Notes under the pieces: model-generated
Seen by the model: the letters and a program-made list of their open reading frames with translations, nothing else
Database searches by the model: none
What the model was told of the DNA's origin: nothing
Translations under genes and position numbers: made by a program
Shown here: piece after piece, positions 1 through 64,000 of the stretch
Position numbering within the stretch: position 1 is the stretch's first letter
Layout: each line of letters opens with the position of its first letter
Origin: an uncultured delta proteobacterium
Lineage (GTDB): Bacteria > Desulfobacterota > Desulfuromonadia > Desulfuromonadales > BM103
Assembly (NCBI GenBank): GCA_963715335.1
Contig: CAVQRZ010000005.1
Coordinates: forward strand, 148,578-212,577
Direction: 5' to 3'
Length of the DNA stretch: 64,000 nucleotides

Positions 1-1
1 G

Positions 2-1207
2 CTGTTCTTGCGTCCGACGGTGACCAGCACCGAAGCCAACATGTCGGAGCCGGCCATACCAGCACCGCCACCGGTTCCGGAAATCCGCAAGGAGACCATC
101 AAGGGGACCGTTGCCCAGGGCGATACGGCGACCGCAATATTGGGTGACTATTTCTCGGCGGGCGAGATCCATGAACTGAGCAGGCAGTGCAAACCGGTCT
201 TCCCCCTCTCCCGCCTCAGCGCCGGACAAGCATACCGGCTCTGCCTGAGCAATGATGACTTCGAACGCTTCGAGTACGACATCGACCACGATGAGCAACT
301 GATTATTTCCCGCGAGGCGGAGGAATTCTCCGTTCAGAAGGTACCGATCCCCTACACGACCGAAACTGTTCGCGTCCGGGGCAAGATAGAAACCAGCCTG
401 TTCGAAGCGGTCACCGACTCGGGAGAAAGTGATGTCCTGGCTATGAACCTGGCTGATATTTTCGCCTGGGACATCGACTTCATTCTTGATATCCGCCAAG
501 GCGATTCATTCCAGGCGTTGGTGGAAAAGCGTTACCGAGACGGACAACCGGCCGGTTACGGTCGCATCCTGGCGGCAGAATTCACCAACCAGGGGAAAAC
601 CTTCCAGGCCCTTCTCTACCAGGACGGTGACCGCCGCCCCGATTACTTCGACGCCGAAGGGCAGAGCCTGCGCAAGGCCTTCCTCAAGGCGCCACTCTCT
701 TTCTCCCGCATCTCGTCCGGATTCAGCATGCGCCGTTTCCACCCGATCACCAAAACCTGGAAATCCCACCCGGCGATCGACTACGCAGCAACTCCGGGGA
801 CACCGATCAAAAGTGTCGGGGATGGCGTCATCATCAAAAAGGGCTACAACAAGGGGAATGGCAACTATGTGAAGATCCGGCACAATAGTAGCTACGAAAC
901 CCTGTATCTGCACATGAAAGGCTTCGCCAAGGGGATCGCCCAGGGTAAACGCGTGGCACAGGGACAGACGATCGGCTACGTCGGCAGCACCGGCCTGGCC
1001 ACCGGGCCGCATCTCTGTTTCCGGATGTACAAAAATGGTGCCCCGGTCAACCCGCAACAGGTCAAGGCTCCATCGGCTAAACCGGTCTCTGCAGAGAACC
1101 TGGCTGATTTCAAACTCGAGGCTGCAACCCTTACCGCCTCGCTGGCCGATCATCAACCGGTCAAAACGGCGCAGCAGCACTCGGCAGGCACATCGGTTAT
1201 CCAGTAG
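2..1207 (+). CDS. M23-family peptidoglycan endopeptidase (MepM/OapA-like), 5'-truncated by the window edge
   Basis: Frame open from the window start. C-terminal M23 domain: RRFHPI..HPAIDYAA (HxxxD), YLHM, STGLATGPHLCF. Confidence 0.85.
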   Translation: MFLRPTVTSTEANMSEPAIPAPPPVPEIRKETIKGTVAQGDTATAILGDYFSAGEIHELSRQCKPVFPLSRLSAGQAYRLCLSNDDFERFEYDIDHDEQLIISREAEEFSVQKVPIPYTTETVRVRGKIETSLFEAVTDSGESDVLAMNLADIFAWDIDFILDIRQGDSFQALVEKRYRDGQPAGYGRILAAEFTNQGKTFQALLYQDGDRRPDYFDAEGQSLRKAFLKAPLSFSRISSGFSMRRFHPITKTWKSHPAIDYAATPGTPIKSVGDGVIIKKGYNKGNGNYVKIRHNSSYETLYLHMKGFAKGIAQGKRVAQGQTIGYVGSTGLATGPHLCFRMYKNGAPVNPQQVKAPSAKPVSAENLADFKLEAATLTASLADHQPVKTAQQHSAGTSVIQ

Positions 1208-1225
1208 CATCCAAGGGGGCATTTG

Positions 1226-2386
1226 ATGGCTATCAGACTCGGCGAATTACTGATCAAAAAAAACCTGCTGACCCAGACTCAGCTTGAAGAAGCTTTGCAG
1301 GCTCAGGTCATTTTTGGCGGCACGCTCGGCACGATCCTGATAGAAATGGGACTGATCTCCGAAAACGTCCTTGCCGAGATTCTGGCGAGCCTCCTCAAAA
1401 TCCCTTGCCTGAAACCTGACCAGCTTGAGGAGATTCCCGAGCATGTCATCAAGATTATCAGCCCGGAACTGGCAGAAAAGCGCAAGGTCGTGCCTGTGGC
1501 AGTCAGCGGCAAGAAGTTGACCCTGGCGATGGAATCGCCCCACGATCTGAAATGCATCGACGAGATCTCTTTCCGCACTGGATATATTATCGTGCCGATC
1601 CTGGCTCTCGAAGTCCGCCTCATTTTTGCCCTGGAACACTACTACGGCATCAAGCGCACGATGCGCTATATCGCCCCACCGAAAGAGGTCCGCGACGAGC
1701 TGGATAAGGCACCGGTCTTTCACACGCCCGAAGGGCCGCTCGCCGCGGCAGAGACAGATGAAGACCTCAGCGAACCGGGATCCGAGCTGATCTACCAGAG
1801 GCCGGACACGTCGGTCGCAAATGTCAAAGAAGAAAAACCGGCCGGGGTCATCGAAGAGCTCGACGACATCGAGGTCATCGAAGACCTGGTCGAAGAAGAA
1901 GTCACCCTTGCCAGCACTTCCCGGGCATTAATCAAAGTCTCCGACCGCAACGATGTCGCCGATGCAGTTATCTCTTACCTAGGAACGCACTATGCGAGGG
2001 TCGCCCTGTTCATGGTGGTGGCCGGGCAGGTCACCGGCTGGCGTTCGGCGAAACAAGGGGTGGCAATCCCGGGATTTGACCAGTTCCAGCTGCCCCTCTC
2101 GGAGCCCTCGGTGTTGAAAACCGCCGTCGCCAGCAACAGTTATTTTCTCGGCCCGGTGCAGCAGAGCGGCGCGAACCTTGCCCTGACGTCCTTCCTCGGC
2201 AAGCCCGCACCAAAAGCCGCACTGCTCATCCCGATGAGCATGCTTGGCCGCGTGGTCGGCCTGATCTATGTCGACGACCCCGATGCCGATCTCTCCCAAG
2301 CGGTTGTCGAAGTCCAGCAGCTCGCCAGCAAGGCATTGATGGCGTTTGAAATCCTGATTTTGCACAACAAGATCCTCAGAACCTGA
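1226..2386 (+). CDS. MshEN/GspE-N domain protein without an ATPase domain (candidate c-di-GMP receptor)
   Basis: N-terminus RLGELLIKKNLLTQTQLEEALQAQ...LGTILIEMGLIS resembles the tandem MshEN motif. Acidic linker and GAF-like C-terminus. No Walker A motif. Confidence 0.7.
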   Translation: MAIRLGELLIKKNLLTQTQLEEALQAQVIFGGTLGTILIEMGLISENVLAEILASLLKIPCLKPDQLEEIPEHVIKIISPELAEKRKVVPVAVSGKKLTLAMESPHDLKCIDEISFRTGYIIVPILALEVRLIFALEHYYGIKRTMRYIAPPKEVRDELDKAPVFHTPEGPLAAAETDEDLSEPGSELIYQRPDTSVANVKEEKPAGVIEELDDIEVIEDLVEEEVTLASTSRALIKVSDRNDVADAVISYLGTHYARVALFMVVAGQVTGWRSAKQGVAIPGFDQFQLPLSEPSVLKTAVASNSYFLGPVQQSGANLALTSFLGKPAPKAALLIPMSMLGRVVGLIYVDDPDADLSQAVVEVQQLASKALMAFEILILHNKILRT

Positions 2387-2388
2387 CC

Positions 2389-2979
2389 TTGAACTACCTC
2401 GTTCACCTTTTTCTGGCCGGACCCGATCCCGAGCATCAACTCGGCGGGCTGATGGGTGATTTTGTCAAAGGCCCGATTCCTGAAGGCTACCCTCGAGGAA
2501 TAGCGCAGGGATTGCACCTGCACCGGCGCATCGACAGCTTTTCCCATAACAACCTCCACACCCGCAGAAGCCGGAACCGGCTGGGCCAGAGATACGGCCA
2601 TGGGCGCGGCATTATCGTCGACATCTTCTACGACCACTTCTTGGCATCCTCGTGGTCCGAGTACTCTCCAGAGCCTCTTGAAGATTATGCTGAAGGAGTC
2701 TACAAACTTCTGCAAACCCATCACCAACTGCTGCCTGACGACCTCAAGGCGGTCTCGGCGCGCATGATCGAGCACAACTGGCTGGTCTCTTACCGCCATA
2801 GCGAAGTTGTCGGCAGAGCTCTCCACAGGATCTCCCAGCGTTTGAGCAGACCGCTGCCCCTGGCAGACGCGACCGAAGATCTGGCCTGCCATGAGGATGC
2901 CTTACGCAGTGATTTCAGGGAGTTTATGCAAGAGGCCGGTCTGTTCACCAGCAAAGAAGCGGCAATCAACCCCTTCTGA
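2389..2979 (+). CDS. acpH: Acyl carrier protein phosphodiesterase
   Basis: MNYLVHLFL..GGLMGDFVKG..LHRRIDSF..IIVDIFYDHFLA..NWLVSY. TTG start 2 nt after the upstream stop. Confidence 0.85.
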   Translation: MNYLVHLFLAGPDPEHQLGGLMGDFVKGPIPEGYPRGIAQGLHLHRRIDSFSHNNLHTRRSRNRLGQRYGHGRGIIVDIFYDHFLASSWSEYSPEPLEDYAEGVYKLLQTHHQLLPDDLKAVSARMIEHNWLVSYRHSEVVGRALHRISQRLSRPLPLADATEDLACHEDALRSDFREFMQEAGLFTSKEAAINPF

Positions 2980-3012
2980 GGATCGACTGCATATCCCGGA
3001 CGTATCAAGCTG

Positions 3013-3630
3013 TCAACCAGCCATGATCTGGCGAATGCCATCGACAACAAACTGGACCGAAAGGGCTGCCAGGATCACACCAAACAGACGCCGCAGGATG
3101 TTGTCCCCGGTCCGTCCGATGACGTCCTTGATCCGGCTGGACAGCGAAAGGGCGACAAAGGCGCACAGGTACATGACCATGACCGCCGCGATCAGGAGGA
3201 GATTCCCTCCTGCACCAGAGGCTTTCGAAAAGAGCAGGACGGTCACCGTGAGGCAGCCAGGACCGGCCAGGAGGGGGATCGACATCGGGAAAACCGAGAT
3301 ATCCACGTCGGGACCGCTCTCCCACTTCTTGCCGGTTTCCCCCTTGGTGACCATATTGAAGGCCGTCACGAAGAGCAGCAAACCACCAGCTACGCGCAGA
3401 GCATCAATACTGATCCCCAGTTTGACCAGAAGTATCTCGCCAAGGAACGCGAAGGCCAGCACAATCATTAACGATATCAGCGTCGAGCGAAAGGCCATCT
3501 GGCGCACATAGGTCCGATCGCACTCCGAGGTCAACCCATGGAAGATCAATGCGCAGCCGATCGGGTCGATCACGACGAAATACGACGTCAGTGCATGCAG
3601 AAAAATCTCAACGGTCATCGACAACTCCAT
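3013..3630 (-). CDS. MarC family integral membrane protein
   Basis: FVVIDPIG, GISIDALRVAGG, VFPMSIPLLAGPG, RLFGVILAALSVQF; several hydrophobic helices. Confidence 0.85.
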   Translation of the reverse strand: MELSMTVEIFLHALTSYFVVIDPIGCALIFHGLTSECDRTYVRQMAFRSTLISLMIVLAFAFLGEILLVKLGISIDALRVAGGLLLFVTAFNMVTKGETGKKWESGPDVDISVFPMSIPLLAGPGCLTVTVLLFSKASGAGGNLLLIAAVMVMYLCAFVALSLSSRIKDVIGRTGDNILRRLFGVILAALSVQFVVDGIRQIMAG

Positions 3631-3734
3631 TCGCAGGCAACAGTTGGGATTAACTGTTGAAAAGCCTGAGATCGTTTCTACCTCAGCCCTGACAGCGAGT
3701 CAAATTCTAAACCGCAGTCAAAAAAAATGGCCGG

Positions 3735-4280
3735 CTAGAGGTAAAAGGCCAGGAACAGCAGGGGGATGACGAAACCAATGCAGGTCAGGACAATACCGCG
3801 ACGCATGCTTTTACGATGGATCATCAGCATGCCGCTGACAGCCAGAAACCCGAGCGCAACGGCATAGACGTCAGCAACCCAGGTCCAGCTTTTTTTGGGA
3901 TGGTTGAGATGCAGGAAGTTCATCTCGTGCAGGACCGGACGCGGGATGGCGCGATCGTGAACGACATGCCCGCTGCCCAGGTTGACGAGAATTGAACGGC
4001 CTTCGACAAACAGCTGGAGGCTGTGCGGATCGGGGCGGTAGCTGCTCTCGAGCTTGCCCGTTTCATTGAGCCGGGCGAGGATCGTGCGGATGGTGTCGGC
4101 ATCCATCGGTTTGCCGGAGATCGGGCCGATATTGGTTTCAGCGCGCTCTACGCTGTAGCTCGGGTTCCACTGGTTGATATGGTTGACCGCCACCCCGGAG
4201 ATGGCATAGACCAGGGTCAGCCCGATACAGAGGAAGCCGATATCACGATGGAGAGCAGTGTTCCAGTGTCGCCAGCCCAT
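3735..4280 (-). CDS. PepSY-associated TM helix domain protein
   Basis: WRHWNTALHRDIGF..YAISGVAVNH..NFLHLNH..WTWVAD pattern. Confidence 0.75.
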   Translation of the reverse strand: MGWRHWNTALHRDIGFLCIGLTLVYAISGVAVNHINQWNPSYSVERAETNIGPISGKPMDADTIRTILARLNETGKLESSYRPDPHSLQLFVEGRSILVNLGSGHVVHDRAIPRPVLHEMNFLHLNHPKKSWTWVADVYAVALGFLAVSGMLMIHRKSMRRGIVLTCIGFVIPLLFLAFYL

Positions 4281-4282
4281 CT

Positions 4283-4747
4283 TTACAACGAGGGGATCTC
4301 GGCACCGAGCCCGCGAATCCGCAGAACTGTCTCACCCGAAGTCACGCTGGCCGGATCGAAGGCTTCACCGGTCTCTTCGGCGTGATGCTTGCCGCGGGCG
4401 ATCACTTCGTCCCTGGTCAGTTCCATGCTTTCCACGATGCCTTCAACGATGGCCTGCTTGCCCCGGGCCTCCATCGGGAAGACGATTTCGCCATCGGTGA
4501 CCTTGATGCGGATCTTTTCAAATTCTCGGTCACCCGCCAGGTAGATCCAGCAACCGCGCCGGCTGCAGACATCCACCACCAGGCCGGACACTTTGACCCT
4601 GTGACCGACATAAGCGACGGGATTATCGATAATCGAAGAGATGGCCGTCTGTTCCAACTGGGAGACACCCTGGCCAAAGGTCCTGGCAAAAGTGGCCGAA
4701 GGGACCAGGATTGTGACGGCGGCGAGGATAACCAGAAAAGTTCGCAT
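4283..4747 (-). CDS. Exported DUF4920-like protein
   Basis: Signal-peptide-like N-terminus; VKVSGLVVDVCSRRGCWI and IRIKVTDGEIVFP. CAGGAG RBS before ATG 4747. Ends 2 nt upstream of the PepSY-TM gene. Confidence 0.65.
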   Translation of the reverse strand: MRTFLVILAAVTILVPSATFARTFGQGVSQLEQTAISSIIDNPVAYVGHRVKVSGLVVDVCSRRGCWIYLAGDREFEKIRIKVTDGEIVFPMEARGKQAIVEGIVESMELTRDEVIARGKHHAEETGEAFDPASVTSGETVLRIRGLGAEIPSL

Positions 4748-4851
4748 GATCTGCTCCTGAGGTTTGATGGACAACGGGATTGATCATACTTTCTCTATAT
4801 ATGGAGAGTCAAGCCATAAACAGGGTTTTCACTGTGCGACAGGCCGGCAAT

Positions 4852-6180
4852 TTATGCCGGGATTGGCCAATCCGATGCGTAGCCCGGCGGGAAAAATGTT
4901 TCGCGGGTCCGGTTGAAATATCCGTACTGCAACTGCGGGAAACGTAGCTTGTGCTGCCTGAGCATTTCCAGCATGCCGACCCCGTGACCTTCAATGCCGA
5001 GGGAAGAGAGGTAGAGAAACGGGTCAAGGCTCAAGTTGCGCATCTGGACCATGTCGATACCAACCTCATCGATCAGGCCGGCCAGGGCTTCTATCTCATC
5101 GCTGCGGTCCGAGACCCCGGGGAAGACCAGGTAATTCAGCATGGTGTACAGCCCGGCGGCCCTGGCCCGTCTGAGTGACTCGAGGACATCAGCAAAGCGA
5201 TAACCGCGCGGCCGGTAATAGGCATTATAGAAAGACTCCTGGGCCGAATTCAGCGAAACCCTGATCGAGTCGACCCCGGCATCCGCCAGCTGGTCAATCG
5301 CATCAGGGATCGACGCGTTGCTGTTGAAGTTGATCGTGCCACGTTCGGTCTGGCTGCGCATCTGCCGAACCGATTCGACAATGAGACCGGTTTGCATGAT
5401 CGGGTCGCCCTCACAACCCTGGCCAAAAGAGACGATAGCATTTTCGGCTTCCCGGAGATGCGGAACCGCCACCTCGCAGAGTTCGGCAACAGTCGGCACG
5501 AAGGTCAGGCGCTCCTGGCTGGCCGGACAGCAGTCCGATTCCTGCAGGGAGATACAACCGATACAGCGTGAATTGCAGGTCGGCGAAGTCGGCAGTGGGG
5601 CCTCCCAGCGCCGGAAGAAGAGGTTCTTGGCGGCAAAGCAGTGGTAATCCACGGCGCAGCGCGCCAGTTGCTCCAACAGGCGGTTGTCAGGATACTCCTG
5701 CAGCACCTTGCGCACCAGGGGATCGAGCTTGCGATCATCAAAATGGTCTGGCTGCCACTGAGGATTGCGATCAACCTGCACCGCGGCAACATAAAAACGC
5801 TCTTCCTCGACACACCAGCCGACCGCAGTGTAGGACCAGAGCGGCAGGGTCTGCCCTCTACGCTGGAAATCTGCCGCAGGCAACAGCGTCCGCGTGTAGC
5901 CCGGTGTCAGGAAAGCTGAAACAGCCTGGATACGCCCCCCGCCCCACTCCCTGGGCAGACGATCGACCGTCACCTGCACGCCGCTACGCCGGTCGAATCC
6001 GATCGGCGGCGTCTGCGGGATGGTGAAGAGGCGACTCCCTTCCGGCATCGGCATCATTTCATCAGCGAGCGGCTGAACCGTATCCGTACCGTTCATTCCT
6101 GCCAGCAACAGGTCGGGATGCTCGAAGACCTCGCCCTGTTCATCGGCGACCAGCGCCAGGATCGTTTTGTTTGTTGCCAC
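4852..6180 (-). CDS. Radical SAM protein of unknown function
   Basis: CNSRCIGC (CxxxCxxC), SFGQGCEGDP. GTG start at 6180 with GGAG RBS (ORF track starts further upstream). Confidence 0.85.
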   Translation of the reverse strand: MATNKTILALVADEQGEVFEHPDLLLAGMNGTDTVQPLADEMMPMPEGSRLFTIPQTPPIGFDRRSGVQVTVDRLPREWGGGRIQAVSAFLTPGYTRTLLPAADFQRRGQTLPLWSYTAVGWCVEEERFYVAAVQVDRNPQWQPDHFDDRKLDPLVRKVLQEYPDNRLLEQLARCAVDYHCFAAKNLFFRRWEAPLPTSPTCNSRCIGCISLQESDCCPASQERLTFVPTVAELCEVAVPHLREAENAIVSFGQGCEGDPIMQTGLIVESVRQMRSQTERGTINFNSNASIPDAIDQLADAGVDSIRVSLNSAQESFYNAYYRPRGYRFADVLESLRRARAAGLYTMLNYLVFPGVSDRSDEIEALAGLIDEVGIDMVQMRNLSLDPFLYLSSLGIEGHGVGMLEMLRQHKLRFPQLQYGYFNRTRETFFPPGYASDWPIPA

Positions 6181-6429
6181 GTAGAACTCCAGTCCAATGA
6201 CCCGTCGAAAAATCGAACACCCCCGTGCGAGAACCCTATTCAGACTAGCATAGGCCGACGTTTCAAACAATTTCTCCCTTGCAGTTATGACCTGATTTTG
6301 CGCAACAGAAATACCTCCAAGCCATTCCATACTAATATACTGTATATTAATTTTACATAAAAACATCTTGACACAGTTATATAAATATTTTATTTCTTAC
6401 CTACGAAATCAACTTTAAAGGAGTCAATC

Positions 6430-7353
6430 ATGCAATCGCTGAGAACAATCACCGTCACTGCCGTTCTTCTGATCGCCCTGCCGGTTCTGGCGGCAGCAGC
6501 GATAGAGGACTATTTCGTCCAGACCGACTGGCTGGCCGCAAACCACTCACAGGTCGTTGTCCTCGATGCACGCCAGGCACCGCTCTACCTGCTCGGACAT
6601 ATTGACGGGGCTTACAGCATCCCCCGCAGCGAGTTCCTCGACAAACGCGGTGGGGTCAAGAGCCTCGTACCAACCACCACCGACTTCGAAGTCCTGGTGG
6701 AAAAGTTCGGCATCACCCCGAGCACCACGGTGATCATCTACGCCGAGCATGACAACCCCTATGCAGCACGCCTTGCCTGGACCCTGAGCTATCATGGCCA
6801 CGAAAGAGCCCTGGTCCTCGATGGTGGTTACGAGAAATGGTCCCGTGAAGGGCGTCCTACCTCACTGTTGCCGACCACCGCAGCCGTTCCCAGCGAATAT
6901 CGCGTCACCTCCCACGGTGAAACACGCGCCGAGGTTGACTACGTTTTGACACGCCTCGGCAATCCCGGCGTGCTGGTCTGGGACACCCGCACTGCCGAAG
7001 AATATGTCGGGACCGATGTCCGCGCCGAGCGCGGCGGTCACATCCCCGGCGCGACCCACCTCAACTGGACCGAACTGCAACATGAGATCGACGGCGTAAA
7101 GGTCCTGCGACCCGAGCCGGAAATCCGCGCCCTGCTTGCTGCACACGGCATCAACGACGGCCAGGAAATCATTGCCCATTGCCAAACCGGCATCCGATCC
7201 TCCTACGCCACCCTGGTTCTCCAGGCCCTTGGCTACAAGCAGGTCAAGAACTACGACGGCTCCTGGATCGAATGGGCCAACAACCCCGACCTGCCGATCG
7301 TCGCCGGCACAGAAACCTCGCACAGCGATGAGATTGCCCTGCTCCGCAAGTGA
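6430..7353 (+). CDS. Exported tandem-domain rhodanese/sulfurtransferase
   Basis: Signal peptide; GHIDGA, LDGG, GHIPGA, active-site CQTGIRS and YDGSWIEW signature; AAGGAG RBS. Confidence 0.9.
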   Translation: MQSLRTITVTAVLLIALPVLAAAAIEDYFVQTDWLAANHSQVVVLDARQAPLYLLGHIDGAYSIPRSEFLDKRGGVKSLVPTTTDFEVLVEKFGITPSTTVIIYAEHDNPYAARLAWTLSYHGHERALVLDGGYEKWSREGRPTSLLPTTAAVPSEYRVTSHGETRAEVDYVLTRLGNPGVLVWDTRTAEEYVGTDVRAERGGHIPGATHLNWTELQHEIDGVKVLRPEPEIRALLAAHGINDGQEIIAHCQTGIRSSYATLVLQALGYKQVKNYDGSWIEWANNPDLPIVAGTETSHSDEIALLRK

Positions 7354-7391
7354 TTGACTCCGTTTACGCAGCCCGTTCGCGTGGGCACACG

Positions 7392-7428
7392 GGAGTCTGA
7401 CCGTATCCGGTCAGACTCCTTTGCGTTT
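7392..7428 (+). terminator. Intrinsic terminator after the rhodanese gene
   Basis: Perfect 12-bp stem GGAGTCTGACCG-TATC-CGGTCAGACTCC followed by TTTGCGTTT. Confidence 0.7.
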
Positions 7429-7495
7429 GGTAAAGAAAATAATTTCACGCCGCAAATTTCGAGCTATACTATCGGCAAAAATGAGGATGCGAAAC

Positions 7496-8329
7496 ATGTC
7501 CAGCCGTATCAAGAACCAGTTGATTGCCAAGATCATCACCCGCTTCCCGAGCCTGGCGCAACGTTTTATCGCTGCCTACCAGCCCTGGGAGTCCGGGGAA
7601 ACGCCTCCCTGGACACCTGTTACCAGACCTCTGGGCGAATGCAGGGTTGCACTGGTCACAACCTCGGGCATCCACCACAAAGACCAGCAGCCTTTCGATA
7701 TGCTGGACAGCGAGGGCGACCCCAGTTTCCGGGAAATAGAGGGGGCAACTATTGCCAGCAACTACATGATCACCCATGACTACTACGACCACGGCGATGC
7801 CGAGAAGGACCTCAACATCATCTTCCCGATCGACCGTCTCCGTGAGTTGCAGACCGAGGGGGTGATTGGCGACCTGGCGACCCGCCATTACTCCTTTATG
7901 GGACATATAGACGGGCGTCATATCGCTACGCTGGTCAACAAATCAGCCAGACAGCTTGTCGGGAAGCTCCGCCAGGACGCCGTTGATGCGGTCCTGCTGA
8001 CCCCTGCCTGAGGCATCTGCAACCAGTCCGTGGGACTGGTCCAGAGAGAGATCGAAAAAGCCGGCATCCCGACTGTCGGGGTCTCGATCGTACGCGAATA
8101 TACCGAAAAGGTGCAGCCTCCCAGGACCGTTTACCTCAAGTGGCCCTTCGGCCATCCGCTCGGTGAACCGGGCAACATCAGGCAGCAACGGGCCGTGGTC
8201 CTGGAGGCCTTCAGGGTGCTTTATTCGGCGACAACTCCGGGAGAGATTGTTGATCTGCCGTTTCGTTGGCGACGGCATGATTATGATAGTTACGAGGAGC
8301 CGAAGGGGTTTGTGCCAATTCGGGAATAA
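7496..8329 (+). CDS. GrdB/PrdB-family selenoprotein (selenocysteine at UGA 8009-8011, UxxC motif)
   Basis: ORFs 7421..8011 and 8030..8329 share a frame. Read-through gives VDAVLLTPA-U-GICNQSVGLVQREIEKAGIPTV..PPRTV..WPFGHPLG. N-terminal part has RVALVTTSG, GDPSFREI, DLNIIFPIDRL. GAGG upstream of ATG 7496. Confidence 0.85.
8022..8040 (+). promoter_or_regulatory. Bacterial SECIS-like hairpin
   Basis: ACCAGTCC-GTG-GGACTGGT, a perfect 8-bp stem starting 10 nt after the UGA, with G in the loop. Confidence 0.75.
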
Positions 8330-8410
8330 AGAATTTATCGAGCCACCATATTTGATTGTATGGTGGCATCGTTGATTTTAAATTCTTTAGAATCTTAAGA
8401 TCAAAGCTTA

Positions 8411-8493
8411 AACCGGCGGGTCGCGTCCCGCCGGACGCCATACTTTTGTCCGGCAACAAAAGTATGCAAAAATGCCTTCACCTTGCGGTGGGC
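8411..8493 (+). repeat. Palindromic repeat, copy 1 (inverted relative to copy 2)
   Basis: AACCGGCGGGTCGCGTCCCGCCGGACGCCATACTTTTGTCCGGCAACAAAAGTATGCAAAAATGCCTT; contains two internal hairpins. Confidence 0.75.
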
Positions 8494-8811
8494 ATCTCCT
8501 TTGCCAGGTTTCTCTGAATTCAAGAACCTACTGTGATGGGAATCCGGCCCTGTGTCAAAGGGCCTGACCTTTCTGTGTGATCTTTATGGGTCATGTCTAA
8601 ATTACGACGGTGCTAGCAATCATCCTTAACAGGAGAGGCTCTTTTGCTCCTTGCTCCTTTAGTGGTGTTCCGTGCCTGCTGGTTGTAATTGGTCTCAGCA
8701 GCTTGATCTTGCCACCCCATTTTGACAGCAGTGCGGCGAGGCCCCCTGTAACGGGCCGGCTTGTCTCCTCTGCTGTTTTTTGAGGCCATTGACCCTTCGC
8801 GAACGTCTATA

Positions 8812-8902
8812 GCCCTCCGCTAGGAGTAAGGCGTTTTTTGCGTACTTTTTGTCGCCGCTTGGACAAAAAGTACGGCGTCTGGCGGGACGCAACCCGCCGG
8901 TT
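8812..8902 (-). repeat. Palindromic repeat, copy 2
   Basis: Reverse complement reads AACCGGCGGGTTGCGTCCCGCCAGACGCCGTACTTTTTGTCCAAGCGGCGACAAAAAGTACGCAAAAAACGCCTT, highly similar to copy 1. Confidence 0.75.
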
Positions 8903-9017
8903 CTGATTTTGAACTTAAACTCATAACCAATTAAATTATGCAGGCGACATATTCCTAGCAATGTGTTGCCCGCATAATTTACTTTATCTCCCCCTCCCCC
9001 TTCGCTATCCTTGCCGC

Positions 9018-10724
9018 ATGCGCACCATTCTGGCCACCCTGCACAGCAAATTCATCCACAACAGCCTGGCGTTGCCCTGTCTGGCAGCCTACTGTGGTGA
9101 CGGCTGCGGCGAACTCCTGATCCGCGAGTACACCGTACATGAGCCGCGGGAATCCGTCCTTGCCGTGTTGCTGGCTGACGAACCGGATGTCATCGCTTTC
9201 TCAGTCTATCTCTGGAACCGGCGGGAGACCCTCGACCTGGCCGATGCCCTGGCCGTCGCCCGCCCCGATCTGCGCATTGTTCTTGGCGGGCCGGAGACCT
9301 CTTTTGACGATGACACAATCTTTGCCCGGCATCCGGGACTGACTGCGCTGGTCCGTGGCGAAGGGGAAGAACCGCTGCGGACACTCCTCCATGCGTGGCA
9401 GCAGGGACTGCCTCCGGGATTGGTTCCGCGCGCGGTTATCCGTCAGGATGCCAAACTCATCAGCGGTTCCGACAGCCCGCCGCTCAGCAACCTGGACAGC
9501 ATCCCTTCGCCATTTCAGCTAGGTCTGGCCGATTTTTCCCGGGGCCTGGTCTATTACGAAACCAGCCGCGGCTGCCCTTTCCGTTGCAGTTTCTGCCTCA
9601 GCGCCCGCGACAACCTGATGCGAAGCTACTCGATGGAGCGAATCCGGAGCGACCTGCTCCTGCTGATGCAGAACGAAGTCCCCAAGGTCAAGCTGGTCGA
9701 TCGCACATTCAACTACGATCCCCGGCGCGCTCTGCAGATCTTCCGTTTCATCCTCGAGCACAACCGTTCGACCCAGTTCCATTTCGAGATTGGCGCTCAC
9801 CTGCTCGATGACACCACCCTGTCCTTTCTCGAAACGGTGCCGGCCGAGATGTTCCAGTTTGAAATCGGCGTACAGTCGACCCTGGAGAGCACCCTTGACA
9901 CGATCGGCCGCAAGGTCAACCTGGAGGAACTCGAAGAGAATGTGCGCAGATTGATGGAGAGCTGTCGCATCCGCCTGCACCTTGACCTGGTTGCCGGCCT
10001 GCCGGGCGATAACTTCGAGAATTTTATCGCATCGATCGATCGGGTGATCGCACTCAATCCCCACCACCTGCAGGTCGAGCCGGTCAAGCTTTTACCAGGT
10101 TCCCCGCTGCGCGACCAGGCCGAATCACACCGTATCAGGTTCGACCCCAATCCGCCCTACACAATCCTGGGCAGCCCCGACCTCTCATATAACGAGCTGC
10201 GGCAACTCCAGGAGATCAGCCGACTGCTTGATCTGACCTACAACAGCGACTGCTTTGCAACCTTCCTGCACGAACTGACGGCAGTCTCAGGTTCCTTTGC
10301 CAGCGGGCTGGTATGGCTGGCCGGCGAATGGCGCCGCCGCAACCTGTTCCGGTTCCCCATGGACCGCCGGGAGGTGTTCAACAGCCTGGTCAGGATTATC
10401 GAACAACGTGACAACGACATCTCAAGGCAACGCCTTCTGGAGGGTCTGGCTTACGATTTCGCCCGTTGCGAACGAGTCGTCACCAACCGCATCCCGGCAT
10501 TCTTCAACACCGGCCTTAGCGCCGAAGAGCAGCTCTGGGTCCAGAATACCGTGCAGAAGCGAGCCGGGGAGATCAAAGGCCAGGGGATCAAGCTGCAATA
10601 CTTCGCCACAGTTTTTTCAGCCCTCCACGACGTCGAACAACCCACCGCCTACCTGTTTCTCTACCTGACGCAGACCGGCCAAAAGATGCAGGTCGAGGAA
10701 TATCTTTTCTGCGAACAACCGTGA
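9018..10724 (+). CDS. B12-binding-domain radical SAM protein (DUF4080-type C-terminus)
   Basis: LHSKFIHNSLAL, YYETSRGCPFRCSFC, KLVDRTFN, FEIGVQS, HLDLVAGLP. Confidence 0.85.
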   Translation: MRTILATLHSKFIHNSLALPCLAAYCGDGCGELLIREYTVHEPRESVLAVLLADEPDVIAFSVYLWNRRETLDLADALAVARPDLRIVLGGPETSFDDDTIFARHPGLTALVRGEGEEPLRTLLHAWQQGLPPGLVPRAVIRQDAKLISGSDSPPLSNLDSIPSPFQLGLADFSRGLVYYETSRGCPFRCSFCLSARDNLMRSYSMERIRSDLLLLMQNEVPKVKLVDRTFNYDPRRALQIFRFILEHNRSTQFHFEIGAHLLDDTTLSFLETVPAEMFQFEIGVQSTLESTLDTIGRKVNLEELEENVRRLMESCRIRLHLDLVAGLPGDNFENFIASIDRVIALNPHHLQVEPVKLLPGSPLRDQAESHRIRFDPNPPYTILGSPDLSYNELRQLQEISRLLDLTYNSDCFATFLHELTAVSGSFASGLVWLAGEWRRRNLFRFPMDRREVFNSLVRIIEQRDNDISRQRLLEGLAYDFARCERVVTNRIPAFFNTGLSAEEQLWVQNTVQKRAGEIKGQGIKLQYFATVFSALHDVEQPTAYLFLYLTQTGQKMQVEEYLFCEQP

Positions 10725-10918
10725 TGTGGCCCGTCACGAAAGGCTGTGGCGCAGCAGCGCCGGGGAGAGGCCCTGTCAGAAAAACCGCACTTGTTCAAAG
10801 GGATTCTCTCTGGCGGCAAAAAGCAGATCGAGAGAGGCGAGGAACCGCCATCAGGAGAATACTCAGGGGTGAGAATTTAAACTCGGCGACGATCAGCGTT
10901 TCATGGCAATCTTTTCCT

Positions 10919-12580
10919 TCACGCACTCCCCAACCGCACAATTAACCCACCGATATAACGCGGATCAATATCTTCGAAGCCGATCGAGCAGAACTCCTCC
11001 TCCCAGATATCCAGGCAATACCCGGCAAAGTCGCCGCCATCCGGCACCAGGGACTCGAGCCAGTGGACAGTTTCTTCGCGCAGGCGCGGGTGCAGCACAC
11101 CCGATTGCGAGACCATCCCGTGCAGACCTGCCAGCTCTTCTTCGGCAAGCGGCAGGGGGAGAAAATCACGGCCCATGAGCTTGTTGGAGAGCGCCGTCAG
11201 GAAGAACTCCACCAGGCTAATGTCTTCGATATCGCCGGGTTGACAGCCATCCAGGTCCAGCGTTGCCGGGTCAGGCAACACAAATGGCAGCCCTTCCTCA
11301 AAAATACGCCGTTGCACTTCGATCCTCGCCAGCCACTGGTCAACCGACCTGATTTCATACAGGTTGGCGAACATGCGCGTGCCACCCCGGGTCGGGTCAC
11401 CCACACCCTCGAAATAGAGCGGCGGGTTCTGAGCGAGCGCCTCGAGGCAGGTCCGTGCGTTCGGGTCAAGATAGGGGGCGAGCGAGGCCCTGCTCAAGGC
11501 TGCGGCCCGGCGCTGCAACTTCAGGGTCAGGCTGTAACCGAGGCGGAACAAGTCTTCACAGTAGCATTCGTCCAGACTGTGCCTGGCCACTGCCAGATCC
11601 TCGCCGGCCAGCCACTCCAGGGCAAGGTTGAGATAGGCATCGACCTTGCTGATCACGTCTTTGACCTGGTCGAGAGCGCCCATTTCGACACGATCGGCCA
11701 TCATCACCTTGTTGACCACGTTGGCCAGTTCCCAGGCCAGCTCTTCGTCCAGCCCTTCGGCGAGGACCTCGGCCAGAATCCCTTTCGGGCGCACCAGCGT
11801 TAAGGTAAAGCCGGGCGCACTCGCCGCAAAGGAGCCGGGAGCGAGTTTGAACGGGCGCTTTTCCCTGTACAGGTCTGGATCCAGCCAGGTGTAGACCTGC
11901 CGTGCCGAGAACGATTCCGGAATCCCCATGTCGAGCAGGCGGCCGGTACGTTGCTGATAGACACACTCCTCGAGCATGATCATCGATTCGGCCCGCACCG
12001 CTTCGAGCAGGTAGACAAAGAACTCCGCCTCGGTGGTCTGCAGGATTTCGATGAGCCGGCCATAGAGTTTGGCGCCATTCTCCGAGCGGTAGTTGATCTC
12101 ATAACCGCCTTCACGCTTCACCGCCTCGGCGCGGGCGTCATCATCGTCGAGCGCATCAGGCCCAGAAATGATTTCCAATTCGGTTTTGAGGATCAGGGTC
12201 AAGAGTTCGAAGTTCATGGTGCGCAGAACGTTGAAGACCGTCTCTTCGTCACTCTCCATCAGGGTCGCGAGCCAGCGATGGGCCTTGGCCGCAGCGAATG
12301 CGTCACCATCCCAGCAGTCAAGGTCAATGAAACCTGTCCATTGTTCAGGCGTAGCAAGGCCGAGCAGTTCCGGCAGGTGTTCCGGGCCACGTTCCATGGC
12401 CAGCAGATACACTTCCTGCGCTGACAACTGCGCGATCAGCTCGGCACCGTTGGCCGCATCAAGTAACAGTTCGGACTTCTGCCGGGCATCCTGGCAGCGC
12501 AGAACATCGATCTGCTCTGCGAACGGCAGCCGGGAGAACTCTTTCTGGCTAATGCTTGGGATGGAAGGTTTGATCGACAT
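10919..12580 (-). CDS. Conserved hypothetical acidic protein (DUF6178-like)
   Basis: 553-aa ORF with GGAG RBS; DLDCW and LFRLGYSL segments. Family assignment is from memory. Confidence 0.55.
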   Translation of the reverse strand: MSIKPSIPSISQKEFSRLPFAEQIDVLRCQDARQKSELLLDAANGAELIAQLSAQEVYLLAMERGPEHLPELLGLATPEQWTGFIDLDCWDGDAFAAAKAHRWLATLMESDEETVFNVLRTMNFELLTLILKTELEIISGPDALDDDDARAEAVKREGGYEINYRSENGAKLYGRLIEILQTTEAEFFVYLLEAVRAESMIMLEECVYQQRTGRLLDMGIPESFSARQVYTWLDPDLYREKRPFKLAPGSFAASAPGFTLTLVRPKGILAEVLAEGLDEELAWELANVVNKVMMADRVEMGALDQVKDVISKVDAYLNLALEWLAGEDLAVARHSLDECYCEDLFRLGYSLTLKLQRRAAALSRASLAPYLDPNARTCLEALAQNPPLYFEGVGDPTRGGTRMFANLYEIRSVDQWLARIEVQRRIFEEGLPFVLPDPATLDLDGCQPGDIEDISLVEFFLTALSNKLMGRDFLPLPLAEEELAGLHGMVSQSGVLHPRLREETVHWLESLVPDGGDFAGYCLDIWEEEFCSIGFEDIDPRYIGGLIVRLGSA

Positions 12581-12666
12581 GGCAGAACTCCACTGAGGGT
12601 AATAGGGAGCACAACTTAATCGATGTGGGGATGTGCGTCAAGGGGACAGGCGGTTATTGTCGATCA

Positions 12667-13488
12667 TCAGCCGATACTGCCGAGGCTGGCCAGGGACACC
12701 ATCATATCTTTCCGGACGAGCCCTGCATCGCCCAGCACCATCAATGCATTCTTGCCGACACAGGCAAAGCCTTCTGCAGCAAGAAGTCGGCGGGCCGGTG
12801 AAGAAGCAAGGGCGTCAACCACAACTTCGACATGAGGGTCCGCAGCAATGAGAATTTTTTGCAGCAGCAGCCGGTTGGCTCTCGGACAGCGGGAGGGCGA
12901 ATACCAGGGCCCGATGATCTGCAGGCCAGGCTCACGCTGGAGCAGCGCGACCGAGCCATCACAGGCGAAGGCCTGACCACACACGCTAAGGGCACCAAGC
13001 AGGACGGTCCGGTCCTCACCCCATGCGGCCCGATCCTGATTCCGCAGGAGTTGCTCCGCGTCGTTCTCGAACCCGGCAGCCTGACCACAACCTGCTCTTT
13101 TGCCGATTATCCACCTCTCGATTTTGTCGACCAGAACGAACCCGGATTTTTCATAAATTGGCCGGCCCATTTCTGAAGCCGTCAACCAGATGGTCTCCAG
13201 GTTTTGAGCCTGCAGCGCCGAGAGTGCCGCCATGAACAGTTGCGAACCGTGACCCCGGCCCCGCAGCTGCTCCGGCACGATCAGGTTGCCGATCCAGCCG
13301 CTGCGCTGGTAGGCAACCGAGGTCACCAGGCCACAGAAGATCTGTCCCTTCTCCAGGACCCGCGCATAACAGGGCCACGATTCCCTGAATAGTTGACGTT
13401 CGGTTTCGGGGACGCGCCAGCCCTCTGTCTCTGCAATGGTGTGAAAATTATCCCAATCGGATTTTTCTGCGAGACGGATCTTTTTCAT
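12667..13488 (-). CDS. GNAT family acetyltransferase
   Basis: GWIGNLIVPEQLRGRGHGSQLF (motif A), WLTASEMGRPIYEKSGF. Confidence 0.8.
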   Translation of the reverse strand: MKKIRLAEKSDWDNFHTIAETEGWRVPETERQLFRESWPCYARVLEKGQIFCGLVTSVAYQRSGWIGNLIVPEQLRGRGHGSQLFMAALSALQAQNLETIWLTASEMGRPIYEKSGFVLVDKIERWIIGKRAGCGQAAGFENDAEQLLRNQDRAAWGEDRTVLLGALSVCGQAFACDGSVALLQREPGLQIIGPWYSPSRCPRANRLLLQKILIAADPHVEVVVDALASSPARRLLAAEGFACVGKNALMVLGDAGLVRKDMMVSLASLGSIG

Positions 13489-13503
13489 CTTTGTTGAACG
13501 GAA

Positions 13504-13566
13504 GAAGCCCACAGAACACAATGCTCCATGGGCTTCCTCACCTGAAGGAGGTACACGTATGCACCT
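13504..13566 (-). promoter_or_regulatory. ANTAR-like twin hairpin overlapping a terminator (GNAT leader)
   Basis: Minus strand: AGGTGC-ATACGT-GTACCT, then GGT-GAGGAA-GCC overlapping stem GAAGCCCATGGAGCA-TTG-TGTTCTGTGGGCTTC. Loop 1 deviates from consensus and the U tail is weak. Confidence 0.5.
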
Positions 13567-13581
13567 ATAGCCCTGATTATC

Positions 13582-13597
13582 AGCAACAGCCGTGCCA
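13582..13597 (-). promoter_or_regulatory. Sigma54 (-24/-12) promoter of the GNAT gene
   Basis: Minus strand TGGCACGGCTGTTGCT (GG-N10-GC). IHF consensus TATCAGGAGGTTG at 13617-13629 just upstream. Confidence 0.8.
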
Positions 13598-13745
13598 AAA
13601 AAACGTGACCTTGTGTTATCAGGAGGTTGCGGAAATGCACCGGGATCAATTGTGTACAGAATGACTCAGCGTTGTGCATAAATTGATCTTTAGTGCAGAA
13701 ATAATTTTTCTTCGACAAAGCGATATGAATGCCCCGATCCATGCG

Positions 13746-14885
13746 TCAGGCCACCTTGAGACCGGCACTGTAAAGCCGTACCAGGTCGAGGTCAGACAAT
13801 GAGCGCTTGTTGCTCTGCGCCACAAGGCGCACCTGCTCGAGAAGCAGGTTAGCAGCCCTGTCATCAAGGTGGATGCCGAGTCGCTCAAGGCGATCTTGCA
13901 GACCATGACTGCCAGAGTGCTTACCGACCACCATGTGTCGGCTCAAACCGACCTCGGCCGGGTCGTAGCCTTCGTAGTTGCCGGGGTATTTGAGAACACC
14001 ATCAGTATGCAGCCCCGACTCATGGGAAAAAACCTTCTCGCCGACCACGGCCTTCCATTCCGGAACCGGTCGGCAACTGGCCTGCCCGACCAGTCGGGAC
14101 AGTTCAAGGAAGCGGCCGGTGTCGATCGACAGATCAATACCGCAGGCGTATTTGAGCGCCATGACGACTTCCTCTAAAGCCGCGTTGCCGGCCCGTTCGC
14201 CAAGGCCGTTGACCGTGGTGTTGACGAACCGGGCACCGCCCCGGATACCGGCGATCGCGTTGGCCGTGGCCATGCCGAGGTCGTTGTGGGTGTGGACCTC
14301 CAGGTCGAGATCGCCCCTGGAGGCCAGATACCTCACCTTGTCGTAAGTGGCAAAAGGATCGAGGATGCCGAGGGTGTCACAGAAGCGGAAACGATCAGCG
14401 CCGAGGTTGCGGGCAATCGACATCAGCTCGACAAGAAAATCGAGATCGGCCCGGCTGGCATCTTCACCGCCGACCGAAACATACAGATCATGCTGCTTGG
14501 CAAAACCCAGCGCCTTCTTGAGCTGCTCCTTCACCCAGTTGCGATCCTTGCGCAGCTTGTGCCTGATATGGATATCCGAGACCGACAGCGAGATGTCGAC
14601 GGCCTGCACTCCGCTGTCGATCGACGCCTGTATATCGGAAATGACCGCCCGGTTCCAGGTGATCAGGCGGGCGTTCAGACCCAGGTCGACCAGCTTCCTG
14701 ACTGAAGCCTGCTCCGCCCTGCCCATGGCCGGGATGCCGCATTCCAGTTCGCCAACGCCGGTTTCGTCGAGCATGCGGGCGATACGGATCTTTTCTTCAA
14801 GGCTGAAGACGACTCCCGCGGTCTGCTCACCGTCACGTAAGGTTGTGTCGTCGATGATGATTTGTGGTGTGTCGATTTCAGGCAT
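13746..14885 (-). CDS. nifV: Homocitrate synthase
   Basis: DTTLRDGEQTAGVVF, RFRFCDTLGILDP, HTHNDLGMATAN, NGLGERAGNA, FSHESGLHTDG; nif context. Confidence 0.93.
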   Translation of the reverse strand: MPEIDTPQIIIDDTTLRDGEQTAGVVFSLEEKIRIARMLDETGVGELECGIPAMGRAEQASVRKLVDLGLNARLITWNRAVISDIQASIDSGVQAVDISLSVSDIHIRHKLRKDRNWVKEQLKKALGFAKQHDLYVSVGGEDASRADLDFLVELMSIARNLGADRFRFCDTLGILDPFATYDKVRYLASRGDLDLEVHTHNDLGMATANAIAGIRGGARFVNTTVNGLGERAGNAALEEVVMALKYACGIDLSIDTGRFLELSRLVGQASCRPVPEWKAVVGEKVFSHESGLHTDGVLKYPGNYEGYDPAEVGLSRHMVVGKHSGSHGLQDRLERLGIHLDDRAANLLLEQVRLVAQSNKRSLSDLDLVRLYSAGLKVA

Positions 14886-14973
14886 GGGTTACCTCGTATG
14901 TTCCGCAGGCAGAAGGAAAGTGTTTAACGCAAAGGCGCAAAGACGCTAAGATTGCAATCAGGGGCTGAACAGC

Positions 14974-15038
14974 AAAAAGCCCCGGATCTCGCATCGGAGA
15001 GCCAGGGCGTCTTTGCCAGGAGCCGGCAACCTTGCCGG
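14974..15038 (-). promoter_or_regulatory. ANTAR twin-hexaloop element with overlapping terminator (nifV leader)
   Basis: Minus strand CCGGC-AAGGTT-GCCGG, then GGC-AAAGAC-GCC, overlapping GCCCTGG..CCGGGGC-TTTTT. Confidence 0.8.
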
Positions 15039-15058
15039 ACAAATCTGGATTAAGGTTA

Positions 15059-15074
15059 AGCAAACTGCGTGCCT
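15059..15074 (-). promoter_or_regulatory. Sigma54 promoter of nifV
   Basis: Minus strand AGGCACGCAGTTTGCT (GG-N10-GC) about 20 nt upstream of the first ANTAR hairpin. Confidence 0.75.
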
Positions 15075-15294
15075 CATCTACCTGCCATGCCACTGAAATG
15101 GACAAGACCCTTAATTTATCTGCTTCTGAACGAAGAGAGACAGACAGATGGCAGGTTTTTCTTCGCGTCTTTGCGCCTTTGTGTTTAGAATTTATGCACA
15201 AAAAAAGAGCACCCAATCCAATTGTTGCCTGACAAGAACACATCCCCTCCCCAACAACTCGATAAAATGCCTGTTTTTGTGCCCATTCTGATCA

Positions 15295-15310
15295 TGGCAA
15301 GACTCTTGCT
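15295..15310 (+). promoter_or_regulatory. Sigma54 promoter of nifE-nifN-nifQ
   Basis: TGGCAAGACTCTTGCT (GG-N10-GC) about 115 nt before the nifE ATG. Confidence 0.75.
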
Positions 15311-15425
15311 CTGTAAGTATCGTAACCAGACATCACCCCCTTTCCCGCCAACGCTGCCGGAAAAACCGGGTTCCCTCCCAAAGATGCGACGGGACTGATT
15401 TCAAGACATTTGAAAGAGGTCCGAA

Positions 15426-16778
15426 ATGGCAGATAAGCCAAAAATCAAAGAACTGCTTGACGAGAGCGCCTGCAGCCACAACAAGGCCAGGAAAGTCGCC
15501 TGTAATGCACCTACTCCCGGGGCAACAACCGGAGGCTGCGCCTTTGAAGGCGCACAGATATCGCTGTTCCCTTATGCCGACGCCGCCCATCTTGTGCATG
15601 GGCCGATGACCTGTCTCGGCACGTCCTGGGAAACCCGCGCCACCGGCACCAGCTGGCAGGGACGCGACCTGACCCAGATGGGCTTCACCACCGACATCAA
15701 CATCAACGACGTGGTCTTCAGCGGTGAAGAAAAAGTCTCTGCCTCGATCGATTACATCGTCGAGCGCTACCAGCCTGAAGCTGTATTCGTCTACAGCACC
15801 TGCGTCACCGCACTGATCGGCGACGATATCGACCTGCTCTGCAAACGAGCCGCAGAGAGACATGACATCCCGGTGATACCGGTGCACGCACCCGGCTTTG
15901 TCGGCAGTAAAAACCTGGGCAGCCGCCTCGCTGGCGAAGCTGTACTGGCCCATCTGGTCGGAACGAAAGAGCCTGACCAAACCACCCCCTTCGATATCAA
16001 CCTGATCGGTGAGTACAACGTCACCGGCGACATGTGGCAATACACGCCGCTGCTCGAGGAGCTCGGCATCCGTGTACTGTCCACCTTGAGCGGCGACGGC
16101 AGGGTCGCACAGATTCGCGCCGCCCATCGGGCCAGGCTCAACGTCATTGTCTGCGCCAAGTCGCTGATCTCACTGACCAGGAAAATGGAGGAGCGCTACG
16201 GCATTCCGTCAATATCCCTCTCATTCTATGGCAAGCGTGACACCAGCGAGGGCTTGCTTGCCATCGCCCGGGCACTCGGTGATGCCGACCTGATTGTCAG
16301 GACGAAAAAACTGGTCGCGCGCGAAGAGCGGAAACTTGATGAAAAGCTGGCGCCTTACAAAGCCTTCTTCCAGGGCAAGAAAGCCGTGTTGAATACCGGT
16401 GGCAACAAGACCTGGTCGATCGCGGCCGCCCTGCAGGACCTCGGCATCGAGGTGGTGGCGACCGCGGTCAAGAAAGCCACCGAGGATGATCGCGAGAAAG
16501 CCCGCCAGACTCTCGGCAAAAACGGCGTGCTGATGATGAACCCTGGCGTCGAGCAGGCAAAGCTGATCGATGAAACCGGCGCCGACCTGTTGCTCGCCGG
16601 CGGTCGCAGCCTCTACACAGCGATCAAGAAGGGGATTGCCTTTGCAGATGTCAACCAGGAGAAGAAAAAGAGCTACGGCGGCTACGACGGTTTGATTAAC
16701 CTTGCTGAAGACCTCAAGAACGCCCTGCAGAATCCGGTCTTTAAAAATGTCGCCAGGAGGGCCCCATGGGCGAGGTAA
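15426..16778 (+). CDS. nifE: FeMo-cofactor scaffold subunit NifE
   Basis: GGCAFEGAQI, AAHLVHGP..C..SW, VFVYSTCVTALIGDD, GFVGSKNLG, TGGNKTWS; ends with APW. Confidence 0.93.
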   Translation: MADKPKIKELLDESACSHNKARKVACNAPTPGATTGGCAFEGAQISLFPYADAAHLVHGPMTCLGTSWETRATGTSWQGRDLTQMGFTTDININDVVFSGEEKVSASIDYIVERYQPEAVFVYSTCVTALIGDDIDLLCKRAAERHDIPVIPVHAPGFVGSKNLGSRLAGEAVLAHLVGTKEPDQTTPFDINLIGEYNVTGDMWQYTPLLEELGIRVLSTLSGDGRVAQIRAAHRARLNVIVCAKSLISLTRKMEERYGIPSISLSFYGKRDTSEGLLAIARALGDADLIVRTKKLVAREERKLDEKLAPYKAFFQGKKAVLNTGGNKTWSIAAALQDLGIEVVATAVKKATEDDREKARQTLGKNGVLMMNPGVEQAKLIDETGADLLLAGGRSLYTAIKKGIAFADVNQEKKKSYGGYDGLINLAEDLKNALQNPVFKNVARRAPWAR

Positions 16779-18100
16779 CCCGCAAGAGAGAGAAGCAGCT
16801 ACAGGTCAACCCCTTCAAGCTCAGTCAGCCGATGGGTGCGACCCTGGCCTTTCTGGGCGTCGACAGGTGCATGCCGCTGATGCACGGGGGTCAGGGGTGT
16901 ACCAGCTTCACCAAGGTCTTCTTCACCCGGCATTTCTGCGAACCGGTCGCCATCCAGACCAGCGCGGTCACCGATGCGATCGCCGTCCTCGACGGCGGCG
17001 ACTACAGCATCGTTGAATCGGTGAAGAATATTACCGGGAAAATGTCGCCAAGCCTGATCGGCCTGCACAGCACCGGTCTGCCGGAAACCAAGGGCGACGA
17101 CCTCCGCGGCGTTGCCAGTCAGATCGGGTTCCCGATGGTCACTGTCAACACCCCGGATTATGAGGGGGGATTGGAAAGCGGATGGGCACTGACCTGCAAG
17201 GCGATGATCGAACAGCTGGTCAAACCGGGCGGAGATGTCGATAACAACAAGCTGGTCCTCTTGCCGCACGTCAGCCTGCAACCGATAGAAGTCGAAAAGA
17301 TCAAGGAGTTCATCGCGAGTTTCGGTTTCAACGTCTTCGCCCTGCCCGACCTGTCGACGTCTCTCGATGGCCATCTCGGCGAAAGACAGGCGGCTCTTTC
17401 CAGCGGGGGCATTGCCGTGGAGGAGATTCGCTCGCTCGGTGATGCCGGGCTGGTGATCAGCGTCGGCGATTCGATGCAGGGCTGCGCGACTGCGCTGCAG
17501 AGGAAAAATGCCGAGATGCGTCATCATCACTTCGCTCATCTGCACGGACTCGAGGCGACCGACTCACTCGTCGAGAAGCTTCTGGCGGAGACTGGCTTCA
17601 GCTCCCCTCCGCAGCCGGTCGCACGCTGGAGGCAACGCCTGCAGGACGCCATGCTCGACAGCCATTTCTCTCTCGGCCAGACCCGCTTTCTGGTCGCGGC
17701 CGAACCGGATCAGCTGGCCGGGATCTGCCAGTCTCTTTATGACGCTGGCGGTAAGGTGGCTCTGGCGATCGCACCCGTCGATTCATCGCAACTGGACAAG
17801 GTGAGGGCCGACCAGGTGATGGTCGGCGATCTGGAAGATGCCGAGGACATGGCCGACAATTACGGCGTCATGATCGGCAACTTTCACTGTGAATCGATTG
17901 CACATCGACAGCAGAAGGGACTTGTCATCAGGGGGTTCCCGAACTGGGAGCAGGTGGGAAATTCGTTGAAGAATGATGTTTTGTACGAGGGGGGATGCTA
18001 CTTCCTGTTCGAGACGGCGAATATCGCCTCAGGGATGCGTTCCGATTCCTACCGTAAAAGCAGTCACTGTGTTATCGAGGAACGGCTAAAGAGAAAATGA
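16766..18100 (+). CDS. nifN: FeMo-cofactor scaffold subunit NifN
   Basis: VNPFKLSQPMGATLAFLG..PLMHGGQGCT, LPDLSTSLDGHL, RLQDAMLDSHF; AGGAGG 5 nt before the ATG. Confidence 0.92.
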   Translation: MGEVTRKREKQLQVNPFKLSQPMGATLAFLGVDRCMPLMHGGQGCTSFTKVFFTRHFCEPVAIQTSAVTDAIAVLDGGDYSIVESVKNITGKMSPSLIGLHSTGLPETKGDDLRGVASQIGFPMVTVNTPDYEGGLESGWALTCKAMIEQLVKPGGDVDNNKLVLLPHVSLQPIEVEKIKEFIASFGFNVFALPDLSTSLDGHLGERQAALSSGGIAVEEIRSLGDAGLVISVGDSMQGCATALQRKNAEMRHHHFAHLHGLEATDSLVEKLLAETGFSSPPQPVARWRQRLQDAMLDSHFSLGQTRFLVAAEPDQLAGICQSLYDAGGKVALAIAPVDSSQLDKVRADQVMVGDLEDAEDMADNYGVMIGNFHCESIAHRQQKGLVIRGFPNWEQVGNSLKNDVLYEGGCYFLFETANIASGMRSDSYRKSSHCVIEERLKRK

Positions 18101-19107
18101 CCGGCTACACCGAAAAAATCCGACAATGGGCGATGGATACCCGCTACACAGGCCGCCTGGTCGATGCCGATGGCATCGGCGAAGTCGGTCTCGGCTTCTC
18201 CGAGGCCGGCACTCGCCTGGCAGTCAGGTTTGCCCTCAAGACCCGGTTCGACCGGGTCACGGACATCCGTTTTCAAGTATTCGGTTGCGGCTTCACGATC
18301 GCCGCATGCGCTGTTGCCGCGGACATGTCGGCAAGAAACACCCTCGAAAACGTTAACCGGATCAACCCACGACAGATCGATAAAGCCCTCGATGGGCTCC
18401 CAGCAGAGCGAAGTTACTGCGCTGTACTGGCTATCGAAGCGCTGCATGCCGCAGTGAAAAGCGCTCGCAATGGTCGCCAGCCGGTCCAGGCAAGCCTGTC
18501 TGCAGAAACCGATCACGGGCCTCGGGTCACGGCAGAAAACCCTGTTTATACAGCCCTGGTCAACAGCCCGCAACCGAGCCATGTCACCTGGGAGGACCGG
18601 CACCTGTTCGCCTGCCTGTTGGCTGTTGCCGCCAGCGAACATTGCGATCTGGCAGAGGCTCTCGGTCTGGACGCCGATGACCTGGCAGCGATCCTGGATC
18701 ATTTTTTCCCTTCTGCCGACCATGACCTCCTTGACCGGCATGCCGTTCCCTGCGAAAATACGCCCCCGGAGGTCAACGAGGACATCCTGAAAATCCTGCT
18801 CCGCCACATTCCCATTGAGGCCGGCGCTCGTGACCTGCTCATCGCAACCTCACTCTGTAAAATCCTGGCTGCACGTGCCGCCCATCCCGGCCACCTCTGG
18901 ATCGCCATGGGCCTGTTCGAGAGGCCGCAACTGAGCGCCGCAATCCGCCGCCACCTCCCCACCCTGGCGAAGGCCAACAGGCAAAACATGCGCTGGAAGC
19001 GTTACCTGTTCAAGCAGGTCTGTGATTTGAACGGGGGAGTGATGTGCAAGTCGCCGAATTGCGGCGTATGCAGTGACTATGCCTTGTGTTTTGCACGTGA
19101 CGAGTAA
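18097..19107 (+). CDS. nifQ: Fusion of a NifU/IscU-like N-terminal domain and a NifQ domain
   Basis: N-terminal IRFQVFGCGFTIAAC..LDGLPAERSYCA (IscU-like). C-terminal HLWIAMGL..NRQNMRWKRYL..CKSPNCGVCSDYALC (NifQ Cx4Cx2Cx5C). ATGA overlap with nifN. Confidence 0.8.
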   Translation: MTGYTEKIRQWAMDTRYTGRLVDADGIGEVGLGFSEAGTRLAVRFALKTRFDRVTDIRFQVFGCGFTIAACAVAADMSARNTLENVNRINPRQIDKALDGLPAERSYCAVLAIEALHAAVKSARNGRQPVQASLSAETDHGPRVTAENPVYTALVNSPQPSHVTWEDRHLFACLLAVAASEHCDLAEALGLDADDLAAILDHFFPSADHDLLDRHAVPCENTPPEVNEDILKILLRHIPIEAGARDLLIATSLCKILAARAAHPGHLWIAMGLFERPQLSAAIRRHLPTLAKANRQNMRWKRYLFKQVCDLNGGVMCKSPNCGVCSDYALCFARDE

Positions 19108-19271
19108 TTATCTACAGTCAGAATGTCCGTGTAGCGGCCAGCCAAGGTTCATGTTAGTTTAGTGCAAAAGGAGCTGCCATTCTGCCTGCGAACATCCATA
19201 AACTGACTTCTGACGAGATATCTGAGATTGCGGACAGGACCAGGGCCTCTTTTCTGGCCGCAACCAAGCAG

Positions 19272-20138
19272 ATGAGGATCGACAACGACCTGGAGCAGGC
19301 GTTGATCGATCTCTATATCCCCCTGGCGGCGTGCCTTGCAGGACAAGCCGATGAATATGGTGCAACCCGGGTCATCGGTGTCAATGGTGCTCAAGGATCC
19401 GGCAAATCAACCTTGTGCACGCTGTTGCAGATTGTACTGCAAGAGGGTTTTGCAAAACGTGTCGCATCCTTCTCAATTGACGATATCTACCTGCCCCGCG
19501 CTGAGCGTGTGAGACTGGCAGAAAAGGTTCATCCTCTCCTGATGACCCGAGGTGTCCCCGGCACCCATGATGTTGCCCTTGGCCTGCAATTGCTGACCGA
19601 GCTCAGAGCCCTCAAGGCAGGCCAGTCTGTCGATCTCCCGGTATTCGACAAGTCCATCGACGATCGTTCGCCGGAGAAAGATTTCCGCCAGGTGAAAGGC
19701 CCCGTCAACCTGGTCCTTTTCGAAGGCTGGTGCGTCGGCGCCAGGCCCCAGCGGGATCAGGCCCTGTCGATACCGGTCAACCGCCTTGAGCGTCTTGAGG
19801 ACCCCGACCGGGTCTGGCGGCGCTATGTTAACAAACAGCTGGGAAATGACTACAAACAGCTGTTCAGTGAAATCGACTTCCTGATCATGCTCAAAATCCC
19901 GGGAATGTCCAGCGTCATGGAGTGGCGCAGCAAACAGGAACACAAGCTGGCCAAGGCCTCTCCGGGTGGACAAAGGATCATGGACAGCGCCGCGCTGCAG
20001 CGGTTCATCATGCATTACGAACGACTGACCAGGGCGATGCTGACAGAGATGCCGGAACGGGCAGACTTGATCTTTATGCTGGACCAGAAACACCAGATCG
20101 AGAGTGTGCAGATTAACAACGAGCGCCTTGTACTATAA
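19272..20138 (+). CDS. P-loop kinase, GLYK/Tda10-like (D-glycerate 3-kinase-like)
   Basis: GAQGSGKST, SIDDIYL, TRGVPGTHD, FDKSIDDR, LFEGWCVG, FIMHYERLT. Confidence 0.7.
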   Translation: MRIDNDLEQALIDLYIPLAACLAGQADEYGATRVIGVNGAQGSGKSTLCTLLQIVLQEGFAKRVASFSIDDIYLPRAERVRLAEKVHPLLMTRGVPGTHDVALGLQLLTELRALKAGQSVDLPVFDKSIDDRSPEKDFRQVKGPVNLVLFEGWCVGARPQRDQALSIPVNRLERLEDPDRVWRRYVNKQLGNDYKQLFSEIDFLIMLKIPGMSSVMEWRSKQEHKLAKASPGGQRIMDSAALQRFIMHYERLTRAMLTEMPERADLIFMLDQKHQIESVQINNERLVL

Positions 20139-20522
20139 AAAGTTCGGTGACAGTTCCCTTTTTTAACGTCGGGTCGATGAAATCCGACAACTGTCACCGA
20201 ATTCCATACCAACAGAGACCCCTGGCCGATCCCACGTGCAGATTCGCGACAGCTTGAACCCTTCACCCGTAAATTCTGCACAGAAGCCGACATTAAAGAC
20301 TTGCCGTTCAAGCCATCAACTCTTGTATAACTGCCCCCTGATTTAAGCCTTCCGGCGATTTCCAAAAAAGACGTTAGATTATTGTAATTTTTTGTCAAAC
20401 AGTTATAGTCACGTAGTTCACCGTTAAATAAAACCTTGCCTGGGACGATTGTACGAGAACTTTTGTTTGTTTACACAAGTTCCATGTCGTATCGCTCTAA
20501 CTAAACACTGCCGGGAGATGTT

Positions 20523-22604
20523 ATGTTTTCGAGACTCATTGCCCTGTTCTTTTCAATCACGCTCATTTTCTGTTCATCACCGCTCTTCGCTGCAGAGCCG
20601 ATCATGCTCGAAGAAATTGTCGTCAAGGGAGCAGAACTCCCCTCAAATGAAGAGACCTTGACGATTCGCGAGGTGCGCGAGAGCCCGGCACGCGACATCG
20701 GAGAAGCGGTCGAAATGCTCCCGGGCCTGTTCGCCCTGCGCAAGGGCGCGATTGCCAACGACATCGTACTGCGCGGCCAGCAGGGGGATGACATTAACGT
20801 GCTGATGGACGGGGTGCGCGTCCAGGGAGGATGTCCATCAAGGATGGACCCGCCGGCGTTCCATTTCGATTTTGCCGAAGTTGAGTCAATCGAAGTCGTA
20901 AAAGGTCCGTACGATCTGCGCTATGCCGGCGGCATGGGGGGATTGGTCAATGCCGTCAGCAAGAGTCCCAAACCGGGGCTGCACCTGTCTGCAGTCGCAA
21001 CTTACGGTTCCTACGAGCAGGTGCAAACCTCGGTGACCGGATCCTATGCCACCGACAGCTCCTCCGTGCTGGCGGGATACGCCTACAAATACTCACTGCC
21101 GCCTAAGTCCGGCGACGGCAAGCGGATCACCGATATCTATCCGGCGACCAGCCCGAACCGTTATCGTGACAGCAAGCTGGATTCCAGGGCCTATGACATC
21201 AATACCGCCTGGGTCAAAGGTGGTTACCAGCTGACCGGTAAAACCCGAACCGAACTCGGCTTCGCCTACCAGGATGCCGACCATGTCCTCTACCCGGCCC
21301 TGTACATGGACGCCGAATATGACCGGACCAAGCGCCTCAACTGGACGACCACGGTCGATTCCCCTGCAGAGCTTATCGACGAGATCAAGCTCCAGCTCTA
21401 CTGGACCGATGTCGAGCATCTGATGCACGACGAATTCCGCGTAAGCTCCACGAGACCGATGGTCACCAGGGATTATATGATGGAAACCGACGCCGACACC
21501 ACCATCGTCGGCGGCAACCTGAGCGGTGCCGCAGCCGTAGGCCCCGGGCAGTTGAACGGTGGCCTCGACCTCTTCTATCGCAACTGGGACGCCACCAACC
21601 GGAGTGCCATGTACATGGGCTACGCAGCGCAGCCGATGATTCCCGATGTCGACGAGAACCAGGTCGGTTTGTTCACTGAGTATACCTGGCCGGTCACGGA
21701 TCAGGTCAAAGTCAAGGGCGGCCTGCGCCTCGACTACGCCGACGCCGATGCAACCAAGCTCGACAGCAACCGGCTCAACACCCTTTACCAGCCATACTTT
21801 GCCGGTGAGAAGCTCCATGCAGACAACGACTTTTTCGAGCCATCGGCCAACCTGCAGCTCTTCTGGCAAGCCACGCAAGGGATCGAACTCTTCGCCGGCC
21901 TGGCTTCCGCCAGCCGCATGCCGGACCCCCAGGAGCTCTACATCGGCCTGCCGCGGATGGCACCGTCAACCAACTGGATCGGCAACCCGGCCCTTGATCC
22001 ACCGCGCAACAACCAGGCCGACCTCGGTATCAAGTTCACCGGGGAGACGTTCTTCGTTAACAGCTCAATCTTCTACAGCCGGATCGACGACTACATCAAT
22101 ATCGCCAATCTTGCTGACCCGGATGGCCTGGGCATGCTGCCGGCAGCCAAAAGCTATCAGAATATCGATGCCAGGCTCTGGGGCGGTGAACTGTCCTCAC
22201 AGGTCTCGCTGCCACTCGACCTCTACCTGATGGGGAATCTTTCCTACACCGAGGGGGAGAATCTCGATACCGATGAGCCTCTTGCCGAAATCCCACCCCT
22301 GAGCGGTTCGATCGGCCTGCGCTATGACAACGGCACGTGGTTCGCTGAAATTCAGGAAAAATTTGCCGCCAAGCAGGATCGCGTCGACGACGACCTCAAC
22401 GAGGAAGAAACCAGCGGCTGGGGGATCACCGATCTCAAGGCCGGGGCCAACCTTGATCGCTGGTCGGTGATTGCCGGCGTCAACAACCTGTTCGACAAGT
22501 TCTACTACACGCACCTTTCCTACCAGCGCGATCCGTTTCGGACCGGCGCAAGAGTACCGGAGACAGGAGCTTTTGCCTTCGTGACGGTCATGTACAAATA
22601 CTGA
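20523..22604 (+). CDS. TonB-dependent receptor, OprC/NosA-like
   Basis: Signal peptide, LEEIVVKG TonB box, plug GGCPSRMDPP (CxxxM), EHLMHD (HxM), Met-rich loops, aromatic C-terminus. Confidence 0.8.
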   Translation: MFSRLIALFFSITLIFCSSPLFAAEPIMLEEIVVKGAELPSNEETLTIREVRESPARDIGEAVEMLPGLFALRKGAIANDIVLRGQQGDDINVLMDGVRVQGGCPSRMDPPAFHFDFAEVESIEVVKGPYDLRYAGGMGGLVNAVSKSPKPGLHLSAVATYGSYEQVQTSVTGSYATDSSSVLAGYAYKYSLPPKSGDGKRITDIYPATSPNRYRDSKLDSRAYDINTAWVKGGYQLTGKTRTELGFAYQDADHVLYPALYMDAEYDRTKRLNWTTTVDSPAELIDEIKLQLYWTDVEHLMHDEFRVSSTRPMVTRDYMMETDADTTIVGGNLSGAAAVGPGQLNGGLDLFYRNWDATNRSAMYMGYAAQPMIPDVDENQVGLFTEYTWPVTDQVKVKGGLRLDYADADATKLDSNRLNTLYQPYFAGEKLHADNDFFEPSANLQLFWQATQGIELFAGLASASRMPDPQELYIGLPRMAPSTNWIGNPALDPPRNNQADLGIKFTGETFFVNSSIFYSRIDDYINIANLADPDGLGMLPAAKSYQNIDARLWGGELSSQVSLPLDLYLMGNLSYTEGENLDTDEPLAEIPPLSGSIGLRYDNGTWFAEIQEKFAAKQDRVDDDLNEEETSGWGITDLKAGANLDRWSVIAGVNNLFDKFYYTHLSYQRDPFRTGARVPETGAFAFVTVMYKY

Positions 22605-22606
22605 GC

Positions 22607-23383
22607 ATGCCTTTCGCAACCAGGCACCGGGCAGCATTTCCCTCCCAGGAGGAACTCTGGAAGCAACCGCTGCTGCTTTCGTTGATCATTCACGCCGCTT
22701 TGCTCTGGGTTGCTACAACGTGGTGGCAGAAGAGTTATCGGGAGTTCAAACAACCGCCGCAGGTTATCGAAGTGGAGGTCGTCGAACGTACCGTGCCGGC
22801 GCCGGTTGCTCCTTTGGTAGCAAGGCCGGAACCTGTGCGACCGGCGCCAAAAGTACGCCCCTCTGCACCTCCGGCTCAACCGCAACCGAAGGAAATGGCC
22901 GTCACCCCGCCAAGACGGCAAGCGCCGACACAACGACAGGCCCCGGCTGCTTCGCAAGCTGAGCCGGTCCAGGTTGTGCCGGTCTCGGCAACCGGAGAAA
23001 TGGGCCAGCTTGACGAAAGACCGGCAGCACAGGACAACATGGCAACTAAGACAACGCTCGAGGCGAGCCCTGCGGTCAGCCTTGAGCAGACGATCGACAT
23101 TGAAAAGGCCTACCAACAACAGCTCAAGGAACTGATCGAAAGATACAAGCAGTATCCTCTGCTCGCCCGCAAGGGAAGGCAGCAGGGGCCGGTCTTGGTC
23201 GAGTTTAGCCTACGTAAGACGGGAGAGGTGGGCTCGGTTCAGGTGACACAATCATCAGGACATCGCCTGCTCGACCGTGCCGCACTCCAGGCTGTCAGGT
23301 CCGTAGACAAGTTCCCCGCCTTACCTGAAGGGTTACCTGAAGACACAAAATTCCGGATCTCCATCAACTTTTCTCTCGAGTGA
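22607..23383 (+). CDS. tonB: TonB energy transducer
   Basis: SLIIHAALL TM anchor, Pro-rich linker, YPLLARKGRQQG.V.V.F..SSGHRLLDRAAL C-terminal domain. Confidence 0.85.
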   Translation: MPFATRHRAAFPSQEELWKQPLLLSLIIHAALLWVATTWWQKSYREFKQPPQVIEVEVVERTVPAPVAPLVARPEPVRPAPKVRPSAPPAQPQPKEMAVTPPRRQAPTQRQAPAASQAEPVQVVPVSATGEMGQLDERPAAQDNMATKTTLEASPAVSLEQTIDIEKAYQQQLKELIERYKQYPLLARKGRQQGPVLVEFSLRKTGEVGSVQVTQSSGHRLLDRAALQAVRSVDKFPALPEGLPEDTKFRISINFSLE

Positions 23384-23421
23384 ACGGCCTTGCCAACCAA
23401 ATCGGCAGGCCTTGTCATGTC

Positions 23422-24159
23422 CTAAAGTAAAAACATCTTCCCCCCGGCCATCACCAGCATCAACGACATCGCCTTGAGAATGGTTGCCACCGGCAGGTGA
23501 CGGCTGCCACAGAGCGCGCCGATTGTGCCGCCGAGCAGCGCAGCCCCTGCAAGCAGCGGCGCAAACTCGGGGACGTGCTGCAGGCTGCTCATATGGCCAA
23601 GCAGGCCGGAGATCGAGTTGACCAGGATAAAGAGGGCTGCAATTCCAGAGACTTCACGAACCCTGGCCCAGCGCAGCAAAATCATCAAGGGGCTGAGAAA
23701 GATCCCGCCACCCACGCCGATCATGCCGGAGGCGAAACCGAGCACGCCCCCGACTACCATGGCCAAAGGAATATTGGGCGCCTTGGCATCGTAATCATCT
23801 TGCTTGCGGCGGGCGAACAGGCGCCACGCGGCAAACAACAGTACTACGCCGAGTGCCGGGCGATAGAGTTCCGGCGGCAGGCTGAAGGTTCCGCCGAGGA
23901 AACTAGCCGGAATCGAGGTGATCACGAAGGGCCAGAAGATCCGCCACGAGAACTGCCTGGCACTGCAGTAGAGATAGGTTCCAACCCCGGCGACGACGAT
24001 ATTGAGCAGCAAGGCTGTCGGCTTGAGCGCCTCCGGATGCAAACTGAACAGCGCCATTACCGCCAGGTAGCCTGAGGCCCCGCCATGACCGACACTGGCG
24101 TACATCATGGCTACGATGAAGATGCAAACGGCCAGAAAGGGGAGAAGTTCTGGACTCAT
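23422..24159 (-). CDS. TSUP (TauE/SafE) family permease
   Basis: YASVGHGGASGY, SGMIGVGGGIFLSP, FILVNSISGL; very hydrophobic; starts 36 nt after the nifB stop. Confidence 0.85.
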   Translation of the reverse strand: MSPELLPFLAVCIFIVAMMYASVGHGGASGYLAVMALFSLHPEALKPTALLLNIVVAGVGTYLYCSARQFSWRIFWPFVITSIPASFLGGTFSLPPELYRPALGVVLLFAAWRLFARRKQDDYDAKAPNIPLAMVVGGVLGFASGMIGVGGGIFLSPLMILLRWARVREVSGIAALFILVNSISGLLGHMSSLQHVPEFAPLLAGAALLGGTIGALCGSRHLPVATILKAMSLMLVMAGGKMFLL

Positions 24160-24195
24160 GATATGCCTCCTGAAGTCGGCAGCTTATAGTTGCGG

Positions 24196-25062
24196 TTAGG
24201 CGCTGAGTGCTTCCAGGTCAATATCCTGCCCGACGACACCTGCCGCATCGGCCCGGCACTGCTTGCAATGCCTGGCCTGGGAGAGGATCAGTTCTGCCTG
24301 GTTGCGCAACATCTCCATGGTTGCGACGGACGGTGGTTCGATATCCCTGAAGAGGCCGATCGGGATCACCGGGATGATGTTCATCATTTCGGCACCCAGC
24401 TCGCGGACTTTCACTGCAAGGTCGAGCGTTTCATGATCGTTGATGCCGGGGATGTAGACATGGTTGACCTTGACCATCATGCCGGCAGCAGCGGCATATC
24501 GGACACCGTCGAGCTGACGCTTGAGCAGCACAGAAGCGCCTTCTTCGCCATAAAGACGCTGGCCATGAAAATTGACCCACTCATAAACCTTGGCCCCGGT
24601 TTTCGCAGCCAGTGCATTGATCGTGACGGTAACGCTATGCACGCCCAGTCTCTGTAGCTTATCGAGATGTTCGGTCAACAGCAGGCCGTTGGTCGAAAGA
24701 CACAGGGTCATCTCCGGGAACGCTTGCTTGATAAGTTTGAACGTCTCAAAGGTCTTCGGGTTGGCCAGCGGATCACCTGGGCCGGCGATACCGACGACCT
24801 TGAGCCGGGCGCCACCGTTCATTTCCATGTGGCGCTTGACAATCCGCACCCGTTCAATCGCCTGTTCGGGATTCAGAACCTTGCTGGTCACACCGGGACG
24901 GCTTTCATTGGCACAATCAAATTTTCTCTCGCAGAACCCGCACTTGATATTACAGCCCGGGGCAACCGGCAGGTGAATCCTGCCAGACTTGCTATGGTCT
25001 CCGCCAAAACAGGGGTGATCGGTCTGGCGCTGCATCTTCATCATCGGGCATCCGGTAGCCAT
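24196..25062 (-). CDS. nifB: NifB radical SAM protein (short form, no NifX domain)
   Basis: HPCF, RIHLPVAPGCNIKCGFC, NESRPG, AGPGDPLAN, CLSTNG, CKQCRADAAG; AAGGAG RBS before ATG 25062. Confidence 0.92.
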   Translation of the reverse strand: MATGCPMMKMQRQTDHPCFGGDHSKSGRIHLPVAPGCNIKCGFCERKFDCANESRPGVTSKVLNPEQAIERVRIVKRHMEMNGGARLKVVGIAGPGDPLANPKTFETFKLIKQAFPEMTLCLSTNGLLLTEHLDKLQRLGVHSVTVTINALAAKTGAKVYEWVNFHGQRLYGEEGASVLLKRQLDGVRYAAAAGMMVKVNHVYIPGINDHETLDLAVKVRELGAEMMNIIPVIPIGLFRDIEPPSVATMEMLRNQAELILSQARHCKQCRADAAGVVGQDIDLEALSA

Positions 25063-25082
25063 GATGGTTCTCCTTGCTTTCA

Positions 25083-25143
25083 AGAATTCAGTATCCAGAA
25101 TTCAGAATGAGAAATTCTACTGGCTACTGAATTCTGGATTCCC
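25083..25143. repeat. Heptamer tandem-repeat hairpin (AATTCAG-type) upstream of nifB
   Basis: AATTCAG TATCCAG AATTCAG AATG...TTCTACT GGCTACT GAATTCT GGATTCC. Confidence 0.6.
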
Positions 25144-25193
25144 GTTTTTTATTGGATGAGTCCACGCCTCTGCGTGAAACATTCTTTAAATAT

Positions 25194-25263
25194 AAAAACC
25201 CCGCGAAAACGTACTTCGCGAGGCGTCTTTGCCTTTTTCAGATGCGATACGACCCTGTATCGC
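25194..25263 (-). promoter_or_regulatory. ANTAR twin-hexaloop element with overlapping terminator (nifB leader)
   Basis: Minus strand GCGATAC-AGGGTC-GTATCGC, then AGGC-AAAGAC-GCCT, overlapping CCTCGCGAA..TTCGCGGGG-TTTTT. Confidence 0.82.
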
Positions 25264-25281
25264 CGGGTTTTTTTAAAAGTT

Positions 25282-25313
25282 GGCAGGGGAGGCCTTTCGG
25301 CACCTCCCCTGCC
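25282..25313 (-). terminator. GC-rich stem-loop upstream of the nifB attenuator (terminator or mRNA-processing/stability hairpin)
   Basis: 11-bp stem GGCAGGGGAGG/CCTCCCCTGCC, followed on - by AACTTTT. Confidence 0.45.
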
Positions 25314-25361
25314 CATGCCTTAGGCTATTGCATCTCTGGAAAAGGCATAAACTGACCGAAT

Positions 25362-25434
25362 CGTAAGGCGCAAAACGCGAGGGGCAACAAATTAAATGCT
25401 TCTCTCATTTCGCACCCCGCACTTTGCGCCTTAG
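25362..25434. repeat. Heptamer-type tandem-repeat hairpin
   Basis: TAAGGCGCAAAACGCGAGGGGC...TTTCGCACCCCGCACTTTGCGCCTTA. Confidence 0.6.
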
Positions 25435-25809
25435 TTATTTGTGTTCGCATTTCTCCGTGTTGCCTGCACATTTACCGTCACACACCGCGTCATGCGCCAT
25501 CTTCAGGGCCGGCTCGATCGGGCCTTCCACGCTGATGACCTTGAAACCAAGTTTTTCCAGTTCCTGTCTGGGCAACTCGCCGATCATGGCAGTCACAACC
25601 GCCTTGCAATCTTTGAGAGCTTCAGCAATGCCGTCAAACTGCACGTGCCGGAACGGGTGTTCCAGGTCGAAAGTGCAATACTTGTCGACCTTGACCTCAT
25701 CCACCTGGACCGGGTTCCCCTTGCGGTATTTGAAGATACGGAACTTTTCAGCATGGCCGAAGTGCTGGTCGACTTCGGTTCCTGTTCTAGAGGCGACTGC
25801 GATAAGCAT
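25435..25809 (-). CDS. NifB/NifX-family cofactor-binding protein
   Basis: IAVAS..VDQHFGHAEKF..KYC..LKDCKAVVTAMIG. Confidence 0.85.
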   Translation of the reverse strand: MLIAVASRTGTEVDQHFGHAEKFRIFKYRKGNPVQVDEVKVDKYCTFDLEHPFRHVQFDGIAEALKDCKAVVTAMIGELPRQELEKLGFKVISVEGPIEPALKMAHDAVCDGKCAGNTEKCEHK

Positions 25810-25830
25810 AATTTACTCCGCAAATTATGC

Positions 25831-25900
25831 GGTCGCTGGCAGCTTGAGGCTGGTGGCTGGAAAAATACCAGCCACTAGCCCCCAGTCCCCAGTCCCCGCT
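25831..25900. repeat. Heptamer tandem-repeat hairpin (CCCCAGT-like)
   Basis: GGCTGGTGGCTGG...CCAGCCACTAGCCCCCAGTCCCCAGTCCCC. Confidence 0.6.
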
Positions 25901-25902
25901 TT

Positions 25903-26172
25903 TCAGATTTCCATAGTTTTGAAAGTAAAGCACTTCTTCGGGCAGGCGACGCCGCAGCCGGCGCAACCGATACAGTTGTCCTGGTTGACAATCATCATGA
26001 TCATGCGGGTCGAATCTGTCTCCTCGTCGACCAGGTCCTGCGGTCCGAGCACCTTGCGGGCACAGGACTTGAAGCAGCGTCCGCAACCGATGCACTTCTC
26101 ATTGTCGATAGCCATGGCGAAGGTCGGCGTCCACTCCGCTCCGCCGTATGTTACTCCTGTTAGTAAAGCCAT
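25903..26172 (-). CDS. fdxB: nif-specific 2[4Fe-4S] ferredoxin (ferredoxin III type)
   Basis: G.T.GG.EWTP N-terminus, CIGCGRCFKSC and CIGCAGCGVACP. Confidence 0.8.
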   Translation of the reverse strand: MALLTGVTYGGAEWTPTFAMAIDNEKCIGCGRCFKSCARKVLGPQDLVDEETDSTRMIMMIVNQDNCIGCAGCGVACPKKCFTFKTMEI

Positions 26173-26227
26173 TTTTCATCTCCTCACGCTATTATTGAAC
26201 TACCAAACTTGCTTTAATAATCTGGGA

Positions 26228-26284
26228 AGTGCGAGGTGAGAGAAGCGAAAAAGCCTTTTCTCACTTCGCGCTTCGCGTCTCACG
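26228..26284. repeat. Heptamer tandem-repeat hairpin (CTTCGCR-type)
   Basis: AGTGCGAGGTGAGAGAAGCGA...TCTCACTTCGCGCTTCGCGTCTCACG. Confidence 0.65.
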
Positions 26285-26660
26285 AAAGTCTTTCACCCTT
26301 CAACATCGCCTTGCGCAACCATGGTGGGGGATTCCCTTTGAGCACTTCCTGGAGCTTCTCGACCACCACGGCTATCGGTTCCCGCTCCTTGCTTTTGATC
26401 GGGTGGATTTTCTTTGCTACCAGGCGGGCGGCCGCCGGGCCGCCAATCTCGCCGACATAAACCAGGGCACAGTCCGCCAGCGCCGCACCGCGGGCCTCGA
26501 TCTTGTCGTCGCTGTGCCCCGGCGCATCCTCAGACAGCACCTGGACCACGCCGCTGAAAGCAGCATCCTCCGGCCCGATATCCCAGATGTAAAACTCCTC
26601 GGCCTGGCCGAAATGCTCATCAACGTGCACCTTGTCAGTGCTGGCGAATGCGACTTTCAT
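26280..26660 (-). CDS. nifX: NifX
   Basis: MKVAFASTD..VDEHFG..DDKIEAR..DCALVY..IGGPAAARLV..HPIK..PPPWLRKAM. Confidence 0.9.
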   Translation of the reverse strand: MKVAFASTDKVHVDEHFGQAEEFYIWDIGPEDAAFSGVVQVLSEDAPGHSDDKIEARGAALADCALVYVGEIGGPAAARLVAKKIHPIKSKEREPIAVVVEKLQEVLKGNPPPWLRKAMLKGERLS

Positions 26661-26736
26661 GCTCAATCCTTTTTTCGGGTTACCGACTATTTCCAGTCGT
26701 CTGGTTCGAATCATTATTTACATCCTGATTTGGGAT

Positions 26737-26858
26737 CGGGAGCGAGCAATTTTGTGCAAGGTCAAGGAAGCCAAGCAAGCGCGCGGAGGCGTAGTGCTTT
26801 ACGCCGCACAAGTGCTTGTGCAGGCTGACGCAGAGATTGTGCAAAAGGGCCGCTCCCG
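26737..26858. repeat. Structured palindromic intergenic element (MITE/REP-like)
   Basis: Terminal CGGGAGCG/CGCTCCCG and TTTTG/CAAAA pairing; central GGCGTA-GTGCTT-TACGCC hairpin flanked by CAAGCGC/GTGCTTG. Confidence 0.6.
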
Positions 26859-26865
26859 GCCAAAA

Positions 26866-28329
26866 TCAGCGCATCATCTCAAACCACTGGTCTTCACAAG
26901 TCTCATCCTTGATATCGAGGTACTTGTTGGCGATCATGGTCAGCATGTTGATAGCGCCGTTGTAACCGATCACCGGGGAACGGTGCAGGTTGACCCGGTC
27001 GATGATCGGGAAACCGATGCGGAAGAGCGGGATCCCTGCATCGCGGGCGGCCCACTTGGCGTGTGTGTCACCGATGATGCCGTCGACCGGATCGGTGACC
27101 AGCAGGCTGCGCATGTGCCAGAGGTCTTTGTTGATGTAGCATGTGCAACCTTCACCGAAGGGCGAGGAGGCGAGCAGCGCATCCATCTCTTTCTGGAATT
27201 TCTTGGTCGCCCGCGAACAGAGCACGTGCCAGGGGCGTGCGCCCATCTCGAGCAGGAAGGAGACAATGCCGAGCAGGTAGTCGGGGTCGCCGGCCACGGC
27301 AAACTTGCGGCCGTGCAGGTACTGGTGAGCATCGGTCATGGCGTCGACTGCCAGGGCACGCTCTTTTTTCAGCGCCTCGGGGACCGGCTTGTCGAACATC
27401 TCGGAGAGCTTCAGGATCAACTCATCGGTCTTCTTCACCCCGAACGGCATCGGCAGAATTGCCTTTGCGCCGGTGAATTCGGATTCTATCCACTTCATGG
27501 TATTGACGGTCGAGTACTTCTGAAAAGAGATGGTGGCCTTGCCGTTGACCGACTCGGCGGCGGCTTCAATCTTGGTGCCGCCGGGATAGAGCTTGTACTC
27601 GCCGTCACAGCCTGAGTCGAAAACATCGGAGACGTCGGCAAGCATGGTGTAGGGGATCCCCATCAGTTCGCAGATGCGCTTGTACTCGCGCAGGTTGCCG
27701 ACGTTGCCGTCGAAACCGGGGATGATGTTGAGCTTGCCGGTGCACTTGCCTGCGATGCTCTTCCCCTCAGTAAGAGTTTCGAGGATGCTCTTCAGCATCG
27801 CGTCGTAGCCATGGATGTGGGTGCCGTTGAAGCTCGGGGTGTTGGCGTAAGGGGTAGGCACTTCTTCCGGCAGATGACCCTGCAGCTTGGCATTCTTGAT
27901 GAAGGCGGTCAGGTCGTCACCAATAACCTCGGGCATACAGGTGGTATAGACCGGGATCATCTTCGGCTTGTACAGGGCGTAGGCGTTCTCGAGGCCCTCG
28001 AACAGGTTGTTCTGGCCGCCGAACACCGCGCCGTCCTCAGTCATGGCGTCGCAGGTCGCGGCGGCCGGTTCACGATAATGACGGCTGAAGGTGCTGCGGA
28101 AATAAGAGGCACACCCCTGGGAACCATGCACAAACGGCAGGGCACCTTCGAAACCTGTGGCCACCATCTGCGCACCAAGAGGCTGGCAGGCGTGGGCCGG
28201 GTTGACCACCAGGGCGGTCCGGTCAAAGTTCTTCTCTTTATATTCTTCGCTATTGATCCATTCCTTGACCCTGGCGATTTCTTCAATTGGGGTCTCGGTG
28301 ACGAATTTTACTGCTGCTTCTGCGCTCAT
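26866..28329 (-). CDS. nifK: Nitrogenase MoFe protein beta chain
   Basis: VNPAHACQPLGA, HGSQGC, MTEDGAVFGG, TTCMPEVIGDD, TPSF, IGFPIIDR; start MSAEAA with AAGGAG RBS. Confidence 0.96.
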   Translation of the reverse strand: MSAEAAVKFVTETPIEEIARVKEWINSEEYKEKNFDRTALVVNPAHACQPLGAQMVATGFEGALPFVHGSQGCASYFRSTFSRHYREPAAATCDAMTEDGAVFGGQNNLFEGLENAYALYKPKMIPVYTTCMPEVIGDDLTAFIKNAKLQGHLPEEVPTPYANTPSFNGTHIHGYDAMLKSILETLTEGKSIAGKCTGKLNIIPGFDGNVGNLREYKRICELMGIPYTMLADVSDVFDSGCDGEYKLYPGGTKIEAAAESVNGKATISFQKYSTVNTMKWIESEFTGAKAILPMPFGVKKTDELILKLSEMFDKPVPEALKKERALAVDAMTDAHQYLHGRKFAVAGDPDYLLGIVSFLLEMGARPWHVLCSRATKKFQKEMDALLASSPFGEGCTCYINKDLWHMRSLLVTDPVDGIIGDTHAKWAARDAGIPLFRIGFPIIDRVNLHRSPVIGYNGAINMLTMIANKYLDIKDETCEDQWFEMMR

Positions 28330-28343
28330 CGTTTCACTCCTTC

Positions 28344-28466
28344 GCGGAGGCGCGAGATGCGAGGTGAGAGGTGAGAAACCCCCAAACCAACCTTTTGCCT
28401 CCGAATCCGTTAACCAATCAACCTTAGATTGGTAATTGCTTTTGACTTTCGCGTCTCGCGCTTCCG
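28344..28466. repeat. Heptamer tandem-repeat inverted pair in the nifD-nifK spacer
   Basis: CGGAGGCGCGAGATGCGAGGTGAGAGGTGAGA ... CTTTCGCGTCTCGCGCTTCCG. Confidence 0.65.
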
Positions 28467-28476
28467 TCAAATCCCC

Positions 28477-29919
28477 TTAGAAAGGCGACTTGACCAATCC
28501 CCAGGTCGGGCTGTTGATTGCCATATCGATATCCCGGGCAAAGATCTTGAAGCCTTCGTAGCCATGGTACGGCCCGGAGTAGTCCCAGCTGTGCATCTGG
28601 CGGAACGGGATGCCGGCTTTCTGGAAGACGTACTTCTCCTTGATGCCGCTGCCGACCAGGTCGGGCTTGAGCTCTTCGACGAATTTCTCCAGCTCGAACT
28701 CGGAGACGTCGTCGTAGATCAGAGTGCCCTTGGCCATCTCCGGAGCAGTGCGGTCGTAGTCGTCCTGGTGGGCGAACTCATAGCCTGCACCGGTGATCTG
28801 AATACCGAGGTCTTCGTAAGCACCGATAGTGTGGCGCGGACGCAGGCCGCCGACAAACAGCATGGCGGTTTTGCCATCGAGGCGCGGTTTGTACTCGTCG
28901 ATCACCTCCTGCATGACCGGCTGGTACTTTTTGATCACTTTCTCGACGTTCTTCTTGATCTTGTCATCGAAACACCCGGCGATGGCACGCAGGCTCTCTT
29001 CGATCTTGGTCGGGCCAAAGAAATTGTACTCGAGCCAGGGGATCCCCCACTTCTCTTCCATCACCTTGCACATGTAGTTCATCGAACGGTAGCAGTGGAT
29101 CAGGTTGAGCTTAACCGAGTGCGTGGCACCGATCTTTTCCACTTCGCCGTCACCGGTCCAGACCGACTTGACGTTGAGGCCGATTTCTTCGAGGATCGGC
29201 TTGGCAGCCCAGACGTCGCCGCCGATGTTATAGTCGCCGATCAGGGCAACGTCGTAGGGGCCGGCCTCTTCTTCAAACTTGAACTTGCCGATGATGTGGT
29301 CGCGGATCGAGTCGTTGGAGATATGATGGCCGAGTGATTGGGAGACCCCGCGGAAGCCTTCGCAGTTGCAGGGCACGACCAGCTTGTCGAGTTCATTCTC
29401 CATTTTCTTGGCGACGGCGTTGATATCATCGCCGATCAGGCCGACCGGACACTCGGAGAGAATCGACATCCCCTTGTTGAGCGGAAACAGCTCGTCGGCT
29501 TCACGCAGCAGCTTCTCGAGCTTGATGTCACCGCCGTAGACGATGTCGCGCTCCTGGAAGTCGGAGGTGAAATCCATCGGGAAGGAGGTAACGCCGGGGA
29601 TCCCCTGCATCAGGTTGCGCCGGGTCCCCCAGCTGTAGACGCCACAGCCGATCGGGCCATGAGAAACATGGACCATGTCGCGGATCGGACCCCAGACAAC
29701 ACCCTTGGCGCCGGCGTAGGCACAGCCGCGCTGGCTCATCACGCCGGGGACCACCTTCTTGTTCGATTTAACCGCACAGTTCGACACGGTCGGTTCATTG
29801 GCGCCGAGATGCGGCGCGCGTTTCTTCGCCGTTTTTTCCGGCATCTCCGCCAGGGTTTCAGCGATCAATTTCTCGGTTTTCTCTATTGTGACGCCCTTGA
29901 TGGGCTTTCTTTCAGCCAT
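28477..29919 (-). CDS. nifD: Nitrogenase MoFe protein alpha chain
   Basis: [25 protein letters not shown] (FeMoco Cys), GYEFAH, QMHSWDY (FeMoco His); 480 aa with no large internal insertion. Confidence 0.97.
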
Positions 29920-29936
29920 TTATGATCTCCTTTATC

Positions 29937-30008
29937 GGAGGTGCGAGATGCGAATTGAGAGGTGCGATAAGGCTTTTTTGCACTTCGCGTTTCGCGCTTC
30001 GCACTTCG
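29937..30008. repeat. Heptamer tandem-repeat hairpin in the nifH-nifD spacer
   Basis: GGAGGTGCGAGATGCGAATTGAGAGGTGCGA...TGCACTTCGCGTTTCGCGCTTCGCACTTCG. Confidence 0.7.
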
Positions 30009-30012
30009 TCAA

Positions 30013-30939
<927 letters not shown>

Positions 30940-31004
30940 TTACGTGCTCCCATCTTCAGCCGTGGCGGCATCGCCCTTGATACGTACGACTTAGAATACA
31001 AAAC

Positions 31005-31075
31005 ACAAAATACAGAACGCCCTACCCGGACAATCCGGATAGGGCGCCAGTGCCCGACGGCGCAATCATTGTGCC
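31005..31075 (-). promoter_or_regulatory. Second (gene-proximal) ANTAR-type attenuator in the nifH leader
   Basis: Minus strand: imperfect hairpin GGCACAATGATTGCGCC, then GGGC-ACTGGC-GCCC overlapping stem GCGCCCTATCCGGA-TTG-TCCGGGTAGGGCGT followed by TCTGTATTTT. Confidence 0.65.
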
Positions 31076-31096
31076 GCGAATATACCTATAAAATGG

Positions 31097-31167
31097 AAAA
31101 GCCCGCAAAAGAGACAATCATGTCTTTGCGGGCTTCATCGCCAAATGAGCAACACTACAGCGTGTCG
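31097..31167 (-). promoter_or_regulatory. First (promoter-proximal) ANTAR attenuator in the nifH leader
   Basis: Minus strand CGACAC-GCTGTA-GTGTTG, then GGC-GATGAA-GCC overlapping AAGCCCGCAAAG..TTTGCGGGCTTTT. Confidence 0.75.
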
Positions 31168-31240
31168 AATGGTTCTGATTTTGAAGCAGGTGGATTTATC
31201 TCACTTCGCACCTCGTGCTTCGCACTTCACGTTAATTCTT

Positions 31241-31256
31241 AGCATTTGCCGTGCCA
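31241..31256 (-). promoter_or_regulatory. Sigma54 promoter of nifHDK
   Basis: Minus strand TGGCACGGCAAATGCT (GG-N10-GC). Confidence 0.85.
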
Positions 31257-31319
31257 AACATTTCAGAGCTCAAGATTACAGATACTTACGAACATAATGT
31301 CCATCGTGCACAGAATTCA

Positions 31320-31336
31320 TGCTTAAAGGTTGTGCA
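31320..31336. promoter_or_regulatory. Putative NtrC-like enhancer-binding site upstream of the nifH promoter
   Basis: TGCTTAAAGGTTGTGCA; related 17-mers at 13662-13678 and 15195-15211. Confidence 0.5.
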
Positions 31337-31553
31337 GACTTTGAGCAGGCTTGGTGAGGAAATCAGCAGAAAACGCCAGGCACTCAATTTTTAATGTGAC
31401 TCACACGTTTGCAAATTCTGTTTTCAACCCTAGATTCCAAATATCCAAAGAAAATTGTGTATAATTTAATATCGTATGTATTGGTAATAAATGTGAAGTT
31501 CATCCCGATAGATGAAAATTTTGACTTAGATAACCAACATAAGGAGACAACTA

Positions 31554-32159
31554 ATGACACTGTGGGAAAAAATTCGCGATGGAATTCACGATGTTTCTTC
31601 AAAAACCGGGGAATTCATCAAAAGTGGTGCTGAAAAAACCGCTGAGACAGCTACATACACTTCAAAGCTCACCCAGCTAACCTGGGAAAGGCGCAATATT
31701 CTGAAAAAAATTGAAGATGAGCACCTTGAACTAGGAGCTCTGCTGCACAACCTGCAGAAAGAGAATCGGCTTGGTGATTTGAAAAAAGCAGCACAAGCCA
31801 ACTTTGACAATCTCGCTTCCTATGACAAAAAACTGGCTGACATCGATTCGGAAAAAGATCAGCTTGCTTCCCTGCATAACATTGGCAGAGAAGAAGAGAC
31901 CTTTGCACATGATCTCGCTGAAGACCTGGAGGCCGGTGGAGGGACCATGCAAAAAGTCACCATCAAGGACACCTCACCTTTTGTTGACAAGAAACTAAAG
32001 GAGATAAAGTTACCCAAAGAGGCTCTGATTGTTAATGTCATGCGGGGAGAAGAAATGATCATACCCGACGGCAGTACCGTGCTTCAGGCAGAAGATGGGG
32101 TTACCCTGCTTGGTAAGCAAGAGGACGTCGAAACCGCAGTTAAAATGTTTCAGGCTTAA
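31554..32159 (+). CDS. Coiled-coil protein with a C-terminal TrkA-C (RCK_C) domain
   Basis: SPFVDKKLKEIKLP..LIVNVMRGEEMIIPDGSTVLQAEDGV; AAGGAG RBS; AT-rich sequence. Confidence 0.75.
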   Translation: MTLWEKIRDGIHDVSSKTGEFIKSGAEKTAETATYTSKLTQLTWERRNILKKIEDEHLELGALLHNLQKENRLGDLKKAAQANFDNLASYDKKLADIDSEKDQLASLHNIGREEETFAHDLAEDLEAGGGTMQKVTIKDTSPFVDKKLKEIKLPKEALIVNVMRGEEMIIPDGSTVLQAEDGVTLLGKQEDVETAVKMFQA

Positions 32160-32395
32160 ATCGAAAAGTCCGATTATAAAAAAATCTGTCTACATATCCG
32201 CTGCCCCGCAAGAAACCGGCCACCTGATGCACCGCCAGGTGGCCATAAGTTTGAGAATTAAATAGCGGGGTGATATCGTGCGGGGAAATCCTGACCCTTT
32301 CGATGTCGCGGTTTTTTGCTTGCCAGTTTATACTTTCACCATAGAATTGAGGACATATTTTTTTTGTCACTTAAGAGGCTTATGCTAGGGGAACC

Positions 32396-34564
32396 ATGCA
32401 CGACACCCACCAATTCCTGAGTGCCCTGGCAGTGGTACTGTGCATTGCGGCGGTCACTACCGTCGTCTTCCAGCGACTGCGCCAACCGGTCATCCTCGGC
32501 TACATTCTGGCCGGGCTCATTATCGGACCACATGTGCCGTTTCCGCTGGTCGCTGACAGCAGCATTGTGCACACTCTCTCCGAAATCGGCGTAATTCTGG
32601 TCATGTTCTCCCTCGGCCTTGAATTCAGTCTGCGCAAGCTGGCATCGGTTGGCCCCACCGCAACGCTGACCGCCTTGATCGAAACCAGCTTAATGATGTG
32701 GATAGGGTTCAATGTCGCCCAACTGTTCGGCTGGACGACCGTTGAGAGCTTGTTTACGGGAGCAGTCCTCGCCATTTCCAGTACCACCATCGTTGCCAAG
32801 GCCTTCCAGGAGCAGAATATTACCGGCCGCTTGCGCGAGAAGGTGGTGGGTGTGTTGATCGTCGAGGACTTGATCGCCATCCTGTTACTGGCGACATTGA
32901 CTGCCATCGCCTCCGGCAGCGGCCTGACAGCGTGGCCAATGTCGATCATGGTTGTCAAACTGGCCGGCTTTTTGGTCGCCATGATTTCTATCGGACTGCT
33001 CATAATCCCAAGGGCGATGCGACTGATTATCCAACTCAACCGTCCTGAAACGATTATTATCTCCAGCGTCGGCATCTGTTTTGCTTTTGCATTACTCGCC
33101 CAGGCTTTCGGCTACTCTGTGGCCCTTGGCGCTTTTATTGCCGGCTCTCTGATTGCCGAATCTGGGGAAGAGAAAAAAGTCGAGAAACTCGTCGAGCCGG
33201 TACGCGACATCTTTGCCGCAGTTTTCTTCGTTTCGGTGGGGATGCTCATAGATCCGAGACAGGTTATGCAGTTCTGGCAGGCAATCCTGTTGCTGACCCT
33301 GGTCGTGGTGGTAGGCAAGGTTGTTGGCGTCTCAGTCGGATCCTTTTTAACCGGTAGCCGGCTTCGCACATCAATCCAGTCGGGAATGAGTTTGGCGCAG
33401 ATAGGCGAGTTCTCATTCATTATCGCAGGGTTGGGGCTGACTCTCGATGCCACCGGAAGCTTCCTTTATCCGGTGGCGATCGTGGTTTCGGCGTTGACCA
33501 CCCTGACCACTCCATGGCTGATCCGTGCCTCAGGCCCGGTGGCCAGCTGGGTCGACCGCACGCTACCCGGACCATTGCAAACCTTCAGCGTGCTCTACGG
33601 CAGTTGGATCGAGAAATTGCGCACTACGCCACGCTCCCAGGGAACAGTCGCCAACCTCCGCAGGCTGCTGGTATTTCTTTTGATTGATGCGGCCCTCTTC
33701 GCGCTGATTTTAACCGGCCTTACTACGTTCAGCGACCGACTGATTGCTCTGGCAAAGGAACACGTCGGATTACCTTCACTGGTCGCTTGGCCTCTGTTGA
33801 TCCTTGTGGCGATCATATTGCTTGCGCCATTCTTTTTCGGTGTCGTGCGACTCGGCCGCAAGCTCGGTGCGACTTTGGCCGAGATGGTTATGCCGGCCAG
33901 CGACGTGAATCGGGTCGATCTCGCTGACGCCCCACGCCGTCTACTCGAAATCACGCTTGAAATCGCCATAGTTGTCATAGTCGGGGCCCCGTTGCTGGTA
34001 CTTACTCGCCCTTTCCTTCCGGCGGGGGAGGCGAGCGCCCTGCTGCTGGTGATAATCGTTATTCTTGGCATCGCCTTCTGGCGCAGTGCGACCAATCTAG
34101 AGGGTCACGTTCGTGCTGGCAGTCAAGTGATTGTCGCCGCACTGGCAAAACAGTCTCGCAGCCGTGGTGAATCTTTAGCCCCAAATGATCTAAGACAGGT
34201 TGAACAATTGCTGCCCGGGCTCGGCGCACTGACCGTAATACGCCTTGATTCCACTTCGTCTGCAATCGGCAAGACCCTGGCCGAGCTTAACCTGAGAGCA
34301 CTGACCGGCGCCTCGGTCCTGGCCATTACCCGTGCTGACGGACCCGTCGTTGCGCCGTCAGCTCAGGAAATCCTGCAGACCGGGGACGTCCTTGCGTTTA
34401 CCGGGACCCATGAAGCCATCGAGGCAGCACGAAAGCACCTCCGCTCTGGGGGGAGAGCACAAACAACTTGGGCGACTGAGGTTAAAGGAAATTTAGGGAT
34501 GGGGGCAGAGAACAAACGCAACGGTCTCTCTGATATAATGGCTGTCCCTGAAATTGTGACATGA
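32396..34564 (+). CDS. CPA2-family cation:proton antiporter with TrkA-C domain
   Basis: QPVILGYILAG, LSEIGV, LGLEFS, ISSTTIV, LIVEDL, LGAFIAG, FFVSVGM, LAQIGEFSFI; C-terminal RCK_C. Confidence 0.9.
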   Translation: MHDTHQFLSALAVVLCIAAVTTVVFQRLRQPVILGYILAGLIIGPHVPFPLVADSSIVHTLSEIGVILVMFSLGLEFSLRKLASVGPTATLTALIETSLMMWIGFNVAQLFGWTTVESLFTGAVLAISSTTIVAKAFQEQNITGRLREKVVGVLIVEDLIAILLLATLTAIASGSGLTAWPMSIMVVKLAGFLVAMISIGLLIIPRAMRLIIQLNRPETIIISSVGICFAFALLAQAFGYSVALGAFIAGSLIAESGEEKKVEKLVEPVRDIFAAVFFVSVGMLIDPRQVMQFWQAILLLTLVVVVGKVVGVSVGSFLTGSRLRTSIQSGMSLAQIGEFSFIIAGLGLTLDATGSFLYPVAIVVSALTTLTTPWLIRASGPVASWVDRTLPGPLQTFSVLYGSWIEKLRTTPRSQGTVANLRRLLVFLLIDAALFALILTGLTTFSDRLIALAKEHVGLPSLVAWPLLILVAIILLAPFFFGVVRLGRKLGATLAEMVMPASDVNRVDLADAPRRLLEITLEIAIVVIVGAPLLVLTRPFLPAGEASALLLVIIVILGIAFWRSATNLEGHVRAGSQVIVAALAKQSRSRGESLAPNDLRQVEQLLPGLGALTVIRLDSTSSAIGKTLAELNLRALTGASVLAITRADGPVVAPSAQEILQTGDVLAFTGTHEAIEAARKHLRSGGRAQTTWATEVKGNLGMGAENKRNGLSDIMAVPEIVT

Positions 34565-34657
34565 CGTTTTGCTGGTCAATTTCGACTGTCTGATAAAAGT
34601 ATCCGACAACAAAGATATCGCGCATTAGATTCCTTTGCTTGCGCTACAATGTTCACC

Positions 34658-35599
34658 ATGATTGTCTCTTCAAAAGTCCCTGCGCCTTGCAGCGGGATGA
34701 GCCTTGCCGTGTACCTGGCGACCCGCTTTACCTATTTGCCCGAAGCAGCCTGGTGCCAGCTGATCCGGGAAGGACGCATTTCCTGCCATGGCGCCCTGTG
34801 CGATGCAGCAACGACGGTGACCAAAGGGGACATCATCCGCTGCGACATGCCAGAGTTCGAAGCCCCTGCCAGCAATCTGGACTACCGCATCGTTTACGAA
34901 GATGAATGGTTGATCGGGGTCAACAAGCCCGCCGGGCTGCGGGTTCATAGTGGCGGCAAATTCGTCAAGTCCAACCTGACGTACCACCTGCGCCACCTTC
35001 ACGAGCCGGCCTACCCGGAGGCCAACCTGGTCCATCGGCTTGATGCAGACACCTCCGGCCTGGTGCTGCTGGCGCGTGACAAGGGAGTGCTTAGCGCTTT
35101 GATGGAGCAGTTCAAAAAAGGGCTGGTAGTGAAAAACTACCTGGCCGTGGTAGCGGGGCGCCCTTCCCCCGCCAGGGGCACCATCGACTTACCGATCGGC
35201 CCGGTTAAAGGCGCCCTGGTCCCCCGTTACGGGATCGACAGCAGCCGGGGAAAGGCAGCCGTAACCCACTACGAGACCGTCCGCTCGCTCACAGATGAAT
35301 TGACCCTGCTCGAGTTATCGCCCGAAACCGGTCGGACCCACCAACTGCGTGTCCATCTGGCGGCCATAGGCCATCCGATTGCCGGTGACGCCCTCTACAC
35401 CATGAATGACGGAGACTATCTCGACTGGCTTCACCACCCCCCCGCACAGGCATCCCTGCGGCGGCAGGCGCTGCACAGTCATCGCCTGCAGTTTTTCCAT
35501 CCCATCCGGCAAACTCTCAGCACCTTGAGCGCACCACTGGCAAGCGACATTGAGAAGTTTATTGAAAATGTAGCCAAGGTGGGCGAATCAACGCCCTGA
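34658..35599 (+). CDS. RluA/RluD-family pseudouridine synthase
   Basis: VNKPAGL, VHRLDADTSG, TGRTHQLRVH, GHPIAGDALY, RQALH. Start could be 34649 or 34658. Confidence 0.9.
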   Translation: MIVSSKVPAPCSGMSLAVYLATRFTYLPEAAWCQLIREGRISCHGALCDAATTVTKGDIIRCDMPEFEAPASNLDYRIVYEDEWLIGVNKPAGLRVHSGGKFVKSNLTYHLRHLHEPAYPEANLVHRLDADTSGLVLLARDKGVLSALMEQFKKGLVVKNYLAVVAGRPSPARGTIDLPIGPVKGALVPRYGIDSSRGKAAVTHYETVRSLTDELTLLELSPETGRTHQLRVHLAAIGHPIAGDALYTMNDGDYLDWLHHPPAQASLRRQALHSHRLQFFHPIRQTLSTLSAPLASDIEKFIENVAKVGESTP

Positions 35600-37190
35600 A
35601 CAACGGAAGAAAAACGCGTGATTGGACGTAAAGAGCGGTGGCGTACGATTGACGATCCCGCGGATCGCCGCTGAACCCAACAGGCGCCGCTCGAGAAAGC
35701 GGCGTGCGGCGGCCCGGTTCCAATCGCCATCGGCATGAAATTTCTGATAGAGCCCGAGAGGAGTGTCGGCTTCGATCGGCTCCGCCGCGACAATGCCGTA
35801 TTCGTGCGGCTTTTCAAGCAATCCAGAAGCGCGCGGCAAGTTCATGATGGCAAGATTTAAGAACCCGATTTCGGCCGCGTGCAATTCGAGAAAAGCCAGC
35901 GTCTGTTCGGCGTCAGCCTCGGTTTCACCGGGGGTTCCGAGCATGATGTAAACAAAAGTGGCGATCCCTGCGGCCGCGAGGTTGGTCAGAATTTTTGCGA
36001 CTGTTTCGAGCGAAACCCCTTTCCCAAGCCGGTCCAGCACACTCTGCGAACCACTCTCCAGCCCCAGCTGCAGCATGCGGCAACCGCTTTGCGCCAGGCG
36101 GGCAACAAACTCGGCATCCTCGAGTATCGGTTCAAAACGGACAAAGCCAAACCAGTTGAGATCCGCCAAAGCCTCGGCATGATCAGCCATAGCCTTGAGC
36201 ATATTCACCGGAACGGCATTATCCGTGAGCTGGAGATGGCGAACGCCATAGCTGTCTGCCATCTGGCGCATCAACATCGGCAGTTCGGCGGGGCGGGCAG
36301 CGGTGTAAGGGATGGACCGGCGCAGCAGCCTCGGGGCAAAACAGACAGCGCTGCCAGTAGCAACCGCGCGAGGTGCTTAATGGCAGCACCGGCTGCGGTG
36401 AAAAGTAGTCGCCTATCCTGGCAAAGCTGAAGTCGGGAACAAAACCGATGGTCGTGGCATCGGCCAGGGTGTAACTCTCGTCCGCCTCACCTTTGGCCAG
36501 GGCGGTCAGCATCGCTTCACCGGGGCCGAAGACCAGCCGATCAAAGGGTGACATGCGCAGTTCGAGACGTCGCAGCGGCTCTTGCCAGGAAGTGACCAAA
36601 CCACCTCCGGCAACCAGCAGAGCGTCAGGCAGGGCGCGGCGCAGCAACCCGGCCAGTTCAAAGGCCGGCAGGACCTGGTGCAGAAAATTGATCGAGATGG
36701 CGATGATGCGCGGCTGTTCCGCAATGACCTGCGACACCAACTCTGCACGGAAATAAGCAGCAAAGAGGGTGTCTGCCGTACCGCTGGCGACCTGCTCAAG
36801 ATCTTCCGGGTTGAACGGGGACAGGCTTGCATTCTGGTAATCGCCAAGGGTCAGACGCTCATTGCCGCGGTTCCACAGCGCCAGCAACCGGTTGAGATAG
36901 CGTACAGCGGTGTTGTAACGGGCAAAATTTTTCGTTGCCGCAGCCGAGCGCAGCAGCGACAACGAGGAGGAGCGATGACGCAGGGCACGGCGTAGATTGG
37001 TCTCAACCACATCGCCGGCCTGAGCCGCCAAACGTTCGCCATCGAGAAGGTAGAGGTAGGCAGCCAGGTTGGCGTCAATCGCTCTGACGCTCAATCCCTG
37101 GGCACGCAGGTGTGCCAGCAAAACGGCCAAAGCAAGCGGAGGCTCTGCGGGCTTGAGCGCTGGCGGTTGGAGCAGCAAAACCTCAGTCAT
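35588..37190 (-). pseudogene. B12-binding-type radical SAM gene interrupted by a 1-nt frameshift near 36307
   Basis: 5' part has SRGCYWQRCLFC. Removing one base in CATCCCTTACACC joins it to HPYTAARPAELPMLMRQ..LTDN..LGLESGSQ in ORF 35588..36277. Confidence 0.75.
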
Positions 37191-37315
37191 CGAAAAGCCT
37201 TGGAACGGAAGATCACCAGGTTCGACAGGGTAATACGGCTGGGATTAAAACAGGCATTATCACAATTCGGCGACAATCTATTTTGAGTGTCCCTGGTTCT
37301 ACGGGTGGTTGGATC

Positions 37316-37483
37316 TCAACACTTTTTCCCGGCGGCCTTGTCCGGGTGACATTGGCAGTCATGACCTGACTCCGGGCCAGGGCGACAACTGCCACGCAGG
37401 CCTTTACGTTTGAGCAGCAGGCCGACTGCCAACCCGGCGAATGCGAGCAGGAAAAAAATCAAAGCAATCAGGTAAATTTTCAT
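37316..37483 (-). CDS. nqrM: NqrM-like small membrane protein
   Basis: Single TM helix, then KRKGLRGSC and a Cys-rich tail (DCQC..C); last gene of the nqr run. Confidence 0.6.
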   Translation of the reverse strand: MKIYLIALIFFLLAFAGLAVGLLLKRKGLRGSCRPGPESGHDCQCHPDKAAGKKC

Positions 37484-37543
37484 GAATCCAGCTTTTCGTG
37501 GTCCTCGAAGACGGACCATCGGGGTTATTATGAAGACTCGTCT

Positions 37544-38002
37544 TTAAAGATCGGCCAGCCCCTGTGAGTGGCGAATCATGCGCTTCATCGCCTTCTCTTC
37601 CTGGGTTTTCAAGGTTGCTATGAGATTGATCAATTCCTTGTCGGTGCTATGCTCGAGCAGGTGGGCAAAATAGCTGATCAGGTTGCTTTTGTAGCTGACC
37701 GCTGCCTTGACCAGCTGATCAAGGTCCGTCCTGGCGTCCTCGCCGAGGGTGTCCTGGCGCGCAACGGGGAAGGTTATCTCCACCCCCTTGAACCAGTGAT
37801 CGAGGACCCGGTGCGAGGCATCCTGGCAGAACTCTCCCAGCGCCAGGGCCCTGTGCAGTTCGTGATCGATGAGGTAGTCGAGCATCAGGCGGACCCGCGG
37901 CGAAACGACACCGTCTGCCATCTCCTGGTAGTAGTCGCTGACCTTGCGATGATAATCCGGGGCCAGGTGCTGCAGGATTGTCCTTGTCTGTTCAAAACGC
38001 AT
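37544..38002 (-). CDS. Hypothetical helical protein, ferritin-like fold suspected
   Basis: 152 aa, CAGGAG RBS, 12 nt after nqrF; YHRKVSDYY..RLMLDYLIDHELH..LKTQEEK pattern. Confidence 0.5.
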   Translation of the reverse strand: MRFEQTRTILQHLAPDYHRKVSDYYQEMADGVVSPRVRLMLDYLIDHELHRALALGEFCQDASHRVLDHWFKGVEITFPVARQDTLGEDARTDLDQLVKAAVSYKSNLISYFAHLLEHSTDKELINLIATLKTQEEKAMKRMIRHSQGLADL

Positions 38003-38014
38003 GATCAGCTCCTG

Positions 38015-39244
38015 TCAGATGCCGAAATCATCAAACAAAATGTTTTCATATTCCACGCCCAGGTTGTAGAGCATCTCGGTGGCCGCCTTGTTCATCATCG
38101 GCGGGCCGCACATGTAAAACTCACAGTCTTCCGGTGCCGGGTGGTCGGCCAGGTAGTTGTCGTAAAGGTACTGGTGAACGAACCCCCTGGGACCGGTCCA
38201 GTTGTCTTCAGGCAGAGGATCGGACAGCACCAGGCGCCAGGTGAAATTTTCATGGCTCTCGGCCAGTCCATTAAATTCATCGACGTAGAATGCTTCACGC
38301 AGGCTGCGGGCGCCATACCAGAAAGAAATTTTTCGTTTCGATTTGAGCCGTTTGAGCTGATCGAAAATATGCGAACGCATCGGGGCCATGCCGGCTCCGC
38401 CGCCAATGAATACCATTTCAGCATCGGTGTCTCTGGCATAGAACTCGCCGAAGGGGCCTGAGACCATGACCGTGTCGCCCGGCTTCAGGCTGAAGATGAA
38501 GGAAGACATCTGTCCCGGAGGCGCGTCAGGGACAGCCGGCGGTGGCGGGCAAACGCGTACATTCAGCATGATGATCCCTTTTTCATCCGGGTAGTTGGCC
38601 ATCGAGTAGGCCCGCATGATCGGCTCATCGACCTCGGATTGGTACTGCCAGAGGTTGTACTTGTCCCAGTCCCCCCGGTATTCCTTGGCGATATCCATCG
38701 TCTTGTATTCCACGACATGCGGTGGAGCATCGATCTGGATGTAGCCGCCGGCCCGGAAATCCAGATCCTCCCCCTCGGGCAATTCTAGGACCAGTTCCTT
38801 GATGAAAGTTGAGCAACTCTCGTTGGAACGGACCCGGCACTCCCATTTCCTGATGGAAAAAATTTCGGCTGGCAGTTCCAGGTCCATGTCCTGCTTGACA
38901 TTGACCTGACAGGAGAGCCGGTACCCCTCTTTGGCTTCCCGCTTGGTGATATGAGCGGTTTCGGTCGGCAGGATGTCACCGCCACCAGATTTGATCTTGA
39001 CACGGCACTGAGCGCAGGTGCCGCCGCCGCCGCATGCCGAGGGGATGAATATCTCGTGGTTGCCAAGGACGTTGAGCAGTTTCTCACCGGGATTCACCGA
39101 TATGCTCTTGTCCTCATCCCGGTTGATTTTGAGCAGGACTTTTCCGGCCGGAATCAGCCAAGACCTGGTGATCAGGATAAAGACCACCAAGAGCATGACA
39201 ATCACGGTGAATATCAGTACGCCTAAGCCTATCTCGATCATCAT
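38015..39244 (-). CDS. nqrF: Na+-NQR subunit F
   Basis: [51 protein letters not shown]. Confidence 0.95.
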
Positions 39245-39252
39245 TCCTGCCG

Positions 39253-39864
39253 TTACAACTGGATCCCGGAAAACGCCATAAAAGCCATGGCCATCAGTCC
39301 GGCGATCATAAAGGTAATGCCCAGCCCCCGCAGCCCGGCCGGAACATCTGCATATTTCATCTTTTCACGGATGCCGGCGAGGGCGACGAGAGCAAGAGCC
39401 CAACCGGCACCACTACCGAACCCGAAGACCACGCTTTCGGCAAAGTTGTAGTCCCGCTCAACCATGAAGAGGGAACCGCCCAGAATGGCGCAGTTCACGG
39501 TTATCAGGGGAAGAAAGATCCCCAGAGAGTTGTAGAGAGCGGGCACATAGCGGTCGAGGACCATTTCGAGGACCTGCACAATCGCGGCAATCAGACCGAT
39601 ATAGCAGATCAGGCCAATGAAGGTGAGATTCGTATCAGTCAAACCGAGCCAGGAAAGGGCCCCCTCCTTGAGGAGGAACTGGTAGATCAGGTTGTTTGCA
39701 GGGACCGTAATCGTCTGCACCACGACCACCGCGACGCCGAGGCCAATGGCTGTATCCACCTTCTTTGACACGGCCAGGAAGGTGCACATACCGAGGAAAA
39801 AAGCGAGTGCCATATTCTCAATAAAGATCGACTTGATCAGGAGACTGAGATAGTGTTCGATCAT
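39253..39864 (-). CDS. nqrE: Na+-NQR subunit E
   Basis: [43 protein letters not shown]. Confidence 0.95.
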
Positions 39865-40488
39865 CTAGTTCTCCTCCTCAACCTGGTCGCTTTTCCATGT
39901 GCGCAACGCCCAGATCAACAAGCCGATGATGAAAAATGCGCTCGGCGGCAGCAGCATCAAGCCGTTGGGCAGGTACCAGCCACCTTCGCTGGTCGTCGGC
40001 AGAAGGGTCAAACCGAGCAGTTTGCCAGCGCCAAACAGCTCACGGCAGAATGCCACCAGCAGCAGGACAAGGCTGTAACCGAGACCGTTGCCGACGCCAT
40101 CGAGAACACTGAGTCCGGGCGGGTTCTTCATGGCGAAGCCCTCCGCACGGCCGAGGACGATGCAGTTGGTGATAATCAGACCGACGAACACTGACAGCTG
40201 CTTGCTGATACCGAACGCGTAGGCCTTGAGAAACTGGTCAACGATGATGACCAGGGTGGCAATAATCGTAATCTGTACAATGATGCGGATGCTGCTCGGG
40301 ATCTGCTTGCGGATCAGGCTGACCGAGACGTTGGAGCCGGCGAGGACAAAGATAACCGCCAGGGCCATAACCACTGTTGTTTCGAGCTTGGAGGTGACGG
40401 CCAAAGCGGAGCATATCCCGAGAATCTGCAGCCCGATCGGGTTTTTATTGAATATCGGGTCGATTAATACATCCCTGGCATTGCTCAT
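39865..40488 (-). CDS. nqrD: Na+-NQR subunit D
   Basis: [46 protein letters not shown]. Confidence 0.95.
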
Positions 40489-41261
40489 TGCTTCACCCCT
40501 TCTTCTTCCAGTTTGGCAAGAAAAGTCCTGTAACCATTATTGCCCATCCAGTATTTAAGCAGGTTGCCAACACCCCGGGCGGTCAGGGTCGCCCCGGAAA
40601 GGCCATCGACCTGGTAGACAGCCTGTTCTGACTCCCTGTCAACCATGCCTTTCAGGACTTCGATGCTGGTGTTGCCTGCTTCGTCGTAGATGCGCTTTCC
40701 TGACCACTGCTTCTTCCAGTTCGGGTTGTCGATCTCTCCACCGAGGCCGGGAGTTTCACCGTGTTCGTAAAAGGCGAAGCCGATGACCGTGGTCAGGTCT
40801 GCATCAAGAGAGATAAAGCCGTACATCGTCGACCACAGCCCCTTGCCGTACACCGGCATGATAACCTGCAGCAACGTGTCGCCATCCATAACCAGGTAGA
40901 TGTCCTGGTAACGGGAGTGGGCCTTGATGCCGGCCAGGTCCTGCCCCTCCGGAATGAGAAACCGGGTTTCAGGTTCCCGGGCGAGCACACGACTGTCAAA
41001 GGTTGAAACATCGAACTTCGAGGAAAACTCACCCGTCTGCAGATCAACGATGCGAGTCTGGATGTTGCTGAACTGCTCATCAAGCGAGAGGCCGGGATCG
41101 TAGAGCCCTGCCGCCTGCAGGATATTCTTCTTCTTTTCTTCAGCCTTGTTGCGTTCCTGTCGCTCACTCAACCCCACGGCTGCAGCGGAGACCAGGATGG
41201 AACAGACCACGCAGAGGAGGAAAGCAACGGTCATGATTTTTCCGGTACTATCCCTGGACAT
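40485..41261 (-). CDS. nqrC: Na+-NQR subunit C
   Basis: [40 protein letters not shown] (FMN-Thr motif). Confidence 0.95.
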
Positions 41262-42456
41262 GCCTCAGCCTCCTCTTGACATGGACCTTGAGCACCATCT
41301 GATCGATCAACGGCGCAAAGACGTTGCCGAACAGGATGGCGAGCATCATCCCTTCCGGAAAGGCCGGGTTGATGACGCGAATCAGGATGCACATCATGCC
41401 GATCAGGAAACCATAGATCCATTGACCTTCCTCGGTCATGGCTCCGGACACCGGGTCGGTGGCCATGAAAACCAGGCCGAACGCCAACCCGCCCAGCACC
41501 AGGTGCCAGTGCGGGCCAATCCCGAACATCGGGTTGGTGCTGCTGCCGATCAAATTGAATATCAAGGAGAGGACCACCACGCTGCCGAGCCCGGACAGCA
41601 TGATTCGCCACGAGCCGATGCCGGAAAGAATCAGGACTGCAGCACCGAACAGGCAGGCCAGAGTCGAGGTTTCTCCCATCGATCCGGGGATCAGGCCGAA
41701 AAAGGCGTCAAACCAGCTGGTCACACTCATGACCGCCTGCACGCCGCCTTCCGCAGCATGGCTCAGCGGCGTCGCCCGGCTGATGCCATCCACGGCGGTC
41801 CAGACCTTGTCGCCGGTAATCTGTGCCGGGTAGGCGAAAAACAGGAAGGCCCGCCCGGTGAGCGCCGGGTTGAGAAAGTTCTTGCCGGTCCCGCCGAAGA
41901 TCTCCTTGCCGACAACAACCCCGAAGCTGATCCCCAGTGCCACCTGCCAGAGCGGCAAGGATGGCGGGCAGATCAGCGGAAAGAGCGAACCGGTCACCAG
42001 AAAGCCTTCGTTGAGCTCGTGACGGCGGACAATGCAGAAGAGCGCCTCCCACAGGCCGCCGACGATGTTGGTGACCAGGTAGATCGGTACGAACCAGGCT
42101 GCGCCAAGCAGCAGGTTGTCGACCATGCTGTTCGGGTTGCCGCTGTAACCGAGCAGACCAAGCAGAACACCACGCCAGCCCTCGACACTGCCGCCGTTCA
42201 ACTGCATGACGCTGTTGGCCTGGTAGCCGGTGTTCCACATCGCCATGAAGAAACACGGGACCAGGGCCAGCACCACGGTAATCATCACCCGCTTCAGGTC
42301 CATCGCATCCCTGACATGCGGAGCACCGCCGGTCACCTCGCCAGGGGTGTAGGTAAAGGTGTCGATGGCTTCGTAGAGCGGGTAGAATTTCTCGAACTTG
42401 CCGCCATGGGTAAAGTGGGGATGCAGTTTGTCAAGGAGGTTGCGAAGCGCTTTCAT
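41248..42456 (-). CDS. nqrB: Na+-NQR subunit B
   Basis: [51 protein letters not shown]. Confidence 0.95.
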
Positions 42457-43793
42457 TATCCCTCCTTCTCGATCTTCAGCAGGGCCTGCCGGAGATGGTA
42501 GCCATAGTCCATTTTCCCGGAGCAGACAAAGCTGCACAAAGCCAGGTCCTCCTCGTCGAGCTCCAGGCAGCCGAGCTCCTGGGCCAGGTCGGTGTCGAGC
42601 GTCAGCAGCGTACGAAGCAGCCAGGTGGCCTTGACATTGAGAGGCATAACCTTCTCGAAAGCACCGGTCGGCACCATGGCCCGCAGGCTGCCGTGGGTAC
42701 TGGTCGTCATCGGCAGTTCGCGCCGCGGCAACAGCGATGAAGCAAACAGTTTCTTGACCGAAAACCTGTCAAAACCCGGCATGCACCAGCCCAGGAATTC
42801 GCGCTGGCCGCCCTCTTCAAGGACCGAGACCTGGTTATGGTAGCGGCCGAGGAAATCGCGGGAATCTTTGGCGGTATACCCTGTCAGTACCGATCCGGAA
42901 ATGACCCGGGGCTGTTCAGACTGCAGTTGCCCTGCAACCAGCTCGGAGAGGCAGGCGCCCAGGCGGGTGCGAATCAATCTCGGTCGGGCGACAGCCGGGC
43001 CTGCGAGGGAAATAACCCTTTCACTGAGGAGTCTGCCGGCCAGGAAAAGGTGGCCGATGGCGAGAACGTCCTGGTAGCCGATATGCCAGACCATGCGCTG
43101 CTGGTTGACATGTTCGAGGAAATGGATATGGGTCCCCACCAGGCCGGCAGGATGGCAGCCGCCAAATTCACTGACGGTGACCTCCTCCGGCGCAGGAATC
43201 CGCGCGTCAGACGCTTTGCACAGGTAGGTCTTGCCGGTCGTCAGGTGGCGAACGATTTTCAGGCCGGCCTCAAATTCGCTGGCCTTTGCCGCGATCACGA
43301 CCTGCGGGTCCGCGGCCAACGGGTTGGTATCGATCGCGGTGACAAACAGCGCCGCCGGCCGTGAGCCCGGCAGCGGGACCTTGCTGTACGGCCGGGTCCG
43401 GAATGCAGGCCACAAACCGGCAGTGATCAGCCGCTGCTCGACCTGATTGCCGTCAAGTCGTCCAAGCTGATCAGCAGAGACCGCCGGAAAGGTTCTCTCG
43501 TCATCGCCGGAAACCTCTATCACCAGGGACTGGAAGACCCGCCGCTCGCCACGGTTGATGGCAACCACCTTGCCAGCCGCCGGCGCGCAATAGACGACCG
43601 CGGAATTTTTCTTGTCACTGAAGACGGGCTGGCCCAGCGCCACCCGATCCCCTTCCTCGACCAGCAGGGTCGGCTTCATGTCCTGGTAGTCACTGCCGAC
43701 CAAAGCCACCCTTGAAATTGGCGGGCCGTCTTCAATGTGCATAGCCGGCGCGCCGCCAATCGGCAGATCAAGACCTTTCTTAATCTTGATCAT
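42456..43793 (-). CDS. nqrA: Na+-NQR subunit A
   Basis: [56 protein letters not shown]. Confidence 0.95.
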
Positions 43794-43986
43794 GGTCACA
43801 CCACCGTCTGCTTGTCAGAGAACTACCCATTGTTTGAAGCTTCCTCTTGGCCAGGAACGGACCGGATTGGACGAGGTTTCCGCCAACAGCCTTGTCGTTA
43901 TTGATTTATGAGGTTGTCTCATCATGGTACACCTGAACCCTGAAAGGGCCAGGAGCATTCTATGTCCTGCTTTGATTGCCGGCGGG

Positions 43987-44424
43987 TCACTGTTCACCCT
44001 TGATATATTTTTCCAGTTGCCTGATGACGAAATCCTTTTTATCAATCGAGGCCTTCACCAGGTCGCCGATCGAGACCATGCCAACCATCTCATCGCCATC
44101 CATGACCGGCAGGTGACGGCAACGGGTCTCGGTGACGATCGCCATGGCTTCGTCGACCAGGGTTTCCGGTTTGACAAAGTAAATGTCCTTTGACATGACA
44201 TCAAGCACCTTGATCGTCCGGCAGGAATTGCTGCAAAACTCCAACTCGCGAGCATAATCACGCTCGCTGAACATGCCGACCGGGCGCCCGTCTTGCATAA
44301 CAACCAGGGCTCCGACATTGCTGTCTGCCATCATCTTCAGAGCTTCATAAACACTGGCGTCCGGCGAGATGCACAAAACCCCGTGCCCTTTCCGATCAAG
44401 AATCTGTTTAACGCTCTCGAGCAT
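43987..44424 (-). CDS. CBS-pair domain protein
   Basis: ISPDASVYEAL..NVGALVV..GMFSERDYAR..RHLPV..GMVSIGDLVK; GGGAGG RBS. Confidence 0.85.
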   Translation of the reverse strand: MLESVKQILDRKGHGVLCISPDASVYEALKMMADSNVGALVVMQDGRPVGMFSERDYARELEFCSNSCRTIKVLDVMSKDIYFVKPETLVDEAMAIVTETRCRHLPVMDGDEMVGMVSIGDLVKASIDKKDFVIRQLEKYIKGEQ

Positions 44425-44634
44425 ATTCCTCCCGTCGGGGACTGGTTGTCTACAGTCTAGCAAAAATTTGCTTGAGTGAAAGCTCAGGACAGGTCCAGCG
44501 CTGTAATGTTTATTGAATTTTGCCTGTACGAAATCACGAATAGCCCCGGCCTCCGCAAGCAATCTCCAGCGCTTCACGCCACGGCAAATAATGACGTTAC
44601 AAGTTATATATAGGTGATAGCTTGAGAAAATTCA

Positions 44635-44700
44635 ACGATAAAGCCAAACCCGTCGCATGACTTAGGGCGGAAAGCCGGTTCTGCAAACTTTACCGGATCT
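44635..44700 (+). ncRNA. Degenerate GEMM-I (c-di-GMP/c-AMP-GMP) riboswitch-like sequence upstream of msrA
   Basis: ACGATAAAGCCAAACCCGTC..GGGCGGAAAGCC resembles the 5' half of GEMM-I; the P3 and 3' end are not canonical. Confidence 0.35.
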
Positions 44701-44797
44701 TTACACATCCTTTAATCACTCCTTGGACAGCTCTGCTATACTTCATCCGAAACAAATCGAAAATTTTGCAACCTATCTCTGCACGACGGGAGGTCTT

Positions 44798-45388
44798 ATG
44801 AGATCCAAACGAATTCTTTTCCTCTTCACCATCCTGCTGATTTTTGCCGCCAACGCCTTGGCTGACAAAACGATCCTGGCGGGGGGATGCTTCTGGTGCA
44901 TGGAGTCTGATTTTGAAAAAGTTGTTGGCGTAACGGACGTGGTGTCCGGATTTACCGGTGGCACATTGCCAGACCCGACCTACAACGGCAATCATGAAGG
45001 GCACTACGAAGCGGTCGAAATCACCTATGATCCGAACCAGGTGAGCTACCGACAGTTGCTCGAATATTACTGGGTTAACATCGACCCCTTTGATGATCGC
45101 GGGCAATTCTGTGATAAAGGGCACAGCTACCTGGCGGCCATTTTTGTCGCCAATGACTCAGAGCGGAAAATAGCTGAGGAAACAAAGGCACAGGTTGTCG
45201 CGATGTTCCCCGACCAGACCGTGGTCACACCTATCCTGGACGCCTCAACCTTCTACCCGATCAAGGGCAGCGAAAGTTATCATCAGGATTATTACAAGAA
45301 CAATCCGATTCGCTACAATGCGTACCGGTGGAACTGTGGTCGCGACCAGCGTTTGAGGTATATCTGGGGAGACAAGGCAACTCATTGA
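44798..45388 (+). CDS. msrA: Exported peptide-methionine (S)-S-oxide reductase
   Basis: Signal peptide; LAGGCFWCMES, GHYEAV, GQFCDKG, ESYHQDYY; GGAGG RBS. Confidence 0.9.
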   Translation: MRSKRILFLFTILLIFAANALADKTILAGGCFWCMESDFEKVVGVTDVVSGFTGGTLPDPTYNGNHEGHYEAVEITYDPNQVSYRQLLEYYWVNIDPFDDRGQFCDKGHSYLAAIFVANDSERKIAEETKAQVVAMFPDQTVVTPILDASTFYPIKGSESYHQDYYKNNPIRYNAYRWNCGRDQRLRYIWGDKATH

Positions 45389-45417
45389 CCGGTGCAACGA
45401 GCTCAGGAGAGAAGAGA

Positions 45418-46557
45418 TCAGGTGCTGGATGATGTCAGCCCGAGCTTTTCAGCCTGCCTGGCCAGTTCTCGACAGACAGCTTGATGCTCCTGATGCAGTT
45501 CGCAGGCAACCTGGTAGAAACTTGCAGCATCAGACTGTTGACGATATTCGATCAACTGCGAAGCAATTTCGCCAAAGAACCAACCGTTCTCATGCTCATT
45601 GGCCATAAGTTGACGATAGCAGCAGACAACCTCATTGAATTCGCCGCGTATGGCGTGCACCTTGGCAAGGCCTAGCAGGCTGAATTTGTCATAATCGTTG
45701 TCAAGAGCCTTCCGGTATGTTGATTCGGCAGCAATCAGATTGCCGTCATTTCTATAGGCATCCCCCAGGCGAGTGAACAAGTCGGCATTACCTTGTGATA
45801 ACTCAAGAACTCGCTCCCAGAGAGAAATGGCCATAGGGTAATCACGTTGCCAGCGATAGTAGTGACCAAGTCCATACAGGGCATAAGTATTGTCACTTTC
45901 CAGATCGAGAGCTTTTTCGAAGTGTCCTCTGGCTTTGTCATGTTCCCCACGACGCCTTTCGAGATTGCCCAAAGTAGTCAGGATATTGATCATCTCAGGA
46001 CTTTTCTCCAGAACTTGCTCATAGTACTGGATGGCAATCTCGTCTTGTCCGGTTTTATGGTACAGATCAGCCAGGCCCATCAGAGCATGGCTGTCTTCGT
46101 TGTTGATGTGCAGAGCCCGACGATAACATTCCTCGGCCAACTCAAGTTTGCCGATGTTTTTGAGCCCATCTGCTATCCGGGTAAGCACGAAAACATCCCG
46201 AGGTCGGCACTGGATGTAACGTTCCCACAGCATCAGGGCCTCATCAAGCAGATTCTGGTCGCGGCGAGTATCCCCTAAACCGCGTAACGCAAAGAGGTTG
46301 TCCGGCTCTTGGGCCAGAACTCTTTGGTAACAGCGGGCAGCCTTTGAAAAGTTTTTTAGCCCGCGCTGGGCATCGCCAATACCGACGAGTATATATGGAT
46401 TGGTTGGCTCGAGCTTAAGGGCTTCATCGAACAGGGTACAGGCCTCATGGTAGCTTTTTTTCTTGAGTAGTTGATGGCCTCGCTTGGAGAGTTCAAGGAT
46501 CTTCGTATAGTCGGGTGAGCGGATCATGGAATTCTCAGTTTGTGCGTTTGTCTTCAT
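45418..46557 (-). CDS. Tetratricopeptide-repeat protein
   Basis: Repeated TPR-like units (ALKLEPTNPY, VLAQEPDNLFAL, ALDLESDNTYALYGLG). Confidence 0.8.
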   Translation of the reverse strand: MKTNAQTENSMIRSPDYTKILELSKRGHQLLKKKSYHEACTLFDEALKLEPTNPYILVGIGDAQRGLKNFSKAARCYQRVLAQEPDNLFALRGLGDTRRDQNLLDEALMLWERYIQCRPRDVFVLTRIADGLKNIGKLELAEECYRRALHINNEDSHALMGLADLYHKTGQDEIAIQYYEQVLEKSPEMINILTTLGNLERRRGEHDKARGHFEKALDLESDNTYALYGLGHYYRWQRDYPMAISLWERVLELSQGNADLFTRLGDAYRNDGNLIAAESTYRKALDNDYDKFSLLGLAKVHAIRGEFNEVVCCYRQLMANEHENGWFFGEIASQLIEYRQQSDAASFYQVACELHQEHQAVCRELARQAEKLGLTSSST

Positions 46558-46750
46558 TGCAGACTCACAATTATTTGAAATACTCCGATGGCAGAGGGAA
46601 GAGGCTCAACCTGTTTACGTGCGGAAGGAACCAAGTCTAAAACAAGTTTTAGCAGACGACCACGCACAATTCTCTCACAATGACTCTCTCGGTTGATCGT
46701 GTGAGCACCTGATAATTTGAGGACAGGATTCCTAAGTGATTCAGATAAAT

Positions 46751-46782
46751 AAAAAAAAGCCCCCGATCCAAAGATTGAGGGC
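46751..46782 (-). terminator. Intrinsic terminator on the minus strand
   Basis: Minus strand GCCCTCAATC-TTTG-GATCGGGGGC followed by 8 T. Confidence 0.6.
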
Positions 46783-47160
46783 CTTCGTGTTTAATCTATG
46801 ATGATAAGGCTTTAAAGGGGTGACTATCCAGGAATCTGCCCGTATAGCGCTTGATCCTCCAAAAACTATTTAGCAAGACAGGGTAATGTTCTACTATAAT
46901 CTACGAGGTCCATCATGTCTTGGATATCATGCCCGCGATCCAACACTATCTTCGGATTTTGGTGCTGAACTTCTAAATCAAAAAATCCTGCCTTTCAATT
47001 AGTACAATCACAACAGCCTATTTTTGAAATATTCTGTTCATTCATCAATGTCCATCGGGTCTTGTCTGTTTGAGTGACACGGTGGCCTCAAAATACATCA
47101 GCAACAAGAACCGTCGAAAACGTCCAGCCGCTATGACCGATACCGTATAAGTTTAAGGAG

Positions 47161-47862
47161 TCAACTTCTCCAGCCTCCTGATCGGAGGAATTTCTGAATT
47201 TGAATCTCTTCGTCAAGATCGAGGAATTCCACGCCCATTCCAGGAGGGTGATCTTTATTGATCGGGGAGACCAATGAATTCACCCAGGCAACCCGGCCCC
47301 GACAAATGATCGGTTCATTTTTCTCCGGGTGAGAGAATTTAAGCTTCAACGCCACCCCGGGTGAGAGGGGGCTATCGGTTTCCAGGAATAGGCCGCCGCC
47401 ACTCATATTGAAAGTATATCCGGCGGTATAATCAGAAAACTTTTTATCTTCACCATAATAGACTTCGACTTTCACCGGGATTCTCGGTGACTTGCGTTTG
47501 CCGAGGGTGATTTGCAGTATGGTTCTTAACTGGGTCTCATTGGGCGGTTTGCGCAGAAACGTTGAAATACCCAACTTCTTGGCCCTGAACACTTTTTCCT
47601 CATCGTCTTCACTGGAAAGCATGACGATTGGAACAAACCTGCAATTCGGATAAGTCCTTACCCGTTTTGTGAACTCCAGCCCGTCCATGATTGGCATATT
47701 CAGATCCGTGATAATCATATCAAATCGGTCTGATTCGACCTTCCGGCAGGCATCGCTGGCATTGTCGAAAGTCGTCACTTCGTAATTGAGCTTCTTCAAG
47801 ATGTCGCCAATGACCTTCAGCATGAAAGGAGAATCATCCAGGACAAGTATCTTTTGTTTCAT
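47161..47862 (-). CDS. Response regulator: receiver domain plus PilZ domain
   Basis: ILVLDDS, ITDLNMPIMDG, KP; then RKSPR and NMSGGGLF (PilZ RxxxR and D/NxSxxG), GMGVEF. Confidence 0.85.
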   Translation of the reverse strand: MKQKILVLDDSPFMLKVIGDILKKLNYEVTTFDNASDACRKVESDRFDMIITDLNMPIMDGLEFTKRVRTYPNCRFVPIVMLSSEDDEEKVFRAKKLGISTFLRKPPNETQLRTILQITLGKRKSPRIPVKVEVYYGEDKKFSDYTAGYTFNMSGGGLFLETDSPLSPGVALKLKFSHPEKNEPIICRGRVAWVNSLVSPINKDHPPGMGVEFLDLDEEIQIQKFLRSGGWRS

Positions 47863-48239
47863 GATTGCCACCTCAATTCAATTTATCCCCAAAAGTTCGC
47901 TCGAGGCCTGACTGAGCACAACTTTCCCCCTTGGAATGGATTTCGAAGGGCTGTCTAATTCAATATTCTACAATCGGGTCATTTGCCCGTGAACCGCACA
48001 AACAGAAACCGCTAATCGGCACAGACCGGCTGAGCGGTTCTAAATTATGTCTGATTAATGGGTAAGAAAGGCTTCCTGCACAAATAAAATCCCCGGATAA
48101 CTCATAAAAAACAAGCGATACCATATACTTGAGAGACAGATCCTGTCAAACCGTTTAATCAAGTCATAGTCAGCAATGTACCGCAAGCGGCAGGCAAAGG
48201 TCAAAATGATTAATCCGTTCAGGAAAGGCGACGCTGCGG

Positions 48240-49088
48240 TTAATCTTCAGCCATGTCAGGGTCCCGGGCCTTGTCGTCACGGGCGCCCTGACGCCCGTCT
48301 AGCTGCCCGAGCTGGACCAGGGCATCATTGATCTGGCTTTCGTCTAGGATGCTGCGCAGACCCAGCAGCTTGATCAGCCTTGCTGCCCGTTGACGTACTT
48401 TGCCGGGCCTGTTCTGCGGGTTGAACGCGACGCGCGGTCCGGGCAGCGTGGCAACGAGGAAGGCCGCCTCGGCAGGGTCGAGATACTCCACCGGCTTACC
48501 GAAATGATGTTCGGCAGCGTGTCCGAAACCATAAACCAGCGGGCCCAGTTCGACCACGTTCAGGTAAAGCTCCAGGATCCTGCCCTTGGTCAGCTCCCGT
48601 TCCATGCGCGTTGCAAGCACCAGCTCCCTCAGCTTGCGCAACACCGATTTATCACGGGACAGGAACAGGTTCTTCGCCAACTGCTGGGTGATGGTCGAAG
48701 CACCATATTGCAGACGCTTGTGCTTCAGGTCATATTTCAAAGCCTCCTTCAATGCCGTCACATCGACACCGCCATGTTCGTAGAAGTTGGCATCCTCGGC
48801 AACAATAACCGCCCACTTTAGCTCGATGGGAAACAACTCCAGGGACGTCCAGTGCGAATTTGCCGGCCCGACCAGGAACGAATGCATCGTTCCCTGCCAG
48901 TCGGGGACCGAAATCGTCAGTGTGTTTACTCGGGCTTTCAGCGGCGAGATATCCGGCAGTTCCCAGAAGACTGCGAACGTGAGTGCCCCAACGAGCAGGA
49001 TGAGCACGAACAGGGACCAGAGCAATAACTTGCCCAGTTTCTTCGAGCCGCGCATCAACTTTTGGGCCGGTCTGAAGTTTTGACTCAT
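48240..49088 (-). CDS. mtgA: Monofunctional peptidoglycan transglycosylase
   Basis: AEDANFYEHGGVD, GASTITQQLAKNLFL, RKLRE, KGRILELYLN. Confidence 0.85.
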   Translation of the reverse strand: MSQNFRPAQKLMRGSKKLGKLLLWSLFVLILLVGALTFAVFWELPDISPLKARVNTLTISVPDWQGTMHSFLVGPANSHWTSLELFPIELKWAVIVAEDANFYEHGGVDVTALKEALKYDLKHKRLQYGASTITQQLAKNLFLSRDKSVLRKLRELVLATRMERELTKGRILELYLNVVELGPLVYGFGHAAEHHFGKPVEYLDPAEAAFLVATLPGPRVAFNPQNRPGKVRQRAARLIKLLGLRSILDESQINDALVQLGQLDGRQGARDDKARDPDMAED

Positions 49089-49219
49089 TCGGTCGCTATG
49101 TTCGTGAAAGGGCCGCGATCCATCGTGTCTCCATAATTTGACCGCAGGGCGCGGGATTACTGCGCAATTAGGGGGCGGTGACGATTAACAAAGGGGTTGC
49201 CGCAGATTATCCTGCTCAA

Positions 49220-49882
49220 TCACCAGGGCAGCTCTTCACCGTTACAGTGCCAGAAAGACCCGGTGTTTTCAAGAGTGAGGGCCTTGATCCTCTTGGTCAA
49301 TCCGGCAACAGATTCCTCAGTTGTCAGCACCCCGCCAAAATTGACCATCCGGGTTTTGACGAACCCAGGATGCAACTGCGCCACGGCTATGCCGCGTCCT
49401 TTCAGATCGATCGCCAGGGATCGACCAAAGGCATTGAACGCCGCCTTGGAGGCACGGTAGCCGTAATGGCCACCCGACTCGTTGTCGCTGATCGAACCCA
49501 TGCGACTGGTGATGTTGGCGATTTTACTGCCGGCCTTGAGATTGGGCAACAGAGCTTCGCAAACCAGCAGGGGCGCAAAGGCGTTAACTTCCATCTGCAG
49601 GCGGAGCGAATCGATATCGAGTGAGCCGAGGACGTTATTGCACAGGACACCGGCGTTGTTGATCAGCAGGTCGATCATCTGGCCCTGCAGAGCAGCGACC
49701 AGCCGTTCGATACTGTCCGCGCGTGAGACATCAATCCCTTCGACAACCTGTACTGCGTATCCCTCTAGTTCGGGCGAGGTTTCACGACAGACCCCCGTGA
49801 CTCGCCAGCCTTCGGTTTTGTAGTGCCGCGCCAGCTCAAGGCCAATGCCGCGGTTGGCGCCGGTAATCACAACGTGTTGCAT
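49220..49882 (-). CDS. Short-chain dehydrogenase/reductase (CsgA/C-factor-like)
   Basis: ITGANRGIG, LINNAG, TSRMGSI, YRASK, LHPGFVKTRM. Confidence 0.88.
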   Translation of the reverse strand: MQHVVITGANRGIGLELARHYKTEGWRVTGVCRETSPELEGYAVQVVEGIDVSRADSIERLVAALQGQMIDLLINNAGVLCNNVLGSLDIDSLRLQMEVNAFAPLLVCEALLPNLKAGSKIANITSRMGSISDNESGGHYGYRASKAAFNAFGRSLAIDLKGRGIAVAQLHPGFVKTRMVNFGGVLTTEESVAGLTKRIKALTLENTGSFWHCNGEELPW

Positions 49883-50180
49883 GACAGACTCCTCCTCAGG
49901 GTAAAGCCTCCAGATAAAGTATACCCCAATGTGCGCCCTTTGGTGCTTCGTAACCTTGTCCGACACCATTCAGGCCTCTGAGAGAGATGGATTGGTTTAC
50001 CCGCCAGAGAGAGTCTCGATGTGATGTGGAAAGGCTGGCATCGATGATGCAGAGCTTCAAAGGCAATTTATGCCGAGCACTCATACTTCCTTGCCTCCTA
50101 ATTGTTTCCTGTGGTAACAGTGCGCAGCTTCTTTGCAACTTTTGCAAAGGAATCAAACTCTTTACGAAAAAGGATCAAAC

Positions 50181-50708
50181 ATGGCACAGGCAATCAAACA
50201 GGCGAAACCGGGCGACCGGGTCAGAATCCACTTCAACGGGACCTTAAAAGACGGGACCCTTTTCGATACGACTTACGAGGGCAACGGCGGCTGCAATGGC
50301 GAAGACTGTGATTGCGGAGACGACGACTGCAATTGCTCGGACGGTGGTTGCGGCTGCGGAGACGCAGCGGGCCCGATGGAACTGGTGATCGGCGCCGAGG
50401 ATTTCTTCCCCCAGGTTGAAGAGGCTCTGATCGACATGGCCGTCGGCGACAAGAAAACCATCACGATCAGAACTGCAGACGCTTTCGGCGAATACGATGC
50501 CGAACAGGTCTCCGCTGTCCCCCGTGACCAGTTCCCGGACGATGTCGACCCCCAGGTCGGCGACACTTTCGAGCTGGTCAACGATGATGGTGAAGGGATG
50601 GTGGTCGCGGTCATCGCCGTGGACGCCAAGGAGATCACCCTCGATGCGAACCACCCCCTGGCTGGAGAAGACCTGACCTTCGAGCTGGAAGTGGTCGAAA
50701 TAAACTGA
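50181..50708 (+). CDS. FKBP-type peptidyl-prolyl isomerase, SlyD-like, with an internal Cys/Asp-rich insert
   Basis: GDRVRIHFNG..DGTLFDT, AFGEYD, LDANHPLAGEDLTFE. Confidence 0.88.
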   Translation: MAQAIKQAKPGDRVRIHFNGTLKDGTLFDTTYEGNGGCNGEDCDCGDDDCNCSDGGCGCGDAAGPMELVIGAEDFFPQVEEALIDMAVGDKKTITIRTADAFGEYDAEQVSAVPRDQFPDDVDPQVGDTFELVNDDGEGMVVAVIAVDAKEITLDANHPLAGEDLTFELEVVEIN

Positions 50709-50713
50709 CCGAC

Positions 50714-50746
50714 AAAAAAAGGGCCACTCAACTAATTGAGTGGCCC
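50714..50746. terminator. Terminator hairpin after the PPIase gene (U-tract on the minus strand)
   Basis: A7 followed by the 11-bp stem GGGCCACTCAA-CTAA-TTGAGTGGCCC. Confidence 0.65.
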
Positions 50747-50992
50747 ACAACTGTTTTCCCCCGCAACAATCCCGCACCAACTCAATCGCCCCCCTGTGCA
50801 TGCCCAAATTGTAGGCAAATCGGCACTGTTCAAGCTGATCCCTGCCTTCAGGCTGACAGCACGCGAAAACGCTGCTATACTGCTCGAATATGCTATCGGG
50901 TTGGGGTCTTAAACCACCCCCGCCTGCAAATATGGCTTCGCGAGTCCACGTTTTGTTCTATGGTTGTCACCAGCTCGGCAAGGAGGTCGTTC

Positions 50993-51472
50993 ATGCAAAA
51001 GATGATTCGTATCGAACCCGCTAAATGTGTTGGCTGCAAGACCTGCGAACTGTCCTGTTCGTTCAAGAACGCCGGAGAGTTCGCCCCCAGTCGTTCCAGA
51101 ATCTACAACGAAATTTTTCTCGAGGAGGCCAAGTTCATCACCGTGACCTGCATGCAGTGCGATGAACCCTGGTGCGAGAAATCCTGCCCGAAAAATGCCA
51201 TCAGCAAGAACATGGCAACCGGTATCGTCACGGTCGACGATGTCAAATGCGTTGGCTGTCGCACCTGTGTCAGTGCCTGCCCCTTCGGCATGATCAAGTA
51301 TGTCGACAGCACCGGCAAGGCGGACAAGTGCAACCTCTGCGGAGGCGACACACCGGAGTGTGTGGCGTTCTGTCCAACCCAGTGCCTGACGCTGGACGAA
51401 GAGGACAAGCCGCTGCGGCAGAAGATGCTGCGTTTCGTCAACACGATGAAAGACGGGCAGATGGAGGTCTGA
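50993..51472 (+). CDS. Polyferredoxin-type [4Fe-4S] subunit (AorA-like)
   Basis: [57 protein letters not shown]. Confidence 0.88.
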
Positions 51473-51473
51473 C

Positions 51474-53279
51474 ATGAACAAGGGATGGAAAGGACAATTA
51501 CTGCGAGTTGATCTGACGGCCGGCACCTGCAAGGTCGAAGCACTCAACGAAGAATGGGCCAAGGCTTATGTCGGCGGCCGTGGCCTGGCATCAAAATACC
51601 TCTGTGAAGAGATCGCTCCGGACGTCGACCCGATGAGCCCGAAGAACAAGCTGATCATGGCGACCGGACCGCTCACCGGCACCTACGGTGCGGCCAACGG
51701 CCGTTACATGGTGGTGACCAAATCGCCGCTCACCGGCACCATCGCCAGCTCCAACTCCGGCGGTTATTTCCCCAGCGAGCTGAAATACGCCGGCTTCGAT
51801 ATGATCATCTTCGAAGGCAAGTCGAAGCATCCGGTCTACCTGCAGGTTCGCAACGGCAAGGCCGAACTGGTTGGCGCCGTCCATCTGTGGGGCAAGTCGA
51901 CCAACGAGACGGAAGATGCAATCCTGGGCGAATTTCACGGTGACGCCAAGGTCGCCTGCATCGGCCCGGCCGGAGAGATCGGCGTGCATTACGCCTGCAT
52001 CGTTAATGACAAACACCGTGCTGCCGGGCGCAGCGGTGTCGGCATGGTCATGGGCAGCAAGAACCTCAAGGCCGTTGCTGTCCGCGGCACCGGTGGCGTT
52101 CAAGTCGCCAACCCGAAAGCTTTCCGGGATGCCGCCCTCGAGGCCTACGGCATGCTTAAGGCGAACCCGGTCACCGGCGAAGGTCTTGGTGCATTAGGGA
52201 CCCCGGTGCTGGTCAACGTCATGAACCAGTGCGGCGGGCTGCCGACCCGCAATGCGCAGACCGGAACCTTTGCAGGGGCCGAGGCGATTTCCGGCGAGAC
52301 GCTGGCGTCCACTTACCTGAAACGCAACAAAAGCTGCATGGGCTGCATCATCAGTTGTGGTCGGGTGACCAAGCTCGTCGACAACAAGTATGCCGGAGCT
52401 GGCGAAGGCCCGGAATACGAAACTTTATGGGCGATGGGGGCAGCCTGCGGCATCTCTGACCTGGCGGCGATCACCAAAGCCAACTATATCTGCAATGAAG
52501 CCGGTATGGACACCATCACTTTCGGCTCAACAGTCGGATGCGCCATGGAGCTGTTCGAGAAAGGGTTGGCCAGCGAAAAAGAGATTGGCATGCCTCTGAA
52601 TTTCGGTGACAGCGGTGCTTTGGTCAAACTGGCCGAAATGACCGCAAAGGGCGAAGGCTTCGGCAAGAAGATTGGCCTTGGCTCCTACCGCCTGGCTGAG
52701 AGTTATGGCGTTCCCGAACTGTCTATGTCGGTCAAGAAGCTGGAGTTCCCGGCTTACGATGCACGTGCGGTGCAAGGGATGGGGCTTGAGTACGCCACCA
52801 GCAACCGCGGCGCCTGTCATGTGCGCGGCTACCTGATCTCACCGGAGATTCTCGGCCTGCCGGAGAAACTTGACCCGCAGGAAACTGAAGGCAAAGCCGG
52901 CTGGCTGAAGATCTTCCAGGACTTCACCGCCGTGGTCGACTCCTCCGGAGTCTGCCTCTTTACCACTTTCGGTATCGGTGTGCCCCAGTTCACCAAGTTC
53001 TGCAATGCAGCAACCGGCACCAGCATGAGCGAAGAGCAGCTGCTCGAGGCAGGGGATCGCATCTACAACCTGGAGCGGGTCTTCAACCTCAAGGCCGGGA
53101 TTGACCCTTCCCAGGACAAGCTGCCGAAGCGCATGCTCGAAGAGCCGCTGCCCGACGGCCCGCACCAGGGTCAGGTCTCCAAGCTGCCGAAGATGCTGCC
53201 GGACTATTACAAGGTCCGCGGCTGGGGCAAAGACGGCATCCCGACCGAGGCGAAGCTGCAATCTCTCGGCCTCGGTTAA
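51474..53279 (+). CDS. aor: Tungsten-dependent aldehyde oxidoreductase catalytic subunit
   Basis: [69 protein letters not shown]; tupABC downstream. Confidence 0.92.
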
Positions 53280-53300
53280 CCTTACGGCGGTTCAATGACA

Positions 53301-53339
53301 AGGGAGGGCCCCGCGATGTTGCGGGATCCTCCCTGTTTT
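53301..53339 (+). terminator. Intra-operon terminator/stem-loop after aor
   Basis: AGGGAGG..CCCGC-GATGTT-GCGGG..CCTCCCT followed by GTTTT. Confidence 0.55.
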
Positions 53340-53378
53340 GAGTCTGAAGCCGCATCTTGCTGAAGGCTTCAGGTGGGA

Positions 53379-54614
53379 ATGGGGTACGACGTGGCAGAAG
53401 CTTTCGACTACGTAATTATCGGCAACAGCGCGGCAGGCCTGCAGGCGCTGAAAACTCTTCGCAAGCACGCCAGAAGCGCATCCGTGGCAATCATCGACCG
53501 CGAGGATTGTCCGGCCTACTCCCGGGTCTTGACACCTTACTTCGTAGGTGGCAAGACCGCGCGCACCAATCTCTTCATTGTTGAACCTGACCATTATGAC
53601 CAGGCTGGAGTGACCACCCTGTTCGGCCGCAATGTGGTCGCCCTGGATGCCGAAAGCCGGCAGCTGGGAATGGAAGATGGCAGCTGCGTCACCTTTGGCA
53701 AACTGCTGCTGGCAACCGGGGCAGAGGCACGACAGCTGGAAGTCGCCTCTGATCGCTCCAGCGTATTGCGCCACATGTCTGACGCGGAGCAACTGGTCGA
53801 GTTGATGTCAGAGGCGAAGACGATCACCGCGATCGGCGCCGGCCTGGTCAGCCTGCCGCTGCTCTCCCATGCCCCGGAGACGATTGAAAAACACATGGTG
53901 GTCGGTTCGAACCGCATCTTGAGTCGCATGGTGGATGCCGAAGCCTCGGCCATCCTCGAAACCCGTTTCACTGAGAAAGGTCTGCAGCTGCACAAGCAGA
54001 ATGACATCGTGGCGATTGAGGAGAGAGAGCGCCTGCTGTTGCACCTGGCCTCCGGAGCCACCTTGTCCAGCGACATGCTGATCGTCGGCAAGGGTGTTGA
54101 GCCCAACAGCGAGTTGGCACGTCAAGCCGGCCTGCAGGTCAACTACGGCGTACTGGTCGACGACTACTGCCGCACCAGCCATGCCGATGTCTATGCTGCC
54201 GGCGACGCTGCCGAAGGCAGGGACTTCATCACCGGCAAACCGACTATCCAGGGGAACTGGATGACCGCCGTCGAGCAAGGAGAGAATGCCGCCCTGAACA
54301 TGCTGGGGATGCAGTGTGCCTATCCTGGAAGCCTGAAAAACAACATCACCGAGATGTTCGGCGTGGACATAGCGGCGATCGGAGATTGCCTGGCAGATAC
54401 CGGACGGAGTGTCAGGATTCACGACCAGAAGACCGGTCGCTTCCGCAAGGTATTCCTCAATGATCAGGAGCAGGTGATCGGTGCGATCCTGATCGGCGAG
54501 ACCAACGATGCGGGGGGCTATTATAAATGGATTCGTACCCGCTCAGTTTTCCCGGGCAGGCAGGCCCTGAGCGGCGCCAACACCTATGCCGGCTTCCAGC
54601 GGCGCATGGCTTAA
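53379..54614 (+). CDS. FAD/NAD(P)-dependent oxidoreductase (AorC-like)
   Basis: VIIGNSAAG, LLLATG, IGAGLV, TSHADVYAAGDAAE. Confidence 0.85.
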   Translation: MGYDVAEAFDYVIIGNSAAGLQALKTLRKHARSASVAIIDREDCPAYSRVLTPYFVGGKTARTNLFIVEPDHYDQAGVTTLFGRNVVALDAESRQLGMEDGSCVTFGKLLLATGAEARQLEVASDRSSVLRHMSDAEQLVELMSEAKTITAIGAGLVSLPLLSHAPETIEKHMVVGSNRILSRMVDAEASAILETRFTEKGLQLHKQNDIVAIEERERLLLHLASGATLSSDMLIVGKGVEPNSELARQAGLQVNYGVLVDDYCRTSHADVYAAGDAAEGRDFITGKPTIQGNWMTAVEQGENAALNMLGMQCAYPGSLKNNITEMFGVDIAAIGDCLADTGRSVRIHDQKTGRFRKVFLNDQEQVIGAILIGETNDAGGYYKWIRTRSVFPGRQALSGANTYAGFQRRMA

Positions 54615-54646
54615 CAGCCCGTCCGGCTGTCCGGAAAAGGAGGCCA

Positions 54647-54928
54647 ATGGTACAGGTTCAATTTTACAGTCTGCTGCGCATGCTGCTCAAGCAAGAGCAG
54701 ATCGACCTGCCCGCTATCGAAGGAGAAACGGTCGCGCAATTGCTGGGTAGGGTCCAGCGGCAGTTGCCGACACCCTTTCTGCACAAGCTGCTCAACGATG
54801 ATGGCAGCATGCACTCAGGAACCATCATTCTCGTTAATCGACATAACATCCACCACCTCGAGGAGTTGCAGACGCCTGTGAACGACAACGACGTGGTCGC
54901 AATGTTCCCGCCGGGGGCCGGGGGGTAA
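54647..54928 (+). CDS. MoaD/ThiS-family sulfur carrier
   Basis: Ubiquitin-like; ILVN..I..L..DVVAMFPPGAGG with C-terminal GG. Confidence 0.88.
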   Translation: MVQVQFYSLLRMLLKQEQIDLPAIEGETVAQLLGRVQRQLPTPFLHKLLNDDGSMHSGTIILVNRHNIHHLEELQTPVNDNDVVAMFPPGAGG

Positions 54929-54932
54929 CAGT

Positions 54933-55601
54933 TTGACAGCGCAACGCTACGCACGCCAGGTGCTGCACTGGGGCGATCGGAATCAGCAGCGGATTGCCGA
55001 GGCCGCGGTTTTGGTCGCCGGGGTCGGCGGGCTGGGGGCAACTCTCAGCCAGCTGCTGGCGCGCGCCGGGATCGGCAAACTCTATCTGGTTGATGATGGC
55101 ATCGTCGACTGGCCCGACCTGAACCGGCAGCTGTTGTATGGTGAGAAGGATATCGGCCTGGGGAAATTGCAAGTGGCCGGAGAGAGACTGAGAGCCATCA
55201 ACAGCGCCACCGAGATCACCCTGATCGAGGGGCGGATCGAGGCAGACTTTGTCATGCCGGCGGGCCTGAGCGCTGTTGCCGATTGCCTCGACAATTACCC
55301 GAGCCGCTTCCTGCTCGACAAGCTGACCCCGGCAGGGGTGTGCCTGGTGCATGGCGGCCTGGAAGGTGACCATGGCCAGGTCATGACCCTGCAATCCGGC
55401 CGATCGCAGCCAATGGCGGAAATCTTTGCCGGGGCCTGCCAGCCCGAAGGGAGTATCCCGGTGACCCCGGATAACGTGGTAATCGTTGCCGGTTTGATGG
55501 CCAATGAACTCTTCGCCATCCTCTTCGGCCAGCCAAAACTGCTCGACAGGTGCCTGGTTGTCAGCCTCGCCGACTTCCATGTGGCCTTTCTGGATATCTA
55601 G
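54933..55601 (+). CDS. ThiF/MoeB-family adenylyltransferase
   Basis: RYARQ, VAGVGGLG, LVDDGIVDWPDLNRQ, ADCLDN; no C-terminal Zn CxxC pairs. Confidence 0.85.
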   Translation: MTAQRYARQVLHWGDRNQQRIAEAAVLVAGVGGLGATLSQLLARAGIGKLYLVDDGIVDWPDLNRQLLYGEKDIGLGKLQVAGERLRAINSATEITLIEGRIEADFVMPAGLSAVADCLDNYPSRFLLDKLTPAGVCLVHGGLEGDHGQVMTLQSGRSQPMAEIFAGACQPEGSIPVTPDNVVIVAGLMANELFAILFGQPKLLDRCLVVSLADFHVAFLDI

Positions 55602-55617
55602 ACGCGCAGGAGACTTG

Positions 55618-55926
55618 ATGGGAAAAGACAGGGGTCAGCCCACAATTGTCAGAAAAGAGATGGGGATCACCCATGAAGATTTTTATGCTGAACTTCCTGC
55701 CCTGCTTAACGAAACTCCTTATCAGCAGAGCGCTGACACCATCAGATTTAAGCGTCATGGCAAACGGATTGAAATCGCTCTGGGCCCGGAAGGGGGCCGC
55801 CAGATCGGCCATTCGATGCGGCTGCCCGTGACCCCTGTTGAAATTCGTTTCTTTGACCTTGCCGAACAAGAAATGGGTGACTTTGTCAGGCATTTCAACT
55901 TAAGATTCATGAAAGGTGGAGGATAA
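55618..55926 (+). CDS. Small hypothetical protein in the aor/tup operon
   Basis: AGGAG RBS, 102 aa; KEMGITHEDF..LPVTPV..F..RFMKGGG. Confidence 0.6.
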   Translation: MGKDRGQPTIVRKEMGITHEDFYAELPALLNETPYQQSADTIRFKRHGKRIEIALGPEGGRQIGHSMRLPVTPVEIRFFDLAEQEMGDFVRHFNLRFMKGGG

Positions 55927-55985
55927 CCGCCTCTAATTACAGCGATTACTAGACTTCCTTAGCCAACGACAAGGAGAGAGCCAAA

Positions 55986-56789
55986 ATGTTCAATCTACGA
56001 CAACTTGCGATCGGCATTGCTCTGTCATTACTGCTGACTTCAACAGCACCCGCCGCCGAACATCTGCGCCTGGCAACGACCACCTCCACCGAGAACTCAG
56101 GCTTGCTCGCAGAGCTTCTGCCGCCGTTCGAGACCGCCAATGACTGCCAGATCGACGTGATCGCGGTAGGCACCGGCAAGGCCATCAAGCTGGGGGAAAC
56201 CGGTGATGTCGACGTCATCATGGTCCACGCCCGCAGCATGGAAGACCAGTTCGTCGAAGCCGGCTACGGTGTCGAACGCCGCGACGTGATGTACAACGAC
56301 TTCGTCATCCTCGGCCCGGCAGCCGACCCGGCAGGGGTCAAAGGCGGCAAGGATGCGGCCGAAGCGATGGCCAAAATTTCCGCCAGCAAAAGCACCTTCG
56401 TTTCACGCGGCGATGATTCCGGAACCCACGCCCGGGAAAAACAGCTTTGGCAGAAAGCAGGGATCACACCTGCAGGCGACTGGTACCTCGAAGCGGGACG
56501 CGGCATGGGTGAAGTCATTATCATGGCCGGAGAACGGCAGGGCTACGCCCTGAGTGACCGCGGCACCTACATCGCCTACGCAGCAAAGACCCCTCTGCAG
56601 ATCGTCGTCGAAGGCGATAAAGACCTGTTCAATCCCTACGGCGTGATCATGGTCAACCCGGCCAGGCACAGCCATGTGAAAGCTGATCTGGCCAGGGAAT
56701 TTCTCGATTACCTGACTTCGGACCAGGCAAAGCAACTTATCACCGGATTTCGCAAAGGTGGCAAGCAACTCTTTTACGTTGCTGACTAA
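55986..56789 (+). CDS. tupA: Tungstate ABC transporter substrate-binding protein
   Basis: LRLATTTSTENSGLL (TTTS), VGTGKA, MVHA, MYNDF, SRGDDSGTH, SDRGTY, NPYG. Confidence 0.92.
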   Translation: MFNLRQLAIGIALSLLLTSTAPAAEHLRLATTTSTENSGLLAELLPPFETANDCQIDVIAVGTGKAIKLGETGDVDVIMVHARSMEDQFVEAGYGVERRDVMYNDFVILGPAADPAGVKGGKDAAEAMAKISASKSTFVSRGDDSGTHAREKQLWQKAGITPAGDWYLEAGRGMGEVIIMAGERQGYALSDRGTYIAYAAKTPLQIVVEGDKDLFNPYGVIMVNPARHSHVKADLAREFLDYLTSDQAKQLITGFRKGGKQLFYVAD

Positions 56790-56797
56790 GGAGCACC

Positions 56798-57484
56798 TTG
56801 GGCTATCTAGGCGACTCACTGCTGACCGCAATTGAACTGATTCTCAGCTTTGACCGGGAAGTCCGGACGGCGGTCTGGGTCTCCCTGTACACCTCGTGCT
56901 GTGCAATCGTGATTGCGGCGCTGCTCGGGGTGCCGGCCGGCCTGTGGCTCGGGCTCAACCGCTTTCGTGGCCGGAAGCTAATGATCACCCTGCTCAACAC
57001 GCTGATGGCCCTGCCGACTGTAGTGGTCGGCCTGCTGTTGTTTGGTTTGTTCAGTCGTCAGGGTCCGCTCGGGCCGCTGGGTTTGCTCTTCACCCCGCTG
57101 GCGATGATCGCCGGCCAGACGGTGCTGGCAGCACCGATCGTCGCCAACCTGGTGCTGGCGGCGGTGGCCGGCGCCGACCAGCGGATCATCAACACCGCAC
57201 TCACCCTCGGTGCCAGCCGCCTGCAGGCGGCGATCCAGTTGTTGCGCGAGATTCGCTTCGGGGTTATGGCAGCGGTGATCGCCGGTTTCGGTCGAGTCAT
57301 CGCCGAAGTCGGGGTGGCGATGATGCTCGGTGGCAATATCCGCAACAGCACCCGGACCATGACCACGGCGATCGCCCTGGAAACCAGTAAGGGAGAGTTC
57401 GCCTTCGGCTTGGCGCTGGGGATCATCCTGTTGTCTGTCGCCCTGATCGTTAATCTCTTTCTGAATTCCCTGCAACAGAGGTGA
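56798..57484 (+). CDS. tupB: Tungstate ABC transporter permease
   Basis: NTLMALPTVVVGL, SRQGPLG, GFGRVIAEVG, GGNI..TRTMTTAIALETSKG. Confidence 0.92.
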   Translation: MGYLGDSLLTAIELILSFDREVRTAVWVSLYTSCCAIVIAALLGVPAGLWLGLNRFRGRKLMITLLNTLMALPTVVVGLLLFGLFSRQGPLGPLGLLFTPLAMIAGQTVLAAPIVANLVLAAVAGADQRIINTALTLGASRLQAAIQLLREIRFGVMAAVIAGFGRVIAEVGVAMMLGGNIRNSTRTMTTAIALETSKGEFAFGLALGIILLSVALIVNLFLNSLQQR

Positions 57485-57487
57485 ATC

Positions 57488-58189
57488 ATGCAGCCGGTGG
57501 TCTCGCTTAACAACATTCGGGTTAAACTTGGTGAGAATTTCAGCCTGTCGGTTCAAAGCCTCGCCCTGCAACCATGCCGAATTTATGCACTGACCGGGCC
57601 TAACGGCTCCGGCAAGAGCACCTTGCTGCGCGTTATGGCGTTGTTAATTGCACCGCAGGCAGGCTCGATCGAATTTTCCGGCAGTGAACCGCGCGATCTT
57701 GTCCGGCAGCGGCAAAGAGTCACCCTGGTCGAGCAGTCTCCCTACCTGTTCAAGGGCAGCGTGACCGATAACTTGTGCTACGGGCTTAAACTGCGTGGCA
57801 TCGACAGCAGGGAGCGAAGCGAGCGAATCAGCATGACGCTGGCAATCGTCGGACTTGAGGGGTTCGAGCAACGCCAGGCGACAGAGCTTTCCGGTGGCGA
57901 GGTGCAGCGGGTCGCCCTGGCACGGGCCCTGGTTCTTAAACCGGAGTTGCTGCTGCTGGACGAACCCACCGCCAACATCGACAGCAACAGCCTGCAGTCG
58001 TATGAAGCCCTGATCAGCGGCCTGCCCGAATACGGGTCCACGGTCGTGTTTTCCACCCACGACCCGTCTCAATCCAGACGCCTTGGAGAAGAGGTTATTC
58101 GGATCGAAAATGGACAGATAATCGACGGCTGCCGCCTGCGTCCGGCGGAGACTGCTTTAAGTGAACGGAGTAGTGCGTATGGCGCATAG
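57488..58189 (+). CDS. tupC: Tungstate ABC transporter ATPase
   Basis: GPNGSGKST, LSGGEVQR, LLLDEPT, STHD. Confidence 0.88.
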   Translation: MQPVVSLNNIRVKLGENFSLSVQSLALQPCRIYALTGPNGSGKSTLLRVMALLIAPQAGSIEFSGSEPRDLVRQRQRVTLVEQSPYLFKGSVTDNLCYGLKLRGIDSRERSERISMTLAIVGLEGFEQRQATELSGGEVQRVALARALVLKPELLLLDEPTANIDSNSLQSYEALISGLPEYGSTVVFSTHDPSQSRRLGEEVIRIENGQIIDGCRLRPAETALSERSSAYGA

Positions 58190-59391
58190 TTTTGCATCTG
58201 CCAGAGCAATGATCCTGGAGAGCGTTGCCGTTCTGCCCTCTGTGCCGGTGTCATTGCTGGACGTTGTCGGCATGGTTATCGCTGAAGATATCAGGGCACC
58301 CTGGGACATGCCACGCTGGGACAATTCGGCGATGGACGGTTTTGCTGTCAGGTCAGAAGATTGCGGTTGCGGACACATGCTCATGATCGAAGGGTACATC
58401 CCGGCGGGGTCCAGCGCCAGCGGGATTGTGGTCAAACCTGGAACGGCGGTAAAAATCATGACCGGTGCACCGGCGCCGAGCGGTTGCGATGCAATCGTTC
58501 CGATTGAGGATACGGCAGAAAAAGACGGCAGGCTTGTCGTAACCTGCCAGGTCAAGCCGGGAGATCATCTCCGCGTGCGCGGCGAGGATGTGTCGAAGGG
58601 TGAGCTGGTCATCACTGCCGGTACGGCCCTGCGCCCGCCTGAAATCAATATGCTCGCCTCGTTCGGATACCGGACGGTTGCCGTATTCCGTCGGCCGAAG
58701 GTCGCAGTTCTGTCGACCGGTGATGAGCTGGTGGAACCGGGTGAAGAGGTCGGTCCCGGCCAGATCATCAACAGCAATGACTACTCGATTGCGGCAGCGG
58801 TCAGGGAGCTCGGCGGTGAACCGTTACTTCTCGGGATTGCCCGCGACGACCGCGAAAGCCTTACCGAAAAGATCAACGCCGGATTACAGGCCGACGTACT
58901 GATTACCACGGCCGGAGTGTCGATGGGGGATCGCGACCTGGTCTGCGAAGTGTTGGACTACACTGGGTGTTGAACGCCGGTTTTGGCAGGTTGATATCAA
59001 ACCCGGGCGGCCAACCGCCTTTGGCCTCAAAAACGGCAAGCCGGTCTTTTCTCTGCCCGGCAACCCGGTGTCGAGCATGATCACCTTTGAACAGTTTGTC
59101 AGGCCCGCGCTGCTGAAGATGATGGGGCATCAAAGGGTCATCAAGCCTCACATCAAGGCGGTCCTGAAAGAGCCTATAAAAAAGAAGCCGGGCAGAGTCC
59201 AATTCCTGCGGGTGCGGGTGGTTGATGACGGAGGGCAGCTGCTCGCTACAAGTTCGGGAGACCAGAACACCGGGATTCTGCGCACCCTGTTGCGCGCCAA
59301 CGGGATTGCGATTCTGCCTGCCGACCGGGAGCAGGTCCTGGCTGGCGAAGTGGTTGATGTTCAGTTGATCGCGGCCATCGAAGAGCCTTGA
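58179..59391 (+). pseudogene. moeA: Molybdopterin Mo/W insertase MoeA interrupted by a 1-nt frameshift near 58959
   Basis: SAMDGFA, IMTGAP, STGDEL, AGVSMGDRD in the 5' frame. Deleting one base in GACTACACTG restores TLGVERRFWQVDIKPGRPTAFG..LPGNPVSS, continuous with ORF 59068..59391. Confidence 0.85.
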
Positions 59392-59443
59392 TGCGCTACC
59401 GGAAGGCCCTGCCGCACGAATTTTCGGCAACGGGAGTAGATGA

Positions 59444-59842
59444 ATGACATTTTTGCCTTCGCTGCCGGACAACGCGGTCAGACGCTTGTCAAAGGTCATC
59501 GCCAGGACGATTCACCTGGTCGGGATCGCCGGCCTGTTCGGCAACGCCATGCTGGGCAGCTACGCTTCAGTCTATGTAACGCTGACCATCGTTTCCGGGG
59601 TTGTGCTGACTTTGATGGAGGCCTGGTCGGGCCCGATCTGGTTTGTCCAGCTCCGCGGCATCGCGTTGTATTTCAAGCTGCTGCTTCTGCTGCCGATCCA
59701 TCTCTACCCGAACACCGCCGTCCCCTGCCTGATTGCTGTTATTGCCATTTCCGGTTTCATGTCCCACGCGCCGAGTTGGATCCGGTATTTCTCCGTGCGG
59801 CATTGGAAAGTCGTGCTTTCCCAGAATGACCTCTTAGGCTGA
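59444..59842 (+). CDS. Small integral membrane protein
   Basis: GGGAG RBS; about 4 TM segments; RTIHL..G..K..SHAP..IRYFS. Confidence 0.6.
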   Translation: MTFLPSLPDNAVRRLSKVIARTIHLVGIAGLFGNAMLGSYASVYVTLTIVSGVVLTLMEAWSGPIWFVQLRGIALYFKLLLLLPIHLYPNTAVPCLIAVIAISGFMSHAPSWIRYFSVRHWKVVLSQNDLLG

Positions 59843-59893
59843 AGCATCGCACGGCCGGAGGACACTTGCAGAAGTGGCCGGCGACGAATTTTG

Positions 59894-61060
59894 TCAGATA
59901 AATCTCTGCATCATCTCTGCGGTCCAGGCCTCAACATTGTCCGATGTCACGCGATGTGCAAGCAGGGCCTTTTCCGCATGGTTCCGCAGCACGCTATCGT
60001 TCAGATCTGACAGGCGCGAAAAGATCCCGGTGCGCCGGCCGACCAGGTAGAGCAGCTGCTGCGACGGGTCGATCGACATGAAGGTACGGATCGGTTCCGT
60101 CATCTTCTCCAGGTCGTGCGGCAGGTGCCCTTCGACCTCCTGGAACAGGTTGAGGATGTGATCGCTCTTGACCACGCTGGTGACACCTTCGAGGTTATCC
60201 AGAAACAGCAACAGCTCCGCCGCCATCTGCTGGTCGTTCAAAGGGGTAAAGGTTCCCATCTGCACGTCCTGGAAGAGATCGACTCCGGCGGGGATCGCCA
60301 AGGTCCTGATGCGGATGAAATCGGGGTCGATCCGGTTGATGGCGTCGGCGGTCTGCAGGGCGTTGACGCCGGAATACTCCTGGCCGCCCAGGCCGGGCAT
60401 GTAGTACTCGGAGAGCTCGATTCCGGCACTCTTTACCTTCCGTCCGGCGATGACCTGCGTCTCCTTATCAACGCCCTTTTTAATGAAATCGAGGACCGCA
60501 TCCGCGCCCGACTCCATGCCGATGTGAATCCGGTTCAGGCCGGCCGCAGCAAGGCAGGCCATATCTTCATCGCTGATCCTGGCGACCGAATGCGATCGGG
60601 CATAGGAGGTGACTCGCTCGATCCGGGGGAAAACCCGGCGCAAATGCTCCAGAACCGAGACCAGCTCGGCAGGCTTGATGACCAGCGTGTTGGCATCCTG
60701 TAAAAAGACCGACCGCATGCCGCTGCGCACCCAGTTCAGGGCGGAGTGAAAGGCCATCCGTTCGGGGGGTGACAGACCCGTCTGCAGCGAGGATAATTGC
60801 CTGTAACTTGCCTCCCCCGGTCTTTGCATGGCCGCCTCGATCTGGTCGACATGATGCCTGATCTGATCGATGTCCCGCATCACGTGCGCGACTGGTCGAA
60901 TGCTGAATTGCTCCCCCCGATAGAGCCCGCAGAACTTGCACTTGTTCCATGGGCAGTTCCTGGTAACCCTGAGCATCAGGCTGGCGGCCTCACTTGGCGG
61001 ACGGATCGGCCCCACTTCAAAGCCCTCATAGACTTCTGCCGTTTCGATATGCTGTTTCAT
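59894..61060 (-). CDS. Radical SAM protein
   Basis: GPIRPPSEA, TRNCPWNKCKFC, FLQDAN, HIGMESG, MPGLGG, SDHILNL. Confidence 0.88.
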   Translation of the reverse strand: MKQHIETAEVYEGFEVGPIRPPSEAASLMLRVTRNCPWNKCKFCGLYRGEQFSIRPVAHVMRDIDQIRHHVDQIEAAMQRPGEASYRQLSSLQTGLSPPERMAFHSALNWVRSGMRSVFLQDANTLVIKPAELVSVLEHLRRVFPRIERVTSYARSHSVARISDEDMACLAAAGLNRIHIGMESGADAVLDFIKKGVDKETQVIAGRKVKSAGIELSEYYMPGLGGQEYSGVNALQTADAINRIDPDFIRIRTLAIPAGVDLFQDVQMGTFTPLNDQQMAAELLLFLDNLEGVTSVVKSDHILNLFQEVEGHLPHDLEKMTEPIRTFMSIDPSQQLLYLVGRRTGIFSRLSDLNDSVLRNHAEKALLAHRVTSDNVEAWTAEMMQRFI

Positions 61061-61377
61061 CTATTCACCCATCTGTTCCTGTTATTATGACAGCTCGGGA
61101 GTTTATTTGTTAAGAGGGGGGAGATTTATATATGGCAGAAGGGCTCGAACGTGATGTCGTGGATAACGTTTGTGAAAGAGGCAGCACACCGCGCAAACAA
61201 GGGAAAATGGTTGTTTGGAATTCCCTGTTGAATCTTGAAAAATCAGGGCCTCTGAGAATTTCGCACCTCAGCCAATCTTGGTGTTACTGTATATTGCAGA
61301 GATATAAACGTGAGGCTCTCTTGAGCCCGTAAACCGCGACAGGGCTGCTGGAGACCTTTGGGCAGGCAGATATCGCT

Positions 61378-62124
61378 TCAGACGTGTACATCGCCGAAAG
61401 TCAACTCTCCCTCCACTGTCCGATGCCGGATCATTACGTATAGAAGCCAACCGTAGAAGATCAGCACACCTGCCAAGACAACCGCACCCGGGATGTAACC
61501 GATAGCGCTATTGTGCAGAAACTCTTTGCTCGAGTGGACGAACTCCACATCTCCAGTTCTGGGTTGCAACACCGCAGTGGTGGTTTTCAACATCCATGCC
61601 CCCAGCAGAATCAGGAATATCCAGCAGTAGTTCCTTGACAGACGGCGCGCCATGGCCTGGCGTCGACCGATGGTGAACCTTGGGTGTCGTAATGTTTCCG
61701 CAAGTTCAGTTGCCCAGTCGTGGGATGCAGCTTGTTTCTCGGGATCGAAAAACGGGGCATAGTAATTACGTTCCAACAAGCGCACGCGGGTCCGAAAAAG
61801 GTGAAAGAAACGATATCGCCGTGACTCGATCTGGAGGAGGAGGAAGACTAATACCATCGAGAAGATGAGCACGCTGTGGTGCGCATTGGCCGTGGCCAGG
61901 GTGATGGAAAGCATGGCGGTCACCGCGCCGATGGCCCAGTTAGTCGTGCGATCAAGTCGGTCGCGCCAACTCATCATGCGCGCCATTTCGCCGCGGTAAT
62001 AGTGGGCCAGGGTGGTAATGTCGTCCTTTGCCAGCACCGGAAACCTCAGAGATGAGCCTCCCTCAGGATGATCAACGAGACCGGTCGTTGCATGCCCGCT
62101 CCTTGGTTGACGTTTTTCAGTCAT
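61378..62124 (-). CDS. DUF2270-like membrane protein
   Basis: HYYRGEMARM..WRDRLDRTTNWA, IESRRYRFF, RVRLLE, RRLSRNY. Confidence 0.75.
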   Translation of the reverse strand: MTEKRQPRSGHATTGLVDHPEGGSSLRFPVLAKDDITTLAHYYRGEMARMMSWRDRLDRTTNWAIGAVTAMLSITLATANAHHSVLIFSMVLVFLLLQIESRRYRFFHLFRTRVRLLERNYYAPFFDPEKQAASHDWATELAETLRHPRFTIGRRQAMARRLSRNYCWIFLILLGAWMLKTTTAVLQPRTGDVEFVHSSKEFLHNSAIGYIPGAVVLAGVLIFYGWLLYVMIRHRTVEGELTFGDVHV

Positions 62125-62511
62125 GGCTGTTCACCGAAGGCGCCTTCAAATACTCATTGCGACCATTTTCCGGAGATAGGGACCCGGCCGAAGGTTGACT
62201 TCTCTCAAGTTGTAATTCTTTATCTGCCATCGGTATAGCCCTCGCTGATAGTCTGTTTTAGGAGTTTGCGCATGCAGTGCTCTGAAACTTCCATCCCCAC
62301 CTGCTTTTGCATTTACTACTAACAGAGGATAATGAAAGATCAAGTTATTGGGTAGCTTTTAGGTTATGTGAATTTCCAGACACGACCAGGAGGTAATTTT
62401 GCTGCTTGGCCTATCTACTCAAATCTTGATAATGACTCGCTGTCTGATGATTCACGGGTTGTGAGAGGACGAACAGCTTCTTATTGAAAGAGACCTTTGA
62501 GAAGCTATTTA

Positions 62512-62544
62512 AATGGCCACGTGGAGACGATCCAGGTGGCCATT
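62512..62544. terminator. Orphan stem-loop near the IS insertion site
   Basis: AATGGCCACGTGGA-GACGA-TCCAGGTGGCCATT (one mismatch). Confidence 0.35.
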
Positions 62545-62612
62545 CTCATGTTGTTCAACTGTGTGTCCGCACAGTTGATTTTCGTGGATTACTAGCGAAA
62601 CGTTTACGGGTT

Positions 62613-63999
62613 GAGCCTCTTGCAAAAGTAGATTTAGTTTTTAGTATATAGAGGCGATGGGTTAAAAAGTCGAGCTTCAAAGACAACTATCTGATATTAT
62701 TAGGTTACCAGACCAAAATAATCCTCAGGAGGCTGCCGATGAAGCTCAAGGCCAAAATATCATGGTTGATGGGAACAGTACAGCAAAGTCTGTTCCCCTA
62801 TCTTGACGAGAGCCTGCCCGATCCGCTGACGGAACCAGAGAGGCAGTTGGTCAAGATCCTTGAGTTGGTTCAGATTGAACAGCATGTTCCGGTCAGCCGC
62901 AGCCGGCAATGGCTGGGACGGCCGCTCAAGGAACGCGAAGCGATCGCCAGGGCTTTTGTGGCCAAGGCGTTGCTGCGTTATCAGCATACCAGTTCTTTGC
63001 GGAACGCTTTGCTGAGCGCCCCGAATCTACGGATCATCTGCGGGTTCAGCAAACGGCAGGAGGTTCCTTCGGAGTCGACCTTCTCCCGGGCCTTTGCCGA
63101 GTATGCCAAAGCCGGTCTGGGCACAATCGTCCACGATGCCCTGGTCAAAGAGTACCTCGCGGCGGAGTTGATTGGCCACATCAGCCGGGATTCGACATCT
63201 CTTGCGGGGCGGGAGAAGCCGGTCAAAAAGGTCAAATCGCCCAAAGTGGTGAAGAAGCGGGGGCGTCCAACCAAAGGTGAGGTTCGCCCACCGAAACGGC
63301 TGGATCTTCAGCGGCTCCAGACTGCACAAGAAGCGCTTGCGGAATTGCCAAAGGCCTGTGATCGAGGCGTCAAGAAGAACGCCAAAGGCTATGCGGAGAC
63401 CTGGCACGGCTACAAGCTACATCTGGACGTGAATGATTGTGGATTGCCGATCAGCGCGGTCCTGACTTCGGCCTCGGTACATGACAGCCAGGTGGCGATT
63501 CCGCTGATGAAACTGAGTGCGGCCAAGGTGACGTCCTGTTACGACCTGATGGACGCAGCTTACGATGCGGCGCAGATTTGGGAGCAGAGCAAAGCGCTTG
63601 GTCATGTCCCGGTCATTGACCGCAACCCGCGTAGCCAAAAGATCCTGCCGATGGCCCCGCATGAAGCAGCACGCTACACAGAGCGGACTTCGGCGGAGCG
63701 CTGCAATGGAAGATTCAAGGACGAGTTTGGAGGCCGCAGCGTGCAGGTCCGCGGCCCGGACAAGGTGATGATGCATGCCATGTTCGGCATCGTGACCCTG
63801 TTTGCCGACCAGTTACTCAAAGTCACTGGTTGCTGATTGTCAAAGAACGAAAACGGAGCACTGAGGGGGGGACGTCTGTCCAAAATGCCGGAAATCGACG
63901 AGACAGTCGACTGCTCTTCTGGTTAATGGGTTACAACTGACGGAACAATGGTCCTGACCGTTTTTAAGCGCCTCTACTCAGGACTTTTGCAAGAGGCTC
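62613..63999 (+). mobile_element. Complete insertion sequence (1387 bp) with 17-bp perfect terminal inverted repeats
   Basis: GAGCCTCTTGCAAAAGT (62613-62629) and ACTTTTGCAAGAGGCTC (63983-63999) enclose one transposase ORF. Confidence 0.9.
62739..63836 (+). CDS. DDE transposase (IS4/IS5/IS1182-like; family not resolved)
   Basis: VPSESTFSR, ISRDST, GYKLH, ASVHDSQ, LMDAAYD, Y..RTSAERCNGRFK; AGGAGG RBS. Confidence 0.9.
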   Translation: MKLKAKISWLMGTVQQSLFPYLDESLPDPLTEPERQLVKILELVQIEQHVPVSRSRQWLGRPLKEREAIARAFVAKALLRYQHTSSLRNALLSAPNLRIICGFSKRQEVPSESTFSRAFAEYAKAGLGTIVHDALVKEYLAAELIGHISRDSTSLAGREKPVKKVKSPKVVKKRGRPTKGEVRPPKRLDLQRLQTAQEALAELPKACDRGVKKNAKGYAETWHGYKLHLDVNDCGLPISAVLTSASVHDSQVAIPLMKLSAAKVTSCYDLMDAAYDAAQIWEQSKALGHVPVIDRNPRSQKILPMAPHEAARYTERTSAERCNGRFKDEFGGRSVQVRGPDKVMMHAMFGIVTLFADQLLKVTGC

Positions 64000-64000
64000 G

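Follow-up and report, generated by a model that had tools for sequence, protein, structure and literature searches.

A NifQ protein of a molybdenum nitrogenase locus carries an IscU-like domain with two of the five scaffold ligands

In Azotobacter vinelandii, the available text of Barahona et al. (JBC 2024; PMC11605450) describes a direct contact through which NifU gives apo-NifQ a [4Fe-4S] cluster, and reports that IscU also binds apo-NifQ but loads it poorly. The cluster of A. vinelandii NifQ is converted into [3Fe-4S] and [Mo-3Fe-4S] forms, from which molybdenum passes on to NifEN/NifH, and the exchange of iron for molybdenum is said to need an unknown mediating protein (PMC11605450). The same text mentions, in two sentences and with no experiment, a fusion of a U-type domain to NifQ in Geoalkalibacter and Malonomonas rubra, and reads it as the cluster being made in the N-terminal U domain. 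This passage is also present in a 2021 preprint (bioRxiv 10.1101/2021.12.06.471366), and the supplement text of PMC11605450 does not mention the fusion.

Regarding the scaffold itself, the first iron in mouse ISCU is bound by C35, D37, C61 and H103, and the persulfide is received by C104 (PMC8924461, available part). For E. coli IscU, the accessible text of PMC2854127 gives Y3, Y11, G38, V40, K42, K59-G64 and K103 as contacts with IscS, with Y11A being tolerated and K103E disruptive. The face of the IscU-IscU dimer, which lines up two clusters, includes Y7, F61 and K104 (PMC13066941, available part).

Within the available text of Barahona et al., the missing ligands reported below are not mentioned, and a literature search that had most subscription journals outside its reach found no other treatment of the fusion and no mention of lost ligands. 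The architecture is already in print and uncharacterised, and the ligand loss in its U domain is the new part. The preliminary description of this DNA, which knew of no characterised example of the fusion, was right as to characterisation and had missed the mention in print.

The fusion gene and its nitrogenase neighbourhood

The 64-kb stretch of DNA analyzed here (the window) holds nifHDKENBXV, a molybdenum nitrogenase context in which a single open reading frame of 336 amino acids (18097..19107, plus strand) is the final gene of a run begun by nifE (15426..16778, plus strand; over the TIGR01283 cut-off) and nifN (16766..18100, plus strand; over the TIGR01285 cut-off). The nifV gene (13746..14885, minus strand; over the TIGR02660 cut-off) is divergent from nifE, and a run of nifH-nifD-nifK-nifX-fdxN-nifX-like-nifB-tauE (23422..30891, minus strand; profile and Pfam matches), with a nifB restricted to the radical SAM part, converges on nifE-nifN-fusion. 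The ATG of the fusion gene overlaps the nifN stop codon (ATGA), an atypical arrangement that is replaced by a gap in most relatives. A site 117 bases before nifE (15295..15309, plus strand) resembles a sigma-54 -24/-12 site, with one mismatch to the consensus; since the window presents 11 sigma-54-like matches against 5.7 expected, this site is a lead only, and scans for sigma-70 promoters and terminators gave chance-level results only. The tupABC and aldehyde oxidoreductase genes of the window lie more than 30 kb from the fusion gene and do not bear on a possible selection of Mo over W, which the preliminary description had raised.

In the Pfam scan, the encoded protein matches NifU_N over residues 4-122 (65 bits against a cut-off of 22) and NifQ (PF04891) over residues 171-333 (147.9 bits against a cut-off of 27), confirming the earlier reading of one open reading frame that joins an IscU-like N-terminus to a complete NifQ. 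The U domain (residues 1-126; 18097..18474, plus strand) has an IscU fold according to Pfam, a structure model and HH-align (99.8% to intact IscU), and is followed by a linker (residues 127-165; 18475..18591, plus strand) and by a NifQ domain (residues 171-333; 18607..19095, plus strand) that keeps the NifQ invariants. The cysteine motifs comprise FGC (C64), AAC (C71), SYC (C108) and C317-x4-C322-x2-C325-x5-C331, and the CGD cysteine is gone from the segment GEVGLGFSEAG, all as previously described from the sequence. The M. rubra DSM 5091 protein (L023), a member of the published fusion, is 52% identical to it and shows the two Pfam domains and these motifs as well.

The structure model of the fusion has a pLDDT of 83.2 and a pTM of 0.65, with low confidence at residues 32-40 and pLDDT values below 50 at linker residues 135-139 and at the NifQ cysteine motif. 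Its U domain superposes on A. fulgidus IscU (4EB5_C) with a Z score of 20.3 and an RMSD of 1.6 A over 118 residues. When solved structures were searched by sequence and by fold, only the U domain gave matches, the NifQ part being barely tested there. The U domain (1-126) and the NifQ domain (140-336) were also modelled as a complex together with a [4Fe-4S] cluster; this prediction, run without controls, scored 0.00 and is given no weight.

Residues lost, fixed and kept in the two domains

We set 192 distinct fused U domains against 38 intact U proteins picked by hand from the same class, with a score gap dividing the two groups. CGD is present in all 38 intact proteins, whereas no fused copy has a cysteine in residues 29-47. 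The first-ligand loop of the fusion (residues 31-44; 18187..18228, plus strand) is remodelled: it is four residues longer in 187 of the 192 copies, it lacks the conserved aspartate, with only nine copies having any aspartate in residues 36-43, and it can be aligned in two registers, neither of which restores the cysteine or the aspartate. At the other end of the site, R105-x-Y107-C108 (18409..18420, plus strand) stands where intact proteins have K-x-H-C, the scaffold histidine being replaced by Tyr or Phe in every fused copy (R in 192, Y in 191 and F in one, C in 192). The U domain retains two of the five scaffold ligands, the equivalents of E. coli C63 and C106, and those of C37, D39 and H105 are gone; in mouse numbering, three of the four first-iron ligands (C35, D37 and H103) are lost, and the equivalents of C61 and C104 are kept. 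The pattern recurs in three more divergent cluster representatives, and the ligands are missing from the M. rubra copy too.

Other positions have become fixed. Cys64, the counterpart of E. coli IscU C63 (18286..18288, plus strand), is followed by a new invariant aromatic residue, F/Y66, and the family-specific Cys71 (18307..18309, plus strand) occupies a position that is Ser in 35 and Ala in three of the intact proteins. C64, C71, C108, R44, F62, G63, G65, F/Y66 and R105 are present in 192/192 fused copies, Y4 in 187 and Glu36 in 155, and L32, L41, F/Y66 and Y107 constitute new fixed hydrophobic residues around the old ligand site. Mean pairwise identity, computed on 118 rows picked by likeness to the query, is 65% for the U domain, 46% and 81% for the first and second halves of NifQ, and 38% for the linker; the higher figure for the U domain than for the first NifQ half and the linker indicates that this domain is under constraint and not decaying. 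When 22 fused U domains and 38 intact ones were placed in one tree, the former grouped as one clade with a very long stem, a result flagged for the meeting of long branches, and the tree does not separate housekeeping NifU from three-domain NifU as the donor. As judged from these alignments, the scaffold is disarmed through the loss of three of its five cluster-building residues, and this loss is complete and old.

The positions equivalent to the E. coli IscU-IscS contacts are Y4, A12, R44, Q60-V61-F62-G63-C64-G65 and R105, most of them fixed. Y4, R44, F62-G65 and R105 are kept, whereas the equivalents of Y11, V40, K59 and T60 are changed and that of G38 depends on the register (in the strand register, G38, V40, K59 and T60 correspond to R40, A42, Q60 and V61). 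Because the same Tyr, Phe and Lys serve both the IscS contact and the IscU dimer, the kept surface would fit docking on either NifS or an intact NifU.

The NifQ domain is complete. Comparison of 123 fused copies with 112 single-domain representatives revealed five invariant cysteines (19021..19089, plus strand) in both sets (123/123 and 112/112), consisting of C309 and of the Cx4Cx2Cx5C sequence (C317-C331) named as the NifQ motif (PMC4417242), and H266-L-W, R276, N294 and M-x-W-K are likewise found in every fused copy. The preliminary inventory of residues, correct in the motifs that it listed, had overlooked C309 as well as the losses of the scaffold Asp and His. The fused form lacks two acidic residues, D270 (present in 102/112 single-domain proteins) and E/D226 (106/112), which suggests that the U and NifQ domains have co-adapted. 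A quick tree with 12 fused NifQ sequences and 48 single-domain ones groups the fused copies in a clade (SH-aLRT 99) whose nearest rows are P0137 and P0157, and it names no donor.

Set against known systems, the protein resembles A. vinelandii NifQ in its PF04891 score, its cysteine motif with C309, the other NifQ invariants listed above and its nif context; in contrast, the latter has a single domain, is a monomer of 22 kDa and is loaded in trans, and the fused form has no equivalents of D270 and E226. With the IscU/NifU N-terminal scaffold (PF01592; TIGR03419 NifU_clost; PDB 4EB5 and 7C8M) it shares the fold, about 33% identity, the Cys63 and Cys106 equivalents and, in part, the IscS contact residues, but it lacks the Cys37, Asp39 and His105 equivalents, has a loop longer by four residues and the extra Cys71, falls far below the equivalog cut-offs and has a desulfurase gene alongside in 0/79 loci. 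The match to three-domain NifU (TIGR02000) covers only positions 1-122 of 290, at 70.5 bits against 273.3, and the central ferredoxin-like and C-terminal Nfu domains are absent. SufU and SufE (Z 13.4 and 6.5, respectively) also have a U-type fold that no longer builds clusters, but they carry persulfide on a loop cysteine (SufU C41, SufE C51) that the fusion lacks, and they work with SufS/SufBCD, of which SufBD was not found in the 43 contigs of this genome. The protein is thus a NifQ and belongs to the published fusion family, and it lacks the ligands that mark an IscU scaffold or SufU/SufE, though it may work like a carrier derived from one of these.

Distribution of the fusion and Fe-S genes elsewhere in the genome

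Both domains are present in 120 of 120 homologs (331-367 aa) among the matches listed, out of 482 found, and these include cultured strains; the fusion is therefore not an assembly join, and a sequencing error joining two genes, which the preliminary description had considered, does not account for it. Hundreds of independent full-length copies and the strong conservation of the U domain refute an artefact or a decaying relic almost beyond doubt. A few copies from metagenomes contain frameshifts (G164, G256). Scanning of genomes confirmed 131 stretches, of which 79 loci were kept, mostly titled Desulfuromonadales or unplaced delta-proteobacteria, the exceptions being two 'Geobacteraceae' bins, one 'uncultured bacterium' and one Pedobacter (locus 57% GC). 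Cultured carriers include Malonomonas rubra DSM 5091, Desulfuromusa kysingii DSM 7343 and Geothermobacter hydrogeniphilus HR-1. The fusion directly follows nifN in 57 of these loci (56 plus L079, which an identity filter had dropped from one count), and is otherwise located after nifB-tauE (6), near other nif genes (3), at a contig start (10) or with no nif gene nearby (3). The molybdate transporter genes modBC occur in 13 loci, and a desulfurase gene is absent from all 79, some of which are short.

We sampled 300 genomes evenly across the class, 150 from the window's order, which from record titles and taxonomy we take to be Desulfuromonadales, and 150 from the rest, presumably Geobacterales. 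NifQ was detected in 78 of the 150 genomes of the order, fused wherever the contig shows it, and was not found in the 150 genomes sampled from the rest of the class, 133 of which have nifD; because bases were withheld in some genomes, such absences stand for genes not found. Among the genomes of the order, 95 have nifD: 74 combine it with NifQ and 21 have nifD only, with four more having NifQ only. Given these nifD-bearing genomes in which no NifQ was found, the fusion gene appears dispensable in some lineages; in a single-contig genome (G120), modC lies at the position expected for the fusion.

Searched with a profile of the fused U domain, 301 genomes yielded 76 strong matches, each in a NifQ-bearing genome of the order, and in none of the 301 was a stand-alone disarmed U domain found (score gap from E 5.5e-36 to 5.9e-29). 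Three NifQ-bearing genomes lacked a strong match, two of them cut by contig ends. Two apparent stand-alone NifQ genes in the order (G242, G298) lie on contigs that end inside the U domain, and a further candidate (G224) is a 52-codon fragment. In a sample of the phylum (n=401), NifQ exceeded the cut-off in five genomes, all of the same order, and the best 150 of 4628 matches in a 50%-identity library comprise four full-length fusions, the others being fragments, single-domain NifQ proteins and isolated oddities. From this distribution across class, phylum and library, the fusion looks like a single event retained in one order.

A separate nifU or nifS was not found in the 64-kb window, as the preliminary description had pointed out, but this carries no argument, because contig C23 encodes iscR-nifS-nifU-mnmA, with NifS and NifU (NifU_clost) over their cut-offs and all ligands intact, and another U-type match is present in 75 of the 76 fusion-bearing genomes. 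The genome also harbors a second close desulfurase, and SufBD (PF01458) was not found in the 43-contig assembly.

Candidate roles of the U domain

Since three of the five scaffold ligands are lost, we tentatively favor, at somewhat less than an even chance, a relay over a builder: a U domain that does not assemble clusters but would dock on the housekeeping NifS/NifU and pass ready-made clusters to NifQ. The kept surface formed by Y4, F62 and R105 would bind either NifS or, in the manner of the IscU dimer, a housekeeping NifU that already carries a cluster; Cys64 and Cys108 would then hold the cluster weakly and briefly, like a two-cysteine carrier, until the tethered NifQ cysteine motif took it over, and later steps would proceed as in other NifQ proteins. 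The complete and old ligand loss, the constraint on the U domain, the kept contact residues, the intact donor and the lack of a desulfurase at the loci are consistent with such a relay, as is the binding of apo-NifQ by both NifU and IscU (PMC11605450, available text). The main fact against it is the invariant Cys71, which a two-cysteine relay does not explain; the changed G38/V40/K59/T60 equivalents, the low model confidence at the NifQ cysteine motif, and the 21 of 95 nifD-bearing genomes of the order and all 150 from the rest of the class in which no NifQ was found also speak against it.

A rewired scaffold, docking on NifS and building the cluster itself, would make NifQ self-loading, as the preliminary description proposed and as Barahona et al. 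read the fusion in the available text (PMC11605450). Its ligand set would be a new one, drawn from Cys64, Cys71, Cys108, the loop Glu36 or cysteines lent by NifQ, and the invariance of the three cysteines, the prevalence of Glu36 and the largely kept IscS contacts agree with it. We consider it unlikely, given the loss of three of the four first-iron ligands (PMC8924461), the description of three cysteines as invariant ligands in IscU structures (PMC13066941; both in their available parts), the placement of Cys71 on a helix, two turns away from Cys64, where intact proteins have a small residue (Ser/Ala) and where it is presumably buried, and the availability of an intact scaffold with no nifS beside the gene in any of the 79 loci. 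Self-loading is weakened by the same facts and by the U-type gene found in 75 of 76 fusion-bearing genomes, whereas the link between a U domain and NifQ loading stands, A. vinelandii NifU loading apo-NifQ by contact in the available text of PMC11605450. Alternatively, the U domain might take a persulfide from NifS on Cys108 or Cys64 and bring it to the NifQ site, either to repair the cluster or for sulfur-bridged insertion of molybdenum. Cys108 corresponds to Cys104, which receives the persulfide (PMC8924461, available part), the equivalents of Y3, K42 and K103 are fixed, and SufU shows that a U fold can become a sulfur carrier; the kept residues do not separate this sulfur transfer from the docking relay, since they fit NifS as well as NifU. 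We nevertheless rate it as quite unlikely, because SufU and SufE use the very loop cysteine that the fusion has lost, SufBD was not found in the genome, and persulfide transfer to ISCU requires a metal in the site that is here dismantled (PMC8924461, available part).

The U domain could also be a structural cap that performs no transfer chemistry and serves only to cover or stabilize the cluster of NifQ or to connect this protein with NifEN, which would agree with the new hydrophobic residues L32, L41, F/Y66 and Y107 at the old site and with the absence of D270 and E/D226 from fused NifQ; a cap would have no need of three invariant cysteines or of the IscS and dimer contact residues, and we hold it to be decidedly improbable. 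Very improbable, in our estimate, is a metal-exchange module in which the new fixed set C64/C71/C108 would strip one Fe from the [4Fe-4S] cluster or hold (thio)molybdate. The unknown protein stated to be necessary for the Fe-for-Mo step in A. vinelandii (PMC11605450, available text) and the molybdate transporter genes in 13 of 79 loci argue for this module, but single-domain NifQ does without a domain of this kind, of which no stand-alone copy was found in 301 genomes.

In print, the fusion has served as an argument for cluster synthesis in an N-terminal NifU domain; this argument needs revising, because the cited proteins lack residues needed for cluster building. Within a single class, the diazotrophs of Desulfuromonadales mostly carry the fusion, whereas NifQ was not found in the sampled rest. 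For NifQ loading and the entry of molybdenum, the fusion family makes the hand-over testable, since it combines U and NifQ in one chain, cultured strains and three invariant cysteines to mutate. If the fusion loads without a matched NifU, it could provide a simpler part for nitrogenase engineering, and, if the metal-exchange reading were true, one polypeptide would carry out the exchange of Fe for Mo, a step for which no NifQ system yet has an explanation, and would supply the missing maturation factor.

Distal genes of the window

A set of aldehyde:ferredoxin oxidoreductase genes, together with moeA and a TupA-like ABC transporter for tungstate, is encoded on the plus strand of the window (50960-58973), more than 30 kb from the gene fusing NifU_N and NifQ domains. 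On the minus strand, two overlapping frames (35588-37190) encode a B12-binding domain and part of a radical-SAM domain; they are perhaps a single gene split by a frameshift.

Other domain fusions and nif loci outside the window

One NifQ representative (P0218), a single sequence from a 2-kb read-derived contig, carries a fused ferredoxin (4Fe-4S) domain ahead of NifQ and may represent a second type of NifQ fusion or else a read-through. In another locus (L117:1372-2571, plus strand), a U-type domain with intact CGD, GC and HC ligands is fused to a P-loop protein, tentatively labeled Mrp/ApbC-like from the visible sequence. A typical nifEN-fusion locus with 57% GC (L051) comes from a record titled Pedobacter, which is probably a mislabel. 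A second nif cluster of different build, with contiguous nifD-K-E-N-B and a nifN match under the nifN cut-off, was observed in G264 (loci L085 and L086), a genome of the Desulfuromonadales in which no NifQ was found.

Genes accompanying the fusion and nifB

After nifV, the window carries a GNAT-family gene (12667-13521, minus strand), to which a sigma-54-like site matching the consensus exactly (13583-13597) belongs; the gene is found again in 28 of the 79 related loci. A gene for a NifO-like 'nitrogenase-associated protein' (TIGR01616) lies close to the fusion in 19/79 loci, as in L006 (9433-9858, minus strand), and a search for it in the genome harboring the window did not find it. In the interval between the fusion and nifB, TonB and a TonB-dependent receptor are encoded alongside a P-loop kinase-like gene (19272-23383, plus strand), and this receptor-TonB pair is also present in the nif regions of two other loci (L008 and L012). 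NifB itself is encoded on the minus strand as two genes, one radical-SAM-only (24196-25083) and the other NifX-like (25435-25809), a split that is identical in many relatives. Downstream, nifB adjoins a TauE/SafE-family permease gene (23422-24159, minus strand), an arrangement shared by 23 related loci out of the 33 in which nifB is present, and the permease could possibly transport sulfur or molybdenum oxyanions in connection with cofactor synthesis.
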